DNA of 64,000 bases, taken from positions 124,001 through 188,000 of the forward strand of contig MEDY01000054.1 of NCBI GenBank assembly GCA_001724265.1. The letters run 5' to 3'. This document shows positions 1 to 64,000 of the stretch, piece after piece. This stretch comes from Rhizaria sp. SCN 62-66 (lineage: Eukaryota). Each line of letters begins with the position of its first letter. Position 1 is the stretch's first letter. A program made the position numbers and the translations under genes. The notes beneath the pieces are model-generated. The model saw nothing but the letters and a program-made list of their open reading frames with translations, was not told the origin of the DNA and searched no databases.

Positions 1-1
1 C

Positions 2-2077
2 GACACTGCGCGTCTTCTCATGCTCCGCCGCCGCGCGCGCGCCGTGGGAGCCGGAGGGAGAACCTGCGCCTGCATTAGCGTGCGCGGGGTCCGACGACGC
101 GCTGTATGCGGCGTGTGCGGGCGGCGCGCAGATGATGCACCAGAACGCCGCGAGTTCCTGTGCCGGCATGCGCGCGCCCGGGATGATGGCGAAGCGCATG
201 GCGTGCAGAGCCGCACGGATGCGCAGCATGTTATCCGGCGCCGGGAGCTCGGCCGCGGCGCGCGATACGTCGTCGCCGGGGCCCGTACCGGTGGGATACA
301 GCATCCGCAGCGCCGCCGCCGCCGCGTCTGCCGACTGCAAGTGGGCCTGCGAGTGCTGGGACTGCAGCTGCGGGGGCGGGGCGGTGAGCGCGGCGTAGTC
401 TGCCATGACAAGCTTGTGCAGCGCCAGTGACGCCGACAGCGCCGGCAGCGCGCCCGTGAGCGCGTTGGGTCCGGCCGCAACGGCGGCAGCGGCGGCCGCG
501 GCGGCCGTGGCCGCAGCCGCAGCGGCCGTGGCGGCCTCTGCCGTGTGACCGGCGGCCGCGGCGGTCTTGGGCGAGAGCGCGCGGATGGGCCGCGGGACCG
601 TCTCGGTGAGGATAGCGTCGATCTCTGGCAGCGGCGGCACGGTGACGTAGGCGGGCAGGCGGTGCGAGAGCCGCACTGGCGGCACGGGAAGCACGGGCGG
701 GCGGAAGAAGCCGCGCTCGACCTCAAGCCGCGACACTGCGGACGCCACGTGGGCCGCGTACTCAAAGCCACCGCTGCCGCCACCATTGAGACCAGTACCA
801 GCGCCCGTGCCAGGGCCAGGGCCAGGGCCAGTATTGCTGTCTGCGGTGCTGGTGTGGCCGCCGGTCACTGCGCTGTTGAGAGTAGCGCTACTGTTGCTGC
901 TGTTGCTGGCAGAGGCGCCGCCTCTGCCGCGGGCGGCGGGCGGGAGCAGCGCGTCTTTGCTCGACGACATCACCACCTGCCCGGGGTACTGCGCCGCGTG
1001 CGCTGCATGTGCAGATTGGAGGCGGGACGGTGGCGGCGCAGGCCCGTGCATAGGCCCCTGACCGTAGCCATGACCACTGTGGCCGCTGTGCATAGCGGGC
1101 GGAGTGGCGGCCTCGGACGCGGCGGCGATGGCGGGGGGCAAGTCGGCGTCCGAGCTGATGGCCTGGACCTCGGGCCGTGAGAGAAAGAACGGCGAGTAGG
1201 CCATCGCGGTGAAGAGCAGGTGCAGGCGCGGCACGCGCAGCAGCCACGCCGTGAGGGTCTCGAACACGGCGGGAGACACGCGCACACCCAGCAGCGTGCG
1301 CGCGCGAGACAACGGCTGTGACGATGACGATGACGATGACGATGATGATGACGATGATGATGGTGGTGATGAGAAGCCGACGCCGCTGCAGCTGCCGCCG
1401 GGGCTGCCGTCGGCGGCGGCGCAGCCGAGGCGGGCGCTGGCGGGGGTGGACAACAAGGCCGAGGTCGGGCCTGCTGAGGAAAACGCGGACGCCGAAGCAG
1501 AGGCGGAGGCGGAGGCGGAGGTAGAGGTAGAGGTAGAGGCAGGCGTTGCGGTGTCCCAGAGAGGCTCACAGCGGCAGGGGAGCTGGACGCCGCGGGCCGC
1601 GCCATGCGAGCTCAGGCGGTAGCACCAGTAGAGTGGGATCACCTCGGGCGGCGTGGGCGCACCGGCAGCGCTGTTGCCGAAGCCGTTACTGTTGGTGTTG
1701 GTGTTGCTGTTGACGCTGTGGCTGGGGCTGGGGGGGAAGTCGCCGTTGTGGGAGCCGGTCTGCGAGCTGGGGCGCGTGAGCCCCGGCAGCGAGTAGGCTT
1801 CGTCAACGCACGCAAGCAGCACAAATGCGGGCGTGGGTAGCGTGTTGAGCGCGGCCAGGGCGCTCGTGAGCGTGGGCGCGCCAGTCAGCACGAGGATGCG
1901 GACGACTTGGGCGTTCACTTGGGCGTGCACAAACGCGGCGCGGAACGTGGAAAACATCACGGGTCCCTCGTTCGGGGTAAGAAACGTCATGTCGGACACG
2001 CATGGTGTCGACTGCCACTGGATTTTTGTTTGAAGCGACGCTAGCGGGCCGCTGGCGACCGCTGGAGGGCGGAACAT
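2..2077 (-). CDS. Hypothetical Ala/Ser-rich protein, 3' end truncated by the window edge (>690 aa)
   Basis: ATG at 2077-2075 opens a frame (MFRPPAVASGPLASLQTKIQWQSTPCVSDMTFLTPNEGPVMFSTFRAAFV...) in which I found no stop to the window edge. GC and Ala/Ser composition match the other genes, and the start coincides with the AT-to-GC transition. It is absent from the ORF track because it has no stop in the window. No family recognised. Confidence 0.75.
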   Translation of the reverse strand, partial: MFRPPAVASGPLASLQTKIQWQSTPCVSDMTFLTPNEGPVMFSTFRAAFVHAQVNAQVVRILVLTGAPTLTSALAALNTLPTPAFVLLACVDEAYSLPGLTRPSSQTGSHNGDFPPSPSHSVNSNTNTNSNGFGNSAAGAPTPPEVIPLYWCYRLSSHGAARGVQLPCRCEPLWDTATPASTSTSTSASASASASASAFSSAGPTSALLSTPASARLGCAAADGSPGGSCSGVGFSSPPSSSSSSSSSSSSSSQPLSRARTLLGVRVSPAVFETLTAWLLRVPRLHLLFTAMAYSPFFLSRPEVQAISSDADLPPAIAAASEAATPPAMHSGHSGHGYGQGPMHGPAPPPSRLQSAHAAHAAQYPGQVVMSSSKDALLPPAARGRGGASASNSSNSSATLNSAVTGGHTSTADSNTGPGPGPGTGAGTGLNGGGSGGFEYAAHVASAVSRLEVERGFFRPPVLPVPPVRLSHRLPAYVTVPPLPEIDAILTETVPRPIRALSPKTAAAAGHTAEAATAAAAAATAAAAAAAAVAAGPNALTGALPALSASLALHKLVMADYAALTAPPPQLQSQHSQAHLQSADAAAAALRMLYPTGTGPGDDVSRAAAELPAPDNMLRIRAALHAMRFAIIPGARMPAQELAAFWCIICAPPAHAAYSASSDPAHANAGAGSPSGSHGARAAAEHEKTRSV

Positions 2078-2561
2078 GGTTGTGCTTCTTATCAGAGCAA
2101 CAAGGATATCGTCTCGTAAAACCTACGAGCTCAAGGGTCCGTCCAAAAGGCTACAGTTAAAATATAATATAGGAAGACAGAATAATAAGTCGATGAAATC
2201 AATTAAACAACAATACAGCACTTCCCGATCGGCCCAGCACTATTCTCCTGGGCGCCCAGCGCGTTTGCAAAGCCACCCCCCTTGCCCGCCACTGCGCCAC
2301 AGCAAGCAGCAACAGGAGAGTATTTGTGGTCGGATTGCACAACATAGTCATTGCCAGCATATACCAGCGCAAATTAAGATATCCCCGCAGGATCATGTTT
2401 TAATCATTGTTTTTCATGTGTATTTACGTGAAAAAATAGTCCAAAACGCCTATTTTTAGGGAGACATCTCCACAGCATCAAACCCAACTCAACAACAACA
2501 GTACAGTTCACAAACAACAGCCCGCCAGCGCCGTCACACGCGTTGTCCGACACCGCCGCGC

Positions 2562-3639
2562 TCACAGCGCCTCGATCTTGGGCTGCGGGGTGTTGATCTC
2601 GCTGACGCGCGTCGACACGCTGCCGTCAGCCTCGCCGAAGAAGGCCTTGCACGCCATGCCCACGAATAGCCCCGTGTCGACAATCCCGGGCACGTGCAGC
2701 AGCTGCGAGTGAAGCTTGGCGACCTTGGCCGCCGGGACCGCGCCGAAGCTCGCGTCGACAATCAGGTTCCCGTTGTCCGAGACCACGGGCCCGGCTTTCG
2801 CGCTGCCGCCCATGCGCAGGACAGGGGTCGCGCCCATCGCCGTGAGACGCCGCAGGACGGGCTGCAGAGCGCACGGGATCACCTCGAGCGGGACGCCGGC
2901 CTTCCACGCCTCGCCCAGCGCCGAGGACGCCTTGCGATAGTCGGCGATAATGACGAGGCGCGCCGAGTTGAACGCGATGATCTTCTCCTGCACGTGGCAC
3001 GCGCCGCCGCCCTTGATGAGGTTGAGCTCCGAGTCGACCTCGTCCGCGCCGTCGATGGTCACGTCGATCAGCGGCTCGCGCGCCAGCGAGGTAAGCGTCA
3101 GGCCGTGCGTCAGGATCAGCTGCTCAGCCTGGAACGAGGACGGGATGCAGCGCAGCTTCAGGCCCTGTCGTGTCGTGAGCGCAAGTGTTGTTGCGAAGGT
3201 GTGAGTGGACACCAATGTGTGCGAGGTAGAGGGGAAAAGAGAAATTGCGAGGTAAGCGGAAGTCACGTAGGTGATTATCGAAAATGAATTTTGCTGATTG
3301 AAATAAATGTGTGATTGGTACGAAAAAATGTGGTTGATATTGTTGGTGGCAGTCATGATAGGAGAAATATCTATTGAATTCATGCGAAACGGACCTCGGA
3401 CTTGACGCGCTCGACGATGCGGTCAACGGCGTACACAACGGTGGAACCAGAGCCAATGCCAACAACCATGCCATCCTAGAAAATAAAATACAGGGAAATA
3501 CATTATGTGAGCTCACCGGTGCTAACGAGCGAGGGTGATCCGGCGATATCCTTGAAAATGCAGAGAGAGACCGTACCTGAACGAACTCGTCGACGGCGGC
3601 GTATGCAGCCTTCTTCTTGGCCTCCTCAATAGCAGACAT
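2562..3639 (-). CDS. RPIA: Ribose-5-phosphate isomerase A (3 exons, 248 aa)
   Basis: Exons 3639-3577, 3475-3395 and 3164-2562; introns GTACGG..TAG and GTCCGT..CAG keep the frame. RpiA motifs: AKKKAAYAAV, GIGSGSTV, DVTIDGADEVD, LIKGGGACHVQEKI, PVVSDNGN, PGIVDTGLF. Ends in TGA. Confidence 0.97.
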
Positions 3640-3954
3640 GTGTCCGTTACCTGCGAATTTGAAAATGAATCCGAACACAAAAGCGCGTTGTTAATAATGT
3701 GTGTTAATTAAAATCGTTCTGCTTGCGAGATGATCGCACAGTGCAAAATCCAAGCTCTGGTTCCTTTTCACCTCAAACGAGAAATGCAGCGACGTAGTCT
3801 AACTCACATTTCTTCGATTTTCATCGAATTAACCTTACTCAAACAATTATTTCTCTACGTATCATATAGAAATTGCGCGCACCAACCTATCTCGAACCTT
3901 AACACAAAGCTTCATTGACAGGACATACCACTATTCAACTAAACGGGGTGCTTC

Positions 3955-6900
3955 ATGGAGATCTCGCGCCCCTCGGCTAAATCCAAGCAGAAGAAGGCCC
4001 AGCAAACCAAACAACAAGACTCAAAACATGCGCAGAAGCAGCAATCGCAAGAATCCCGTGCGTCTGCTGTTGTCGATCCTGTCCCGCACGTTGTCGAGCC
4101 TGTTGCACCGAAAACAGTCGCGTCTCCGGTCGCTCCTGCCGAGTCCACGGTTGTCCCCGCAGTCTCAGCATCTTCTTCCTCATCGCTTGCTCCCACAGTC
4201 GCCGCGCCCGCCGCGGCCAACCTTGTCGTAGCACCGGCTGATGTCGCCGTTGATGAAGAGTACGGCGTGATTCTCGGCCGCTCCACGGAGCCCGCAATAG
4301 AATCAGCAGCAGCAACAGCAACAGCAACAGCAGCTACTGCGAAGGCTGAGCCTGAGCCTCTTGCCGCTGCCACTGTCGCTGCCTCTGAGGCCGAGCCCGC
4401 CTGCGCTGCTACTGCCACCTTCGCCGACGAGACTGTCGCGGGCTCCCTCGCGTTGGCCACGCGGCCCGCGCGTGCAGAGAGCGATCTCTCTGTGCTCATG
4501 AACGTCCCTGGCGCCGCACGCGCCGCCGTCGCCGTCGCAGAGGCCGAGGCCGAGGCTGAGCCTGAGCCTGAGGATGCGGTCACGCTCGCCGCCAGCATCC
4601 AGGCCGCCGTTGCCGCGGTGACGACGCCTGCGGCGGTCGCCGAGGAGGAGGAAAACGAAGTAAATGCGTCGACGACTCCGCCTGCGTATGCGTATGATGG
4701 CGTGGTCGTTGTTGCTCAAGAGCACAGCAGTGCAGTTGTAGAGGCGGAAGCTGTGGATGCGCCTGCTGCTGCGCATGATGCAGTCTTAGCTCCGTCAGCA
4801 GACGCTGTTGCCGTCTCCGCTCAGGCTCAGGAGGCTGTTTCTGTCCCCGCGGTCGCATCTGTAGTGTCTGTGCCAGTCTCTGTCGTCGCTGCTAGCCGTA
4901 TTGCGGTAGCAGAGCCGGAGCCGGAGCAAATCACTGTGCTAACGGTGCCGAGTTTATCTGCTCCCAGCTACAGTAACGTTGTTGCGCAACACGCCCAGCT
5001 GCAGCGGCAAGTCGACATGCATGCAGTGCACCCGCTGGTCCAAGCGCCCTCTCTGCAAGCACAGTCACTGCAGTCTCAGGCGCAGTCTCCGGCGCGGTCT
5101 CAGGTGCAAGAGCAGCAGGAGAGGAGCCACCATGCCGCCTCCTCGCTGGTCGTTGCGGCCGCAGTGACCCAGTCCGCGGCCGCCGCCGTCGCTGATGCCG
5201 CCGCGGCGCCTCTGGCCTCGGCGGCCCTCGTGGCGGCAGTGGAGGCCGCCGCCGCCGCCGAGCTGGCTGCGACGCACGCCGAAGCCGCCGCGCTGGACGC
5301 GACAGTGCTGCGACCCTCGGCGGCCGTGGTCGCGACTGGCACAGCGGCCGGGGACGCGCAGGGGCTGTTCCACTTCCCGCCCGGGTACGTCATCGACACC
5401 AGGCACATCAGCAAACCGCACACGCGCCCCAGTCTTAGCGGTTTTAGCAACAACGGCAATAGCGAGCATGTACCCGAAGGCGACTCAAGCGTTGCCGCTG
5501 CTGCGCGCGCGCGCGTGCGTCAGCTTGTCGACCTCCTGCAGGCTGCGCGCGTGGCGAGCGTTGAGGAAGAGCGCGCCGTTGCCGCTCAGCGCAAGTTAAG
5601 CCGCCACGCGGCCGCGCTGTCAACGCGCGTGCTGCAGGTCGCCGTTGCGATGACGCCGGAGCAGAGCGTGACCGACGACAACGAGGTGTTCCGCGCCGCC
5701 GTGCGCTACTATACCGTCACCAACGACACGGCGGCGGGCGCCACGGCGGCGGCAGCCTTTGCGACGGCGCTGCAGGCCCGCAGTGAGGTAATGCTCGGCC
5801 GCGTTCTTGAAGCACGGCTCGCACGCTCCCATGCCACGGCGGCGTTTGAGGCCGCGCTCGCCGCTGTGCTCGTCGACGCGGGGGTCGCGAGGCCCGGCGC
5901 GGTTGCGGGCAAGTTAGGCCGCGCATGCGCGAAGTTAGGCCGCTTGCAGAGCCGGCCACGTGTGCCAGTGGGGCCTGGGGGCGCCGATGCGGGCGACAAC
6001 GACAACAACGGCCACATTGCCACTGCTGCCGACTTCTCCTCCTCTGACTCCGATAGCGGCCGTGCTGTGCTCAGTGCCAGCAGCAGCAACGGCGCAGCAG
6101 CAGCGGCGGCACACGCTGGCGAGTCAGATTCTGACTCGGACTCAGACGCCGAGAGCGGCAGCGGTAGCGGGCGTGTGGCTGACTGGTTTGGCCTGCCGTC
6201 CGCGCTGCGTCTTGCGCCCGGGCTGCCGCTGGGCTGTCTTGCGCTGCCCGCGCCCGCCGCGAACTGCCGGGCGCGGCAAACCGCGCTGGCGACGCTGCGG
6301 GGGCTCCTCGTCGCGCTGCTGGCTTTTGACGCGCTCACGCCGGAGCAACTAAGGGGGTACTTAGTGCAGGACCCCGCTGCGCCGCGCGACCCGGGCGCCG
6401 GCATCGACTCCGACTCGGACTCTGGCGCTGACGCAGACGCCGCTGCCAACGCGGCTGTTAACGCGAGCAGCCGTGGCGTTGTAGATGATTGGGACTCGCC
6501 CCCGCGCGACACCTCAGATGAGCCCGCCTCACCGCCGCCTATGTACTCGGCAGATGCGCACGCAAAGCGCAAAGTCCCCATCTACACTGCATCGGTCTCC
6601 GTGCCCCCCGCGATCGCCGCTCTCCCGCTGCCTGCGCCGCGCGGGGCGCACCCGTTCACGTCCCCCGCGCCCGCCGTGACCGCGGGCTCGGCGGCCGGAC
6701 AGGGCTACCCGCTGCAGCGCGCGCCGCTGCTGCCGCCCGCGCTTCCGTCTGCAGCTTACCACCCGGGTTTTGGCGGCACGCCCGCCGGCGGGCTCTGGCA
6801 CCCGCTGCGCGCGCGCCCGCCGCTGCCCGCCGTGACCTCGGCGACGGCCGCGGCCGCTATGGCGCTGGCGCCCCCCGCGGGCGGCGCGGCTGCGGACGGC

Positions 6901-9900
6901 GCTGCGACCGACGCAGCGCTGTCCCACGCGCTGCTGCGGCACACTGTCGCCGGCTTCACGTTCATGGTGGGCGGCGACGTCGACGCCGTGGCCGCGACCG
7001 AGACCGTGGCGACTGCGCCCACGCGCGCCGATGCCGCCGCGGAGCAGGGCCGCGGCGTGACGGGCGTCCTGACGGCGGTGGCGGCCGAGGCGGGGCTCGA
7101 AACGGGTCCGCTCACGGTCTCGCTGCGCGTCGACACCGCGAAGCCCCCGACTGCAGTCAGCGCCCGCAATAACAACGACGGTGATGGTGAGCGTGGCGGG
7201 TCTGTGCGCGTGCGCATCGCGTTCGCCGTTCCCGCGGCCGCGCCTGCGGCATCAGTCAGCGCCGGCGCCGCGCGAGTGCCCACAGTTGTCGACGCAGAGC
7301 CGCTGCCGTGGCGCGTGCGCGGACCGGGCGCGCGCGAGAAGCTGGACCAGCTCGTCGCGAGCCAGCCGCGCGGGATCATGCGCCCGGTGACGGCCATCGT
7401 GGCGACCTTAGGCAACCTCATCATCTCCTCGTCCTCGGACGATGACGGCCAGGGAGACGAGATCGAACCCGAGGACGCGGCCTCCGCCGAGCAGCGCGCC
7501 TCCGCGGCCTATCAGCGCCGCTGCGCGCGCCAGCAACGGTCTGCGCTCGCGCGCGGGTACTATCTGTCCCGCGCGCATACGCAGGTTGGCACCGGCTCCA
7601 CCCCGGGGGCACGCGTCCCCGCTCTTGTCGGCGGCGGCGGCGTTTCTGTTGCGGCAGCGAACGCCGCCGCTGACGCGTGGGCGGGCTCTTTTTTCGGTCC
7701 CGGCGCCTCGGCCGCGCTCGCGAGCAACGCGCTGACCGCTCTGTGGCCCACGGCGACGGGCGGCCACGCCGACGTCCCCTCGGTTGCGGACTCGGCCGCT
7801 GCGAGCGCGTACTGGCTGCACCGCCACCGCAACGCCGGGGCGCGTCCTTCGCTGCTCGCGCCCGCCACTGCTGCAGTCGCGCGCTGGCCGTGGCTGCCGA
7901 CCGCGCCGACGGCGCTGCGCATGCGCTCGAACAACGCGAGCTCTGCTGCCGCTGCTGCTGCTGCCACGGCCGCGGCGGCGGCTGAGGCTGAGGGACTGAT
8001 GTCGCCTAACGCCGGCGAGCTCGGTTCTGGCGGCGGCGGCGGCGCGGCCGCGTATGTGCCGCCCCCGCCGCCCGGCGGCGACAACAGCAGCAACGCGTAT
8101 GGCGGGGACGCGGACCCCGACGCGGGCGCACTGCCGCCCAGCTATGCGGACGCTATCCACCAGTTCCATGCCAACTTCCCGCTCGCTGCGGCTGCGGGCA
8201 ACAGCGGCAACAACGGCGCCGACTACAACGTGCATAACGGCGCCGACTACGAGGCGAGCGAGGCCGGCAACGCCTTCGCTGCGCCGAGTTACCAAAGCGT
8301 CGTCCTCGCTGGCGCTGACGCGGGTCACAGCGGTGGCGGCGCGCGCGGAGGCCGCCGCCGTCGCCGCCGCGCCGGCGCGCGCGTGTTGCCGCTGCGGTCC
8401 TCCGCGCTGTCGATGGTACAGGCGCCGCTAGCGACGACGCTGGCATTCCCCGCGCAGTACTTGGTCGACACGCCCTCGATCGTCGTGCGCGCGCTGGACA
8501 AAGAGGCCACGGCTGCCGCGCAGCAGGCCCGCGAGCGCCGCGGCGAGTGCAGGCAGCAGCGCCAGTGGCGGCGCCGCGAGCGCGCGCTGGCCGTCGCGTT
8601 TGCGGGCGCCAACGACGCCGCCGCGAGCAGCTCCAGCAGCAGCGACAGCGACGCGGACGTGGGTTATCGCCGCGACAACGAGGAGGAAGATGGGCCCTCG
8701 GCCCCCAGCGCCGCCGCGGCCGCGCGCGCGGCGGACCTGCTGCCGCCACAGCAGCTGCAGGCCGTGATGGCCGCGCTGGGCGCGCCCACACTCACGCTGC
8801 CGGCCACGACGGCCCCCGGCGCGCCGCGCGCCGCCGCCGCCGCCGCCGCTCTGACAGGCGGCGGCGTGCTGGCGCTACGCGCGGGCGTGCGCCGGTGGGC
8901 CGCGCTCGTGGCCGCGTTGCTGCTGCGCTGCGGCGGCCTGCGCGACCACCGGTTCGTGCTCGCCGCGGCGCTGCGGCGCGGGGCCGGCGCGGGCGAGTGG
9001 CTCAATCCGGTCTCGTTCCCGCTAGCCAACGCCGTCGCGGCCGCCGAGGAAGCCGCTGCTAGCGGTATGATTGGCGGTGGTGTTGAGGCCAACAGAGCAG
9101 TGGACGCCGCCTTCGTGAGCGTGAGCGTGATCGACCTCGGAGCCCCGCTGCCTGCGTCTTTCTGGCGCTTCTCCCCGCTGTTGCGTCGCCACCTGCTGCT
9201 CTCGCTAGCCACGATCCTCACTCCAGGCGCCGCGTTTAAGCCCCCTGTGTCGTCCGATGCCACCGCCGCTTCGCCTGTTGGCGCTCTGTTGTCCGTTGCG
9301 CCGACTACGTTATCTGCCGCTGCAAGGGCTGCCGGGGGCGACGGCGAAAGCGGATCCGACAGCGAATGGGAGGCCGTCGACGCGTCCTACATTCCCTCTC
9401 TGTTACCGTCCTCGTTGTCGCCCTCCAACGCGCCCAGCCCCGTCAACGCCACTGCAGGCGGCGGTGCGGGACCGAGTGAGAGCGAGCTGTGCGCTCTGCT
9501 CGCGTGCGTGCCAGTGTCTGCCTTCGTGCGCGCGAGCGTGATCGACCTTGATGAGCTGCGCCCGCTGCCTCTGCCGGCCAACGCCGCGCGCGCCGCTGCC
9601 GCTGCAGTCGCAGCGCTTGCCCTCGATGCCGCCGCTCCCGCCTCCGCGTTGCTGTCCGGTGCGGGTGCAGGTGGAAGTGCGAGCGCGAGTGTGAGTATGG
9701 CTGTGAACGTGGCCAATCCTCCCAGCGACGCAGCTCTCTTTGCCTCCGCCGCGCCACAGGGAGGTCAGCCGCAGCAGCAGGCGGGTGGCCCGCGCGGTCT
9801 GTCCGCTCTGCTGGCGGCGTCGCTGGTGTTCACGTCGCATACGCACCCGCTGCCGACGCCGCGCGCGTGCCGCCGGCTCCGCGCGCGCGCGCTGGCGACC

Positions 9901-12900
9901 ACGCACGCGCTGACCGAGCTGCTGTGCCGCACTTTCCGCCGCCACGGCGACTGGCCCGACGCAGTGCGGCTTGCCGCGAAGCTCATCTCCGACGCCGCGT
10001 GGGCCGCCGCGCACTCGGCGCTACTGTTCGACGGCGTCGCCAGGGAGAGCCGCCGTCGCGCGGCTCTCCGCGCGCGCGCCGAGGCCGCCGGGCAGCACAT
10101 CTGCCGCTGCGAGCGGCCGCTGGTTGGCCCCCGCGCGGGCGAGGCGGTCGTCTTCTCCTCTACAACAGCGGCCGCGGCACGTGCGGGCGCGCTCGGCGTG
10201 GCGGTGACCGCTGACCTGGCTGCTGGACTCACCGCGCTTGAGGCCGCTGTTGACTCCGCCGTTGCTTCGGCCACTGGTGGCGCGCACGCGCCCGTGGCTA
10301 ACGCCTGTGCTGGCTGTTGCGGCGCTGTTTTCGGTGTGCGCTGGGACACAGACGCTGCTGGCCCTAACGGTGTGTCCTCTGCAGCTCGCGCAGGGGCAGC
10401 GAACGGCAGCATGTCCGACGGGGATGACGATAGCGAAAGCGACGATGACGCTGACGGCGCTGACAACGCCCCGGGTGCTGCCCCCGCCGCAGGACTCGGG
10501 TGGGCATATCAGCGCTCGCAAATGGAGCAGGCTCCGCCTGTCGCAAACGCTGCGCCCGGGCACGTGGCCGCGCCGCCGCGTCTTTCGCGCGCGTCGCAGC
10601 GGGGCCTCACCGCGCTTGTGACGAGTCTGCTGCTGCGCATGTGCGCGATTGTCGACGACAGCGCCGCGCTGCTTTTGCTGGCCACCGCGCTGCCGCTCGC
10701 CGCTCTGTCCGCGCACGCGCGCACGCGCGCGCTGGGCCTGTTGATTGCGGGCGAGGAGAAGGACCCCGCGCTCGCCCAGGCAAATAACAGCCAACACCGC
10801 GGTGCAGCCGCCACCAGCGGCTCTGTGCCCAGCGCAACGCAGCGGCTGATCGCGCTGCACACGCATCCGCGTGTGACGCCGCTAGCGATGTGGGCGCTGC
10901 GCGCGGCCGCGGGCTCCACGGTTGCACTGGACGCAAGCGGGACTGTCACCTTCCCGCGCGCGCCGCAGTTGCCGCCCCTTGTGCGCCTGCTGCAGCTGCT
11001 GGAGCGGCAGCCAGTACTCGCCCCGCACTTCCTCTCCACAGTGACCGCGGTCGCCACCTCAGGTATTGTCTCCGCGCCGTCGCGCGACAAGAACGCCAAC
11101 GGCGCCGGCGCCGCGCGCGGTGGCAACAACGCCGACGACGGGTCCAGGCCCAGCGCGCTCGTGCGCCGGTGCTGCGGCATCGTGGGCGCCGAGACATGGA
11201 CCGAGAAGGTCGTCGCAGCCGCGGCGCCGCTGCCTGCGGGCACGGACAGGCACGCAGTGTGGGGCGGCCTACTCGGCGACGCGGGCGCAGTGTTCGACAA
11301 CGAGCGCGAGGCCGTGATGACCGTGCTCACGAGCCCGCTCGCGCACGCGCTGCTGCCGCTCGTTCTCACGCTCACTCCGGGCGCCGGCGTCAACGAGCCC
11401 GCGGGAGCCCACGTTGCGCGACCCGCGATGGCCTCGGCCGCTGCGCTGGCGCTGGCGCGGGACCCCCTGGGTGTGGCGCCTGTTACAGCGCTCGCGTGGA
11501 CGCTTTTCATGGTTGCATATGTTCCTGAGATCGCGCCTGGTGTGAGTGTAAGCGCCGACGCGCGCGCCTCGGCGCTCTCCGTCGTTCCAGGTCTGCTTGA
11601 ACGTCTTTGCGGTTCTCTGCCGTCGCTGATCTCGCTGCTGCTCCTGTTGACACACTCGCACCTGTGCTCCGACAACGCGGCCGACCTTGTGTCTCTGTTC
11701 GAAGCACTTCCTTACGAGCGCTGGCGCCCATGTCTTACCGATCTGCGCGTGCTGGAAGCGCTGCTGCTTGCCGGTGCCGCCTCTGCCTCGTCCAGCTTCG
11801 TCTCCTCCGCGTACCAGGCCATCTCGACCGCGACCGCGGCTGCGGGCCACAAGGCCCTGGCTGTCGCGATGTCGTCTGCGCCCGCTGGCAACGGCAAATA
11901 TGCCGACATGACCGCTGATGCTGCCGCAGCTTCTTCTTTCGACGCGCTCGCTTCCACGCAGCTTTGCCCGGCGACGTCGCAATGCTTTTCCGCGGCCTCC
12001 AACACCGCGGGCGGCCGCGCCAGCGTCTCCTCTAGCGCGCACCCCCTGCCCTCGCCGCCCGGCTCCGTGGCGAGCGCCGCCGCCAGCACGATTGCGCAGC
12101 TGGTCGTGCTCTCACTGCCGCTCGGCTCGACGGCCGCGCGCGCGCCGCAGCTGGGCCACGCGCTGACGCTGACGCTGACCGACTCGCTGCTGCGCGTGCG
12201 CGCGCTAATGGTGCTGCACCGGTCCTACCCGCTGCCGGGGCCTGACGCTGAAGAGGCCGCCGCCGACGCCGAAGCCTCGAGCGAGGCCTAGCACAGCGCG
12301 AGCCTGTACCTGGCCGCGCTGCCGCCGCGCCACCCTGTGCTCGCGCCCCACGTTGACGCGGGCGCCCCCACGCCGAAGGCGATGGCCCCCGCACCTGCCT
12401 TGGTGGTCCCGCCGCTGGGCGCGCCGCTCGCGGCGTGGGCGCTGCTGTGGGCCGAGAACGCCGCGCTGGCAGCCGCGCAGGCGCCCGCGGCGTCGGGTCA
12501 GCGCGGCTACGGCGGTCCGGACCCGCTGCTGCTGGCCGCGGAGCACGTCTTCGGTCGCGTGCGCGACGCCGCGGCGCACGCTGCGTACATGACCGCGTCG
12601 CTCGCACCTGCGCTTAACGCACTAACGCTGCCGCTGGCGGCGCCGAGCGCTCCCATGGGCCCCGTCACCGCGGCGTGTGCGATGGCCACGGCCTCCGGGC
12701 TCAGCGCTGCCGGCGCGGCCGCGGCGGAGGCGGCGGCAGGCACGGGCAGCGAGGGTACCGCCGTGTTTTCCACTCTCTCCGCCTCCTCGGTGTGGGGAGG
12801 GAGCGTGCACAGCCACGGCAGCAACGGCCCGCTGCTGCTGAACCGCGGCCCCTCCGCGGCCTGGTGGAGCGTGGTCACGGCGAAGCTCATTTCTCTGCTG

Positions 12901-15900
12901 CCGCTCGCCTCGCGCCAAGCCGGCCTAGCGCTCCCGCTCGCGCTCACGGCCGCGCGCGCGCGCTCTGTGACGCAAGCGCCCGGGAGCGCGTCGCTGATGC
13001 ATCCCGATGCAGTGCCGGTCGGCGCGCTGCAGGTGCCTAAGCCCACGGTGCTCGACACCTCGCTCGTGCTTATCGCGAGCCCCGCCAATGTGACGGTTGC
13101 CGCGGCCAGTCACGTACGTCTCAGTCTCATCGCGCGCGACCCAGTGCTGACGGCGGCGCAGGTCGCGCTGGCGGCGTCTGCGCTTGAGGCTGCCGCCGTT
13201 GTCGACGTCAGTGGCAGCGCGGCTGCTGCTGAGGTTGTCGCCGGCGCGCTGCAAACCGCGATGACTGCGCAACAGGACGCTGCGGCCGCCGTGGCCAACA
13301 GCGTCGTCGCCGCGGCTGGCGCTGGTGGCGCGTGGGCGCGGGCCGAGGAACATTTGGAGCTCGACATTGGTCACTTGCACGTTTTTGAGCTCTCGTGGGC
13401 CGCCACCGTGACGATGCCGCCGGGCCCCGCCCTTGCGACCATCTGCGCCGCATCCCCGCTGCGTACGACGCTGCGGCTGCGCGCGCACCGCGGCGGCGAC
13501 GCCTCGCACCCGCTCGTGAGCCTGACGCTGTCGCTGGCGACCGACCGCGCCTCGGCCGCCGCGCGCGCTCTGCCGCTGCGGTTCGCTGCTATCCTGCCGC
13601 CGCACGCGCCCGCGCAGGCGGCGGCGGCGCTGGCTGCTCCCGCCGCGGCGCTGGCCGCCGCCGTGCGCTCGCTTCTGCTGGCGACTGCGACAGCGGGCCC
13701 CGTGCTCGCTGGCTGGCTCGTCACGCCCGATTACACGCACGGCCTGCGCCGTCTCGTGCAGGGCCGCCGCAGGCCCTACACGGCCGAGCCCGCGCGCGGC
13801 GCCACCGACGCCGACGCGCCTTCGCTGGGCCCCGGCGCAGCGCTGGCGACTGCGGAGCTGGGCGACGAGCCCGTCGGCGTGATGCCGCTGGACCGCGTGC
13901 CGCCCGAGGCGCTGCGCCGATTCTGCGCGCTCGCGGCCGCGGCCGTGATGACCTGCACGCCCGACACCACGGTCGGCGCCGACGACACGCGCGTGCCGCG
14001 AGGGCTGTCGCTGGTGTCGTTTGCGGCTGACACTGGCGTCGCGCTGAGCGAGCCCATGCCGCTCGTGGCCGCGCCGTACTCGACGCTCCCCACGCCGCCG
14101 CCCGTCTTCGCCTTCCCGCAGCTGCTGCGCACGCCCGCCGCCGCGCCCGGATTGGCGCCGCTCGACATGTGGTTGGCGTTTCTCGCGCGAGGCGGGCTGC
14201 GGCCGCTCAAGCCAGCCCTGCAGCCCGCGCCACCCGCGTGGCTGCGCGCGGTGTTTGCGTTCCAACCCGCGCGCTTCGGCGGAGCTGTGCCATACTCAGC
14301 CCCCGTCGGCGCGCTCGCCGCGCTGCCCCGCGCCGCCAACGCGAACCTCGAGTCGCGCGCCGCCACGCACGCGACTGCCGCGGCCTCTCCCGCGGCCTTG
14401 GCGCCCTCGGACCCTCTGCAGAAGCCCTATGACCGTCCCGGCACGTGGCTTTGTTCCAACGCCGGCCGCGCCATCGGCGACGCGCTGTGCCGCGCCGCGC
14501 TCTCTGCGCTGCCCGACGGAGGCCGCGGCGCCGGCGCCGGCGCGTTGGCGACGTCGCAGGCGCTGGGTCGGCTCATCGGCTTCCTGCGTACTTCCGCGCA
14601 CGCGCTCAACGCGATCCTGGCGCCCGCACGCGTGCCCCCTGCGGGCGCCGCATCTGAGGACCTCGCGGCGATGACCCTGCTGCTCGCGGGACCCGCGCCG
14701 CTGCTGGGGCTGTATGAGATTGCAGCGCGCTTCCCGTGGCTTGCATACGTGATGTTGCTACGCGACGCCATCGACTCGGCACCGCGGCTCTCTACCGCCG
14801 CGGCCGCGCTGGCCATCGCGGCGCCTCTCAACGCGGCGCCCGCGCTCGCCCTCGCGCACGCTCTGTCGCCCGCGGCGCTCGCGGGCCCCGTCGGCCCCGG
14901 CGCGCCCGCTGTGCCTGCCGCGGAGGCGCACGTCGTGTTCGAGACCACCGCGGCTCGCGCCGCAGTCGTGCTCGCGCTCTGCTGCTGGCGCCCGGAAGCC
15001 GCACCCAAGGCGCCAACGGCCTCGCTTGCGAAGATTGTGCCTGCTGTGACAACTGGCCTCGCGTCTCCGACCGCCGGTGCGGGCAGCCAGATCGCGAGCG
15101 ACTGGGCAGTTTTCAAGCACCCGCTCCTACCTCCGCCCGCGGCGGCCTCGCTGCCTTACACCGTGCTGCCGCTAGCGCTGCAGCTCGTGCTTACCGCGCC
15201 GGGCGGCCTCTGCGCCGCGGCGCCTGGCCTGGGCTCCGCGCTCTCGGCCGCGTCAGCGCCGGCACCGGGCGCATCCCCGCTCTTTACCCCCGCCGACCTG
15301 GCTGCCGGCGCCGCGAGCCCGCGCGCGTTGGCGACGGCCGTGGCGAACATGCAGCTGTGGCACGCCTCCGCCCTGGACCCCACGGCCGCGGCGCGAGCGA
15401 TCGGCGCGAACCCCGGGCTGTGGGGCGGCTTTCGCTCCTTCCAGCTGGGCCGCGGCCTCGCGGCGCTCCACATGCTCCGCGCCTCCTTAGCGCAGATGCT
15501 CGTGCACCACACAGCGGCGCGCGCGCCCTTGATTCCCGCGCACGTCGCGGCCGCGCCCAACAGCGCCGCTGTCGCGCGCGCCGCAGCCGCAGCCGCGGCC
15601 GCAGTGGGCCTGACCGTCAGCGCGGCCGACGACGCCGCTGCACTGGCCTACGCAGCCATGCACTGGCTGGGCACCGCGGCAGGCCCCGGTGCCACCGGCA
15701 TCGCGGGCGGTGCGCTGCGGGAAATGACGCGCTTCTTGCTCTCTGTGCTGCCACCTGAGGCGCGCGCCTCGCCTGCGCACTGCACGTTCGCGGCCAGCGC
15801 AGTGGCGACGCTCACTGCAGCCTCGCGCGCCGGCCTGTCGGGTCCGCTGGTTGAAATCGCGACTGCGCCGTGCGATTACTCGGTCCTGTGGGCTCCCGCT

Positions 15901-18900
15901 GCCGCGCTCAGCGGCCGCGTGAGCTTCATGACCGACTCGCTCAAGACGATCGAGACGACCGCGGCGCGCGAGATGGGTCCCGCCCTCGCGGCCCTCGCCG
16001 AGCGCTGCGCGCTGGCCACCGCGCCCACGGGGCTCGCCGACGCCGCCGCCGCAGCGCTGGGCCGCGCGCAGCTGCCCGTGCAGCTGGGGTGGCGCAGCGT
16101 CGAGGCTCTCACCACCGCCTTCACCATCACCGCTCGCTCTGCCGATGCGGTGCCCCGCGACGTGGCGACGGCCGCCGCGGCCGCGGCTGCCTGCGCGGAC
16201 GGCCTGGCGCCCGCGCTGGCGCTCGAGTCGGCGACCGCGGTGGCCGAATGGCGCCACTGGGTCGAGTCCGCGTGGCGCAACAGCACCGCGGCGCGGCCCG
16301 TCTCCCAGCCGCCGTGCCCGTGGCTGCGGCTTGCTGCCGACGGCGACGGCGACGCGGGGGGCTCGCCCTCGCTCGCGCCGCAGCTGCTGCCGCTGCGCTT
16401 GTCGACTGCGCTTGGGTTGGGCTTGGGCCGCAACGCGCCGGGCGTCTTCTCCGGCGCCGGCGCTGGCATGAGTCTCGACCCCGTCGTCGGCGCGCACTGC
16501 GCCGCAGCATCGCCGTCCAACGGCCTTGCGCTGTGGCTCGATCTCTGCTCGCCCACGCTGGCGCTCGCGCCGCTGTTCGCGTCGCTCAACGCGGTGGGCT
16601 TTGCCGCGGCCTGCGTGACTTCCCCCGCCGCCGCGGCCGCCGCAGCCGCCGCGGGCGCTGCCGCTGGCTTGCCGCATCCACTCGGCCCGCACATCGCGCT
16701 TCCCGACACGGCGGCGACGGCGGGTGAGCTGGGCGGGCCCTCGCCGCGCGCGCTGGCCGTCGTCGCCGCGATCGTTGGCCGCCACCCCGTCATCTCGGCC
16801 GCGCGCTGCCTGCTCTCGCGCCTCCAACAGCGCCGACGCCAGCGAGAGCGCGAGCGCGGCGCTGTCCCGGGCGCTGCCGTGCGCTCCGCCGCGCTCGAAC
16901 ACCTCACCCCCGGCAACACCGTGTGCGTCGATGAGGCCTCGCTCGGCGTGGTCGTCGACTGCAACGCCGGCGACGCGGACGCAGACGTAGGCATGACTGC
17001 GCTCACGCTGCTGCTCGCGCAGGCGTGCTGCCCCGGCCCCGCGCTCGCGTTCCGCGCCACACGCGCGCCCGCAGCGAACGCTGGCAGCGGCAGCACCGCG
17101 GTCGCCGTGGCGAACGCGGCAGCGGGCACGGCGGCCGCGGCGCTGTCGCAGTCGGTGACGACTGCGGCGCACGCCGTGCTGGCGAACTGTCCCAGCGCGC
17201 TGTCCGTCGCCGCGCCGCTGCTGCCCGCGCTCGCGCACGTGCCGCTTGTCTCCGCACTCGCCGCCGCCGCAGCCTGGCGCCGACCCTCCTCCGCCGACGC
17301 CCAGTTGGGCTTCGACGTCGCCGTGTGCACAGCGCTTGCCGCGATGCGCGCGGGCGAGTTCTCGCTCGTCTCGCGCGCCGCTGGCGCGCGCAACGGCGTC
17401 GTATGGCGCGCGGGTGGAGGTGGCGCGGTCGCGGCTGCGTGGGGCGGGCCCAACAGGCTCACTGCGCGCGCCGCCGCCGCGCTAGCCGCGCACACGGGCG
17501 TGCTCTGGGCGCCGCCGCCCGCCTGCACCGCGGGCTCGGAGGCGCCCGCCGACAGCGCAGCCTCAGCGGGCGGCTTGACTTTCCACCCGCTCACTGTCGG
17601 CGTGCCTGCGCCCGACGGCCGCGGCGGCGCGCGCCTGCAGTGGCACTTCACCCCGCCCGCGCCCGCCTCCGTGGCCGTCGCGCCGGCAGCGAGTGCGGTC
17701 GCCGCTGCGACGGGGCTGCTGGTCCCGCTCGGCTCGCCGCAGGCGCTGGGCGGCCTCCGCCTGCCTCCCGCACTGCAACTGCCCGCGTGGGCGCTGGGCG
17801 CGGCCGTGCCCGCGGCGGCGGCGTCACTGGCCGCCGTGGCGCGGACGCTGCGCCGCGCGCGGCTGCTGGCGGTGCGCGACGCCGCCGCCGTGGTAGCCGC
17901 GATGCCGCAGGTGCTGCTGAACGAGCCCACGACGACGCTGGTGCCGTACCGCAGCTTCAGCGGCCGCCCGCTGCGCCAGACGGAACTCGCGCGCTTCAAC
18001 CACACTGCGCTGCGCGTCGACTCGGCGCGCCTGCTCGTGCTCGCCACGGCCGCGCACGGAGGGTTGGGGCTGCGCTTGCGCCTCAGCGTGCCCGTCGAGT
18101 GCTCGAAGGACGACCGCCGCGCCGTGGGGATTTTCGCCGCGCAGCAGCAGCCCTCGAGCGCCCGCAACGCCGCCGGCACGGTGCTTTCGCCCTACGCTGT
18201 GTCGCGCCCCGGTCAAGCAACCGCGGTGGCCGCTGCCGCCGTCAATCGCGCCCGCTTTGTGCGCACCGTCGCGCTCTCTGCCGCCAGCGCCGCCGCGACA
18301 CCGGGTGTTGCCCGCTCTGCGTCCGTCTCGCTCTCTCGTCCCAGCGGCAGCGGCGGCAGTGCGCATGTACGCAACAGTGCGCTTCCCGCCGCGCCGCCCA
18401 GCTACAACGCGCTCATCGCGGAGCGCGCCGGTCAATCTGTTTCGTCGCTCCACGCGCGCGACAACCGGCCCGTGCTGCTGTCGGCGCTCACGCTCCCACC
18501 GGCGTCTGCTGCAGCCGCGGCCGCCGCTGCGAACAGTCTCGGTCGCGTGCGCGTGGGTGCGCCGTGGGTGCGCTCCGCCGACATCGCGCTCGCGCCCGCA
18601 CTGACTTCCGCGGGCGCTGAGGACGACAACGCGCAGAACAGCGCCACGCACCCGCTCCGGCTGGGCGCGTACGCGCTGGCGGCGGCCGTCGGCAAGACGT
18701 TGACCGTGCCCGTGGCGGCCGCCGCGCTCGCCGCGCACTGCGAGTGGCTGCGCGCCACGGCCGCGGCTCTGGTTCGCGCAGACTGCGCGCCGACCGCGCT
18801 GCTGCGCCGTCGCCAATGGCGCGCTCTTGTGCACTCCGTTGCCTTTGCGTGGGATGCGGCGCTGGCTGCGCGCTCGCCTGCCGACGCTGCTGCGGCTGCC

Positions 18901-21900
18901 ACAGTGGCGGTTGCTTCCGTGTCGCCCGGCGCGCTCCGCGCTGACGCCGCGTTGCTGTCGCTCCTGCGTCCCTCTGCCCACGTGCGCATGCACGTTGCGC
19001 TGGTGCGCGCTGCAGCCGCCACCGCGTTGGCGACGCTCGCCGGCGTGCCGCTGCAGACGCTGGTCGCCAGCGGTGTGGTCAGTGACGCCGCAACGGCCCC
19101 GCTGCCCGGTGGTGTGGCGATGGGCGTGGCTGACATCATGGCCGAGCCCGTCACGGCCGCGGTGGCTGCGCCCGCGGTCGCGACGCTTGTCAAGCTGCTT
19201 GCCACCACCGCGCTGCCTGCCGCTCCCGCTGCGGACGCCGCCCCTAACAGAGGCACGAACTCGCAGGCGGCGTTCCTGCTGTTGCTGATGCGGCTGCGCG
19301 ACACGGTGGCGTTTGCGCCACCGCGTCTTGTTGCGCGCGCTTTGCTTGGCACGCTGCGTGTCCGCCGCTCGCCCGTGCGCCCCAAGCTCATCTCGGCCGC
19401 TGCTGGTGCGACGCCCGCTGCTAAGCTCCCCGCGCTGGCAGTGACCGTGAGCGCGCCCATGACTGAGCACGCGCTCTGGGGGCTGGGGCTGCCGCTGGCG
19501 GCCGTCACGCGCTTCGCCCGACTGCGGGCCCGCGCTGCGGCCCCCGGCAACAGCTCCACCGTCGCGGTCTCGTTTGACAGTAGCGGCCACCTGTTCGGCC
19601 CCGCGCACGGCCGCCGCTGCGCGCTGTCACGTGTGCAGCGCTTCCCGCTGACTCTCCCGCTGCACACGCCCGCGCACGCCGCTGAGCTCACCGTCGCTGC
19701 AGCCGCGCTGCTGCTCTCGCTGCGCGGCAGCTGCGGCGCGCGCGGCGGCGGCAGCAAGGCCGACGGCTCGGACGGCGGCGCCGACGCGCGTCTGCTCGCC
19801 GCGTTTGCGCACCGCGACAGTGCGCTGTTGCAGGGCTCTTGGCAAGCTGCAGCCCCCGCGCCGATTCCGTTGGCCGCACTTGTTGCTGCAAGTGCTAATG
19901 GCCGCTGCCATTCCTCCGCCGACTTCGAAGCGGGCAGCCACCCGCTGGCTCCCAACCCGCTAGCTTCTGTGCCCGCAGCTGTTGCGACGAGCGCGGCGGC
20001 TGTCGCGACCGTTGCGCACGCCACCACCGTCACAGCTGCGGTTTCGCCCATCGCGATCCTGGGCGCGGCCTTCGAGCCCGCCGCCGCAGTCTACGCGAGC
20101 CCTGCTCTGGCCCCCGCAGACTACGCTGCAGCCGTGCTCAGCGCGGCCGCGGAACCCGCGCCTCTGTCCGCGCTGTGCACGTGCCTCGGCGCGGGCTCGT
20201 CAGTCAGTCTGCACGCAGCCGCGGCAGGCGCGGCGCCGTCGCGGCCCGGGCAGCTGCCGGTGCCGCACCACGCCGCGCCCGTGCTCGCACTCTCGCTGGC
20301 CGCCGCAGCGCTGGCCCCCGCCGCAGGCGCGCGCACCAACGCCGACTCGGCGCTCGCCGCGCTGGCGGCGCTCGTGACCGTCCCTGCGATGCCCGCGCTA
20401 GCGGCGGACAACGAGCGGCCCGCGCCTGCGTCGCTGGCGCCGCCCGCAGGCTCCCCGCTGACGCGCGGCGACGGCGCCTGGGGCCCGCTGCGCGTGGCCG
20501 CGCTGCGCGCGCCTTTGCTCTCGGTGCTGCAGTCCGCGTTCCCAGTGTCTGTGGCTGAAAGCAACGGCGCGCACCTCGCGACCGCGGGCGCCAGTCTGGC
20601 CGCCGTGGCTGCCGTGCGCGCGCTGGCGGCCGCGCTGTCCGCGACCGCGGGCGTCGCGGAGACCGTGAGCACGCTGCTGCTCACCGCGGACCTGGGCGCC
20701 GCCGCGGCCGCCGGGCGCGGCGCCGTCTCGGCCGTCGCGCTGGGGCTCGGTGCCGTCGACTTTACCGAGGACCTCACCGGCGACGAATGGCGGCTGCTGA
20801 CCCTGGCCGACGACTGCCGCGGCGGGCTCGGCGCCACGGGCTCCGGCGCGAACGGCGCCGCGGCGGGGCTGGCGACGGCGCACGCGACGAACGACACCTG
20901 GGACTCGGAAGACGATGGCGACGACGATGGCGAAGCCGCCGCAGTCGCAGCTGTCGCCGCATCTGAAGCGTCGTTCGCGGACGGACTGAGCCAGGGCGGT
21001 GCCGCGCCGGCGCCCGCGCCTCCGGGCCAGGCCCAGTCGGTCAACCAGGCCGTCAATGGTTCCCGCCATAGCCCGCGCGAAGTCGACGCCGAGGCTGAGG
21101 CTGATCCCGAGTCTGGTGATGATGACGAAAACGTGCTCAAGGCAGCATTCTCATACATGGGCCTTACGATGCCCGTGTTGCCCGAAGACGCCAAAGTGCC
21201 GCCACCGCACAAGGACGACCCGCCCCAGCTGCGCGGGTACACGAGCCGCTTTAAGGGCCGCTGGACGGGCCGCCACGTCAACGTCTCCGACTTCGGGCTG
21301 CAGCACGTGGCGAGCCCGCGCGCGGACGAGCCCGCGGTCGACGACGACGACGAGGGTGCGGGCAAATTGCCGCACGGGTCCGACTTTGTGCCCGGCGCTG
21401 TGTGGCACGACTGCGCCTCTGCGGATGCCGCGACCGCCGCCAGGGCCGCGCTGACCGCCGCCGCGCTTGCAAGCGACTGCGCGCGTGCCAAGAAGTCCGA
21501 ATCCACCTCCATCGCCGCCGCGGCCACCGCCATCGCGCGGCGCGTCCGCGCGGACGGAGCCGCCGCGCTCGCCACTGCGCAGCGGCTGGTGCAAGCCAGC
21601 GCGCTTGCGCCGACGCTGGCCGAGGCCGCGTTCACGCTCTCCGCGTGGGCACCCTACGCCGACGACGCTGTGCGCGTCGCGCGCACGCTGCTCGCCGCAC
21701 AGGGCGCCCATGAGGCCCGCGAGATCGCGGTGCCCGCGCGCCCGCAGCTGCCACGGCTGCCCGTCGCGCCTAGCCCCGCCGTGGCGGCCGCGCTGACGGT
21801 CGCCGTGCTCGGCGCGCTGCACACGCGCGCGGCGCTCGTGCAGCGCCACTGCCTCTGGCTCGCGCGCCGTGCCACCGCGACCGCCATGGCCGCCGCGAGC

Positions 21901-24900
21901 GCCGCGTCGACCGCCGCCGTGTCCGCCGCTGCCACAGGCGCCGAGGGCGCTGCGGGCGAGGCGGGCGTTGCGGCCGTGCTCGCGTGCGCGGTCGACGTAG
22001 CGCTGCAGCACGCGCTGCTGCAGCACTGCCCGATGCCCGCGCCGCTGCTCTGGCTGCCCCACCCCGCGCTGGTGGCCGAGGCCGAGCCCGCGCGGCCGGC
22101 CTGTCCCTGCGGCTGCGCTAGTGGCGCCGCGGCGGCGGACTCGCGCACCGCCGCCGCCGTGGCCGCGACGTTCCACCCCGCGCTGAGCGCGCTGGCGGCG
22201 CGCGCGGCACCCCAGTGCGGCGCGACGTCCGGCGCGCGCGTGCGGCCCGCGGCCGAGACGCCCGCGCTGCGCGGCGTGCTTTGGGCCAACAACGTCGCCG
22301 CCGACGCGCCGCGCTTCTGGATGGCCGCGCCGCACGCGCATGGCGCTCCGCATGCGCGCCTGTTGCTGCGCAGTCTTGCCGCCATCTTGGCCACGGCCTC
22401 GGCCGCCGCTGCGGCGCTGCCTGCCGCCACGCCAGTCGCCGTCGCGCACGCCGCCGCGGCCGCTGCGGTCGCCACGGTGCACGCCGCTGCGGACGCGTTC
22501 GCCTCGGCGCGCGCCGCACTGTCGCCGTGGGAGCGTGCGGTGTGCCCCGGCGTCGGGGACGACTTGTACACCGACGTCGCGGGCATCGCGCTCTTTGCCG
22601 CGCCCGCGGGCGCGCCGCTGTCGCTGCCGCTGCTGCTGCACCCGTTCCTGCCCGACCTGCGTCTGCTCGTACGCAGCTGCGCGCTCCGCGCCTCCGCCGC
22701 CGCGCTCGTGCTCGCGGCGCCCACTGCTGCAGACCAGCCGGCCTCCGCTGTAGCAGCCGCGGCGCGCGCGGGCCTCTCTGCGCTTTGGCGCGTCGCTGGC
22801 CCGCTCGTAGCCGCCGGCGTGCCCGTGCGGCTTGACTTCGATTCCGCGGACCTCGGCGGTGTCACCGTGGCCGAAGCCGTCGCGGACGCAGACGGCCGCG
22901 ACCGCCTGTCCGCGGCCATTGCTCTCTCGCCTGGCGCCGCGCCCAGCGCCAGCGAGTCCGCGCTGGCCGCGCTGCTGCTCACCGTCGCTGAGACCGCGGC
23001 CGAGCTGACTGTGGGCGCGCCCGCCGTCGTCGCGGCTGTGGAGGCACTGGAAGCAGCCGTCGCGGGCGCCGCGGGCGTGCAGGCGGAGAACAACCAGTCT
23101 GAGCCCCCCGCCGCCGCTGGTGCTGCGTCCGCATCTTTTTCCGCTGCTGCCGCTGCTGCTGTCGCAGAGCGCGTTGCCTCGCTGCCGCTGCCCGCGTGCG
23201 CCGAGCTCGTGCTGGACGCGGTGCTAAAGCTGCTGCGCCTGGTGTCGGTGCTAGTCGCCTCAGCCGACCCCCGCGCCGCGCGGCCCACCCTCGCCGCGTT
23301 GCTGCGCCACCCCGCGCTCGCGCGCGCGCTGCTCACGGTTGCGCCCTCGGCCGCGGCAGGCTTCGTCGCCGCGTCGTGCTGCCCCTTCGCCTCGCTGCGC
23401 AACGCCGTCGTGGCGATGGTCGACGGCGTCACCTCACACTGCGAGGCCACCGTCGCCGCTCACGACGCCGTGGCGGCGTACCCGCCCAACACCGTCGCCA
23501 CTGCGGGGCTCGCCGCGCCGTCCACCGCCGCGCGCGCGTGCTGGGGCCGGCTGGGCCGCGTCGCGAACGCGCGCTCGCTCCACCAGCGGGGCTCGCGCGC
23601 CGCGATGGCCGAAGCCGCCGCCACGGGCTCCGCCAAGCTGGTGCTGGCCGCGGCGCGCGCCGTACGCTGCCCCCGCGCTGCCGCCGCCGCGCGCGAGGGA
23701 GCCGTGGCCTCCTTTGGTCTGAGCTTGCTTGCGCGCTGCGACTGGCACACGCTTACGAACGTGACCCGCGCCGAACCCGCCGCTGCCCTTCCCGCTGCGT
23801 CTGTGCAGGCACACGCGCCCGCGCCTGCTGCGTCTGCCGCTGTTGCCACGCTGCCCGTGTTGATGCGCCTCTGGGCGCTGGCCGCGCGGCCCCTCGCGAG
23901 CGGCGAGGCCGCTGAGCTGGACGCCGCCGCGCGCCGCAGCTCCGACGCGACCGCCGCCGCCACGGCCGCCGCGACGCTGTCCGGCGCCGCGGGCGTTGCT
24001 ACAACGCTCTGGGGCCGCTGGCCGATGCTGCGCGAGGCCGTACGCGTGCTTGCAGTCTCGCACGCGCGCGCGGAGTCCAAGCGCGCCGCGGGGTCGCTGT
24101 CTGCGCACACCGCCGCGGCCGTCACGCGCGCTGCGACCGTGCCGCTGCCGCTGGGCGTCGCGCGCGCGTGGGCCCTGCTCTCGGGCGCGCCCGTCGCGTC
24201 GCCGCTTGACGCGTTGGCCGAGGACGCCGCGGTCGCCGCCGTTGACGACGAAGTGGCGACGGCGTCGGCAGTGATGGCGGGCGAGGCCACGCCGCACAGC
24301 GATGCCCCCGCGCGGCCGCTCTGCGCGCACGCCGCGCTGCTGCTCGAGGCTTTCGCGCGCCTGCCTTGGGCGCGCACTGCGCTCGACGCGATGCCAGTGC
24401 AGCACCGCGCGGGGCCCCGCGCCGCGCGCGCGGCCGTGGCGCATCTCTCCGCCGCGCTCGCCGCCGCAGTTGCAGCTGCGCCCGACTCACGCGAGAGCGC
24501 GTGGGCTGCCGAGGCCGCGCTGCTGCAGCCCGTGTCGGCCGTGCCGCAGACGCTGCAGACCGCGGTGCCCGCTTCGCGCGGCCACGTGGCGAGCAGCGGC
24601 GTGCTCTTCGACGGACGCTTCGAGGGCTCCGTCGAGTCCGAGGCGCCGTACCAGCTGCCCGCCGTAGTCGCGGCTGCCAACGCGGCCGCGACGAGCGCGC
24701 TGGCGACGTGGTGCGGCATCCCCGGCGCCCCGGGGCAGCGCGCGCCGACCGCCGCGCGGCTGGGTACGGGCCCCCTGCGCTCGGTGCTTATTGCGATGCA
24801 TGCGGGCGCGGTCGCCGCCGCCGCAGTCGTCGCCGCCGAGGCCGACAAGCCCGTCGGTCTCGCTGACGACGATGATGATGATGACGAGAACGGTGCGCGC

Positions 24901-26721
24901 GCGAGTACGCACCGCGGCAAGTCCGTGTCGCGCTTCTGGTGGCGGCGCGGGCCCGCGGACTACGAGCCCGCCGCGCCGTCGCTCTCGCGCCCGCAGTCGC
25001 TCGCGCAGTCGCCCGCTGCCGCCACGGCCGCTGCCGCAGCCGCGGAGGAAGAGGACGACGCCGCCGCGCACGGCTCCGCGGCCGCGCGGTCCGCGCTGCT
25101 CGCGCTGGCGACACTCTCGCTGCAGCCGGGCGGCGCCGTCGCGCGCTCGTGGTGGCGCCAGCGCGCCTGTCTCGGCGTCGCGCTCATGCTCGCGGCCCCG
25201 CTCGCCGCGCCCGTCGCGCTGCCCGCGGCGCACCCGCTGCTCGCCGCGCCGCCCGCGCTCGCGGCCGCGACTTTCGCAGCCGCGCCGCTGCTGCAGTCGA
25301 GCACCCCCGTGAGCGCGGGCGCGAGCCCCGGGCCGCTGGGCGCGGGCGGGCTGGCGCAGCTGCCCGTGCACGAGCTGTGGGCCGTGGCGCCCGACGTGCA
25401 GGGCGCGACCGTGGGCTCCGTGACCGCGTACCTCGCCGGCCCCGCGGCCTTGCCCGTCGCCGCGGGCGCGCACTCCGCCGCGCTGCTCGCCACCGCGGCT
25501 GGCAAGGCCCGCCGCGCGCTCGCGCCCGCGGCCTTCGCGACCGCGCTCGCCGTGGGCGCCGCCGCGCAGGCGCTTGAGGAGGCCTCGATCGGCGCTCTAG
25601 CGCGCGCCGAGACCCCCGCCGAGGTGCCAGGTCCCGTGGCGGCCGCCATGACGGTTGAGCACGCGCGCGCAGTCGCGTCCGCGGTCTCCGTGGCCGCCGC
25701 CGTCGCGCGCCTCGTAGCGCCGCGCGATCCCGTCCCCGTGGACGCGCACCACGCGCGCCGCGGCGATGAAGAGGAGGAGGGCGCCGGCCACGGCCGCGAG
25801 CGCTTCGGCGAGGGCGAGGGCGAGCCCCACGCGAGCGGCGCTGCCGCCGAAGCCGAGGCCGACGTGAGCGTCGAGCCCGACCTCGACGCCATGTTGTGCG
25901 CGCCGCCGCTGATGGCCGCGGTCGCACTGGCAACGCTGGCCGCGGCTGTGCACGCCACGCTGCCGCTGCTGCACGCGCTGTGCCCGGAGCCGCGCTGCGC
26001 CGCCGCCGCCGCTGCCGTGGCCGCGCCCGCCGCCAGCCAGGCCCTGCTCGCGGCCGCGGGCTGGACGGCCGCTGCAGCCGCCGCGCCTGTGCTCGTGCCG
26101 GTGTCCGCCTCCGCGGCGGCCGCGACGGGCGCGGGCGCAGGCGCGGCTGGTTGGGCCCGGCAGATGGTCGTGTGCGCGCGTGCCGGCCTGGCCTCGCTGC
26201 TGAATCTCGAGCTCAGCCCCAACCTCGCGACCTCGGTCAGCGAGCTCGACGCCAACGCGGCCGCCGCTACTCACGCGCGCTGCGCGCTGGGCGGCGCCAC
26301 GCTGGCCCTGGTGCGCGCGCACACGGCCCGCGGGCTCGCGCCGCCACTCGCCTTTGTCGCGCCCGCCGACAATGCCGGTCACGCGAACGTCAAGGCGAAC
26401 GCGAACGCCCATAACGACGCTCTGTTACGCGTGGGCGCAGCGCCGCGGCCGCTGCTAGTGCTATCGAGCTTGCAGCACGTCGAGCGCAAGGCCAGCGTCG
26501 CGGCGTGGCGCCCGCACGAGGCCGCGGCCTCGGCGCTCGCGCCCCTCGCCGCGGGCTTCGCCGCCATTGCCGCCGCGGAGCGCGCGTTTGGCGCTGACGG
26601 CGACTGCGCCGACGCGGAGGCCGCGCACGCGATCGCCGCAGTCGGGCTCGCGGCCGACGCCTTTGCAGCCGAGCTCGCGCACGCGATTGCGCCGCTGATG
26701 CTGAGCGGCCCGCCCCAGCGC

Positions 26722-26752
<31 letters not shown>

Positions 26753-29193
26753 GGGAGGGTGAGACGCTGAGCGACTTGCAGCGTTTCGCGCTCACGACTG
26801 TGGCCAGCGTCGCGTTCCTCGACTTGCCCCTGCTGCTGACTCGCGTGCTCGCCGCGCTGGCGCACAAGCTCCCGGCGGCCGCCTTTGTGGGCGCCATTGC
26901 GCCGACGCCGAACCTCACCGGTATCGACGCGCCTGTCGAGATCGCGGCCTCCTCCGCTGCGACGGCCGCGGGCGCAGCGCGCTGGCTGGCGCCTGTCCTT
27001 GAGTCCGCGCTCGTTGCCGCGCACGCGCACTCCGCGCGCGCAGGGCTCCGCCGCCGTCGCGCCGCAGCCGCGTTTGTAGCTGCGTTCGGGACCGTGCAGG
27101 GCGTGGCCGACACTGACGCAGCGTTCTCCGCGCTGGGCGTGCCGCGCGCGCCCGCCGACGCCGCCGCGAGCACGCTGGCGCTGCCGCCGACTCTGGCGCA
27201 CGTGTCCGCCGCGCACGGCGCCGCGCCCGCGCCCGACTGTCTGCTCACGCTGTTGCCGCTGGGCGTCGTGGCCGCGCTCGCGCCGTTCGGCCTGGTCGTC
27301 GCGCACAGCGGCTCCACTCAGCAGCATCAACACGCGCACGCAGCGCACGGCGCCAGACCCGCCGCCGCCGCCGCCGCCGCGAGGTCTGTGAGCGTGCGGC
27401 CCTTCACGGCGCTGCTGGGTGACGAGGCCGGCGCGCAGCGGCTGCCGCTGCTGCAGGCTGCGCTCGCCGCGCTCGCCGGCGCCGCGGGCCAGGCCGCCGC
27501 CGTGGGCGCCACGGACGCCATTGTGGCCGGCGCCGCGCTGGACAACGCCACCGACGCGGCCGCCTTGCGCCTGGCCGCGGCCGCCGGCCGCCGCGGCGGC
27601 GCTGACGCGGAGGCCGCCGACGACGCCGTGGTCATAGCCGCCGCGGGCGCCGTGCGCGCCGTGAGCGTGGACGCGCTGGCCGCGGCGTCCGGCCTGCGCA
27701 CTGCTGACGTCGGCTTCACTCTGCTCGAGGCCGCGCTGGCGCCCGTGCACGCCGCCATCGGGCGCGCCGCGCTCGCGCTGCCGCTGTGCACGGACCCCGC
27801 CGTGGCGGCGCTGGGGCAGCTGCAGAAGCAGCAGCAGCAGCAGCAGCAGCAGCCCGTGGTGGGCGGCGGCGTGCCCGTTATCGCGGAGCTGCCCGTGTGG
27901 CCGCAGCGCGCGGGCGCGGGCAGCGTCGCCGTGCTCTGGCCGCCGCAGCCGCCCACGGCGAGCGCGGGCCGCGAGCTGCTCTGCCTGTTCTCCGGCGGCG
28001 CGCCCGTGCTGCCAACCGCCGCGCTCGCGACGACGCACGATCCCGCCGTCGCCGCACTCGCCGTGCCCACGCAGATCCGTCGGGTCGCTGCGGGCGCCGC
28101 CGCCGCCGCCGCCATCGCGCTCGCGGCCGCTGCGACGCCCGCGGACGGGTCGGCTCTGGTGGCGCTGGCGATGGCGTGGCACGATGTCCTGGCCGTCGCC
28201 GCGGCGTTCGCGACCTTCTCAGCCGTCATCTCGCTCGCCGCGCCGCCCGCGGACGCCCGCGCCGCCGCGCCTAACGCGCGCACGCCGCTACTGCCCCATG
28301 TCGCGCTTGCGCGCGTGGCGACGGCGTCCGCGGGCGCGGTGGCTGCGGCTGCGGCGCCGCTGCTGCGCGAGATGCGGCGGCTGCACGATGCGCGCGCGGA
28401 GGGCTCGCTCTTCTCGCTGATTCGCCGCGGCCTGGGGCTGGCCGAGCCGGTGTATCCGCAGCAGCTGCGCTTTGTCGCCGGCGCCGCCATCACGGCCGAG
28501 GCCGCGGTCTCCGCCGCGGAGGCCGCCGCGAGCACGCTCGTGCGCCTCGGCTTGGGCGGCGCCGCGCTCGCCGCCGCCGCACCCGCGCTCTGGGAGCTCC
28601 CGGGCGTCGCACCCGTCGCGGACCTTTCTGTGGCGGCCGCCGAGTCTGGCGCGGGCGGGTCGCCGTACACAGGCCGCGGCCGGAGCGCTCCTCCCGCGGC
28701 GCCGCCGCGGCTCGACTTTAGGATGGAGAAGTACCAGAACGGCGAGAAGCTCGGCCGCGCCTGGCACAGCTCTTACGGCAGCGCGATCGTTGCTTTCGGG
28801 CCTTGGGCGCTCGACGCCGCGGCCGCCACGCGCGCCGCCGCGGTGATCGCGCTGGCGGGTCCGGCGCTCGCGCGCGCGTCGCTGCGGCTGTCGCACCGGG
28901 CCCCCGCCGGCGCCGCCCCGGTCGCCGCGGCGGGCGCGGCGCGGCGCGGACAGTACGGCTCTATCGCCGAGTCCGCGGCCGCCGCGTCGCTGTCGGCGGC
29001 CGACTACGCCAACTACAGCGCCGTCGGCGGCAACGCGGCCGACCCGGGCCGCCGCGGCGCGGTGCTGGTGCCCGCGCTCAGCGGCGCGCCGGTCGAGACC
29101 GAGATGGCCGCCGCCGCGCTCGCGCTCGCGCGCGCAGCCGTCGCCGAGGCCATCGCGGGGCTCGCCACGGCGCTGCCGCGCGGATGGGTCTAA
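3955..29193 (+). CDS. EPG5: Giant EPG5-like autophagy tethering protein; one reading frame of 8,413 codons with a single in-frame TAG at 12289-12291
   Basis: ORFs 3955-12291 and 12337-29193 are in the same frame and separated only by TAG (...SEA*HSASLYLAALPP...). EPG5-like blocks appear in order: LLLRCGGLRDHRFVLAAALRRGAGAGEW, SESELCALLACVPV, LCGSLPSLISLLL, LFEALPYERWRPCLTDLRVLEALLL. After the TAG come weaker matches (AAWALLWA, FPWLAYVML, LPLALQLVLTAP). Ends in TAA at the GC-to-AT boundary. Confidence 0.7.
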
Positions 29194-29691
29194 GAAAACG
29201 CATGCAGACGCGTTCTCATGCAATCATGTATTATTTTAACAGAACAGAAAGGACATCTAAATTATTAGCGTGTGTATTCCTCGCGATAGAACTGTGAGTT
29301 CAAAGTGTGCGTTGTGTATTGAGGTCGTTTGACATGCAGCAACAGTACGCGTCCGCATGTACGGAGCCCCGACGCAGAACGTTGAGGCTGGCCAGGGATC
29401 GTCTCTGGCAACCCAATTGCACCAGCAAACAAGACCAAACTGAAACAGAGAAATAGCCAAAACCAAAAAGAAAAAAATGAATATGTAAAGGAGTGTGTAG
29501 AATATGTAACGACAGCTAAAACCTGCTCAAAGAAATAACAATGTTATTCTTAAAAGATTTTTACGACCAACAATGCAAGTACGGAAATGTTTTTGTCACC
29601 AAATAAACATGATTTAAATATCAACAATCAAGAACAGAGAACAGACATGGTACGATACCATCTTGCGTGTTCAGTGTTCAGTGAGCAGCGC

Positions 29692-31971
29692 TCAACGCAC
29701 GGACGCGGCCGCTGGCTGCACCGGTGGGGAGCCCGCGGACGCGACCGGCGCCCCGGGGGTGGCGCTCGGATCCGGAGAGGCGACCGTCGCATGCGCACCA
29801 GACGCACCAGACGCAGCAGCTGCCGCAGCAACAGCAGCAGCAGCAGCAGGCGTACTAGTCGCCTTGCCGGGAGCGGTGGCAGTGGCAGCGGAGCTCGGCT
29901 TGGCAGCCTCTGCCTCATTGCTCCCCGCACCGGCGGCACCAGCAGCACCAGCAACGCTCGCACTCGCGCTGCCGCCTGTCTTGGCGCTGCCGCCTGTCTT
30001 GGCGCTGCCGCCTGTCTTGGCGCTGGCGCCTGTCTTGGCGCTGGCGCCGACGTTGAGCGACAGCCCCGCGATCGGCACCGCATCTGCGCCCGCGCTCACG
30101 CTCGCAGCCTGCGCCGTCGGTTGCGCGCTACCCTGCGCCTGCGCCTGGGTCTGCGCAGCGGTGGCGGCGGCGGCGGCCTGACTGGCGGCCTGACTGGCGG
30201 CCAGACTGGCGGCCTGGCCCGGGGAGACCAGCGTCACGGGAATGACCACGCCCGCGACGGCCCAGGTCCACGAGTGGTCGCCGTCCTCCTCAGGCTCCTC
30301 CGCCTTGCCGCCGCGCCGCCCCCAGCCCAGTCCCAGCCCCCACCCGCCGCCGCCGGCCGCCTTGGCCTTACCCCCCGCAGCGGCGGCCGCAGCGGCCTCG
30401 GCGGCGGCGGCGGCGGCGTCCGCGGCGGCCTTGGCGGGAGTCCGCAGCCGCACGCAGCCGGGTGCGCCGTGGGTCCCTGCCTTGCAGCAGTCCCAGGCGC
30501 CCGAGCCCAGCGCGGCGGCGTCGGCGTCGGGGATCCACTTGAGCTGCCCCGCCGCGTCGGCCAGCCGCTTCGCCTTCTCGCTGCGCAGGTTCGCCTTGAG
30601 CTCGGCGGGCAGGTTCGCGAACTCCTTGCCGTTAGCGTCGAGCACCCACGCGCCCCGGTGCCGTTGGCACTGCAGCGGCGCGCCGGAGGCCGACGCGGCG
30701 GCGCTCGCGGCGGCAGGCGCCGTTGCAGTCGCCGCAGTCGCCGTCGCCGTCGCTGGCGCTGGCGCTGGCGCCGCGGTCGCCGCACCAACCGCGGGCGGCG
30801 GCAGAGCGGGCGTGACCGGCAGCGCCGCGTCAACCGTGATCACAGCCTCCGGACAGGTGCTGTTGCTGTTGCTGTTGAAGCTGTTGTTCATGGCGTCGAC
30901 GGCGGCGGCGACCTCGGCGGCAAGCGCGGGCGGCAGCGCGGCGGCCACGGCGGTGGCGTCAAGCCTCAGCGCGCCCGAGGCGAGCGCGCGGTGCAGCGGC
31001 CACGTCGCGGCGCAGGTGGCGCACCGCAGCGGCGGCGCCACGGCCCGCAGAAGCGCCAGCTCCGCCACCGCGGCCGCGCCCAGCGGCGCGCTCCCGCTCG
31101 CAGTGCCGGCTGCAGTCGCCACGGTGGCTGCGGGGGCCTGCACCGCTGCTGGGGAGGGCTGGGACGTGTTGGAGTGGCCGGCAGCGGCGGCAGCGGCGGC
31201 CGCTGCGACCGCGGCGGCGGCGGCGGCGACGTCCCCCGGCGGCGGCAGCCCCTCGAGCGCGCGCGCGAGGAGGTAAAACACGCCGCGGTAGAACGAGTCG
31301 TGCGCCTCCGTCAACGCGCGTGCAGCGGCCGCTGGCACGGCGGCGTTCGCGGCGGCGGCCGCCGCAGAAGCAGTCGCGGCGGTGGCAGCCGTCGCCTTGG
31401 CGGCAGCGGCAGCGGCAGCATTGGTTGGCGCGGCGGCGTCCGTCGCGCCATTCTTAACCGTCTTCAACGCCGCGTTCGCGGCGGCAGCAGCGGTCGCGGC
31501 GGTCGCGGCCGTGGCGGCGGCGGCGGCGGCAGCAGCCTTGGCCTCCGCCTCTGCCTCGGCCGCCTTGCTGGCGGCGGCGGCGCGAGCCCAACGAGCAATG
31601 TGCGGGCACAGGCGCTCAACCAGCGCGACGTGGTCCGCGTGCGCGCCGTGGGGACGGAAGTCTAGCCGCGCGGCGTCGGGCGCGGTGGCCGCCACGAGCA
31701 CCTCGGACGGGGACAGCGCAGTCAGCACTGCGCGCCACACCAGCAGCGTGTAGTACAGGTGCTGCTGCTGCTGCTGCTGCTGGGACTGGGACTGCGCCGC
31801 GCCGCCGGCAACGCCGCTGCTGTCCGTCGAGAGCGGGCCCGGCACCAGCGACAGCGGCGACTGCTGCTGTGAAGCGCCTGACAAGCCTGTGGAGGCGGCG
31901 GCAGAGGCGGCGGAAGGGGCGACGGGGGACGCGGGCGGGGAGCCCACCTCGGCGCTCACCTGCTGGCCCAT
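29692..31971 (-). CDS. Hypothetical Ala-rich protein (759 aa) with a putative N-myristoylation signal and a Btk/CHORD-like Cys/His motif
   Basis: ATG at 31971 gives MGQQVS (MGxxxS). Contains CQRHRGAW...WDCCKAGTHGAPGC and C-terminal SAKTG(G/A) repeats. Ends in TGA. Confidence 0.75.
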   Translation of the reverse strand: MGQQVSAEVGSPPASPVAPSAASAAASTGLSGASQQQSPLSLVPGPLSTDSSGVAGGAAQSQSQQQQQQQHLYYTLLVWRAVLTALSPSEVLVAATAPDAARLDFRPHGAHADHVALVERLCPHIARWARAAAASKAAEAEAEAKAAAAAAAATAATAATAAAAANAALKTVKNGATDAAAPTNAAAAAAAKATAATAATASAAAAAANAAVPAAAARALTEAHDSFYRGVFYLLARALEGLPPPGDVAAAAAAVAAAAAAAAAGHSNTSQPSPAAVQAPAATVATAAGTASGSAPLGAAAVAELALLRAVAPPLRCATCAATWPLHRALASGALRLDATAVAAALPPALAAEVAAAVDAMNNSFNSNSNSTCPEAVITVDAALPVTPALPPPAVGAATAAPAPAPATATATAATATAPAAASAAASASGAPLQCQRHRGAWVLDANGKEFANLPAELKANLRSEKAKRLADAAGQLKWIPDADAAALGSGAWDCCKAGTHGAPGCVRLRTPAKAAADAAAAAAEAAAAAAAGGKAKAAGGGGWGLGLGWGRRGGKAEEPEEDGDHSWTWAVAGVVIPVTLVSPGQAASLAASQAASQAAAAATAAQTQAQAQGSAQPTAQAASVSAGADAVPIAGLSLNVGASAKTGASAKTGGSAKTGGSAKTGGSASASVAGAAGAAGAGSNEAEAAKPSSAATATAPGKATSTPAAAAAVAAAAAASGASGAHATVASPDPSATPGAPVASAGSPPVQPAAASVR
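29966..30048. repeat. 18-bp coding tandem repeat, about 4.6 copies (SAKTGG/SAKTGA on the minus strand)
   Basis: Unit gcgctg(c/g)cgcctgtcttg repeated head to tail. Confidence 0.9.
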
Positions 31972-32327
31972 AACAATATCGCGGTGGAAAACCGGCGCGC
32001 GGGAACTAAAGAGCGCGGTGCTCGGGGTGACTAGTGGAGGAGTGAAAAGACTGTGGCACAGATAGAAGTAAAGTGGGTATGGTCGAGGTGATGTGAGCAA
32101 GGAGTCGGCACACGGGAAGCAGCGCACAGACGCTTGTAGAGAAGATATTGCAAAATATATCTCAAAAACATATATTTATCTCTCGCTTCTTTCACATAAT
32201 TTGACTGCAGAGCAAATGACGGCCCTCTCAAAGACATCTCGCCTCTGAACGATTGTGCTGATTCATCCTCATCGTTCGATCGAATCGATCGTCGTGGGCG
32301 ACCCACGGTTCGCAAAAAGTCGTATTC

Positions 32328-32340
32328 TTTTTTTTGTGGT
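32328..32340 (+). promoter_or_regulatory. Recurrent upstream element TTTTTTTTGTGGT (copy upstream of RPB8)
   Basis: The identical 13-mer also occurs at 48253-48265 and 58122-58134 on the minus strand, each in a divergent intergenic spacer. Confidence 0.5.
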
Positions 32341-32572
32341 GCTGAACTGTTGCGAGCCGCAAAAATGGGTGTCGCTCATATACGATCCATACAATTGCGT
32401 CCACAACGTGTGCTCTTTATTGTCTGTATGGTTTTGTTGTGTATATTTTAATAGTTAGTCTTCCGGTGCTGCTTGCGTGGCGCTGTGAAGGCCGCCGCGC
32501 TGAACGGCTTGCCGCTCTCGCTCTCGGAACCAACTCTCACCGCCGCTCTCTCCCTTCTTTCCCTGTGCTCAG

Positions 32573-33221
32573 ATGGCGACTCCTCTTCTCCAGGATACGT
32601 TCCAGATTCACGGCATCGACAAGGATGGCAAGAGCTTTGCTCGTGGTACGTCCATCTTCCTCCCCTGATGCTCTCTTCTTGATCTCGTTCGAAGCCGGCT
32701 TCCGCCCTACCGAGCTTTTCTCTTCTCTCCTGTCTGCTCTGCAAGCCTGCTGTTGTTGACCCAGCGCTTACTATTGCCTTCTATCTTTCATTCTCTCTCT
32801 TATGTTTGCTTTTGTCCCGCTTGTGCGCTTGCCTCTTCTGTCTGCAGTGTCGCGCATGGTGTGCCGTGGTGAGAACTTCGACACACAGATGGTGTGCGAC
32901 TACAACTGCGAGATCTACCCGCTCAAGGAAGAGGGCCGGCTCGAGGTGCTCATGACGTCCTCGCTCGCCGACGACGGCCGCGTCGACAGCGAGTACAACC
33001 CGCAGCTGCAGTCGAAGCTGCTGGACGACTACGAGTACGTGATGCACGGCAAGGTCTTTAAGGTCAAGCACCCCGAGAAGGCCAATGCCGACCTCGAGGT
33101 CTTCATCTCCTATGGCGGGCTCCTCATGTCGCTTAAGGGCAAGCCGCAGACGCTGGACCGCATCGAGCTTGACTCCAAGGTCTACCTTCTCATGCGCCGT
33201 GTCAAGGACGCCGCCTTCTGA
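32573..33221 (+). CDS. RPB8: RNA polymerases I/II/III shared subunit RPABC3/RPB8 (2 exons, 148 aa)
   Basis: Exons 32573-32645 and 32848-33221, intron GTACGT..CAG. Motifs: IDKDGKSFARVSR, DYNCEIYPL, LLDDYEYVMHGKVFK, ISYGGLLMSLKG, VYLLMRR. Ends in TGA. Confidence 0.97.
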
Positions 33222-34078
33222 GCCACTCAACCTCCCCGTCGGCTGTGACGTGAATGCGAGTGTGTCTCTCAACCAGCAGGCGCGTTGAGCGATTGCGAGC
33301 TGTGTGACAGGAGGACTCGCGCGTGTATGGCGGCGCGATGTGATAGCAACCAGCTGGAGCCGCTGTCGGCTGATGAGATGCTGTGGACTGAGCTGCCGAC
33401 ACTTGATTGACAGTCAGGTTGGACAATCATGACACAGGGCGCCGTGCGCCGTGCTCGATGCGATGGCACCGGCTGGCGTGCGATCTCGGGTCACGGGCCG
33501 GGCCCGCGCAGCCCTCCCAGTGAGCCAGTCAGCCAGCCAGTCAGCCAACCACCTAGCCTCAGTCAAGCGAGTCAGCCTCATGCTCTCGCTGTCGCCGTCT
33601 CGCTGTCCTGTCTCAACACTCGCGCCTGTGTACCTACTACTACAAAAACGCAACAAACGATATTATTATTAAGAATAAAACAATATTCACTCTCTCAAGT
33701 ATAAACAGTGCACTCTGACATCCTGCTCAAACTAGTGTTGTTTATTCTCTTAAGCTTTTTTTAGCTATAAGCTTAGGATGAATGGGTGGATCACAACCTA
33801 TCGATCACGACTGCAAGTAAAACACAGCACTGATGTGGGTACAAGTATCAGCTGGCTCACAGTAACAAAACGACCCATTCACTCGCTCACTCAATCATTC
33901 AGGCTCACGTACCATGCCCATATTAAGCTGATCTCTCTCACGTATGCAGATACAGACGCACACCAGTCTCGGCTCACATCACATGTGACTCGACTCAGCC
34001 TCAGACTCAACTCGGCTCGGACAACTCGCTTGGTCGCAGTCACATTTGCCTCTGAATTTGCCTCGACGCTCGGGCCAC

Positions 34079-34819
34079 TCAGACGCGCGCGCTCTCAGGG
34101 ACGGAATCGAGCAGCTCGCCCGCCGCGGCGAGCTCCTTGACGACGTCAAGCCCGCCCAGCAGCTCGCCCTCGGCGTAGAGCTGCGGGTACGTCGGCCAGT
34201 TGGACAGCTTCTTGAGCCCCTCGCGCACGCGCTGGTCGCTCAGGATGTCGAAAGAGCCGAACTTGACGCCCGCGCCGTTGAGCAGCTCGACGATCTGGCG
34301 CGAGAAGCCGCAGCGCGGGGCCTCGGGCGCGCCCTTCATGAACAGCATCACGGGCGCCTGCGTCGTCAGCGCACGCAGGGCCGCCTCGGACAGCTCGGCG
34401 GGCTCCGCAGCGGCAGCAGCAGCAGCAGCAGCAGGGGCGGCAGCGCCAGCGGTCGCGGTGACGGCGGCAGCGGGGGTGGCGGCGGCCGTGGCGGCGGCGG
34501 CGGCGACCATGGCGACCGTCTCGGCGGGGTTGAAGCCGGCGACGCAGCCGAGCATCTTGCCGTGCGCGAAGGCCGTGACGGATGGCATCGCGGTAAGGCC
34601 GACGGCGCCGCATACCTCGGCCGCGCCGGCCACGTCAGCGTCGACCGCGTAGAAGCGCGCCGAGGGGAAGTCGGGAGCCAGCTCGGCGAGCACTTCCTTG
34701 ATCGCGACAGAGGGTTCGTTCCACGACGTCCAGTTGAAGAAGACGCACAGAGTGGACGGGTTGGCCTTGATGAAGGCCTGGATCTCGGGCAGAGAGTTGC
34801 CGGGAACGATGTTGCTCAT
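34079..34819 (-). CDS. Multidomain monothiol glutaredoxin (Trx-like + CGFS Grx; GRX3/4/PICOT type), 246 aa
   Basis: N-terminal Trx-like domain ([10 protein letters not shown]...YAVDAD...MPSVTAF), an Ala linker, then [47 protein letters not shown] and GGLD. Ends in TGA. Confidence 0.93.
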
Positions 34820-35630
34820 GGCCAAACGAGGGGGTGCTGTAGAGCAACAAAAAAGGGGATATACAGTGTCAAATATAAGGAGAATTAGAAAAGAATAGTA
34901 TATACTCTCATTAAAACAGCTGTAGTCGTGGTAACGGTCAACGTAATGCATGATAGTCTCTTCCATCCAAAGCCCGAGAGAAGGCGTGCTCGACACCTAG
35001 GAGTACAGATGAAGCAAGTCAGATGATGCAAGTCTTGTTTTCTAACCATGTGGTCCAACCCGGATCATTGGCGGCTAGTCGCTCTGACGACGTGTCGCCG
35101 CCAATCCTGCATTGATAGTCTTTCGAGTTCTGTTTTGGAATGTTCATGTACTTTTCTGTGTTATTCATTGACTAAGGTTTCGATGCTGAGTGTATCTCTC
35201 GATATCTGCGACTTCCGAACTCGGTACTCCTTGCTCACCCGGTCCCTGTCTTGGTGACACGATCCCCCTTTTATGTTGTCTTGCCCCCACGCTCGCCTCT
35301 ATAGCACCACCCTACCTCGTTTTACCACAACGCGCGTGTGTTCACAGCAGCTCGCCGTGCGTTTTACGCTTCAACGTGTTTTCCTCCTTCCCCAGCCCCT
35401 TGTGCAAAGCTCCCCACAGACCCCTCCTGATCTTAGGATCCCGTCACACACGCTCTCGCTCCCTCGCGCGTCTGCACAGACCGCGCGCGCTCTCTGTTTT
35501 GCTCCAGAGCGTAGAGTCAGCGTCTAGCACTTGCGCCGCCGACCCACAGCAACCTCCAGAATTCGCAGTAAAACACAGCGCAAGGCACGCTCAACTGTAA
35601 CGCGCCCTCGTAAGCCGACCGCAACACAGC

Positions 35631-38471
35631 ATGCTTGCGGCGCTCGACCTGGCGGGGCTGCTGGCGCAGCTGGGCCTGCTGGTGCTGGTGCTCTTTGCGC
35701 CGACGCTGAAGCAGCTGCGGCGCGCGTTTCTGACCGTGGACCCGATCTCGATGGACTACCGGCGCTCGCCGACGCTGGCCGCGCTGTATGGGCTGCTCGT
35801 CACGGCTCCCACGGCGCTCTTCGTGCTGCAGGAGCTGCACGACCTGGGCAAGCTGCAGGTGCTGCCGTTCCTCTCGCGCTACCTCCGCGTTGCCGGTTTT
35901 GTTGCCGTGCCCATCATGCTGACTCTGCTCCGCCCCATGGCCGCGCTGCCGCTGGACCGCTTCGACGTCATGCTGCTCGTCTCACTCGTGGCGCCCGTCG
36001 CGCTCCACGAGGCGCTCCCGCGCGCGGACATCCTCTACTCGGTCACCTTCCCGGAGGAGCCGCTGCTGCGCGGGTTTGACGCGCTCTACCTAACGCTCGC
36101 GCTGCTCGTAACGCTGCTCTTCGGCGTCCTTCGCCCGCAGCCCGACACCGGACTGGGCCCCGAGACGCGGCTCCCGCGCGCGCGCGACGCGCTGCTCGTC
36201 TTCCTGGGCTGCTGCGTTGTCGCGGGCGTCCTCGCCGTTGGCGCCGCGGCCGGCTGGGTGGGGCTGCCCGCGGGCGGCGCCGCCAGCGACCCCGCGCACC
36301 GCCTCGCGCCGTGGGAGCAGGCGCTGGCGGTGCTCGTCGCCTACGTCGCGCTGGCTGTGCCGCTCGAAATCTTCTTCCGCGGCGTCGTGCAGAACATCGT
36401 GCACGCGCGCATTGAGGCCCGCCGCGACATCGCGCGCTTTACCTCCATCTCCCCCGTCGTGCTCACGCCCATCTCACTCTCGCCAATGCACCGACCCGCG
36501 ACGGGCTCTGTTAGCGGGTCGGCGTTCGGGGCGCTCACGTACGGTGGGTTCGGGGGCAAGGCGACGGTGGCGCCGCTGGGCCGCGCGCGCGGCGACGCAG
36601 GCGGGCCCTACGGCGCCGCCAGCGGGCTCTACAGCGGCGGCGACAGGGACAGAGACATCGACAACGGCCGTGTCATTCGCGACGAGAACGGGGACGCCGT
36701 ATTCAGCTCCGACGCCGACGAGACAGAGTACGAGAACGACGACGACGACGACGCGCGCGCGCAGGCGGCCCGCGCGGCGCGGCAGGCGGCGCGGGCGCGG
36801 CAGGGGGACTCTCGGGCCCGGGCCGCCGAGGCCAAGGCCAAGGCGGCCGAAGACCGGCGCCGGATGAAGCTGCGCAAGAAGCTGCTGCGGCAGAAGCGGC
36901 GCAAGCAGCGCAAGCAGCAGCACAAGTACGGCGCCTTCGGTGACGACGAGGATGAAGACGAGGACGAGGACGAGGATGATGGCAGTGGCAGTGGCAGTGG
37001 CAGTGACGCTGGCTCCGACGTCGAGGCCGGTGGCAGCAGCCTCGACGCGCTGTCGTCGCCTTCAAAGCGCTCTGGCAAGGCGAAGACGCAGTCTGAGACA
37101 CAGACGCAGACACAGACTCAGCCCGAGATTACTGAGACACAGCCCAGTGAGGTCCCTGCTAGCGCTGGCGCCGGCTTCTTCGGCAGCTCGCTGTTCAGCT
37201 TCCTGTCGCCGAAAAGCTCTGCTGCGGCCAAGCCCGCCGCTGCCAATGGCGATGGCAACGAGCTCAAGTCCCCTCTGCTCGGCGACAGCGACAGCGGCAG
37301 CGGCAGCTCTGCCGGCCTGAGCAACGCCAGTTTGCCCCCTCTGGACGGCCTGGCCAACACCGGCAGCGGCGCCGGCGCCGGCGGCTACCAGCCCCCGCCC
37401 CTGCCGCTGCCGCAGCCACAGTCGGGCGCTGACTCCGCCGCGGCCGACACCGCCAACGCGCACGTGCGCAGGTCGTACTACAGCGAGATGGCCGCCCCCA
37501 CGCCCTCGGCGGCGCCCGCAACAGCCAAGAGCGCCGCCGAGGCCCTGTTCGACCTGGGCGCGGCGACCCCGGAGATGGCGCCCATCTCGCACCTCAGCGC
37601 GAGCGCGCGCGCGCAGTCGCTGTTCCTGCACTCGTACTCGGCGGCCGACGCGGCCTCGCTCTCGGCGCTCACGGCGCGGGGCTCCGTCGGTGGCGGTGGC
37701 GGCGACGCAGTCAGGCTCAAGCCGCTGTCGCGCGTGTCGTCGCCCGCGCCCAGCTCAATCGGCCAGGGCGCTGGCTACGGCAGCGTCAACGGCGACGGCG
37801 GCGCCGGCGCCGTTGTTGTGCACTCGCCGCACGCAGTCACAACCGCCATCGCACCGTCGTCGGCATTAGTCCTGAACAGCAACGACGCGCTGGCCGCCGC
37901 GGCAGCGCGCGCGGGCGCGGACGCGGCCTCGGGCATCAACGCGCGCGTGGCCGCCGCCTCCGCGGCCTCTGGCGGCGGCGCCACCTTCCTGGACCTGACG
38001 GCGGCGGCGCTGGGGCCAGGCGCCGCGTCGCAGGCCGCGCTGGGCGCTCTGCCGCCCCATGCCTCGCGCGCGCGCGACATCGAGTCCCCGCGCTGGGCCG
38101 GCTGGGAGGAGAAGACGCGCGCCGAGGCGCGCCGCCGCGGCGGGCTCTGGGCGCGCTGGCGCTGCGCGCGCTGGCTGCTGCTGCCGCGCGCGGCTGACGT
38201 GGCGGCGCTGGCGCTGGGCGCGGCGCTGTACGCGCTCGCGCTGCTGTATCCCGTCGCGGCCGCGGTCGTGGACCCCGCGCCCGAGGGGCAGCCCGCGCGC
38301 GGCCCCGGGGACCTGGCCGGCGGCGTGTGGCTCGCTCTGTGGGCCGCGCTCTGGGTCCAGGGGCTGGCGTGCGGCTGGGTGTGGCGCCTGACCTGCCAGG
38401 TGTGGTGCTCGGCCGTCGTCTCGCTCGCGTTCCTCTACACCGCGCTCCACCTCGTAGAGGTCAAGATTTGA
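35631..38471 (+). CDS. Multi-pass membrane protein, CPBP (Abi/type II CAAX protease)-like, probably inactive, with a large low-complexity insertion (946 aa)
   Basis: Multiple N-terminal hydrophobic helices end in PLEIFFRGVVQN (EExxFRG-like motif 1). C-terminal TM helices contain GLACGWVWRLTCQVWCSAVVS (motif 4-like region without His). Ends in TGA. Confidence 0.6.
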   Translation: MLAALDLAGLLAQLGLLVLVLFAPTLKQLRRAFLTVDPISMDYRRSPTLAALYGLLVTAPTALFVLQELHDLGKLQVLPFLSRYLRVAGFVAVPIMLTLLRPMAALPLDRFDVMLLVSLVAPVALHEALPRADILYSVTFPEEPLLRGFDALYLTLALLVTLLFGVLRPQPDTGLGPETRLPRARDALLVFLGCCVVAGVLAVGAAAGWVGLPAGGAASDPAHRLAPWEQALAVLVAYVALAVPLEIFFRGVVQNIVHARIEARRDIARFTSISPVVLTPISLSPMHRPATGSVSGSAFGALTYGGFGGKATVAPLGRARGDAGGPYGAASGLYSGGDRDRDIDNGRVIRDENGDAVFSSDADETEYENDDDDDARAQAARAARQAARARQGDSRARAAEAKAKAAEDRRRMKLRKKLLRQKRRKQRKQQHKYGAFGDDEDEDEDEDEDDGSGSGSGSDAGSDVEAGGSSLDALSSPSKRSGKAKTQSETQTQTQTQPEITETQPSEVPASAGAGFFGSSLFSFLSPKSSAAAKPAAANGDGNELKSPLLGDSDSGSGSSAGLSNASLPPLDGLANTGSGAGAGGYQPPPLPLPQPQSGADSAAADTANAHVRRSYYSEMAAPTPSAAPATAKSAAEALFDLGAATPEMAPISHLSASARAQSLFLHSYSAADAASLSALTARGSVGGGGGDAVRLKPLSRVSSPAPSSIGQGAGYGSVNGDGGAGAVVVHSPHAVTTAIAPSSALVLNSNDALAAAAARAGADAASGINARVAAASAASGGGATFLDLTAAALGPGAASQAALGALPPHASRARDIESPRWAGWEEKTRAEARRRGGLWARWRCARWLLLPRAADVAALALGAALYALALLYPVAAAVVDPAPEGQPARGPGDLAGGVWLALWAALWVQGLACGWVWRLTCQVWCSAVVSLAFLYTALHLVEVKI

Positions 38472-39865
38472 TCTGACTGCTGCCGGTGTCGGTGATGCTG
38501 TGCGGCCAGGTGAGCGAGGGCTGGCTGACTGTCTGTGTGTGAGGCTTTATACTCTGTGGAGTGTAGCGAAGCAGCCAGCTCAGTCAAGAAAACACTGCTA
38601 GATACATGTACAGTTATGTGGGAAAATGAAGAACCACTGGGTTGAAGCTTTATGGCATTGAATATAACGTTTATTTGTATCCTATGTACATTGTACGTAC
38701 TACATACATAAGTTTTATTGTGATCCATGAACAGAGTCAGTCTACATCAATGCCGAAGATGTGCCTCACTGCTGGAGCTTGCGAGACCGAGGAGACGCGT
38801 CCCGAAGTGGTCGAGAAGTCAACTCGACATTACCAGATAGTCAGTAATATAAAAATGTTGTGAACATCTCGCATTCTAATCTGATAAATGTGATCTCCAT
38901 TCTATATTAATAGATTAAATTTTCCTTCTTATTCATGCACCGCATTTTGAGTCTCGCATGGACACAGACTTCTGTGAAAACAACAATAACAATTCATAAT
39001 ATACTTGGTTTTTATTGTTTTCATAGAAAAGGAGAGTCTGTGTTCACAAGAAAATGAAGTGTGTATACACAAGAAACGCCACCTTTATATCGCGGCCGGC
39101 AAATGCTGTCGAATGGAATTTTATGCAGAATGTCGGCTGTTACACATGGCTTTTGGCACCAGCCTCTCAAACGTATTATAACATCGATGGTGCGTCACGG
39201 AGGTTCCCCATGGGCTCTTTGGCAAGCTTTACATCTCGTTGACTAGTACAAACACCAGTGGCGCCATGCCGAAATGCAGAGGATCGCTAAAGATTGGAAA
39301 GACACAGCTCCTAGTTGTGCTCTCTGTGCAAGCGTGTGGACACATGTGGAAGATCGTGCTGTAAATTAAGCTTATGAGGCGTATGTAACACATGACTCAC
39401 GCGTTCGCCTCCTATTGACATGACAGTTGTGGTTTGCCACTGCGCTTTGTTGATTAATGAAAGAAAGCTGCTGTGATCATGCAGAATATATATGGACATG
39501 TGTTTGACATGTGTATTGTTTTTCAGCTTTCCTTTGTTGTGACGCACGACATTTTACATTAAAAAAGCATGTGAGACGGTGACTACTCTGCGGACACGTT
39601 GTTAATACATGCACATTATTCTCTTCTTCTTCTTTGACAGTGGCCCTAAAGCCGTCGACGAGGGGTCTTAATGCAAATTTTGTCCGCATTGCGTGGCTTG
39701 CTGTGCGCATCGTTTGATATTCACAAACTAGATTATATCCTAAACCCCCGTGCTTTAATTACATATTTAATATTTTTCTTTGGATCGTTGGCTCATCAGC
39801 ACTGACTGCCCTTTTCCGCCCGGCCACCCTTTTTTTCCGTTGCTTGCCTTCGCCAGTTCTGTCCG

Positions 39866-42181
39866 ATGGGCTCCGACCCCGTCACTTCCGCCCCGACGAG
39901 CGCGCCCGTGCCCGCGCCTTCCCCTTCCTCGTCTGCGCCCGCGACGCCGTCGATGCCCGCGGCGGACTTCGCGACGAAGCCCGAGGTGAGCGTGATGTCC
40001 GTGCTGGCGCCGATGCCACCACTGCCGCGCTCGTTCGACGTCCAGAAGCTCTTCCAGCTGCTCACCAATTTCGCCCGCGAACCCAACACGGACAAGCCGC
40101 TGGTGATCCCGATGGAGGACGCCAACGTGCGCCACTTTATTCACCAGACGGCGCTGCGCATGGACCTCGTGGCCGCCTCGGAGGGCTACCCGGCGCGCAA
40201 CGTGGTCATCTACAAGGGCCGCGAAGAGGAGGTGCAGAAGCTGCGCACCACGCTCCGTGACTTCGCGCGCGAGAGTGACGCCGGGCAGGAGAAGCTCTCG
40301 CTGCCGCCGATGCCCGCCGAGATGCGCTACACCGTGCGGCTGCTCGCGCGCGACTACGGGCTTGTCGCACTGTCCGAGTCGCTCGGCGTGGCGCGCCACC
40401 CCGTCGTGTGGCGCTCGCCGGACCGCCAGCGCATCCTCGCGCGCCTCCAGGCCTTCGTCTCCGAGCAGCCCCTCCCGGTCACCACCCCCGCTGCCGCCGC
40501 TGCTGCTCCTGACGCCGCTGCCGTCGCGGCCGCGGCCGCCAGCGGCGTCCCCGCCGGCGCCCGCGTCATCCCCCCCGTCTCCGGGGCTCCTCTGCGCTAC
40601 GCGACGACGCGGCTCGAGTTCCCGCCAATGGAGCCCGCGCTGCAGCACACGATCGCGATGCTGGCCACGGACCTGGGCCTGTTCCCGATCTCCGAGGGCG
40701 TGGCGGAGCAGAAGCACATGGCGGTGTACCGCGAGCCGCCGCAGGAGTTCACTGCGCTGCAGGAGCGCGAGGTCCGCGATCTCTTCACGCGCATGAAGCG
40801 CGCCGCCGCGGCATCCTCGGCTACTGTCACAGCCGCTCTGGCCGAGGGCGAGACGGTCGAGGCCATCTCCTCTGTCGACATCGCGGCTGCGCTGCAGGAG
40901 CTGGCCATCCCCGAGCACTACGGCCGCGGACTGCTGCAGCTGGCCCAGGCCACGGGCTCCATCACCGTGGGCGCCTTCTGCCATTACCTCCAGTCGCGCG
41001 AGCGCGAGCTGCGCGCCGTGTTTACGTCCTTCGACCGCTCGCAGACGGGCCGCGTGCGCGCCGCCGACGTGCTGTCAGCGATGCGCGCGCTGGGCATCGA
41101 GCCGACCTCGCGCGACTTCGCGCTGCTTCAGGCAGTGCTCACGCGCGCCAGCGAGTCGGGCGACGCTGGCATGAGCTTCGTGCAGTTCCGCGACCTGGTT
41201 TCGCTGCTTACGCCCGCGGACCTCAACGCGCTGGGCGAGCACAGGCTGGCCGCGGCCTCGCACGGCTTCACGGCGCGCGCGCCCGCGACCGAGGCCGCGA
41301 TGGGCAAGAGCGCGCTGTACGCCACTGTGGCTTCGGCGCTTAGCGGCGGCATCGCCAACGCTTTCTCGCGCACCGTCGTCGCGCCCTTCGAGCGCGTGCG
41401 GCTGCAGATGAGCGTGGACCCGGGGCTGTACAGCGGCATGGGCGACTGCCTCAAGCGCGTCTACGACAAGGAGGGCATCAAGGGCCTGTGGCGCGGCAAC
41501 GTGCTCAACGTGATCCGCATCGCGCCGCAGGGCGCCATCTCGTTCCTCACCAAAGACCTGGTCAAGGACGCGCTGCCGGCGTCGCTCAAGTACACGTCGC
41601 TGGGGCTCGCGCTGGCGTCGATGATGTCGGGCGCCATCTGCATGAGCGCCGTATACCCGCTCGACATGGTGCGCGCGCGCGTGACCACATCGCCGGGGCT
41701 GTATCCGTCCTGGCAGGCCGGACTCGCGCAGATCTACAAGCAGGGCGGCTGGAAGGGGCTCTTCGAGGGCGTGCACTACTCCAACGCCTGGGCCGCCGTG
41801 TACTACGGCGTGCAGTTTTACAGCTACGACTCACTCAAGCGCCTCTACGCACAGTACCGACGCGCCAACGGCCAGGAGGGGCCCATCTCGCCCTCGGTGG
41901 GGCTCGTCTTCGGCGCCGTCTCGGGCACGCTGTGCGTGTCGGCGGCGTACCCGTTCGAGGCCGTGCGGCGCAAGCTCCAGGTCCAGGGTTTCGGCGGCCG
42001 GCCCGTGCTTTATGAGGGCTGGTGGGACTGCGTCAAGAAGGTCGTCGGCAAGGAGGGCGCGCGCGGGCTCTTCCGCGGGCTCGGCGCAAACATGGTCAAG
42101 ACGCCGCCGTCGATTGCGCTCACCTTCTGGGCCTACGAGCTCCTCATGAAGAACGTCTTCCACGCTAATGTCAAGGCGTAA
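39866..42181 (+). CDS. Mitochondrial carrier of SCaMC (ATP-Mg/Pi) type with degenerate EF-hands and three N-terminal R3H-like domains (771 aa)
   Basis: Carrier repeats SRTVVAPFERVRLQM, VYPLDMVRARV and YPFEAVRRKLQ, plus GLWRGNVLNVIRIAP. SCaMC-like EF region FCHYLQSRERELRAVFTSFDRSQTGRV. Three R3H-like units at about 40040-40735. Ends in TAA. Confidence 0.9.
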   Translation: MGSDPVTSAPTSAPVPAPSPSSSAPATPSMPAADFATKPEVSVMSVLAPMPPLPRSFDVQKLFQLLTNFAREPNTDKPLVIPMEDANVRHFIHQTALRMDLVAASEGYPARNVVIYKGREEEVQKLRTTLRDFARESDAGQEKLSLPPMPAEMRYTVRLLARDYGLVALSESLGVARHPVVWRSPDRQRILARLQAFVSEQPLPVTTPAAAAAAPDAAAVAAAAASGVPAGARVIPPVSGAPLRYATTRLEFPPMEPALQHTIAMLATDLGLFPISEGVAEQKHMAVYREPPQEFTALQEREVRDLFTRMKRAAAASSATVTAALAEGETVEAISSVDIAAALQELAIPEHYGRGLLQLAQATGSITVGAFCHYLQSRERELRAVFTSFDRSQTGRVRAADVLSAMRALGIEPTSRDFALLQAVLTRASESGDAGMSFVQFRDLVSLLTPADLNALGEHRLAAASHGFTARAPATEAAMGKSALYATVASALSGGIANAFSRTVVAPFERVRLQMSVDPGLYSGMGDCLKRVYDKEGIKGLWRGNVLNVIRIAPQGAISFLTKDLVKDALPASLKYTSLGLALASMMSGAICMSAVYPLDMVRARVTTSPGLYPSWQAGLAQIYKQGGWKGLFEGVHYSNAWAAVYYGVQFYSYDSLKRLYAQYRRANGQEGPISPSVGLVFGAVSGTLCVSAAYPFEAVRRKLQVQGFGGRPVLYEGWWDCVKKVVGKEGARGLFRGLGANMVKTPPSIALTFWAYELLMKNVFHANVKA

Positions 42182-42496
42182 AATGCAAGAATCGTGAACG
42201 ACTGAAACGAAGCGTTAAGATATCGCCCTAAGTGACTTCTGCGTGTTGCTGAAGTCAGAGAACGGCTATGTACATGTATCATAATTATAAACAACAGACG
42301 AGGATAGGTTAATTCCCAAATGCAAAATAGCACAAAACACCACAAAAAATACACAACGTGAATCCAACTTCACTGCCCACATCGAAGCTTATGTGAAACG
42401 AAAAGACGCTACAGTTCGTTGCTAGGCTACATGTACTTTTAGTACTATGGACAAAGAAAAGAGCAAAAAGAAACGGGAAGGCCGAAAGCAGTCGAG

Positions 42497-42508
42497 GGGA
42501 ATCGAACC
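42497..42508 (-). promoter_or_regulatory. Pol III B box (GGTTCGATTCCC) downstream of U6
   Basis: Matches the consensus GGTTCGANTCC. It lies 10 nt past the U6 oligo-T terminator on the same strand. Confidence 0.75.
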
Positions 42509-42518
42509 TGCGGCGAGC

Positions 42519-42636
42519 AAAAAAAAAACGTTATACTTTTCTCGTATTATGCGTGTCATACTTGTGCAGTGAGCCATGCTAATCTTCTCTGTATATTTCC
42601 AATTTTTTCTGAGGCACGAAGTTTCCTTCGGCCGAC
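42519..42636 (-). ncRNA. U6: U6 spliceosomal snRNA
   Basis: The minus strand reads a 5' hairpin GGCCGAAG-GAAA-CUUCGUGCC, then AAAAUUGGAAAUAUACAGAGAAGAUUAGCAUGGCUCACUGCACAAGUAUGACACGCA (ACAGAGA box, AGC triad, ISL), ending in T10. The 5' end is approximate. Confidence 0.96.
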
Positions 42637-42653
42637 GTTAGGGGCAGAACGCC

Positions 42654-42662
42654 AAATATATA
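42654..42662 (-). promoter_or_regulatory. TATA element of the U6 gene
   Basis: TATATATTT begins about 26 nt upstream of the inferred U6 start. Confidence 0.6.
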
Positions 42663-42866
42663 GAGGATTGTTCAGGGCTGATGTAGATCTTGTGAATCAG
42701 CGATAAACTGAAATCTGTGAATATCGACGCCTATTCATGCACTGAAGACATATCAAACTTACTAAATATTTAAATTTATGTATTAACTATTTATCTTTAG
42801 TGGGTCTTCTATTGACGGAGATTTGAACCGGGATATCTGAAAGTTTCACTTCCGACCACAAATTTG

Positions 42867-45605
42867 ATGAGTGAGCCCCGTGAGGTGCGTTCTCGCCTCC
42901 CTGTGCTGCCCGCGGACCAGATCCCGCTCAGCGATGACGCCATCTTTGACGCCTTTGTGCGAGTCTTTTCCCGCAACCCCGCGCTGGCCGAAGTTCAAGT
43001 CGTTCCCAACGCAGACCCGCCCGCGTTCGGCCTGCCCCTGCTGACCCGCCTCTGTGGCGGCGACGGCGACAGCGACGGCGACGGTGACGCAAGGGCACTG
43101 CTCGCTGCTCTCCAGGCCGCCTGCCCTTCCACAGCCGCCGCCGCCCCCGCCGAGCCTGCTTCTGCCGCTATAACGGACCAGGAGCCCGACGAGCTCGACT
43201 TCGCCGCTCTCTTCGATGCCCCCAGCAAGAGCACTGCCTCAGCCTCGACGGCGACTGCCGCAGCCCCACAGGAGCAGCTGCCGCCGGCGCCGCTGTTCCT
43301 GCACCAGGGCCGCCTCGCGGTGGTGTTCTGGGCCGTTGTGCCGCTGCTGCGCGTCGCGATCCCCTTGCTCCTCCGCGCGCGCGCACTGCGCCGCTCTCTG
43401 ACCCGCATTCAACGCACTCAACACACTGCATCCGCCGCCGCGGCTGCTGTGGATGAGGCGGACGCCTTGACTGACGACGACGTGGCTGCAGTGGGCGCAG
43501 TCGCAGACGCGGCGGGCGCGCTGGGCTCGCTGTGCGCGCTGCTGGGCAGCTCGGACCTGGTGACGGCGTGGCGGGAACGCATGGGACTCGTGGCCCGCGG
43601 CCGCCTCTGCGCCCACGGTCATTCTGCTGCCCACGGTCACTCTATTCTCAGTGAGAGGAGTGAGGGCGCGACTTATGCTAGGCGTGTGGCGGCTGAGAGC
43701 TCGGCGGAGGCTGAGGCTGAGGCTGGGGCTGAGGCTAAGGCTGAAGCTGGGGCTGAGGGCGAAGGCCTGACGTGGCCGCAGCTACAGGCTGCGCTCACTG
43801 CAGCCGAGGCGCTCGCACAGATCCCCACTCAGGCGCTCGCACAGACGCGCTCTCAGACACGCACGCAGACATGCGCATGCACTCGGACCGCTGACTCACA
43901 CGGTGGCAGCACCAGCAACGCGCTCAGCAGCAGCAGCGCGCCGCTGTGTCCCGGTGTGGTGCGCCGGTGCGCGCGCGCGGCGGGCCCCGCGGGCGGCGAG
44001 CTGGCCCTGTGTGACGCCATCGCCGCCTTCGATGTCGCGCAGCTCGACGCGACCGCCGCCTCCGTCGCCGCCTCCGTCGCCGCATTCGCGGGAGCCGTCT
44101 CTCCAGACAGCAAGTACACCGCGAGTCCCGCTGCGAGCGCTGCTGCTGGCGCTGCGGCCGACTCCGCGGTGACCGCTGCGGCCGCGGCGGGCGGCAGCCG
44201 AAGCAAATGCGCAGAGCTCTGGAGCTACCGACGCTGGCTGCTCGAGACCGCGGCTGCGCCGGTGAGCAGTGGTAGCCGTGGCGGTCAGTGGCCGCGGACG
44301 ACGCTGGGTGACCCGCCCCGACCCTGCGTGTGGGCGCGCTCCAGCCCCAGCGGCAGCGGCAGCGGCAGTGCGAGTGCGCCTAAGACGCAGCCGCAGCCGC
44401 AGTGTTGGGCGCGTGAGTGGGCGCGCGCGGCCGCGGGCGCGTGCGCGCACGCAGGCAACTACTACGCCTGGCTGCACGCCACGCGCGCTCTCGACTCAGT
44501 CACGTCGCGCGCTCTCGACTCCACGGCCGCCGCCGCAGCAGTCGACCCCAGTGAGGCTGCTACCGTGACGGCCGCTGCGGCCGCGGCGGCGGCGCTGGCG
44601 GCGGCGCGTCCGGGGGACCACGCAGCATCGCACGCGGCGGCGCGGGCCGCGGCCAGCGCGGGGCCCGGCGCGCTGGCAGCGCTGTTTGGCTACACGCAGC
44701 GCGCCCTCACAGTCGCCCCCACAGGCTCTGAGCCAACGGCCACGGTCGCAGTCTCGGGTGACTCCCCGGCGGTCACGGGCGGCGATGCGTCTCCGGTCAG
44801 TCTGCCAGTGCCAGTGGCCGCTGCTGGGGAGGGCGGCGAGAGCGCGTGGATGCTGCGCCGCATGCTGCTGCAACAGTACGCAGCGCACGCTGCCATTGCC
44901 GCCAGCGCCCCCCGGATCTCCAGAGGCTCCACTGACAACGCTGACTCTGGCACTAACTCCGCCCCAGGCTGTTGCGACGACGTGGGTGCGGCGCTCTCTG
45001 CCGCGGCCGCTGTCATCGGGGCTGACGGCCGCGACAGCGGCCGCTGCGACGCCAGCGGCTGCTGCGACGCCAGCGACACCGACGCCGACACTGAGGCTGA
45101 CGCGGACACGGAGGCTGACGATCATCGCAGTGACGCTGCGCCGGCATCACAGTCCAAGGGCCTGCAGTCTAAGGGCCTGTGCACGGCGACTGCGCCGCAG
45201 GGCTCGTCGCTGGGCGCACTGCTGCGGCGCCTGCCTCGGGGCAGCGCAGCGCGCGCCCGCGCCCGGGCCTTCCGCAGTGCGCACAGTCACTCTGCTCACG
45301 GTCACTTGCAGTCGCAGTCTGCGGTCGGCTCATTGGCTGTGGCAGAGGCCCTGTGGCTGCGGCGTCAGTGGCGCCGGCTGCGCGAACAAGAGAAACAACA
45401 ACAGCAGCAGCAGCAAAGTGACAGCATCGCAAGAAGCAGCAGCAGCAAGAGTAAGGGCAAAAACAACGGCAAGGACGAGAAGCCTTTCTCTCGCGTGGGC
45501 GCGGCGGCGCTCATGCAGCGGCACTGGGTCTGGCTCTGGCTCACTTTCACCGCCCCGGCGTCGCCGGCAACGGCGACGGGGACCGCGACTACGACTGCAC
45601 AGTGA
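42867..45605 (+). CDS. PTAR1: PTAR1-like protein prenyltransferase alpha subunit (GGTase-III alpha), 912 aa, expanded by insertions
   Basis: Colinear PTAR1-like blocks: VFSRNPALAEVQVVP, PLFLHQGRLAVVFWAV, LLGSSDLVTAWRER, SKCAELWSYRRWLL, GNYYAWLH, PGDHAASH, GESAWMLRR. Ends in TGA. Confidence 0.8.
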   Translation: MSEPREVRSRLPVLPADQIPLSDDAIFDAFVRVFSRNPALAEVQVVPNADPPAFGLPLLTRLCGGDGDSDGDGDARALLAALQAACPSTAAAAPAEPASAAITDQEPDELDFAALFDAPSKSTASASTATAAAPQEQLPPAPLFLHQGRLAVVFWAVVPLLRVAIPLLLRARALRRSLTRIQRTQHTASAAAAAVDEADALTDDDVAAVGAVADAAGALGSLCALLGSSDLVTAWRERMGLVARGRLCAHGHSAAHGHSILSERSEGATYARRVAAESSAEAEAEAGAEAKAEAGAEGEGLTWPQLQAALTAAEALAQIPTQALAQTRSQTRTQTCACTRTADSHGGSTSNALSSSSAPLCPGVVRRCARAAGPAGGELALCDAIAAFDVAQLDATAASVAASVAAFAGAVSPDSKYTASPAASAAAGAAADSAVTAAAAAGGSRSKCAELWSYRRWLLETAAAPVSSGSRGGQWPRTTLGDPPRPCVWARSSPSGSGSGSASAPKTQPQPQCWAREWARAAAGACAHAGNYYAWLHATRALDSVTSRALDSTAAAAAVDPSEAATVTAAAAAAAALAAARPGDHAASHAAARAAASAGPGALAALFGYTQRALTVAPTGSEPTATVAVSGDSPAVTGGDASPVSLPVPVAAAGEGGESAWMLRRMLLQQYAAHAAIAASAPRISRGSTDNADSGTNSAPGCCDDVGAALSAAAAVIGADGRDSGRCDASGCCDASDTDADTEADADTEADDHRSDAAPASQSKGLQSKGLCTATAPQGSSLGALLRRLPRGSAARARARAFRSAHSHSAHGHLQSQSAVGSLAVAEALWLRRQWRRLREQEKQQQQQQQSDSIARSSSSKSKGKNNGKDEKPFSRVGAAALMQRHWVWLWLTFTAPASPATATGTATTTAQ

Positions 45606-45859
45606 GCGATGCGACACGCAAACTGTGAGCACAAACATTTAAAAAAAAAATCTACAGCATATCGATACATAGAAATCAACTTTACATAATTGAAATAAAC
45701 AATTTCTGTATTTATATTCACAAATTATACATCATTACACGATTGAATTGATTCACTATTTAACTTCGGCCTGAAGTTGCCGTCCTTGCTTAACAATACT
45801 CATTCTGGCATTCTCATACGGCCACTTAACGAAACTAGCACGTCCTCTTCAAGCTGTGC

Positions 45860-48111
45860 TCAGTCTGCGGCGTTGGCGTGCTCGGCGAGACTGGCCGTGA
45901 GCGCGCGCGCGTCCCTGCCGCCGCACGTCGTGATGAGGGGCTTGCCGGGACACTGCGTGAGCGCAACCGCGCGTCCCCCCGCGGCCCCAGCGGGCCCCGT
46001 GGCGTGCAGCCCGGGCAGCCCGCCCGCAACGCGGCCGCCCGAGATCACGCTCAGCGCCACCACGCCGCCGCCGCCCACGGCCGCGGAGGCCGCCGCAGAG
46101 CCAAACCCAGAGGCGGCGGAGGCGGCGGCAGAGTGGGCGGGCAGCGGGAGGCCCGCGCCGAAGGGGCAGGGGTCGGCGACCAGCACGTGGTCGGCGTCGT
46201 GCGCAAACACGGCCGCGCCCAGCAGCGGGAAGTGCCCGCCGCAGTCCTCGGCGGCCGCGCGGGCTGCGGCAGCGCGCGCCTCGGGCGTAGGCGCGAGGTC
46301 GGTCCGGAAGACGGGCGCCATGGACCGGATGTCGACCAGCTGCACAGAGCAGTCGGCGCCCGCTGAGAGCAGGTAGTGGCCCGAGGGCGAGAAAGCCACG
46401 GAGCCCGCGCCGCCCGGGTGCGCGTCGGGGAAGGAGAAGACGGGCGCGCCCGAGGACGTGTCCCACAGTCGCACGGAGCTACAAGGGAAAAACAAGACAA
46501 GTCAATGTGATAATGAGAGTTGGTTCAGATAAATGTTGATATTAGAACTTCCGCATTAACAACCAAATAAAAGAAGTGCAGATTGAAAAAACAACAAACA
46601 TAAAAATCTAACATAATCTAGTTAACTACACAACTCATCGCATCAACTTCGATCTCTGAACCGCTCGCGCTCGTCCATTGCTTACTTGCTTGCTATGACA
46701 GACATATCAACAGAGAGACATCAAGAGACGTACCCGTCGGCGCTGGCGGTGGCGAAGAGGTCCCCGCGCGGCGCGTAGGCCAGCGCCGTGACTGGCCGCG
46801 AATGCAACCCCAGCGCGCGCAAGTCCACGTCCGCCGCGGACGAAAAAAGAGTGCTCGCGTTGAACGCGCCGGCGCCAGACCGCGAGCTCGAGCCCGAGGA
46901 GGCGTTGGGCAGCAGAGAAGTGGTGACGCCGGCGGCCTCAAGCGCGGCGCGGCGCGCGGCGCGGGGCCCGCCGAGCATGACGTGCGGCGTGAGCGTGGTT
47001 GCGTCGTATAGCCGCAGCAGCGGGTGGTGCGCCGCCGCGAGCAGCCAGTCACCGGCCGGGTGCGCCGTCGCCGTGATAAGCGCGTGCGAGTCGCGCGCCG
47101 AGCCCACCAGCGCCGCCGCCGCCGCGGAGGACGCGGACGCCGCGGCGGACACGGAGGAGGGCTTCTGGTGCGAGAAGACGCGGAGCCAGCCGTCGGCGGC
47201 GGTGGTGAGCAGCAGCGGCTCCACCGGGTGGAACGCGAGCGAGGTCAGCGGGTAGCTCATGCCGTCCAGCCGGTGCCCGAGCCCCACGCCCAGCAGCGCG
47301 GGCTCGCCGCCGGGACCCGCGCGGCGGGCGGAGGAGGAGCCGGCAGAGCCAGGGCCAAAGCCAGAGCCAGAAGATGTGTTCGAGAAAGACGTCGAGTCAG
47401 GGGGGTGGTTGCGGATGCGGTCGGCGTTGGCAAGCATCACAGCGCCCGAAGCGGAGCCCACGGCCAGCATGTGGCCGTCGGGGCTGTACGACACCGCCAC
47501 GAGCGGGTCTGGGTCGGTTACAGAGCGAGCAATGGGGCAGAGTCGAGACGAGAATAAAGAAAGTTGTGATATGTGAGCGCAAGATTCGATACAGGGAGAA
47601 TATACGCATAATAGTATAGCATATTGTAAACAAACCTACGACATACAATAAAAACAGTTGTTCAGAGGCAATATGTGATCTCAACACCGAGGGAATAACA
47701 CTTCGTTGTCCGTTGAGACGTACCGGGGTTGTTCTTTTGCGTGAGCACCGAGTAGAGCGTGTAGGCGGGGAAGGGATGCACCGAAGTCAGTGCGGAGTAC
47801 TCGTCCGCGCTGTCGCGCATCGCGGTGCCGCCCGCGCCCGCGCGCGCGCCGGAGCGCGCGAAGAGCGCCTCCGCGGCGGGGCCGAAGCGGGCCGCGGCGT
47901 CCAGCGCGGCGCCCAGCGCCAGCGCGGCCTCGTCGGCGCACACAGAGGCGGAAGTTACCGGCAGCGCGCCGGGGGAGAGGGAGTCGGCGCCCAGCTTGGC
48001 CACAAGCTCGGCCTCGAACGATGACGCGGTCGCGGCGAAGCCGTCGGCGCGGAGCCGAGCGAGCAGGGACGCGTAGTCCGTGCCGCTGGAGCCCGCAGCA
48101 GTCTGCGACAT
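45860..48111 (-). CDS. CSTF1: Cleavage stimulation factor 50 kDa subunit (WD40), 3 exons, 593 aa
   Basis: Exons 48111-47724, 47508-46734 and 46478-45860; both introns start GTACGTCTC and keep the frame. N-terminal dimerisation-like helix YASLLARLRADGF. WD blocks: SYSPDGHMLAVGS, LAFHPVEPLL, HPAGDWLLAAAHHPLLRLYD, DGSVRLWD..AHPG, AVFAHDADHVL. Ends in TGA. Confidence 0.88.
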
Positions 48112-48252
48112 GCGACCTGGGGAAGTGATTGTAGAGAGTTTAATTAAGTGAATAAAGAGAATGGTAAGTGATACATTCATAGTTCAAAATGTAATGTCTA
48201 ACCATGATGTCGGCTGTTCGCTTGAGGCTGGTGATGTCAGCCTCTTCGTGCG

Positions 48253-48265
48253 ACCACAAAAAAAA
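48253..48265 (-). promoter_or_regulatory. Recurrent upstream element TTTTTTTTGTGGT (copy upstream of CSTF1)
   Basis: Identical 13-mer about 140 nt upstream of the CSTF1 ATG, in the CSTF1/TMEM43 divergent spacer. Confidence 0.5.
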
Positions 48266-48358
48266 CGTGGCGCTTGCTGGCGTGGATGAGCACACTTCTG
48301 AACCAGTCAATATCTCTGTGAAGAGTCCGTCTGATTGATTTCTGTTCCAAATCAGGAA

Positions 48359-50366
48359 ATGCAATCAATCAATCGGATTAAATCCAGTTTGTGCGAGTCA
48401 CTCGTTGGCTTCCTTCTCATCTTTGTGGTGATCTTTGGACTCAGCTACAACGAGAACCGCTCCGTCAGTACGTCCCTTCTTTTATGTCTCTGTCAAGCTC
48501 GCTTTATACACTGATCTGGCTAATAACTTTCTGTAAACAGTGCCTTGCTATGTTTTCTAGCGCCTTATTTGCCTGTTTTTTCTTGAAACATTGCTACTTT
48601 TCGCACTCGGCGCGCTCGCGCCGCAGATACTGCCCAGTTCCTGGCCGACACCGAGGCCAGCACCGTGACCATCCCGGCGGCCGCGCTCAACGACCCCGCC
48701 GCGCTCGCGCCTTACATCGGCAAGAACATCCATGTCATGGTACGCTCTTGAGCCATTATTATCTTTCTTGCACTCTCAATCTGTTCGCTCTTGCAGCCTC
48801 CGTTTCCCGCACTCCTTTCTCTACTACTCCCTTCACTTCACACGCTCCCCGCCATCTTCACCGTCCGCCTTCACGCCGCGCCCGCACGCAGATCGAAGTG
48901 CAGGGCGCGCCGCTGCGCGACCCCGTGTTCGGCGTGCAGCACCCCAACGCACTGCGGCTGCGGCGCGGCGTGGAGATGCTGCAGTGGGTCGAGCGCGAGC
49001 GCGCACTCTCGGACGAGGAGAAGAAGGACCGCGTCGAGGGACGCGGGAGCTACGGCGCGCTCGTGCAGGACGGCAAGCAGTACTCGTACGTGCAGGAGTG
49101 GGTCTCGGAGCCCGTCGCGAGCGGCCGCTTCATGTTTCCTCACATGGCCTCGCCGCCCAACCCGCCGCAAATGCCCTTCTCGGCCTTCTCTGACGTCCCG
49201 CCGGAGGCCGCCAAGCCCGATGACGTGCCCAGCGGCGCCAGGGCCAGCGACGTGCTAGCCGTATCGTCCGAGATTGGGCGCGCGGTCGCCACGGAGCGCC
49301 CGCTCCCAGTCACCTCCAGTACGTCAAACGATGCATTTGATTTGAAACAAACAACTTGTTCTGCTGCGATTTATTAATCGGCAGCACCATCATCCAAAAT
49401 TGTATAATACGCGTTATGTTTATCTCAAAACTCTTTCTTTTGATGTCATTATTGACAAATTAGACTGTTTTCGTCTGTCCCCGTCTGCTGAAGCCTTCTC
49501 CGGTTCGCCCTGGGTCACTCATGCGTCACTCGTCCCACCTCTCACAGTACTCTCACCACCCCCTCTGTGTCCTTTTTGTTTTCGCCGCAGTCCACGATGT
49601 GACGCTGCCGCCGCTGCCGAGCATCCACCACACCTTCGCGTTGACTGGCCACAACGGCGGCGCGCTGCTGCTGCGCGCGCCCTCCTCGTACGCGGCCTAC
49701 GCCGAGGCGCCGCCGCACGTCGGCGACGTGCGCGTGTGGTTCTCCGCGGCCCCCGGCGGCGCCACGGCCACCGTGCTGGGCTCCCTCGCGCGCCGCGCCG
49801 GCGGCGTGCTCACGCTCACCGGCCACGACGGCTCGGCGGAGCGCTGGGGCGAGCCGTTCCTGCACGTCGAGCTGGGCTCCGCGCCAGTGTCGGCCGCGTT
49901 CCGCTCGCTGCACAGCTCCAACTGGTGGAAGACGTGGGCGCTGCGCGTGGGCGGCTGGCTGGCGCTGCTGGTGGCTTTCTCGCTGCTCTTCTCGCCGCTA
50001 CACGCCGTGGCCGAGGCGCTCCCACTGGTCGGACCGCTGCTGTCAGCGCTGCTGGGGCTGGGCACGGGCGTGGTCAGCTTCGCGCTCGCCACGGGCGTCG
50101 CCGCCGTCACCATCGCGGTCGCCTGGTTCGCCGTGCGCCCCGCGCTCGCGCTTGCGCTGCTGGCCGTCGCCGCCGCGGCCTTCTTCGTCCCCGCCTGCTT
50201 CGCCAAGAGCAGTAGCGCGCGCGCCGCAGCCACTGCTGGCGCCGCCACTGCCGCCGCCGGGGCTGCCGCGGCGGGCTCTGATGTCGGGCAGGAGCAGGGG
50301 CAGCCGCTGCTTGCGCGCGGGCCCTCTGCCGCAGCCTCGGCCTCGGCGGGCAACAAGCGTGACTGA
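48359..50366 (+). CDS. TMEM43: TMEM43/LUMA family membrane protein, 4 exons, about 474 aa
   Basis: Exons 48359-48467, 48627-48739, 48892-49318 and 49591-50366. Motifs: N-terminal TM followed by NENRSV, LRDPVFGV, LRRGVEMLQWVE, PHVGDVRVWF, NWWKTWALRVGGW, IAVAWFAVRP. Ends in TGA. Confidence 0.92.
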
Positions 50367-50575
50367 GATCAAAGATGATCTCAGTGTCGATGTGACAAAA
50401 TCTATGCTTTCAAAACAAATTGTGCGAAGTGTATATAAGTGTATTTTGTGAATGAATTAATGTATTGAAATGAACAAGGCAGTGATAATAAATAGTTCTT
50501 TCAATAGCATATATACATATATAGAATTAAACATTGATGAAAAACAAATATAACAAACAAACGTTTTCCTTGCTC

Positions 50576-53500
50576 TTACGCTGACTCACTCGTCTTCCCC
50601 GCAGTAGCTACAGCCCTGACACCCTGAGCAGCCGCAGCCGGAGCAGGAGCAGAAGCAGACGTGGGCGCAGGCGCGGGCGCAGCAGCGGCAGCGGAGGGGG
50701 CAGCAGCAGCAGCAGCGGCGGCTGCGGGGGCGGGGGCCGCAGCGGCAGCGGCGGGCTAGCCGCTGCCCGCCTGTGCGTGCGCGTGTGCGTGCGCGTGCAG
50801 GTGCGCCAGCGAGCAGCGCGCGCAGACCCACACGCAGCGGCCGGCCGCGCGCGAGCACTCCACGCAGCACGCAAAGACGGCGCCGCGCAGCGCGGCCTGC
50901 GCCTCCTCCAGCTGCTGCCGCAGCCTGCGCTCGGTCGCGCTCGCGACGACGGCGCCAGCGGCAACGGCAGCGCTAGTCGCCGTCGCAGCCCCAGTCGCAG
51001 CGTCAGCAGCAGCGTCAGCAGCAGCAGCGGTGGCATCGGCGTCAGTGCCCAAGGGCCGCACCGCGTCGCAGCGACAGCCCTCGCAGACGGCGGCGCGCAC
51101 GGCCGCGGGGAAAGCCGCGGCACGCAGCGCGTCTTCGCAGGCGGCCAGCTCCGCGGCGGCCAGCGCGGCGTCCTCGGTCGCGACCGCCAGCGCGTCCCGC
51201 AGCGCATCGCACCGCGCGCCGTCGCCGCCACCGCTCTTGGCGCTCTCCAGGGCGCGGAGCTCGGCCGAGAGGGAGGCGGCGCCAGCGCGGTAGTCGTCGC
51301 AGAGCTTGCGCAGCGCGCGCGCGTGCCAGCGCTGCGCTGCCTCGGCCGGCGACCACACCAGCGCCCCGGGCACCAGCGTCGGCGTCCCAGTCGCAGTGGC
51401 GCCCGCGCCCGCGTCGCCGGAGCCGTAGCCAGAGTTGGGGAAGAGGGGCCGGCCGCGGTGGTCCAGCAGCAGCGGCCGCAGCGCCGCCGACAACGACGAC
51501 GACGAGGCAGAAGCAGCAGCAGCAGCAGCAGTATCGGGCAGCGGAAACGGGGGTGGGGCTGGAAAGGCCGCGGCGGGCGCGGCATCGATCTCGACCAGTG
51601 CGGTGAGGAGCGCCTTGGCCAGCCGCTTGGCGAAGTCCTTTACGTTGGCGGCGCCGCCGGCTTCTGTGTAGTTGACGAAGGCGTTGCTCTGGAGCGCGCC
51701 GACCAGGTCGAGCAGCGCGCGGGCCTGCGCGGCACGCGCGGGGCCCAGCGCGGCCTCGTCGGCGGCGGCCAGCGCGCGCGGGGCGCGCGTGCTCCTCAGC
51801 GTGTGCAGCTCTGCGAAGAGCATCTCGACCACGGGCAGTACGGGCGCCGCCGCCGCCGCGGCCTTGGCGCGCGGGGCGGCGCGCTCGACGCGCGCGGCGC
51901 GGTCGCACTCGGCGTCGTCGCCGGCCGAGACGAGCGTGAGGCGCATGCGGCTGGGGCCGGCGTGGTGGCAGACTGCGAGCAGCGGCGCGCCGTCGAGCCC
52001 CAGCGCGGCGACGCGCGCGGGCGACGCACCCAGCTGCTGCCACAGCGCCGCGGGCAGCTCCGCGCGCATGGAGCGCCAGCGGCCCTCGAGGATCGCGGGG
52101 CCGAACTCGGTGAGCCAGGCCGCGGGCGCGAGTGCCTGGCGCGGGTTGACCGTGCCCGCGGTAACGATGCCCATGGCCAGCAGCGCGGCCGCCAGCGGGA
52201 CGGAGCTGAGGCGCGACGACAGCATCACCGCGCAGCCCGTGAAGGCGAGCCCCGCGGCCGCGAGCGTCTCGACCAGCGCGCGCTCCAGCCGCCCCGAGCC
52301 CAGCGCGGCGCGCGCGCGCAGCGAGGCGGGGCCAGGCGGCGGCAGCGGCTGCGGCGCCAGCGCCAGGATGCGCGACGACGCCGAGCACAGCAAGTACACG
52401 TGGCTCGCGGGCTCCCACTCCTTAGCCTGCTGCTCCGTCGCGGCCGCAAGCGCGGCGGCGGCGGCCGCGGCCTCTTCGCGGGTGCCCGAGCGCGCGGCGG
52501 CGGCGGCCGCGGAGACCTGCGCGAACGCGGCGGCTGAGGCGGCTGAGGGCGCGCCCGCGGCATAGCCCATCACGAACTGGTTGCCGGTCGCGTAGCGGCG
52601 ACGCGAGTGCGCCACCAGCGCGTCGAGCGGCCCGCGCAGCCAGCGCCACGCAGGGTCCACGGGCTCGGGCGAGACCGACGCCGCGCCCAGCGCCAGCGCG
52701 CGCTCCTCCGCAGCTGCCGCAGCAGTAGCCGCCGCCGCAGCAGCAGCAGCAGCAGCGCCCTTGCCCGCGCATGTGCCCTTACCTGTGCCAGCGGCTGTGC
52801 CTGCAGCAGGAGCGGCGGCGGCGTCGGGGAGCGCGGCGGCGGCGGCGGACGCGGAAGAAGAGAAGCTGAGGCGCTGCAGCAGCGCGAGCCAGGGCCGCTG
52901 CACCTGCAAAGCCGCCTGGTCCTGCTCCTGCTCCTGCTCCGGCACTGGCGTCTTGGCCTTGGCCTTGGCCTTGGCGTCAGCCTTCGGGTCAGAGTCAGCC
53001 TGCGTTTGCGCAACCTGCGTCTGAGCCTGCTGCGTCTGCGTCTGCGTCTCTGCCGCGGGTGGGTCCCTGTCGAGGCGCTGAACGGGCTCGCCGTGCTCCG
53101 TGGCGCGCACGGTGACGAGCGCGCCCAGCAGCCGCAGCACGAGCGCGGACGTCGCCTCGGGCGTGTGCGCGACGGCCCCGGCCAGCAGCGCCGGCGGCAG
53201 CGCGCGCATGAAGGCGTTCAGCACCAGCTTGTCGCACTCGCCGCCGCCGCTGCCGCTGCCGCTGCCGCTACTGCCGCTGCTGCCGCTGCTGCCGCTGCTG
53301 CCGCTGCTGCTGCCCTCAGCGGCTGCGCCAGCAGGACTCGCAGCACCAGCAGTGGAGCTAGCGCGGGCGCCGGCGGTACCGGGGCAGCCGGAGCGTCCGC
53401 AGCCGCAAGCGAGCCCGCGGTAAAGCGCGGCGGGATCCAGCGGTGGCGCGCGGCTGCGGCGACGCAGCTCGGGGTCGGCGGCGCTGGCGCGCTGGCGCAG

Positions 53501-54057
53501 GCGCTGCACGGCGGCGGGCCGCTCGACGCCGCCGTCCTGCAGGCGCCACTCGAGTGCGACCTCGACTGGCGGCCCCGCGGCGCCGGGCGCGCGCCGCAGC
53601 GCCGACACGGCCGCAGTGATGTGCGGGACGGGCGCCTGCAGCGATCCCACGCCCGTGGCGGGACCCGGCACCACGCCCGCGGCCGGCGCCGTCATCAGCG
53701 CGCGCTGCGCCGCGGCCGCAACGGGCACCAGCTGCTCGGGAACGCACGGCAACAGCGGCAGCGGCGAGACCGGGTCGCCGAGCGCGGATGTGGCGGAGGC
53801 GGTGGCGGCAGTAGGAGCAGCAGCGGCAGCAGGAGCAGTGGCTGCGCCAGCGACAGTGGTGGCAACAGCGGCGGCTGGGAGGGCCACGGAGGCGCCGGCG
53901 TCGGCGCGGCCGTCGGTGCGAGTCTTGCTGCGCTTGTCAGCCTTGTCCTTGGCAGAAATAGCCTCGTCATCGTCAGAGGAGTCGGCGTCGCGCTTGCCGT
54001 CACTCTTCTTGTCCTTCTTGTCCTTTTTGTCCTTCTTGTCCTTCTTATCGGCTTTGA

Positions 54058-54105
<48 letters not shown>

Positions 54106-54817
54106 CCTCAAGTGCGCGTTTGCGAGACCACGACGACGACGAGGAGGAGGAGTCCTGGGCAATCATACTGTCACCTTTAGAGCTTGCGCTAGAACTAAAG
54201 CTAGAGCTAGAGCTCGAGGAGCTGGGCTTTGCGGCGGAAGCTGCATCTCTCTTTCTGTCTGACGATGACTTAGAGCTGCTACTGCTACTGCTGCTGCTGC
54301 TCTTGCTACTGCTGTTGCTGCTGCTAGTTGGAGAGGCCGCCTTCACGGCGGGGGTGGCCGCCTTGCTGGAAGTGGGCTTGGGGGTCGGGGCCGGAGCCGG
54401 GGCCGGAGCCGGGGCCGGAGCCGGGGCCGGAGCCGGAGCCGGAGCCGGAGCCGGGGCCGGCGCGGGGGCGGAGGCGCCGGTGCGGCGGCCACCGCCCCAG
54501 AGCGGCATCAGAGCCGTGTCATAAACGGCGCGCTGCTTGGCGAGCTCCTGTACGGAGAGGCTCTCGAAGGCGCGCGCGGCGCGGAAAGCGGGCTCGCGCT
54601 TGACCCAGTGCTGGCCGACGATGTGGACCCACTCGACGGTGCACCAGGGCGAGCCCGCCTGCGCCTTGACCACAACGCCGAACAGCTGCTCCACGTGGAG
54701 GTTGCGCACGTAATCGTCCTCCGCCAGGCCCAGGTTCGCGTCGTCGATCGGGGCGAGCAGCAGCGTGCCCTTGACGACGTCCTCGGCCGTCGCCGTCACC
54801 TGCTTCGGGGTCGCCAT
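50576..54817 (-). CDS. PiggyBac transposase-derived (PGBD-like) protein lacking catalytic aspartates; in-frame TAG at 50758-50756, next stop TAA at 50578-50576
   Basis: Colinear piggyBac-like blocks: RRRYATGNQFVMG, HVYLLCSASS, GCAVMLSSRLSSVPLAAALLAMGIVTAGTVNPRQALAP, LPVVEMLF, LLDLVGALQSNAFVNY, DFAKRLAKALL. C-terminal Cys/His cluster CEGCRC...CCVECS..VWVCARCSLAHLH. The protein is 1353 aa to the TAG and 1413 aa to the TAA. Confidence 0.7.
54059..54102. repeat. (GCT)n microsatellite encoding poly-Ser on the minus strand
   Basis: Pure gct run of about 14 units. Confidence 0.9.
54388..54470. repeat. 6-bp tandem repeat encoding an (AP)n linker on the minus strand
   Basis: About 13 units of gccgg(a/g). 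Confidence 0.9.
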
Positions 54818-55481
54818 AATCGGACTCACTACTCTCGTGTCTCTGCGAAGGGGATAATGCAAGCGCTGAACGCGCAGAATGTGAGTTTAGAGCTGCAAAA
54901 AGAGGTATATGGAACGATGTGAGAGAAATCTCCCTTTCCAGCCAATGTATCCTTGTCAAGACGCACAGCAACACTCTCGGATAGGTGAGTGATGGGGCAG
55001 ACGCTAACGCGTTGTGTTATCGCCTATATATATACAAAACCATCGTGTAATAGCCATTAAACAGAATTCCGTAATATCAAACGGTCTATTTTATCAAAAA
55101 ATTTAAAGGCGAGACTTGAATTCATCGCACCACTGCAATATTTCACTTCAAAGGTAGATGCTCCACCACAACCACAAGCATACGAGTCGTCGCGGAACGC
55201 AAGTGATAATGAACATAAAATCAAGATGATGCACACAATAATACAAGTCGTCGTTTATGTGGAAAACATAGCTCGCGGAACCTTTAATAAAATAATCTGA
55301 TACATGTATTAATAAGCCTTCTGAACCTATCCTGGAATGCGGATCTAAGAAAACCCGACTCCGTAACATAGCACACATCGTCACACGCACACCAGACTCA
55401 GTGACCTCTCTCTGCGAAGTATGCTCTCCCTGGACGCAGGCGCCTTGTTCCCCCGTTACCGGCAGCGCGCTTGTACAGCGC

Positions 55482-57988
55482 TCAGTCGTCGTCAGCGAGC
55501 GGGGGCGCCTCGAAGAAGAGCGGCAGCCGGCCCTCGAGGCAATCCTTGATGATGTCCAGCCCCGCGCGGAAGGTGTCCGGGCGGCCTGAATCCTCGCACC
55601 AGCCCTTGCGCGCGGCGTAGGCCTCGCAGACGCGGTACGCCGACCACACGAAGCGCGCCGCGTGCCCGCCCGCGGATCCGGCCACGGTGAGGTCCTCGGC
55701 CAGAGCGCGGTCCAGCCGCGCGATCAGGCCGTCGCCGTCCGCGCCGTCGTCGTCGTCGTCGTGGCCGCCGCGGCCGCCGCGGCCCTTGGTCTTGTTCTTG
55801 ACGGCCTTGCCGCCGCCGGCCTTGCTGGCGCCGGGCCGGCTGGCAGCGACCTTGCCGCCGCTGGCGCCCGCGCCGGCCAACGGAGACGTCAGCGTGCCCG
55901 GCAGGAACTGCGGGAAGACCTCGGAGCCCGAGACTGCGCAGTGCTCGCCCAGGAACCCGCGCGCGGACGCCGTGCTGTTGTCGGCCACAGCAGCAGCGGT
56001 AGCGGAGGTGACGGAGCGCGCGCCGCCAGACGCGAGCGCGCCGCGGCCGGCCTCGGCAGTGGGCGCGAAGGAAGGGATGCGGCCGGGGGTCAGCGCTCCC
56101 GAGAGCGCGCAGTCCGAGTCGGGGGCCGTGTAGGGCGCGAGCGCGAAGGCCTCGACGAGCAGCAGACGCTCGGCGAGGAACTCAACGCACGAGTAGGGCT
56201 CGCGCAGCTGCGGCAGCGGGAAGATGCCCATGAGCACCTGCAACGGGCGCGGCATGTCAGCGGCGGGGAAAACGAGCCCCGGGCAGTCGCAGAGCTGGAT
56301 GTCGTCCTCGACCGTCACGCGCGCGATCGTCTGCAGGTGCTTGGTGTGGCCCGGCGTGTTGGAGACCGACACGGCGGTGCGCCCCAGCAGCGCGTTGATG
56401 ATCGACGACTTGCCCGCGTTGGGGTGCCCCACGAGCCCGACGGTGAAGACCTCGCCTGGGGCCGCCGCGCGGTAGGCCCGCTCGGCGCCAACGCGCGCGC
56501 GCTGCGTCGCCGCAGCCACAATGTGCGCCTTCATGCCGCGCACAGCGTCCGCGCGGCGCACCTTGGACACCTTGGTGCTCGCGAACCGCAGCAACGCCTC
56601 GCGCGCCTCCTCTTCGTCGTCGTCGGCAGCAACAGGAGTCGCTGTGTCAGCGGCAGTCTTGGCCTTGGCTTGGGCCTGGGCGTCGAGAGCGAGCTGCTGC
56701 TTGTGCAGCTGCTGCTTCTTGTCCTTGGAGGCGGCCGCGGCGGCCACGGCGTCGTCGTCGTCGCGGGCCGCCGCGCGCAGCGCCGCCGCCGCCGCAGCGA
56801 CCTCGGGGTCGCCCTCGGCCTCGGAGTCGGCCTCGGCCTGAGAGTCCTCGGCCTCAGCCTCGGCCTCGGAGTCCTCGTCCTCGTCTTCGTCCTCGTAGTG
56901 GGGGTGGTGCGCAGCGGAATTCGCGTCGTCGTCGTCGTCGTCTGTGTGGTCTGTGTGGTCGGCGCCGTCGGCGGGGGGGTAGAGCTCGCGCGCGTAGCGG
57001 CGCCAGGTGTCGAGCACCTCGGCGACGCCCACGGGCGCGGGCCGCTTGACGTTGGCGCGGCCGTCGAGCCCCAGCACGTTGCGGCGGCGCACGCGCAGGT
57101 CATGGTCCTCGAGCGTCACCGTGCCGGGCAGCGGGTAGGAGGAGAAGAGCAGAACCTCGAGCCCCGGATAGCGGCGCTCGAGCAGCGCCTGCCAGCGCAG
57201 CAGCACGGCCGAGGGCACCAGGTCGATCTTGTTGAGCACAAGCACCATGCGCTTGCGCATCTTGGTGACGACGAAGTCGTACAGCGAGGGCGGGAAGTGG
57301 AACAGCGGGTGACGCGCGTCGGCGCAGAGCACGAGGAGGTCGGAGAGCTCGCACACGCGCCAGAGCTGGCGCCACACGTCGAGGTTGTGCTCGAAGTGGT
57401 TCAGCCGCGACGGCGGGAAGGCGTTGTACACGATCGCAAGGTACTTCTCAAAGCGCTCGTTCTCGTTCGCGCGCACGGCTTCGCGCGTCATCTTGTTGTT
57501 CCAGTACGGGCGCAGCGGGATCGGAATGATGCGGCTGCGAAGGAGAATAACACGGGCAGGAAGGGAGCGAACGATGATGTCAGAAAAGGGGAATGTGAGC
57601 ATGTGTTAATGCAAGGGTGTGACTTCAAAACATAGATGTGCGAAAATGAGAAGTGCTTTCAAAGTGTGTAGGGTTGAAATACGTACCTATACATGCCGTC
57701 ATCGGCGATGCGCTTGGCGTCGGAGTAGTAAAAGGGGCGGAAGGCAGCCTTGACGCGCTTCTCGATGTCGATGCGCGACTCGCGGCTGTGGAAGACGGTG
57801 AAGATGGTGTTCTTGTTGCCGCGCGCGCTGGCCTCGGCCTCAGCATCTGTCAGGCGAAAGTTGTGTGACTCCTCCTCCACCACGGTTTGGTTCGTGCTCA
57901 GGTCCTCGGAGTGCATCGTCGTGCGGTCCGAAGCGCGCTTGGCGTTCATCTTGAGCCGGCGCTGCTTGCCGGACATAAACGTCGCCAT
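55482..57988 (-). CDS. GNL1: GNL1/HSR1-type circularly permuted GTPase (YlqF/YawG family), 2 exons, 784 aa
   Basis: Exons 57988-57687 and 57534-55482, intron GTACGT..CAG. Motifs: HFEHNLDVWRQLWRV, DARHPLFHFPPSLY, G4 NKID preceding G1 GHPNAGKSS, G2 TPGHTKH, G3 DCPG. Ends in TGA. Confidence 0.93.
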
Positions 57989-58121
57989 TGTGTCAGAGAT
58001 ATTACCTCAAAAGGTGTTTATACAAAGCCTACTCTGCGAGAAAAGATAATCCTCTTTCTACGGAGAGAGTCAATCACAGAAACAACTATGCGAGACCTCT
58101 GACCCTACCCTTCCGCCCTCC

Positions 58122-58134
58122 ACCACAAAAAAAA
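58122..58134 (-). promoter_or_regulatory. Recurrent upstream element TTTTTTTTGTGGT (copy upstream of GNL1)
   Basis: Identical 13-mer about 135 nt upstream of the GNL1 ATG. Confidence 0.5.
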
Positions 58135-59135
58135 GCTGACGGCCAACTGAAACCAGGTCAGAGAATCAATTCAAAATAGCGTTTAAGAAAATAATAAACA
58201 GTTTCCTAGTATAATTAGATATTATAATAATATAAAATTATTTTTTCATTAATTTATAACGTGTAAACATGATGTATACATTTTATTGAAAATAATTGGT
58301 AAAAAATAATTAAATTACGTTTTTAATTATTTTATACTTTTTAAAAAATATTAATGACTTCTAGCATCGTTTAAGCACAACTGGATCATCCCTTAAACCT
58401 TTTGTTGCGCACAGAAAAACGAAAGTTTAACGCAAACACATAGTTAATAAAATAGTTAAAAATGTAGTTAAATTCTAATTCTAATTTAATTAATGACACA
58501 TATGTTTTTATTGATGTCAATTAGTCAACACTTTTTAAACAGTACATAAATCACTAAATAATTTTTTAATATGTTTAATTAATAGTGGTATTAATTTTAG
58601 TTAATTAAACTATTATTTTAACTCATTTTAACAGGAAATGTCAAAGCATACGTCTAAACGAAGTGAAAAACCTGCAAAACTGCAAATGTCTATTCAATAT
58701 TACTTTTTGCAGTGCAGCGTTTGCACTGCACTGTAAAGTATCACAAATCAACATGATTTTGATCGCGAACAACGCTAACATTGTTCATCATTTGGCGTAT
58801 TGTTTGGTGAGCACGTACTTGCTCTGGTGCGAGCACTCGCACGATTTGTGCGCAAATCTGTCAAGGCAAACGCGTTCAAGCTGTCGCTTATCTATTAATT
58901 AGATTACATGCTCCGTACTACTCTTAAACCATCACTACATAATCCATCACAAGGACATTACACGAACGTCACACGAAACGCGTGTGTAAAGTATAAGTCG
59001 AATTTCACTATCACATTTTTTTTTCTGGTTCCGTTATATCCGCAGTGATCTTGTCCACCAACGTCAAACAATCAACTTTCGAGGGATATTATCGCCTGCA
59101 TGATGAGCAATGGAATGAAAGACTAATTGATATGA

Positions 59136-59181
59136 TCAAGCGGATGTGTATGGCACGTTCAAGCGGATGTGTATGGCACGT
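59136..59181. repeat. Perfect 23-bp tandem duplication
   Basis: tcaagcggatgtgtatggcacgt x2. Confidence 0.9.
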
Positions 59182-60122
59182 TTATATTAATACGTTAGTT
59201 GCAGCATCTTCCAAAACCATGGTAACACCTCAAACGTACCCCACATACCGAATGTATGATGGAATGCGAGCTGTCAAGTCGTGGAAGGGTGCCGTATTGG
59301 ATCACAAGCTGTGACCTACACGCATCTTTTCGTTCAATTCATGTCATAGTCGGTACTTATTAACATTTACATGCGGTTACGCGGCTGCGTAGTTAGTTGT
59401 ACGTGACTGTGACGGAGGCTCTGCAGTTGTCGTTCTGTGACAAGGGCTCTGCACTGCAGATGGTGACCGTAGTTAATACTGCGTCGGGGGCCGATGCAAC
59501 AACAGCGCCTGTGACTGCGAGTGCGGCCGGCGTTCTGCGCTGCTGTCAGGAGCACATGTGGACACTTGAGGATAGATTCACTGCATAGCTGTTCATAAAA
59601 AAGTTATATCCGTGTAACTTTAACTTGAAGATGACATTGTCATCAAATTTCAGTTGCTCACAACTTCTCTAGACGCTGTTATCAAAGTGAACGACTTGCG
59701 ACCAGCAGTTGAGTAATTGGAACGCGTTGAGACAACCTCGGCATGCGATTCCACCAATCCGACCTTGCACACAACTTTGAAGATGTCGCTCAACATCAGG
59801 ATCTCCGTGAACTCGAAAATCGCACTACAAGCGATAATTAAACGTTAAGTTTTCTATCATGTTTTAGTTTTAATATGTATATTACACATATTTGACTTGA
59901 GATCCTTATCCTCTTATCGCCTCTCCACAGTTTAAAGGTAACTGCTCTGGCCATCTTTATCTCACGTATCTCTACATGTATCTTTATTTCTGCGCTTCCC
60001 AGCCAACTCCGCAGGAATTAAATTGCTATAAACTTATATATTCTTGATTGCTCATCGAGTATCGCTATACCCGCACCCTAAACGAGCTCCTGACAGCCTC
60101 CTGTCTCGCGCAGCGACACGCT

Positions 60123-60169
<47 letters not shown>

Positions 60170-60170
60170 A
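60123..60170 (+). repeat. (CAG)14(CAA)2 tract immediately upstream of the NEK start codon
   Basis: Pure cag run followed by caacaa, ending 4 nt before the ATG at 60175. Confidence 0.9.
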
Positions 60171-60174
60171 CGAC

Positions 60175-61061
60175 ATGTCAAGCAAGACCCCGCACCACGG
60201 GCCCCCAGTCGCGCCACCGCGGCTCGTGCTCCCACTGCCCGGCGCCCTAGTCCCCTCATCGAGCTCCAGCTCCAGCTCCAGCGCGAACGCCAACGCGCTC
60301 GGTGGCAACGGCGGCAGCAATGTCAACGACGGCGCCGGCGGCGACAGCGACGAGGACTACGCGATTCTGCGCACAATCGGCCGCGGGCGCTTTGGGCGCG
60401 TGTTTGTGGCGCGCGAGGCGGCCTCCGGGCGGCTCTTCGTGCTCAAGGACGTGCACCTGGGCGGACTCTCGCGCGCCGAGCGCTCCGGCGCGCTGCAGGA
60501 GGCGCGCGTCCTGCAGACGCTGCGGCACCCGCACATCGTTGCGTACCGCGAGTCACGCGCCTCTGCCAGCGACCTCTACCTCGTCATGGAGTACTGCCGC
60601 GGCGGGGACCTGGCCGCGCACCTTGCGCTGCGCGCCGCCAACAGGGACCTCGCTGCCGCCGCCGCCGCGCGCGCCGCGCGCCTCGCCGCTCTGAAGCAGC
60701 ACCGCAAGGGGGGGAGCAACGTCGGCAGCAGCAGCGACGCGGAGGCTGAGGCCGCAGCGGACGCGGCCGCCGCGGCCGCCGCGGTCGCCGCGGGCGAGGC
60801 GTACTTGCTGCCTGAGGCGGCCGTGGCGGCGTGGGTGGCCGAGCTGGCCTGCGCGCTGGCCCTGGTGCACGCCCGCAGCATTCTGCACCGCGACCTCAAG
60901 ACGCAGAACGTCTTTCTCTCCGCGCTCCCGCCCCCGCCTGGCGCTGGCTCGGGGGGTGCGCTGGTGTGGCACGGGTCGCTGGCGGCGGCGGCGGCCGCCA
61001 AGGCGGCGCAGGCGGCGCGCGCGGCGGCTGAGGACGCCCTGGAGGCCGGCGACCCCGCGCG

Positions 61062-61092
<31 letters not shown>

Positions 61093-62273
61093 GCTGCCGC
61101 TGCCGCGGCCGCTGCGGCTGAAGAGGACGCTGCCGCCGCGGCGGAGGCCCTCCTAGAGGCCCAGGAAGAGGAGACCTGGTGCAACACCGCCAGTACCGAG
61201 CAAAGCAGCGGGAATACCGGTGAGACAAGCACTGGCCCTGGCACTGGCCCTGGAACTGGCGTTGGCGCTGATGCTGGCGGCGGCGCTCTGCCGTGGGTGA
61301 AGCTGGGCGACTTCGGCATCTCCAAGGTGCTGACTGCCGAGTCCGAGGTCTGCGACACGGTCATCGGCACGCCCTACTACCTCTCGCCCGAGATCTGCGA
61401 GGGGCGGCCCTACGGTGCCAAGTCCGACGTCTGGGCGCTGGGATGCGTGCTCTACGAGCTGTGCTCGCTGCGGCACGCCTTTGACTCGCAGTCGCTGCCC
61501 GCGCTTGTGCTCAAGATCCTCCGCGGCGCCTACCCGCCCGTGTCGGCCGCGCGCTACTCGGCGCCGCTGCGCTCGCTCTTGCACTCGCTGCTGCGCGTGG
61601 ACCCCGCGCAGCGGCCCTCGCTGGCCGAGGTTGTCGCGCACCCTTCCCTGGCCGAGGCCGTGGCGCGCGTACGGGCCCGCGAGCGCGACGCGCAGCGCAG
61701 GGACGAGCTCGCCCAGCAGTTACAACAACAACAACAGCAGGGACTGAACAGTGCGCGTCCCGGCACAGCGCGCCCCGGGACTGCGCGGCCGGGAACTGCG
61801 AGGCCGGGGACGGCTGGCACGGCGCGGGGCAGCGCGCGTCGCGGCAGCGGCATGCCGCTTGAGGACGAGGCCGTGGCCGCCGCGGCCGTGGCGGCCGTCG
61901 CGGCGGACTTTGCGCGCGCCAAAGAGCAGCCTGACAGCGCCGGCGCGGCCGACGCAGACACAGCTGCTCATGCGAGTGCGAAGAGTAAGGGCAAGACTGG
62001 GCAGGAAGGAGATGAGTCGCTGTCGCTCTCACTGGACAAGGACTGGCTCAAGCTCACACCTCGGCCGTTCTTGGTCGAAGACAAAGGCGAAGACACCAAC
62101 AAGAGCGGCGGCGGCAGCAAGAGCAACAGCAAGAGCAACAGCAAGAGCGCTGGCACGGACGCAGTGGACAAGGGTGGTCCGCGTAAGCAGTCATTTAGCG
62201 CCGCCAATGCTGCTGCTGCTGCTGCTGCAAGCAAGATCAAGGGTGCCAGAGACGGCAAAGATACCAGGGACGT

Positions 62274-62304
<31 letters not shown>

Positions 62305-64000
62305 CTCAGCGGCAACGCCAAGACGAACGCGCGCGACCGCGGCAGCAGCAACGGCAAGGCCGGCGGCGGCGGCGGCGGCATCGTCAACATCAACGTCAGC
62401 CTCAGCATCGCACCGGCCAAGGGCGGCGACAGCAGCAGCGGCGGCAGCGCGGGCAAGCGGGGCTCGCTGCCGCCTCTGCGCGGCGCCCCCCGGAGCGCCG
62501 CCGAGAGCAGCGCCGCCAGCAACGCTAGCAACAGCAACAACAGCGGCGGTGGCAGCGGCGGCAGCGGCGGCGGCGGGGCTGTGGCGGTGCCCGCGGCGCT
62601 GCTGGCCAACATGGAGCGCCGACGCGCCGAGGCAGAGCGCGCGCGCGCCGCGCGGGCAGAACTCAAGAACAGGCCCTCGGCTCCCGCCGTTGCTCCAGCT
62701 GCGCCAGGCGCGAAGGAGGCGGGCAAGGGCGGCGCGGCGCTGGTGTTGCCGCCGATCTCGGCCCGCGGCCGCGGCGGCCACAACAAGCACGCCGCTGCCA
62801 CCGCCGCGACGCCGGCGACGCCTGTTACGCCGGCCACGCCGGCTCCCGCCCCGTCCGCCGCGTCAGAGTCCTCGCACTCCGCTCACTCGTCGCACTCCCC
62901 ACAGCCCCCTCGGTCTCCCCGCCAGGGGTCGCCGCAGTCGCCGCCGTCGCCGTCGCCGTCGCCGCAGCGGCGCGCGATGACCCCGCGGCGGCAGGCGTGG
63001 TATCTACAGCAGGAGGCTGCGCTCGAGGGCCTTTGGGCGCAGGCCTCCGCCTCCGCCGATGCGCCCGCCGCCGACGCCGCCGCCGACGCGAGCGCTCAGC
63101 ACGGCAGCGGCAGGGCCAATAAGGCCAAACCCGCCATCGCTGCCCCGGCTGCCGCTGCTGCTGCCGCCATTCCTGTGACCGCGCCGGTGTCGTTCGACAC
63201 GGCGGCCGTGGCAGCTGCGGTGCGCCAGTCGTTCTCGCCCGCGCCACACAAGGCCCCCGCCGCTGCTGCCCCTGCTGCCCCTGCTGCGAGCAACGCACAG
63301 GCTAGCGCGAGCCCGAGCGCGGCCGCGGCTGCGGCGGCTGCGGCGGCGAACCTGGCCGTCGCGGCCGCCTTCGGCAAAGGCAAGCGCCAGGGCAAGGCAG
63401 GGGGCAAAGCTGCTGCAGCTGCTGCTGCCAAGCCCGGCAGCAAGAAGCCGTCGAAGCCGCAAAAGGGCCAGCAGCCACAGCAGCAGCAGCCGAAGCAGCC
63501 CGCGGCGGTGCGGCAGGCCCGCGAGCGTGAGCGCGCCGCCCTCGCCGCCGCCGTGGCCGCCGCCGCCGCCGCCGAGAGCGGTGGCGGCGGCGCTGGCGAC
63601 GAGGACGGGGATGGGATGCCGTTGTTCGACCTGGGCCCGGACAAGGCGGCGATCAAGGCCGAGTTCCTGAGGCGCGAGGCGGCGCGGCGCGCGGCCGAGG
63701 AGGCGGAGGAGCGCGCGCGGCGCCGGGACTTCCAGTCGCGCGTGCGGGGCGCTAAGGGCCGGCTCGACGTCGCCGCGCTGCGCAACGCCTTCAAACAGCA
63801 GCAGCAGGGGCAGGGGCAGGAGCTAGAGGGACAGGTGCAAGAGCAGGAGCAGATGAAAGAGCTGGGTCAGCAGCAGCCGCAGCAGCAGCGAGGTCGGGGG
63901 TCCAGGCCGCCCTCAGGCCCTGGCCCCGCTGGCTCCGGCTCTGGCTCTGGCTCCGGCTCTGGCGCTCAGCCGCCGCCGCGCCTGCGCCCCGCGCCCCCCG
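60175..64000 (+). CDS. NIMA-related (NEK) Ser/Thr kinase, 3' end truncated by the window edge (>1270 aa)
   Basis: IGRGRFGRV, FVLK, QEARVLQTLRHPHIVAY, LYLVMEYCRGGDL, HRDLKTQNVFL, KLGDFGISKVL, GTPYYLSPEICEGRPY, KSDVWALGCVLYELCSLRHAF. The frame appears open to the window end, consistent with its absence from the ORF track. Confidence 0.95.

Follow-up and report, generated by a model that had tools for sequence, protein, structure and literature searches.

In-frame TAG triplets in two genes of an uncultured, GC-rich wastewater eukaryote: recent nonsense alleles or decoding of UAG?

Two genes with an in-frame TAG

The window, ie the whole 64-kb stretch of genomic DNA analysed here, comes from an uncultured eukaryote of bioreactor and wastewater samples which has GC-rich exons and contains introns. 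The organism turns up repeatedly in public metagenomes of reactors (2015-2025) and once in a polyA RNA library, and a tree of GNL1 places it outside the fungi, within an environmental clade. A sister species is represented by protein P0008, whose GNL1 is 83% identical. Terminators were counted in our own annotation of the window, with n = 12 complete genes and about 17,300 sense codons, in agreement with the figure of roughly 17,000-18,000 in the initial annotation. Two genes, the giant gene and gene 12, each contain one TAG in frame (Table 1). The two triplets are 38 kb apart and correspond to a frequency of 2 in 14 genes, or about 0.1 per 1,000 codons.

Table 1. Coordinates of the two interrupted genes and their in-frame TAG triplets (positions in the window)
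Feature	Position	Strand	Remarks
Giant gene, upstream part	3955..12288	+	2,778 sense codons from ATG 3955
Giant gene, in-frame TAG (first TAG)	12289..12291	+	GCC TAG CAC
Giant gene, downstream part	12292..29193	+	5,633 sense codons, then TAA 29191-29193
Gene 12, body	50759..54820	-	first ATG to codon before TAG; low-complexity, without Pfam match
Gene 12, in-frame TAG (second TAG)	50756..50758	-	GGC TAG CCC
Gene 12, tail past TAG	50576..50755	-	59 Ala/Pro-rich codons, then TAA 50578-50576, next base G

The initial annotation had described the first TAG as joining two long stretches of sense codons in one frame. A recount of the open reading frames confirmed this, the TAG being the only stop in a frame of 8,412 codons. 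In the other two frames of this stretch (2 and 3) there are 142 and 126 stops, and no open run exceeds 251 and 561 codons, respectively. Since the TAG is the sole stop in its frame while the other frames are full of stops, selection rather than chance has kept both halves open. The upstream part, 24% of which is alanine, is listed in the protein collection as a product of 2,778 residues and as two shorter start calls with a common end. Downstream of the TAG no decay was found in the 5,633 codons, ie 16.9 kb pass without a further stop or frameshift, and the TAA that closes the frame is followed by G and an AT-rich 3' flank. No internal repeats common to the two halves were found.

The composition around the first TAG was also as the initial annotation had described it, without a change, spacer or intron. 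GC content stays at 0.73-0.82 in 100-nt windows from 12150 to 12550, with no AT-rich spacer, and the first 177 nt past the TAG have a GC content of 0.79 and a codon-usage score of -3.38 per codon, which is inside the coding range (mean about -3.5 per codon, sd 0.2). If the TAG were a normal terminator between two genes, the shared frame would be unremarkable, as adjacent reading frames agree by chance one time in three; if it lay within a spliced intron, an in-frame interval of 81 nt would run from the GT at 12211 to the AG contained in the TAG. However, all other gene boundaries and introns in the window are AT-rich, and the base after the TAG is C, unlike the 12 terminators described below. 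The five inferred introns all start with GTACGT and are AT- or pyrimidine-rich, and the nearest plus-strand matches to GGTACGTCT (one mismatch allowed), at 5384 and 13113, cannot enclose the TAG. An intron over the first TAG was ruled out by this consensus and by composition, and the two-gene and intron readings together are very improbable. The TAG at 12289-12291 is a genuine genomic triplet which interrupts one continuous gene and does not divide two genes.

The second TAG, likewise reported earlier, was confirmed with its 59 sense codons and closing TAA. Termination there would cut 59 of the 1,413 residues that gene 12 encodes from its first ATG. It lies 160 nt inside a GC-rich block, and the TAA of gene 12 is 20 nt beyond the switch from GC to AT; the other stops in the window lie from 44 nt inside to 75 nt outside their GC-rich block. 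The 177 nt past the second TAG have a GC content of 0.76 and score -3.61 per codon in frame 0, compared with -3.97 and -4.02 in the other two frames, both of which contain stops.

The searches for relatives were made with the giant gene. Pfam gave no family at E <= 0.01 with the gene in three large pieces, and just two stray sub-threshold hits at E <= 5 with nine pieces. No PDB chain matched residues 1-2778 or 2780-7779 at E <= 1, and the best Atlas score was 0.77, for 'virilizer'. The label 'EPG5-like' in the initial annotation therefore found no support in the sequence similarities of Pfam, PDB or Atlas, libraries which may lack an EPG5 model. An exhaustive phmmer search of 1.84 billion representatives with residues 2200-3399 (1,200 aa) returned only the window's own two products, one of which (P0002) was 100% identical to the query. 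No relative emerged from JGI metagenomes queried with 1,101 aa of the giant-gene junction, or from word-index searches in which 601 aa or 241 aa of it were used. Neither viral_contigs nor genome_contigs matched 29 nt adjacent to the first TAG exactly, and a GNL1-clade profile had no match in genome_contigs. As these searches gave no relative of the gene, the first TAG has no counterpart residue in any alignment. A recoded activated-sludge protist was not among the literature matches listed.

The first TAG in DNA and RNA

DNA contigs from two studies of different years, run X1 (4389-16617) and run X3 (8649-15881), extend over the first TAG with 0 differences from the window, and three database contigs have protein products which end or start at the TAG position. 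The organism's database contigs include ones of 192,655 nt and 111,554 nt, and its depth in X1 is about 30. No alternative letter was listed at 12289-12291 in the four runs compared. Assembly error, which the initial annotation had held out as one way in which its proposal might fail, is unlikely given the X1 and X3 contigs. Contigs drop minor variants, so the second allele of a heterozygous site could hide in them, but with the stop in X1, X3 and all three database contigs, and a single minor variant (at 3032) listed over 20 kb in X1, it is scarcely credible that the TAG is either an error or one of two alleles.

X1 and X3 differ from the window at 0 or 1 positions per run over 20 kb. A second JGI scan for more of the organism's genome returned only one locus, L001, from the same strain, which is 100% identical to window positions 56263-61135 over 4,873 nt. 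All these samples are one near-identical strain, so that the evidence amounts to one genome. The 2024-2025 strains in X4 and X6 are about 0.2% from the window, and the pieces listed for them are all outside the TAG site; in X4, the only RNA run with a good share, position 12289 falls between the listed pieces 11641-12113 and 12601-13396. Run X5, the companion of X4, and runs X7-X14 had small shares.

The RNA library bears on A-to-I editing of the mRNA, by which UAG would become UGG (Trp) as it does in genes of filamentous ascomycetes with premature stops (PMC4817773, PMC11156358). According to those two papers, fungal editing is often at UAG. A genomic UAG in an otherwise intact gene is common to both situations. 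In X4, A>G makes up 5/10 differences from the window and T>C and G>A are both 0. However, T precedes the A at only 1/5 of the A>G sites, the excess not being in T-A-G contexts, and the site at 3032 is a strain difference, since G is also found there in DNA runs X6 and X1. Unlike the ascomycete cases, the organism is non-fungal by the GNL1 tree, and the first TAG is predicted to lie in a stem and not in a hairpin loop. We consider editing a most improbable explanation. All readings other than a nonsense allele or some form of UAG decoding have, taken together, a slight chance of being correct.

Terminators, codon usage and a possible decoding of UAG

With both TAGs taken as read through, the 12 complete genes end in TGA (nine) or TAA (three) and never in TAG, which reproduces the earlier count. 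A TAA at 49377 is intronic (TMEM43 gene) and does not count as a terminator. The base after the 12 terminators is G in ten, A in one, T in one and never C. At both in-frame TAGs it is C, and the C-TAG-C context previously ascribed to the pair was confirmed. The 177 nt past the terminators have GC contents of 0.25-0.62 and scores of -4.39 to -6.01 per codon. The TAGs are unlike this genome's terminators because the 177 nt downstream of them are GC-rich and score as coding in frame; coding-like sequence follows the stop triplet at 2/2 in-frame TAGs vs 0/12 TGA or TAA terminators.

Several of these counts have a background against which they should be read. If the share of TAG among terminators were 15-20%, 0/12 would be expected about 7-14% of the time. 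From the codon usage of these genes, about 68% of single-base nonsense mutations would give TAG, and C follows at a background frequency of 27% and precedes at 46%; that both triplets are TAG, and both C-TAG-C, is therefore weak evidence for a decoding specific to UAG. Among about 15,900 codons there are only 7 ATA, 8 AGA and 13 TTA, the rarest sense codons, so that two TAGs are not far under these counts. Both TAGs are in low-complexity parts of genes without a Pfam match, and the eight Pfam-matched genes (RpiA, Rpb8, glutaredoxin, R3H-carrier, WD40, TMEM43, GNL1 and kinase) have none. No tRNA genes were found in the 64-kb window, and the gene for eRF1 lies outside it.

Only a few dozen lineages are known to have reassigned a stop codon in the nucleus, and the prior for reassignment is low. 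Should UAG have been reassigned to an amino acid, or be unassigned and suppressed, with UGA and UAA still stops, both genes would be translated to their TAA, and the change would be at an early stage with TAG still very rare. The lack of TAG terminators would fit, as would the coding composition and in-frame codon usage behind both TAGs, the position of the second TAG well inside its GC-rich block with its TAA just outside, the stability of the first in DNA from two studies, and a count near that of the rarest sense codons. Nuclear codes in which only UAG is reassigned do exist (PMC5304391, PMC11687900, PMC10553269). According to Panek et al. (2017; PMC5304391), UAG is Leu in the rhizarian exLh and Gln in Iotanema spirale, with non-UAG terminators in 71/71 and 119/119 cases. 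The two codes account for 384 in-frame UAG among 71 genes and for 204 among 126, and many of these codons are where Leu or Gln is conserved; in Guttulinopsis UAA ends nearly all transcripts. The window resembles exLh and Iotanema in having UAG in frame, UAA and UGA as terminators, and no UAG terminator (12/12 being other stops). It departs from them in that there are just two TAGs in 14 genes, both at unconstrained low-complexity sites and neither in a Pfam-matched gene or alignable to a residue, against 1.6-5.4 UAG per gene in the known cases. In-frame UAG in many genes at conserved positions, the mark of a UAG-only code, was not found in the window. Phyllopharyngean ciliates (PMC11687900) and ciliate PL0344 (PMC10553269) also have a meaning of UAG separate from that of UAA; the GC-rich exons and the environmental clade of the GNL1 tree set the present organism apart from them. 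Furthermore, 12 terminators are a small sample, and stop usage can skew strongly without any reassignment, as in Guttulinopsis. We therefore regard reassignment as unlikely. The same grade applies to its specific form, a deep-branching, GC-rich wastewater protist in which UAG would no longer be a terminator and sense recapture would be just beginning at unconstrained sites, with UGA-G and UAA-G as strong stops.

Programmed readthrough is found at the tobamovirus UAG-CAA-UUA and in Drosophila kelch and headcase, and here, as in those genes, an in-frame stop is followed by C and a long coding frame. If UAG were a stop made leaky by the UAG-C context at both sites, each gene would give a short main product and a C-terminally extended one. 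The C at +4 of both TAGs and of 0/12 terminators, and the coding character that goes on past both, are consistent with this. However, the hexamers after the TAGs, CACAGC and CCCGCC, do not fit the tobamovirus-type CAR-YYA motif, and the 135 nt from the first TAG onward do not fold into an exceptional stimulating structure (z = -1.29; 24/200 shuffles equal or better). A rate of two genes in 14 would be very high for readthrough, and 5,633 codons would make the extension far longer than any known to us. Of the five weak 3' contexts given in PMC9272376, four start with C. Readthrough is, overall, improbable. Taken over all its routes (reassignment, leaky UAG or editing), decoding of UAG is possible and somewhat doubtful.

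As to the special amino acids, the codon for selenocysteine is UGA, and we know of no pyrrolysine in eukaryotes.

A possible recent nonsense allele and the meaning of either outcome

The explanation we favour, with about even confidence, is that the first TAG is a recent nonsense (amber) mutation which has become fixed in a near-clonal strain with the standard code. Translation would then terminate at the first TAG to give a main product of 2,778 residues, and too little time would have passed so far for the 5,633 codons downstream to decay. As no further stop or frameshift is present in 16.9 kb, the mutation would be very young, of the order of the ~0.2% strain divergence. Gene 12 would have undergone a similar but milder event, with the loss of 59 low-complexity residues from its tail. 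Low-complexity parts of genes without a Pfam match are where truncation is most easily tolerated, and in evidence that amounts to one genome a private nonsense allele is quite possible.

The lone stop in a long intact frame, the fast-evolving gene without a Pfam match and the clonal strain are what would be seen in an ordinary nonsense polymorphism or young pseudogene. The presence of the stop in genomic DNA of a single strain, the 68% share of TAG and the eight Pfam-matched genes without TAG also speak for a nonsense allele. Against it are the second, similar TAG 38 kb away, the absence of TAG among 12 terminators, the C at +4 which those terminators lack, the coding character behind both TAGs, and the very young age that the undecayed 16.9 kb behind the first would demand. 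In natural yeast isolates nonsense variants are found in a fraction of a percent to about 1% of genes, a base rate which corresponds to roughly 0.2-0.3 nonsense variants in 17,300 codons. Two nonsense alleles in 14 genes exceed it, with an estimated probability of 1-4%.

The initial annotation had concluded from the same two triplets that UAG is decoded here. Its observations stood, but the conclusion goes beyond what one near-clonal strain, 12 terminators and two TAGs can carry, and it is weakened by the share of nonsense mutations that give TAG and by the Pfam-matched genes without one. The TAG is real, and is either a recent nonsense allele or a decoded codon.

A nonsense allele would be an ordinary knock-out, at the level of one strain, of a giant gene without a recognisable family, and of little consequence. 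Decoding of UAG would add another independent example to the nuclear genomes that have UAG uncoupled from UAA; the lineage would be one that lacks cultured relatives, and the codon frequency far lower than in the described cases. It would then bear on how reassignments begin, ie by disappearance and recapture of a codon or through an ambiguous intermediate. Were recapture of UAG the correct description, the organism would have a UAG-only code at the transient 'codon capture' stage, a stage at which none of the described cases has been seen.

The giant reading frame and its TAG

The ATG at 3955 opens a frame of 2,778 codons which ends at the TAG at 12289-12291 (+), and beyond it the same frame runs on for a further 5,633 codons up to the TAA at 29191-29193. 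Apart from the TAG, these 8,412 codons contain no stop. Over this stretch the two remaining forward frames have 142 and 126 stops, with longest open runs of 251 and 561 codons, which indicates that both halves are kept open by selection. GC content is 0.73-0.82 throughout in 100-nt windows across the TAG, and, under a codon model built from the window's other genes, the first 177 nt past it score inside the coding range (mean about -3.5 per codon, sd 0.2). The arrangement reported in the initial annotation, with unchanged GC and coding character past the TAG, was thus confirmed from the sequence. Alanine makes up 24-30% of the 8,412-codon frame.

That annotation had also called the gene EPG5-like, a name for which no support was obtained. 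No Pfam family matched three large pieces at E <= 0.01, and nine pieces searched at E <= 5 gave only two stray sub-threshold matches. Residues 1-2778 and 2780-7779 had no match among PDB sequences at E <= 1, the best Atlas score was 0.77, below the Atlas lead level, and no internal repeats were found between the two halves. By these comparisons the giant gene appears to belong to no recognisable family. Residues 2200-3399, around the TAG junction, had no relative among 1.84 billion representative proteins, word-index searches with the junction gave none either, and consequently no residue could be aligned to the TAG.

The TAG is real in the DNA. Contigs from two DNA sequencing runs, X1 (12,348 nt, 4389-16617) and X3 (7,233 nt, 8649-15881), span it with no differences. 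Either run may be a source of the window, but X1 and X3 belong to separate studies carried out in different years, which makes at least one of them independent. The four runs compared list no other base at the site. In the protein collection the upstream product occurs on three contigs (22,962, 192,655 and 111,554 nt), ending each time at the place of the TAG, and the downstream product on two of these. An assembly error or a hidden second allele is therefore scarcely credible. The full stretch is present in three bioreactor or wastewater runs from two studies (2015-2017) and partly in runs up to 2025, including one polyA RNA library; 56263-61135 is matched at 100% identity by a JGI contig. 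Over 20 kb, X1 and X3 each differ from the window at 0 or 1 positions, and the samples that show the TAG are nearly identical, in effect one strain.

Gene structure and continuity across the TAG

The U6 snRNA gene, between two protein genes, identifies the contig as nuclear DNA of a eukaryote. Eukaryotic genes in the window include those for ribose-5-phosphate isomerase, Rpb8, glutaredoxin, a WD40 protein, TMEM43, a GNL1-type GTPase and a protein kinase, together with a frame joining R3H and mitochondrial-carrier domains, a combination that, if it forms a single gene, would make an unusual fusion. No tRNA genes were found within the window. In a GNL1 tree of 38 rows, out of 120 matches listed, the window sequence fell in a well-supported clade of 11 environmental sequences outside all named groups, among them the amoebozoan, fungal and animal ones. 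Its closest member, the sister-species protein P0008, is 83% identical.

Features of the window, with composition and codon-model score of the 177 nt following each stop
Feature	Position	Strand	GC, next 177 nt	Score per codon	Remarks
Giant gene	3955-29193	+
First in-frame TAG	12289-12291	+	0.79	-3.38	GCC TAG CAC
Second in-frame TAG	50758-50756	-	0.76	-3.61	GGC TAG CCC; then 59 Ala/Pro-rich codons, TAA 50578-50576
12 TGA/TAA terminators			0.25 to 0.62	-4.39 to -6.01
Intron donors	32645-32653; 49319	+
Intron donors	46726-46734; 47716-47724; 57679-57687	-
U6 snRNA gene	42524-42625	-			77.6 bits, E 5.6e-18
TMEM43 gene	48382-50366	+			domain over two ORFs, AT-rich intron between
R3H-carrier frame	39806-42181	+			791 uninterrupted codons; R3H (residues 141-203), then three mitochondrial-carrier repeats
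GNL1-type GTPase	55482-57967	-			placed by tree

The whole window is a sharp compositional mosaic (eg 45609-45856, 46476-46732, 57968-59488), with exons of 70-78% GC and introns and spacers of 25-50%. For each stop codon the switch in GC is found between 44 nt inside and 75 nt outside, so GC content by itself reveals gene structure. Five introns were inferred from sequence and Pfam continuity. They are AT- or pyrimidine-rich and all five start with GTACGT (four GTACGTC, one GTACGTA), an unusually rigid donor. The TMEM43 ORFs are joined by such an AT-rich intron, which contains the TAA at 49375-49377; this TAA is therefore no terminator.

All other gene boundaries and introns in the window are AT-rich, and the site of the first TAG is not. 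Allowing one mismatch, the nearest donors of the GTACGT type on the + strand are at 5384 and 13113, neither of which can enclose the TAG. An in-frame interval of 81 nt, from the GT at 12211 to the AG of the TAG itself, could be proposed as an intron but has neither the consensus nor the composition of the five inferred introns. On this evidence two separate genes, or a TAG removed by splicing, are highly improbable, and the initial annotation was right to see neither a spacer nor an intron of this organism's kind. Contigs of the polyA library, in which DNA may be present, fall on both halves (at least eight pieces between 5355 and 21614), which fits one long transcript. We conclude that a single gene is present here, with one codon interrupting it.

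The second TAG and the terminators

The second TAG, near the 3' end of another gene, was likewise found as first described, and both are C-TAG-C. In our own annotation, with both TAGs read through, the 12 complete genes end in TGA (9) or TAA (3) and never in TAG, as had been reported. The following base is G in 10, mostly as TGA-GC, A in one, T in one and C in none; G after the stop thus appears to be a strong termination context. C is the next base after both in-frame TAGs. Within its GC-rich block the second TAG is 160 nt from the edge, and its TAA falls 20 nt beyond that edge; the remaining stops range from 44 nt inside to 75 nt outside. Past this TAG frame 0 scores best of the three frames. 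Neither TAG resembles this genome's terminators, which is the best argument for the claim that UAG is decoded.

Site-specific readthrough we consider improbable. The 135-nt stretch that starts with the first TAG showed no stronger folding than shuffled sequences (z = -1.29; 24 of 200 at least as good). Editing of the RNA might be suspected from the polyA RNA run X4, in which A>G accounts for five of ten differences with no T>C or G>A. However, only one of the five sites has T before the A, one is also G in DNA runs, and the TAG is predicted to lie in a stem, outside any loop. The A>G positions include 2760, 7060, 11246 and 12034 (+), in contexts that are not uniform. They are probably strain differences, although the asymmetry is unexplained, and editing of the TAG is most improbable.

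Nonsense alleles or a decoded UAG

The inference of the initial annotation that UAG is decoded finds partial support. We give recent nonsense mutation about an even chance, and consider genome-wide decoding of UAG rather unlikely. With the codon usage of the window genes, 68% of possible single-base nonsense mutations lead to TAG. The background frequency of C is 27% after and 46% before, and on context and TAG choice alone two random nonsense mutations would both be C-TAG-C about 1 time in 140. The context factor is the same under reassignment and so separates nothing; what does separate the readings is that both stops are TAG (0.46) and the count of terminators. The absence of TAG among the 12 terminators favours decoding, but the sample is small and stop usage may be skewed without reassignment: in Guttulinopsis, for example, UAA ends nearly all transcripts (PMC5304391). 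Against decoding, too, both TAGs are at unconstrained, low-complexity sites in genes without a Pfam match, and the eight Pfam-matched genes carry none. The window has 2 in-frame TAGs in about 17,300 sense codons, whereas the same paper counts 384 UAG in 71 genes for one known UAG-only code and 204 UAG in 126 genes for another; the frequency in the window is 30-100 times below that of the known cases.

The two readings can be compared roughly. In natural yeast isolates, between a fraction of a percent and about 1% of genes carry nonsense variants. At that rate roughly 0.2-0.3 nonsense alleles would be expected in 17,300 codons, and the chance of two is a few percent. Multiplied by the chance of finding no TAG among the terminators (about 0.1-0.15), this gives about 1-3 in 1,000. 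For reassignment, a prior of a few per thousand for a random uncultured protist, with a penalty of perhaps 1 in 10 for the codon frequency, yields a product a few-fold below this figure, to which a generally leaky UAG would add about as much again. The odds are soft. A factor-of-three change in either base rate would reverse the order, and the ordinary reading is somewhat more likely than the unusual one.

Among the papers listed in a literature search, none dealt with a recoded activated-sludge protist. If UAG is decoded here, the closest systems would be the UAG-only codes of the rhizarian exLh and Iotanema, with many UAG at conserved residues (PMC5304391), and of some ciliates, as described in PMC11687900 and PMC10553269. 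On these accounts the window resembles them in lacking UAG terminators but does not show their frequent UAG at conserved positions. If not decoded, the TAG of the giant gene is an ordinary nonsense allele; if decoded, it would add a new case to a kind already known, at an unusually early stage.

Follow-up and report, generated by a model that had tools for sequence, protein, structure and literature searches.

A probable piggyBac-derived, non-catalytic host gene in a very GC-rich microbial eukaryote

Described piggyBac-derived proteins and the present gene

Both vertebrates and ciliates are known to have domesticated piggyBac genes. The vertebrate genes PGBD1 and PGBD2, which are without the DDD triad, originate from a piggyBac transposase and are now stationary genes of the host. 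They still match the Pfam family, and purifying selection is reported for their orthologues (Ka/Ks 0.12-0.43). Also the Paramecium proteins PgmL1-5 are piggyBac-derived: none is reported to have an intact DD(D/E), all have a C-terminal Cys-rich domain, and they assist the active PiggyMac as partners without catalytic function (PMC8086355, PMC9942806, PMC6143343). Beside this active paralogue they work in the programmed DNA elimination of ciliates. For PiggyMac, the binding of DNA and histone tails has been assayed (PMC8086355), and the piggyBac transposase has been solved by cryo-EM (PMC9942806).

The gene described here lies in a 64-kb window, by which is meant the whole stretch of DNA that was analyzed. 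The presence of a U6 snRNA indicates a eukaryotic origin of the window, its coding GC is ~75%, and its DNA was found in metagenomes from bioreactors and wastewater. The host is a microbial eukaryote of very high GC, so far uncultured. The gene probably encodes a host protein, the C-terminal part of which would have descended from a piggyBac-type transposase and would be non-catalytic. This kind of domestication is ordinary, but the present form is extremely diverged.

With PGBD1 and PGBD2 the gene shares, in this interpretation, the character of a stationary host gene originating from a piggyBac transposase. However, it remains below the Pfam threshold, it has no orthologue in the databases searched, and it belongs to a microbial eukaryote instead of a vertebrate. 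The likeness to the PgmL proteins consists of a probable piggyBac origin, a putatively non-catalytic nature and a putative C-terminal Cys finger, while the window, with its high coding GC, is not ciliate-like. The Trichoplusia ni piggyBac transposase and piggyBac-like elements (PF13843 + PF13842) have the same block order (DNFFTS...GTvR.NR, NAY...F..eL, CxxC...CxxC), but the present gene has no DDD triad (Ser882) and no terminal inverted repeats (TIRs) or TTAA ends. Furthermore, the present protein is 2.3 times longer, with multiple Ala-rich insertions and a 540-aa N-terminal extension, and nothing can be recognised in the initial 330 aa of its supposed transposase region.

The minus-strand ORF at 50756-54862 comprises 1368 aa when read from a TTG and 1353 aa when read from the ATG at 54817, at which also the protein-atlas record of the gene product begins (Table 1). 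The first-pass annotation, which had proposed a domesticated and catalytically dead piggyBac transposase derivative, placed it at 50790-53230; this span covers the 3' two-thirds of the gene but only ca. aa 545-1357, ending 1.6 kb short at the 5' end. The strings quoted there were located at aa 763 (FVMG), 882 (SSRLSS) and 1015 (LFAELHTL), and the Cys clusters at 1260 and 1332-1350. The insertions it mentioned can be seen in the translation as Ala-rich stretches.

For aa 16-130 the AlphaFold single-sequence model reached a pLDDT of 38.5, and the searches gave weak hints only (Pfam SH3-B_UBE2O, E 0.11; designed double-psi barrel proteins, E 0.024). The following low-complexity region is composed of AP repeats, poly-Ser, KKD repeats, Ala/Pro-rich runs and GSS repeats. 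At the other end of the protein, the His residues of the terminal Cys/His cluster sit in a simple GCGTGC-like DNA repeat. The neighboring gene upstream, on the same strand, encodes a GTPase (Pfam MMR_HSR1 in 55482-57602).

Table 1. Positions in the window of the gene, its parts and its flanks.
Feature	Positions	Strand	Basis or remark
Whole gene	50756..54817	-	1353 codons + stop, no intron seen (ORF list, translation)
N-terminal non-repetitive region, aa 16-130	54473..54817	-	Residue entropy 3.5-3.6 bits
Low-complexity region, aa 131-540	53243..54472	-	Translation, entropy profile, tandem repeats
piggyBac-like region as delimited in the first-pass annotation, aa 541-1368	50759..53242	-	Statistical support confined to aa 871-1368
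FVMG, aa 763-766, proposed first-Asp site	52565..52576	-	Putative; no statistical support
Block B, aa 877-914	52121..52234	-	Putative counterpart of DNFFTS...GTvRsNR (strand 4 + helix with second catalytic Asp)
Ser882 at second catalytic Asp (D346 of moth transposase)	52217..52219	-	Profile column 317 (D of DnFF) aligned to aa 882
LFAELHTL, aa 1015-1022, proposed third-Asp site	51797..51820	-	Putative; no statistical support
Block C, aa 1053-1088	51599..51706	-	Putative counterpart of ivNAYilY...eFr.eL..qL helix; query NAF...FAKRLAKALL
Block D, aa 1332-1360	50783..50869	-	C-terminal Cys/His cluster, putative counterpart of piggyBac cysteine-rich domain
3' intergenic region	50367..50755	.	Partly AT-rich; convergent gene on the other side stops at 50366; transposon end absent
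5' intergenic region	54818..55481	.	AT-rich

Profile support and the catalytic positions

A custom profile was built from 32 piggyBac proteins; all the 31 sequences of alignment A2 match PF13843. The null distributions consisted of 1000 shuffles (2000 decoys for aa 871-930) and of 1343 natural 60-aa pieces taken from the six-frame translation of the window. Three of the nine segments scored were supported, none of the 1000 shuffles reaching the score in any of them, and the remaining six received no support. The supported blocks, B, C and D, fall on profile positions 312-349, 454-491 and 529-559, respectively, and are thus collinear with it. When aa 541-1368 were scored as one unit, the result of 8.6 bits was reached by one of 1000 shuffles in 20-aa windows and by none of 1000 in 40-aa windows or of 1000 global ones. 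The same region also surpassed chunks of 17 other ORFs of the window, the next of which scored at most 2.1 bits vs 8.6-10.3 for the candidate.

Block B scored 9.0-10.3 bits, with 0/1000 and 0/2000 decoys reaching this level, and ranked first against the natural pieces. It was also matched by BLASTP to the reference P0006 (22/67 identical, E 1e-4) and by hhalign (E 0.012). Block C scored 3.3 bits (aa 1040-1100; 0/1000 shuffles) and ranked second or ninth among the natural pieces; it is weak in that haemoglobin alpha is matched by the same stretch at similar strength. Block D, with the pattern CC-x2-C-x6-C-x3-C-x2-C-x3-H-x-H-x-H, scored 8.5 bits (aa 1300-1368), the maximum of the 1000 shuffles being 6.0, and ranked first or second. 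A Cys/His pattern is present where the first-pass annotation noted a C-terminal finger (aa 1332-1358); Pfam zf-Tnp_2 (PF13842) did not match it, and CxxC...CxxC is a generic zinc-finger pattern. The residues kept include G903, T904 and N1060, at columns where the references have G in 29/30, T in 29/30 and N in 27/30 cases. The best match of the candidate to the 32 references had an E of 0.005, vs 0.17 for the best of 27 control queries.

The searches against the 7.7 million clusters of the protein atlas pointed to the same family. With the features of aa 690-1368, the five matches listed all carry PF13843 on 85-100% of their members, the best score of 0.85 belonging to the range (<0.9) that counts as a lead only. 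With aa 541-870, the top three clusters carry PF13843 on 33, 19 and 11% of their members. For both non-overlapping parts, which were perhaps not embedded separately, the ten best family-bearing matches all share the family or clan. On the three collinear blocks and these atlas features together, piggyBac ancestry is probable, at scores below every curated threshold.

The standard searches gave no such signal. Pfam did not identify any family in the whole protein at E<=10. PF13843 appeared in none of ten short segments and in two of seven pieces, in which block B obtained 10.5 and 11.4 bits, below the curated threshold of 22.4 bits; in these pieces (E 0.19-0.35) it came behind Asparaginase_C (E 0.0055-0.074) and PC_rep. 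The hhalign comparison gave a probability of 3.5-4.1%, which counts against the proposal. An exhaustive phmmer search with aa 541-1368 found no homologues at E<=1e-3 among 1.84 billion representatives. Word searches yielded nothing at E<=0.01 among 8000 scored candidates for aa 690-1368, and nothing at E<=10 for aa 720-1110. Among metagenome loci, none of 594 pattern matches was confirmed. No piggyBac chain was among the PDB sequence matches at E<=10, of which haemoglobin (0.15) and asparaginase (0.2) were the best. Neither AlphaFold model was usable; the one for aa 720-1110, likewise from the single sequence, had a pLDDT of 41.3, and its best Foldseek match in PDB had an E of 1.0. When the window was scanned in six frames, the bias correction kept the full ORF off the list at E<=10.

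According to the first-pass annotation, all three catalytic Asp residues also appear replaced. For the second one this agrees with the profile: 27 out of 29 references covering the column have D there, and the alignment supports its replacement by Ser882, inside the one strongly supported block. The output of hmmalign covered the best local block only. The first and third sites, however, are without profile support. The FVMG block (aa 725-780) scored -4.3 bits, which 109/1000 shuffles reached, and the MAFFT E-INS-i full-length alignment placed TREE (aa 794-797) and not FVMG under the DE motif; neither reading is supported, and neither contains an Asp. The LFAELHTL block (aa 1001-1050) scored -3.7 bits, reached by 55/1000 shuffles. 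Counting the spacing back from N1060, the third Asp is expected near aa 1023-1027, and the translation has no Asp within aa 1015-1034. The region of aa 541-870 as a whole scored -1.3 bits (277/1000 window shuffles). The ordered series of piggyBac-like blocks proposed earlier is thus retained for the three collinear blocks but not for those around FVMG and LFAELHTL, which are at chance level.

Transposon and host-gene features

No TIRs were found, the inverted repeats consisting only of GCN low complexity. Only two exact 9-mers were common to both flanks, and TTAACCC and GGGTTAA were absent from the window, in agreement with the earlier statement that the gene has no TIRs around it. A tblastn search of the window with the gene produced self matches only and no second copy. 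The proposed search for active paralogues, when run on the window, did not reveal any other piggyBac-like ORF.

Codon usage was practically the same as in the neighboring genes (RSCU r = 0.98; GC3 0.85), and codon periodicity was strong (GC3 0.94-0.97 in the core; GC2 0.59-0.68). The 1353 codons include no in-frame stops vs 12.2 expected from position-specific composition (P ~5e-6), and the other five frames have 4-30 stops. Both the host-like codons and the intact ORF of the first-pass annotation were recovered. The lack of TIRs and of a second copy in the window, the host codons and the open frame fit a domesticated non-catalytic protein.

The polyA RNA library X7 included exact contigs at 51041-51224, 53551-53871 and 54591-54771, with zero depth in the bins 50474-50821 and 54824-55171. 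These contigs hint only weakly at transcription, as DNA can occur in polyA libraries. Depth in the contig-based runs gives no copy number. Reads placed at 85% likeness had numerous joints and loose ends where GCN repeats occur, and the three variant positions listed are too few for a selection test.

Alternative readings and implications

The gene might also encode a lineage-specific, low-complexity-rich protein without any transposase ancestry, in which chance resemblance in Ala/Leu/Gly-rich sequence is combined with a generic zinc finger. This is rather unlikely, yet it deserves serious consideration: every standard test fails, the Pfam match of block B to PF13843 is no better than those to Asparaginase_C and PC_rep, haemoglobin alpha competes for block C, and the profile gives no support to aa 541-870, where the first Asp and the first DNA-binding domain are expected. 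Against it, only one family, piggyBac, had been specified in advance, whereas the asparaginase and haemoglobin matches are picks of the best of thousands and collinear with nothing. Chance would also have to account for three blocks that each beat all the shuffles in profile order and stand at or near the top of the natural pieces of the same composition, and for the retrieval of PF13843 clusters, out of millions, by two non-overlapping parts.

If the ancestry is accepted, the gene could be a decaying relic, i.e. a pseudogene whose frame is open only because stops are rare at 75% GC. Long spurious ORFs are indeed common, the gene itself being overlapped by two on the antisense strand (586 and 551 aa), and catalytic residues have been lost. 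A relic is nevertheless very improbable in view of the stop-free frame, the codon periodicity (GC3 up to 0.97) and the codon usage shared with the neighboring genes; also the in-frame fusion of the transposase part to the 540-aa N-terminal extension, the exact contigs in the polyA RNA library and the absence of transposon ends speak against it. An active, autonomous piggyBac-like transposase gene has nothing more than the family resemblance in its favor and can practically be discarded: it is contradicted by Ser882 at the second catalytic Asp, the lack of a YNxxMGGVD-like motif and of any Asp in aa 1015-1034, the missing TIRs and TTAA-CCC ends, and a codon usage fully ameliorated to that of the host.

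A host protein with a piggyBac-derived, non-catalytic C-terminal part is hence the preferred explanation. The transposase-derived part would extend over aa ~850-1368, possibly starting already from aa ~541, and may hardly be recognizable any longer as a result of drift, extreme pressure on GC and insertions rich in Ala. Its remnants would be the second-Asp block, the block of the NAY helix and the Cys finger at the C-terminus. The protein is presumably unable to cut or join DNA, because D268, D346 and D447 of the moth enzyme, which form the DDD triad, are described as strictly conserved in putatively active piggyBac elements (PMC5381638), and here Ser882 takes the second place. It would therefore act through the scaffold remnant and the zinc finger, perhaps in the nucleus, where it might bind DNA or chromatin or serve as a scaffold. 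The N-terminal half, which is long and rich in Ser, Lys, Asp and Ala, would be disordered and might target the protein to the nucleus. A more specific role, as a non-catalytic chromatin-targeting subunit of a piggyBac-derived excision machinery in a non-ciliate host, with an active paralogue elsewhere in the genome, is highly speculative and improbable.

If the preferred explanation is true, the gene adds a case from a GC-rich wastewater protist to the independent domestications of piggyBac, and shows how far drift can reach, leaving three short blocks below curated thresholds in a frame still maintained. It suggests that Pfam-based surveys under-count transposase-derived host genes in compositionally extreme genomes. 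Were the excisase-partner role true, partners of the PgmL type would occur outside ciliates, and programmed DNA elimination perhaps as well. In a motif scan of viral contigs six loci were detected, of which one (L006) was piggyBac-like.

Extent and reality of the gene

The coordinates proposed in the first-pass annotation, 50790–53230, lie inside a real open reading frame but span only about aa 545–1357 of it, and a further N-terminal half of 540 aa was left out. The ATG at 54817 is the probable start, giving 1353 codons, and the protein atlas has an entry for this sequence that begins there too; residues are numbered here from the upstream TTG (54862). The candidate is a real gene, supported by its open frame, GC3, codon usage and polyA RNA contigs. 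No stops are present in the 1353 codons while 12.2 were predicted by the gene's own position-specific composition (P ~5e-6), and the other five frames contain 4–30 stops over the gene. GC3 is 0.85 overall and 0.94–0.97 over aa 766–1065, and RSCU correlates closely with that of the pooled neighbouring genes (r = 0.98), in agreement with the earlier description of an intact ORF with host-like codons.

Three exact contigs of a polyA-selected metatranscriptome run (X7) were found within the gene (51041–51224, 53551–53871 and 54591–54771), and depth was zero in the intergenic bins 50474–50821 and 54824–55171. The same study has another run, type unknown, that spanned 54492–55500. The X7 contigs hint at transcription only weakly: strand is not visible in contigs, and RNA libraries may contain DNA.

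In the N-terminal part, aa 16–130 weakly matched SH3-B_UBE2O in Pfam (E 0.11), and AlphaFold without alignment produced an unusable model (pLDDT 38.5). The sequence TATAEDVVKGTLLLAPIDDANLGLAEDDYV was also weakly similar to both halves of designed double-psi beta-barrel PDB proteins (E 0.024, 17.8 bits, not significant); Pfam showed no support for this likeness in aa 16–130.

Features of the candidate gene and its window (bits and positions for blocks from the custom piggyBac profile)
Feature	Position	Strand	Remarks
Candidate ORF	50756–54862	minus	1368 aa from TTG (ORF list, translation)
Non-repetitive N-terminal region	aa 16–125	minus	no recognised fold; TATAEDVVKGTLLLAPIDDANLGLAEDDYV within aa 16–130 (54473–54817)
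Low-complexity region	aa 126–540	minus	AP, poly-Ser, KKD, Ala/Pro runs
Supposed transposase remnant with Ala-rich insertions	aa 541–1368	minus	sequence
Block B segment (second-Asp region)	aa 811–930	minus	9.0 bits, 0 shuffles reach, profile 312–349
Block C segment (NAY helix)	aa 1040–1100	minus	3.3 bits, 0 shuffles reach, profile 454–491
Block D segment (C-terminal Cys/His finger)	aa 1300–1368	minus	8.5 bits, 0 shuffles reach (maximum 6.0), profile 529–559
Cys/His cluster	final 40 residues	minus	sequence
U6 snRNA, full-length	42524–42625	minus	77.6 bits, E 5.6e-18; between two protein-coding ORFs

Similarity to piggyBac transposases

No Pfam family matched the full-length protein at E ≤ 10. 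The expected match to the piggyBac transposase family DDE_Tnp_1_7 (PF13843) did not reach the cut-off of 22.4 bits: among seven sub-pieces the family was listed twice (E 0.35 and 0.19; 10.5 and 11.4 bits), at profile positions 189/205–243 and outranked by Asparaginase_C and PC_rep, and among ten shorter segments not at all. A phmmer search of PDB with the full-length protein brought up 27 sequences at E ≤ 10 (best 0.086), all of them low-complexity matches; for the core aa 810–1100 it listed no piggyBac chain (haemoglobin 0.15, asparaginase 0.2). Relatives were found neither by word-indexed protein searches with aa 690–1368 and aa 720–1110, nor by a metagenome scan, nor by exhaustive phmmer of aa 541–1368 against 1.84 billion representatives (0 matches at E ≤ 1e-3). 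The AlphaFold model of aa 720–1110, made without alignment, was unusable (pLDDT 41.3), and Foldseek with it returned nothing.

A targeted reference set was seeded by scanning public contigs for the motif YNxxMGGVD(xxDQ), which gave one locus in a giant-virus bin (L006) and 118 metagenome stretches. ORFs of at least 280 aa were kept (n = 29), and five database proteins carrying PF13843 were added via L006. All 31 sequences of the reference alignment matched PF13843 (best E 1.5e-103), and the custom profile comprised 32 sequences. The piggyBac-like transposase gene of L006 (361–2549, plus strand) keeps its DE, D(R)FF and YNKIMGGVD motifs intact and is divided between two reading frames near 1520–1560 (intron or frameshift). 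Two ORFs on one metagenome contig, L056 (475–3381, minus, 969 aa) and L057 (1136–4036, minus, 967 aa), have the piggyBac motif at residue 666, so that their N-terminal part is longer by about 200 aa than in ordinary transposases of 600 aa.

With this profile aa 541–1368 scored 8.6 bits, reached by 1 of 1000 shuffles in 20-aa windows and by none of 1000 in either 40-aa windows or globally, while chunks of 17 other ORFs of the window scored at most 2.1 bits. When nine segments were scored separately (1000 shuffles each), blocks B, C and D were supported and were collinear with the profile; the other six (aa 541–600, 725–780, 811–870, 931–1000, 1001–1050 and 1240–1300) had no support. Among 1343 natural 60-aa pieces cut from the six-frame translation of the window itself, block B (aa 871–930) ranked first, block C second with composition correction and ninth without, and block D second and first, respectively. 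BLASTP aligned aa 850–916 with one reference, P0006 (33% identity, E 1e-4), and against all 32 references the best E was 0.005 for the candidate and 0.17 for 27 control queries. The same block was found by hhalign with E 0.012, yet with a probability of only 3.5% (4.1% with a small alignment).

In the protein atlas, the five rows listed for aa 690–1368 were clusters with PF13843 on 85–100% of members (best score 0.85, 147 of 256 features shared). For aa 541–870, which excludes the best block, the top three clusters had PF13843 on 33, 19 and 11% of members (scores 0.84–0.83). The ten best family-bearing matches of both parts all belonged to one family or clan. Atlas scores below 0.9 are leads only, and a protein part may not be embedded separately; even so, it should be rare for a non-relative to bring up the single family named in advance.

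The piggyBac-like strings could also be a chance likeness in a protein rich in Ala, Leu and Gly: as asparaginase and haemoglobin show, an individual block can resemble unrelated families at similar strength, and the CxxC...CxxC pattern is generic. Those two matches, however, are best-of-thousands picks, while piggyBac was specified beforehand and was found at three places in the right order, as well as by another method, the atlas. On these comparisons piggyBac ancestry is probable, though well short of certain.

Catalytic residues, mobility and possible role

In the moth transposase, D268, D346 and D447 are described in PMC5381638 as strictly conserved among putatively active elements. Profile column 317 (D of DnFF), corresponding to the second of these and occupied by D in 27 of the 29 covering references, aligns to Ser882, in line with the earlier reading of SSRLSS as a replaced site. 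Support for the loss of the second Asp is as good as that for the homology, because Ser882 stands in the D column while the near-invariant neighbours G and T (29 of 30 references each) are retained as G903 and T904 and the N of NAY (27 of 30) as N1060. The other two proposed sites, FVMG (aa 763–766) for the first Asp and LFAELHTL (aa 1015–1022) for the third, lie in segments without statistical support. As an alternative, MAFFT E-INS-i placed TREE (aa 794–797) under the DE motif. The third Asp is expected near aa 1023–1027 by spacing back from N1060, and aa 1015–1034 contain no Asp. An intact DDD triad does not result from any reading tried, but just one of the three substitutions is demonstrated.

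On the evidence of the window, the candidate gene is not a mobile element. As the first-pass annotation had noticed, there are no TIRs: the inverted repeats listed around the gene (25 of 442) are GCN trinucleotide low complexity, the AT-rich flanks share just two exact 9-mers, and TTAACCC and GGGTTAA are absent from the 64-kb window. The gene contains no TTAA, and tblastn returned no second copy in the window. The custom profile detected no other piggyBac-like ORF within the 64 kb.

Most likely the candidate is a new, extremely diverged, domesticated and catalytically inactive piggyBac derivative of a known kind. The first-pass observation is confirmed in part and its interpretation supported in part, in a longer gene and with only one of three Asp losses demonstrable. 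As the case suggests, genes of this sort can evade profile-based surveys where genome composition is extreme.

PGBD1/2 have lost the DDD and have a host function that is unknown (PMC5381638), and PgmL proteins, partners of PiggyMac, have no intact triad and retain a Cys-rich domain (PMC8086355, PMC9942806). The candidate would share the missing triad with both (the loss of the second Asp being shown), and its Cys/His cluster may be compared with the Cys-rich C-terminal domain of PgmL. By analogy to these proteins, it may have a non-catalytic nuclear role in DNA or chromatin binding or scaffolding. The bolder reading as a partner of an excisase is an unlikely one and found no support.

Setting of the window

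The window is eukaryotic nuclear DNA, since it includes a U6 spliceosomal RNA gene. Long ORFs with 70–79% GC are separated by AT-rich spacers. The most AT-rich part, 58001–60000 (GC 0.378), lies between diverging GTPase and protein-kinase genes and includes no ORF longer than 109 aa. Two giant ORFs on the plus strand, 3955–12291 (2778 aa) and 12337–29193 (5618 aa), are separated by only 45 bases and possibly form a single gene of about 8400 aa; Pfam found no family in either at E ≤ 0.001, the second being scanned over its first 4888 aa. In the 771-aa ORF at 39866–42181 (plus), three mitochondrial-carrier repeats (E 8.3e-60) come after an R3H domain (E 1.2e-18); this is a fusion of an unusual sort or else two genes sharing a frame by chance.

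Window DNA was present in bioreactor, wastewater and related metagenomes (12 rows from 7 studies, each with part of it; in 3 of these rows half or more of the sampled words occurred). For 50300–55500, near-identical DNA was found in bioreactor, wastewater, activated-sludge and fuel-cell metagenomes of 7 studies from 2015–2025, and only 3 variant positions were listed over four runs; the organism therefore seems to be widely distributed in engineered water systems and to have diverged little there.
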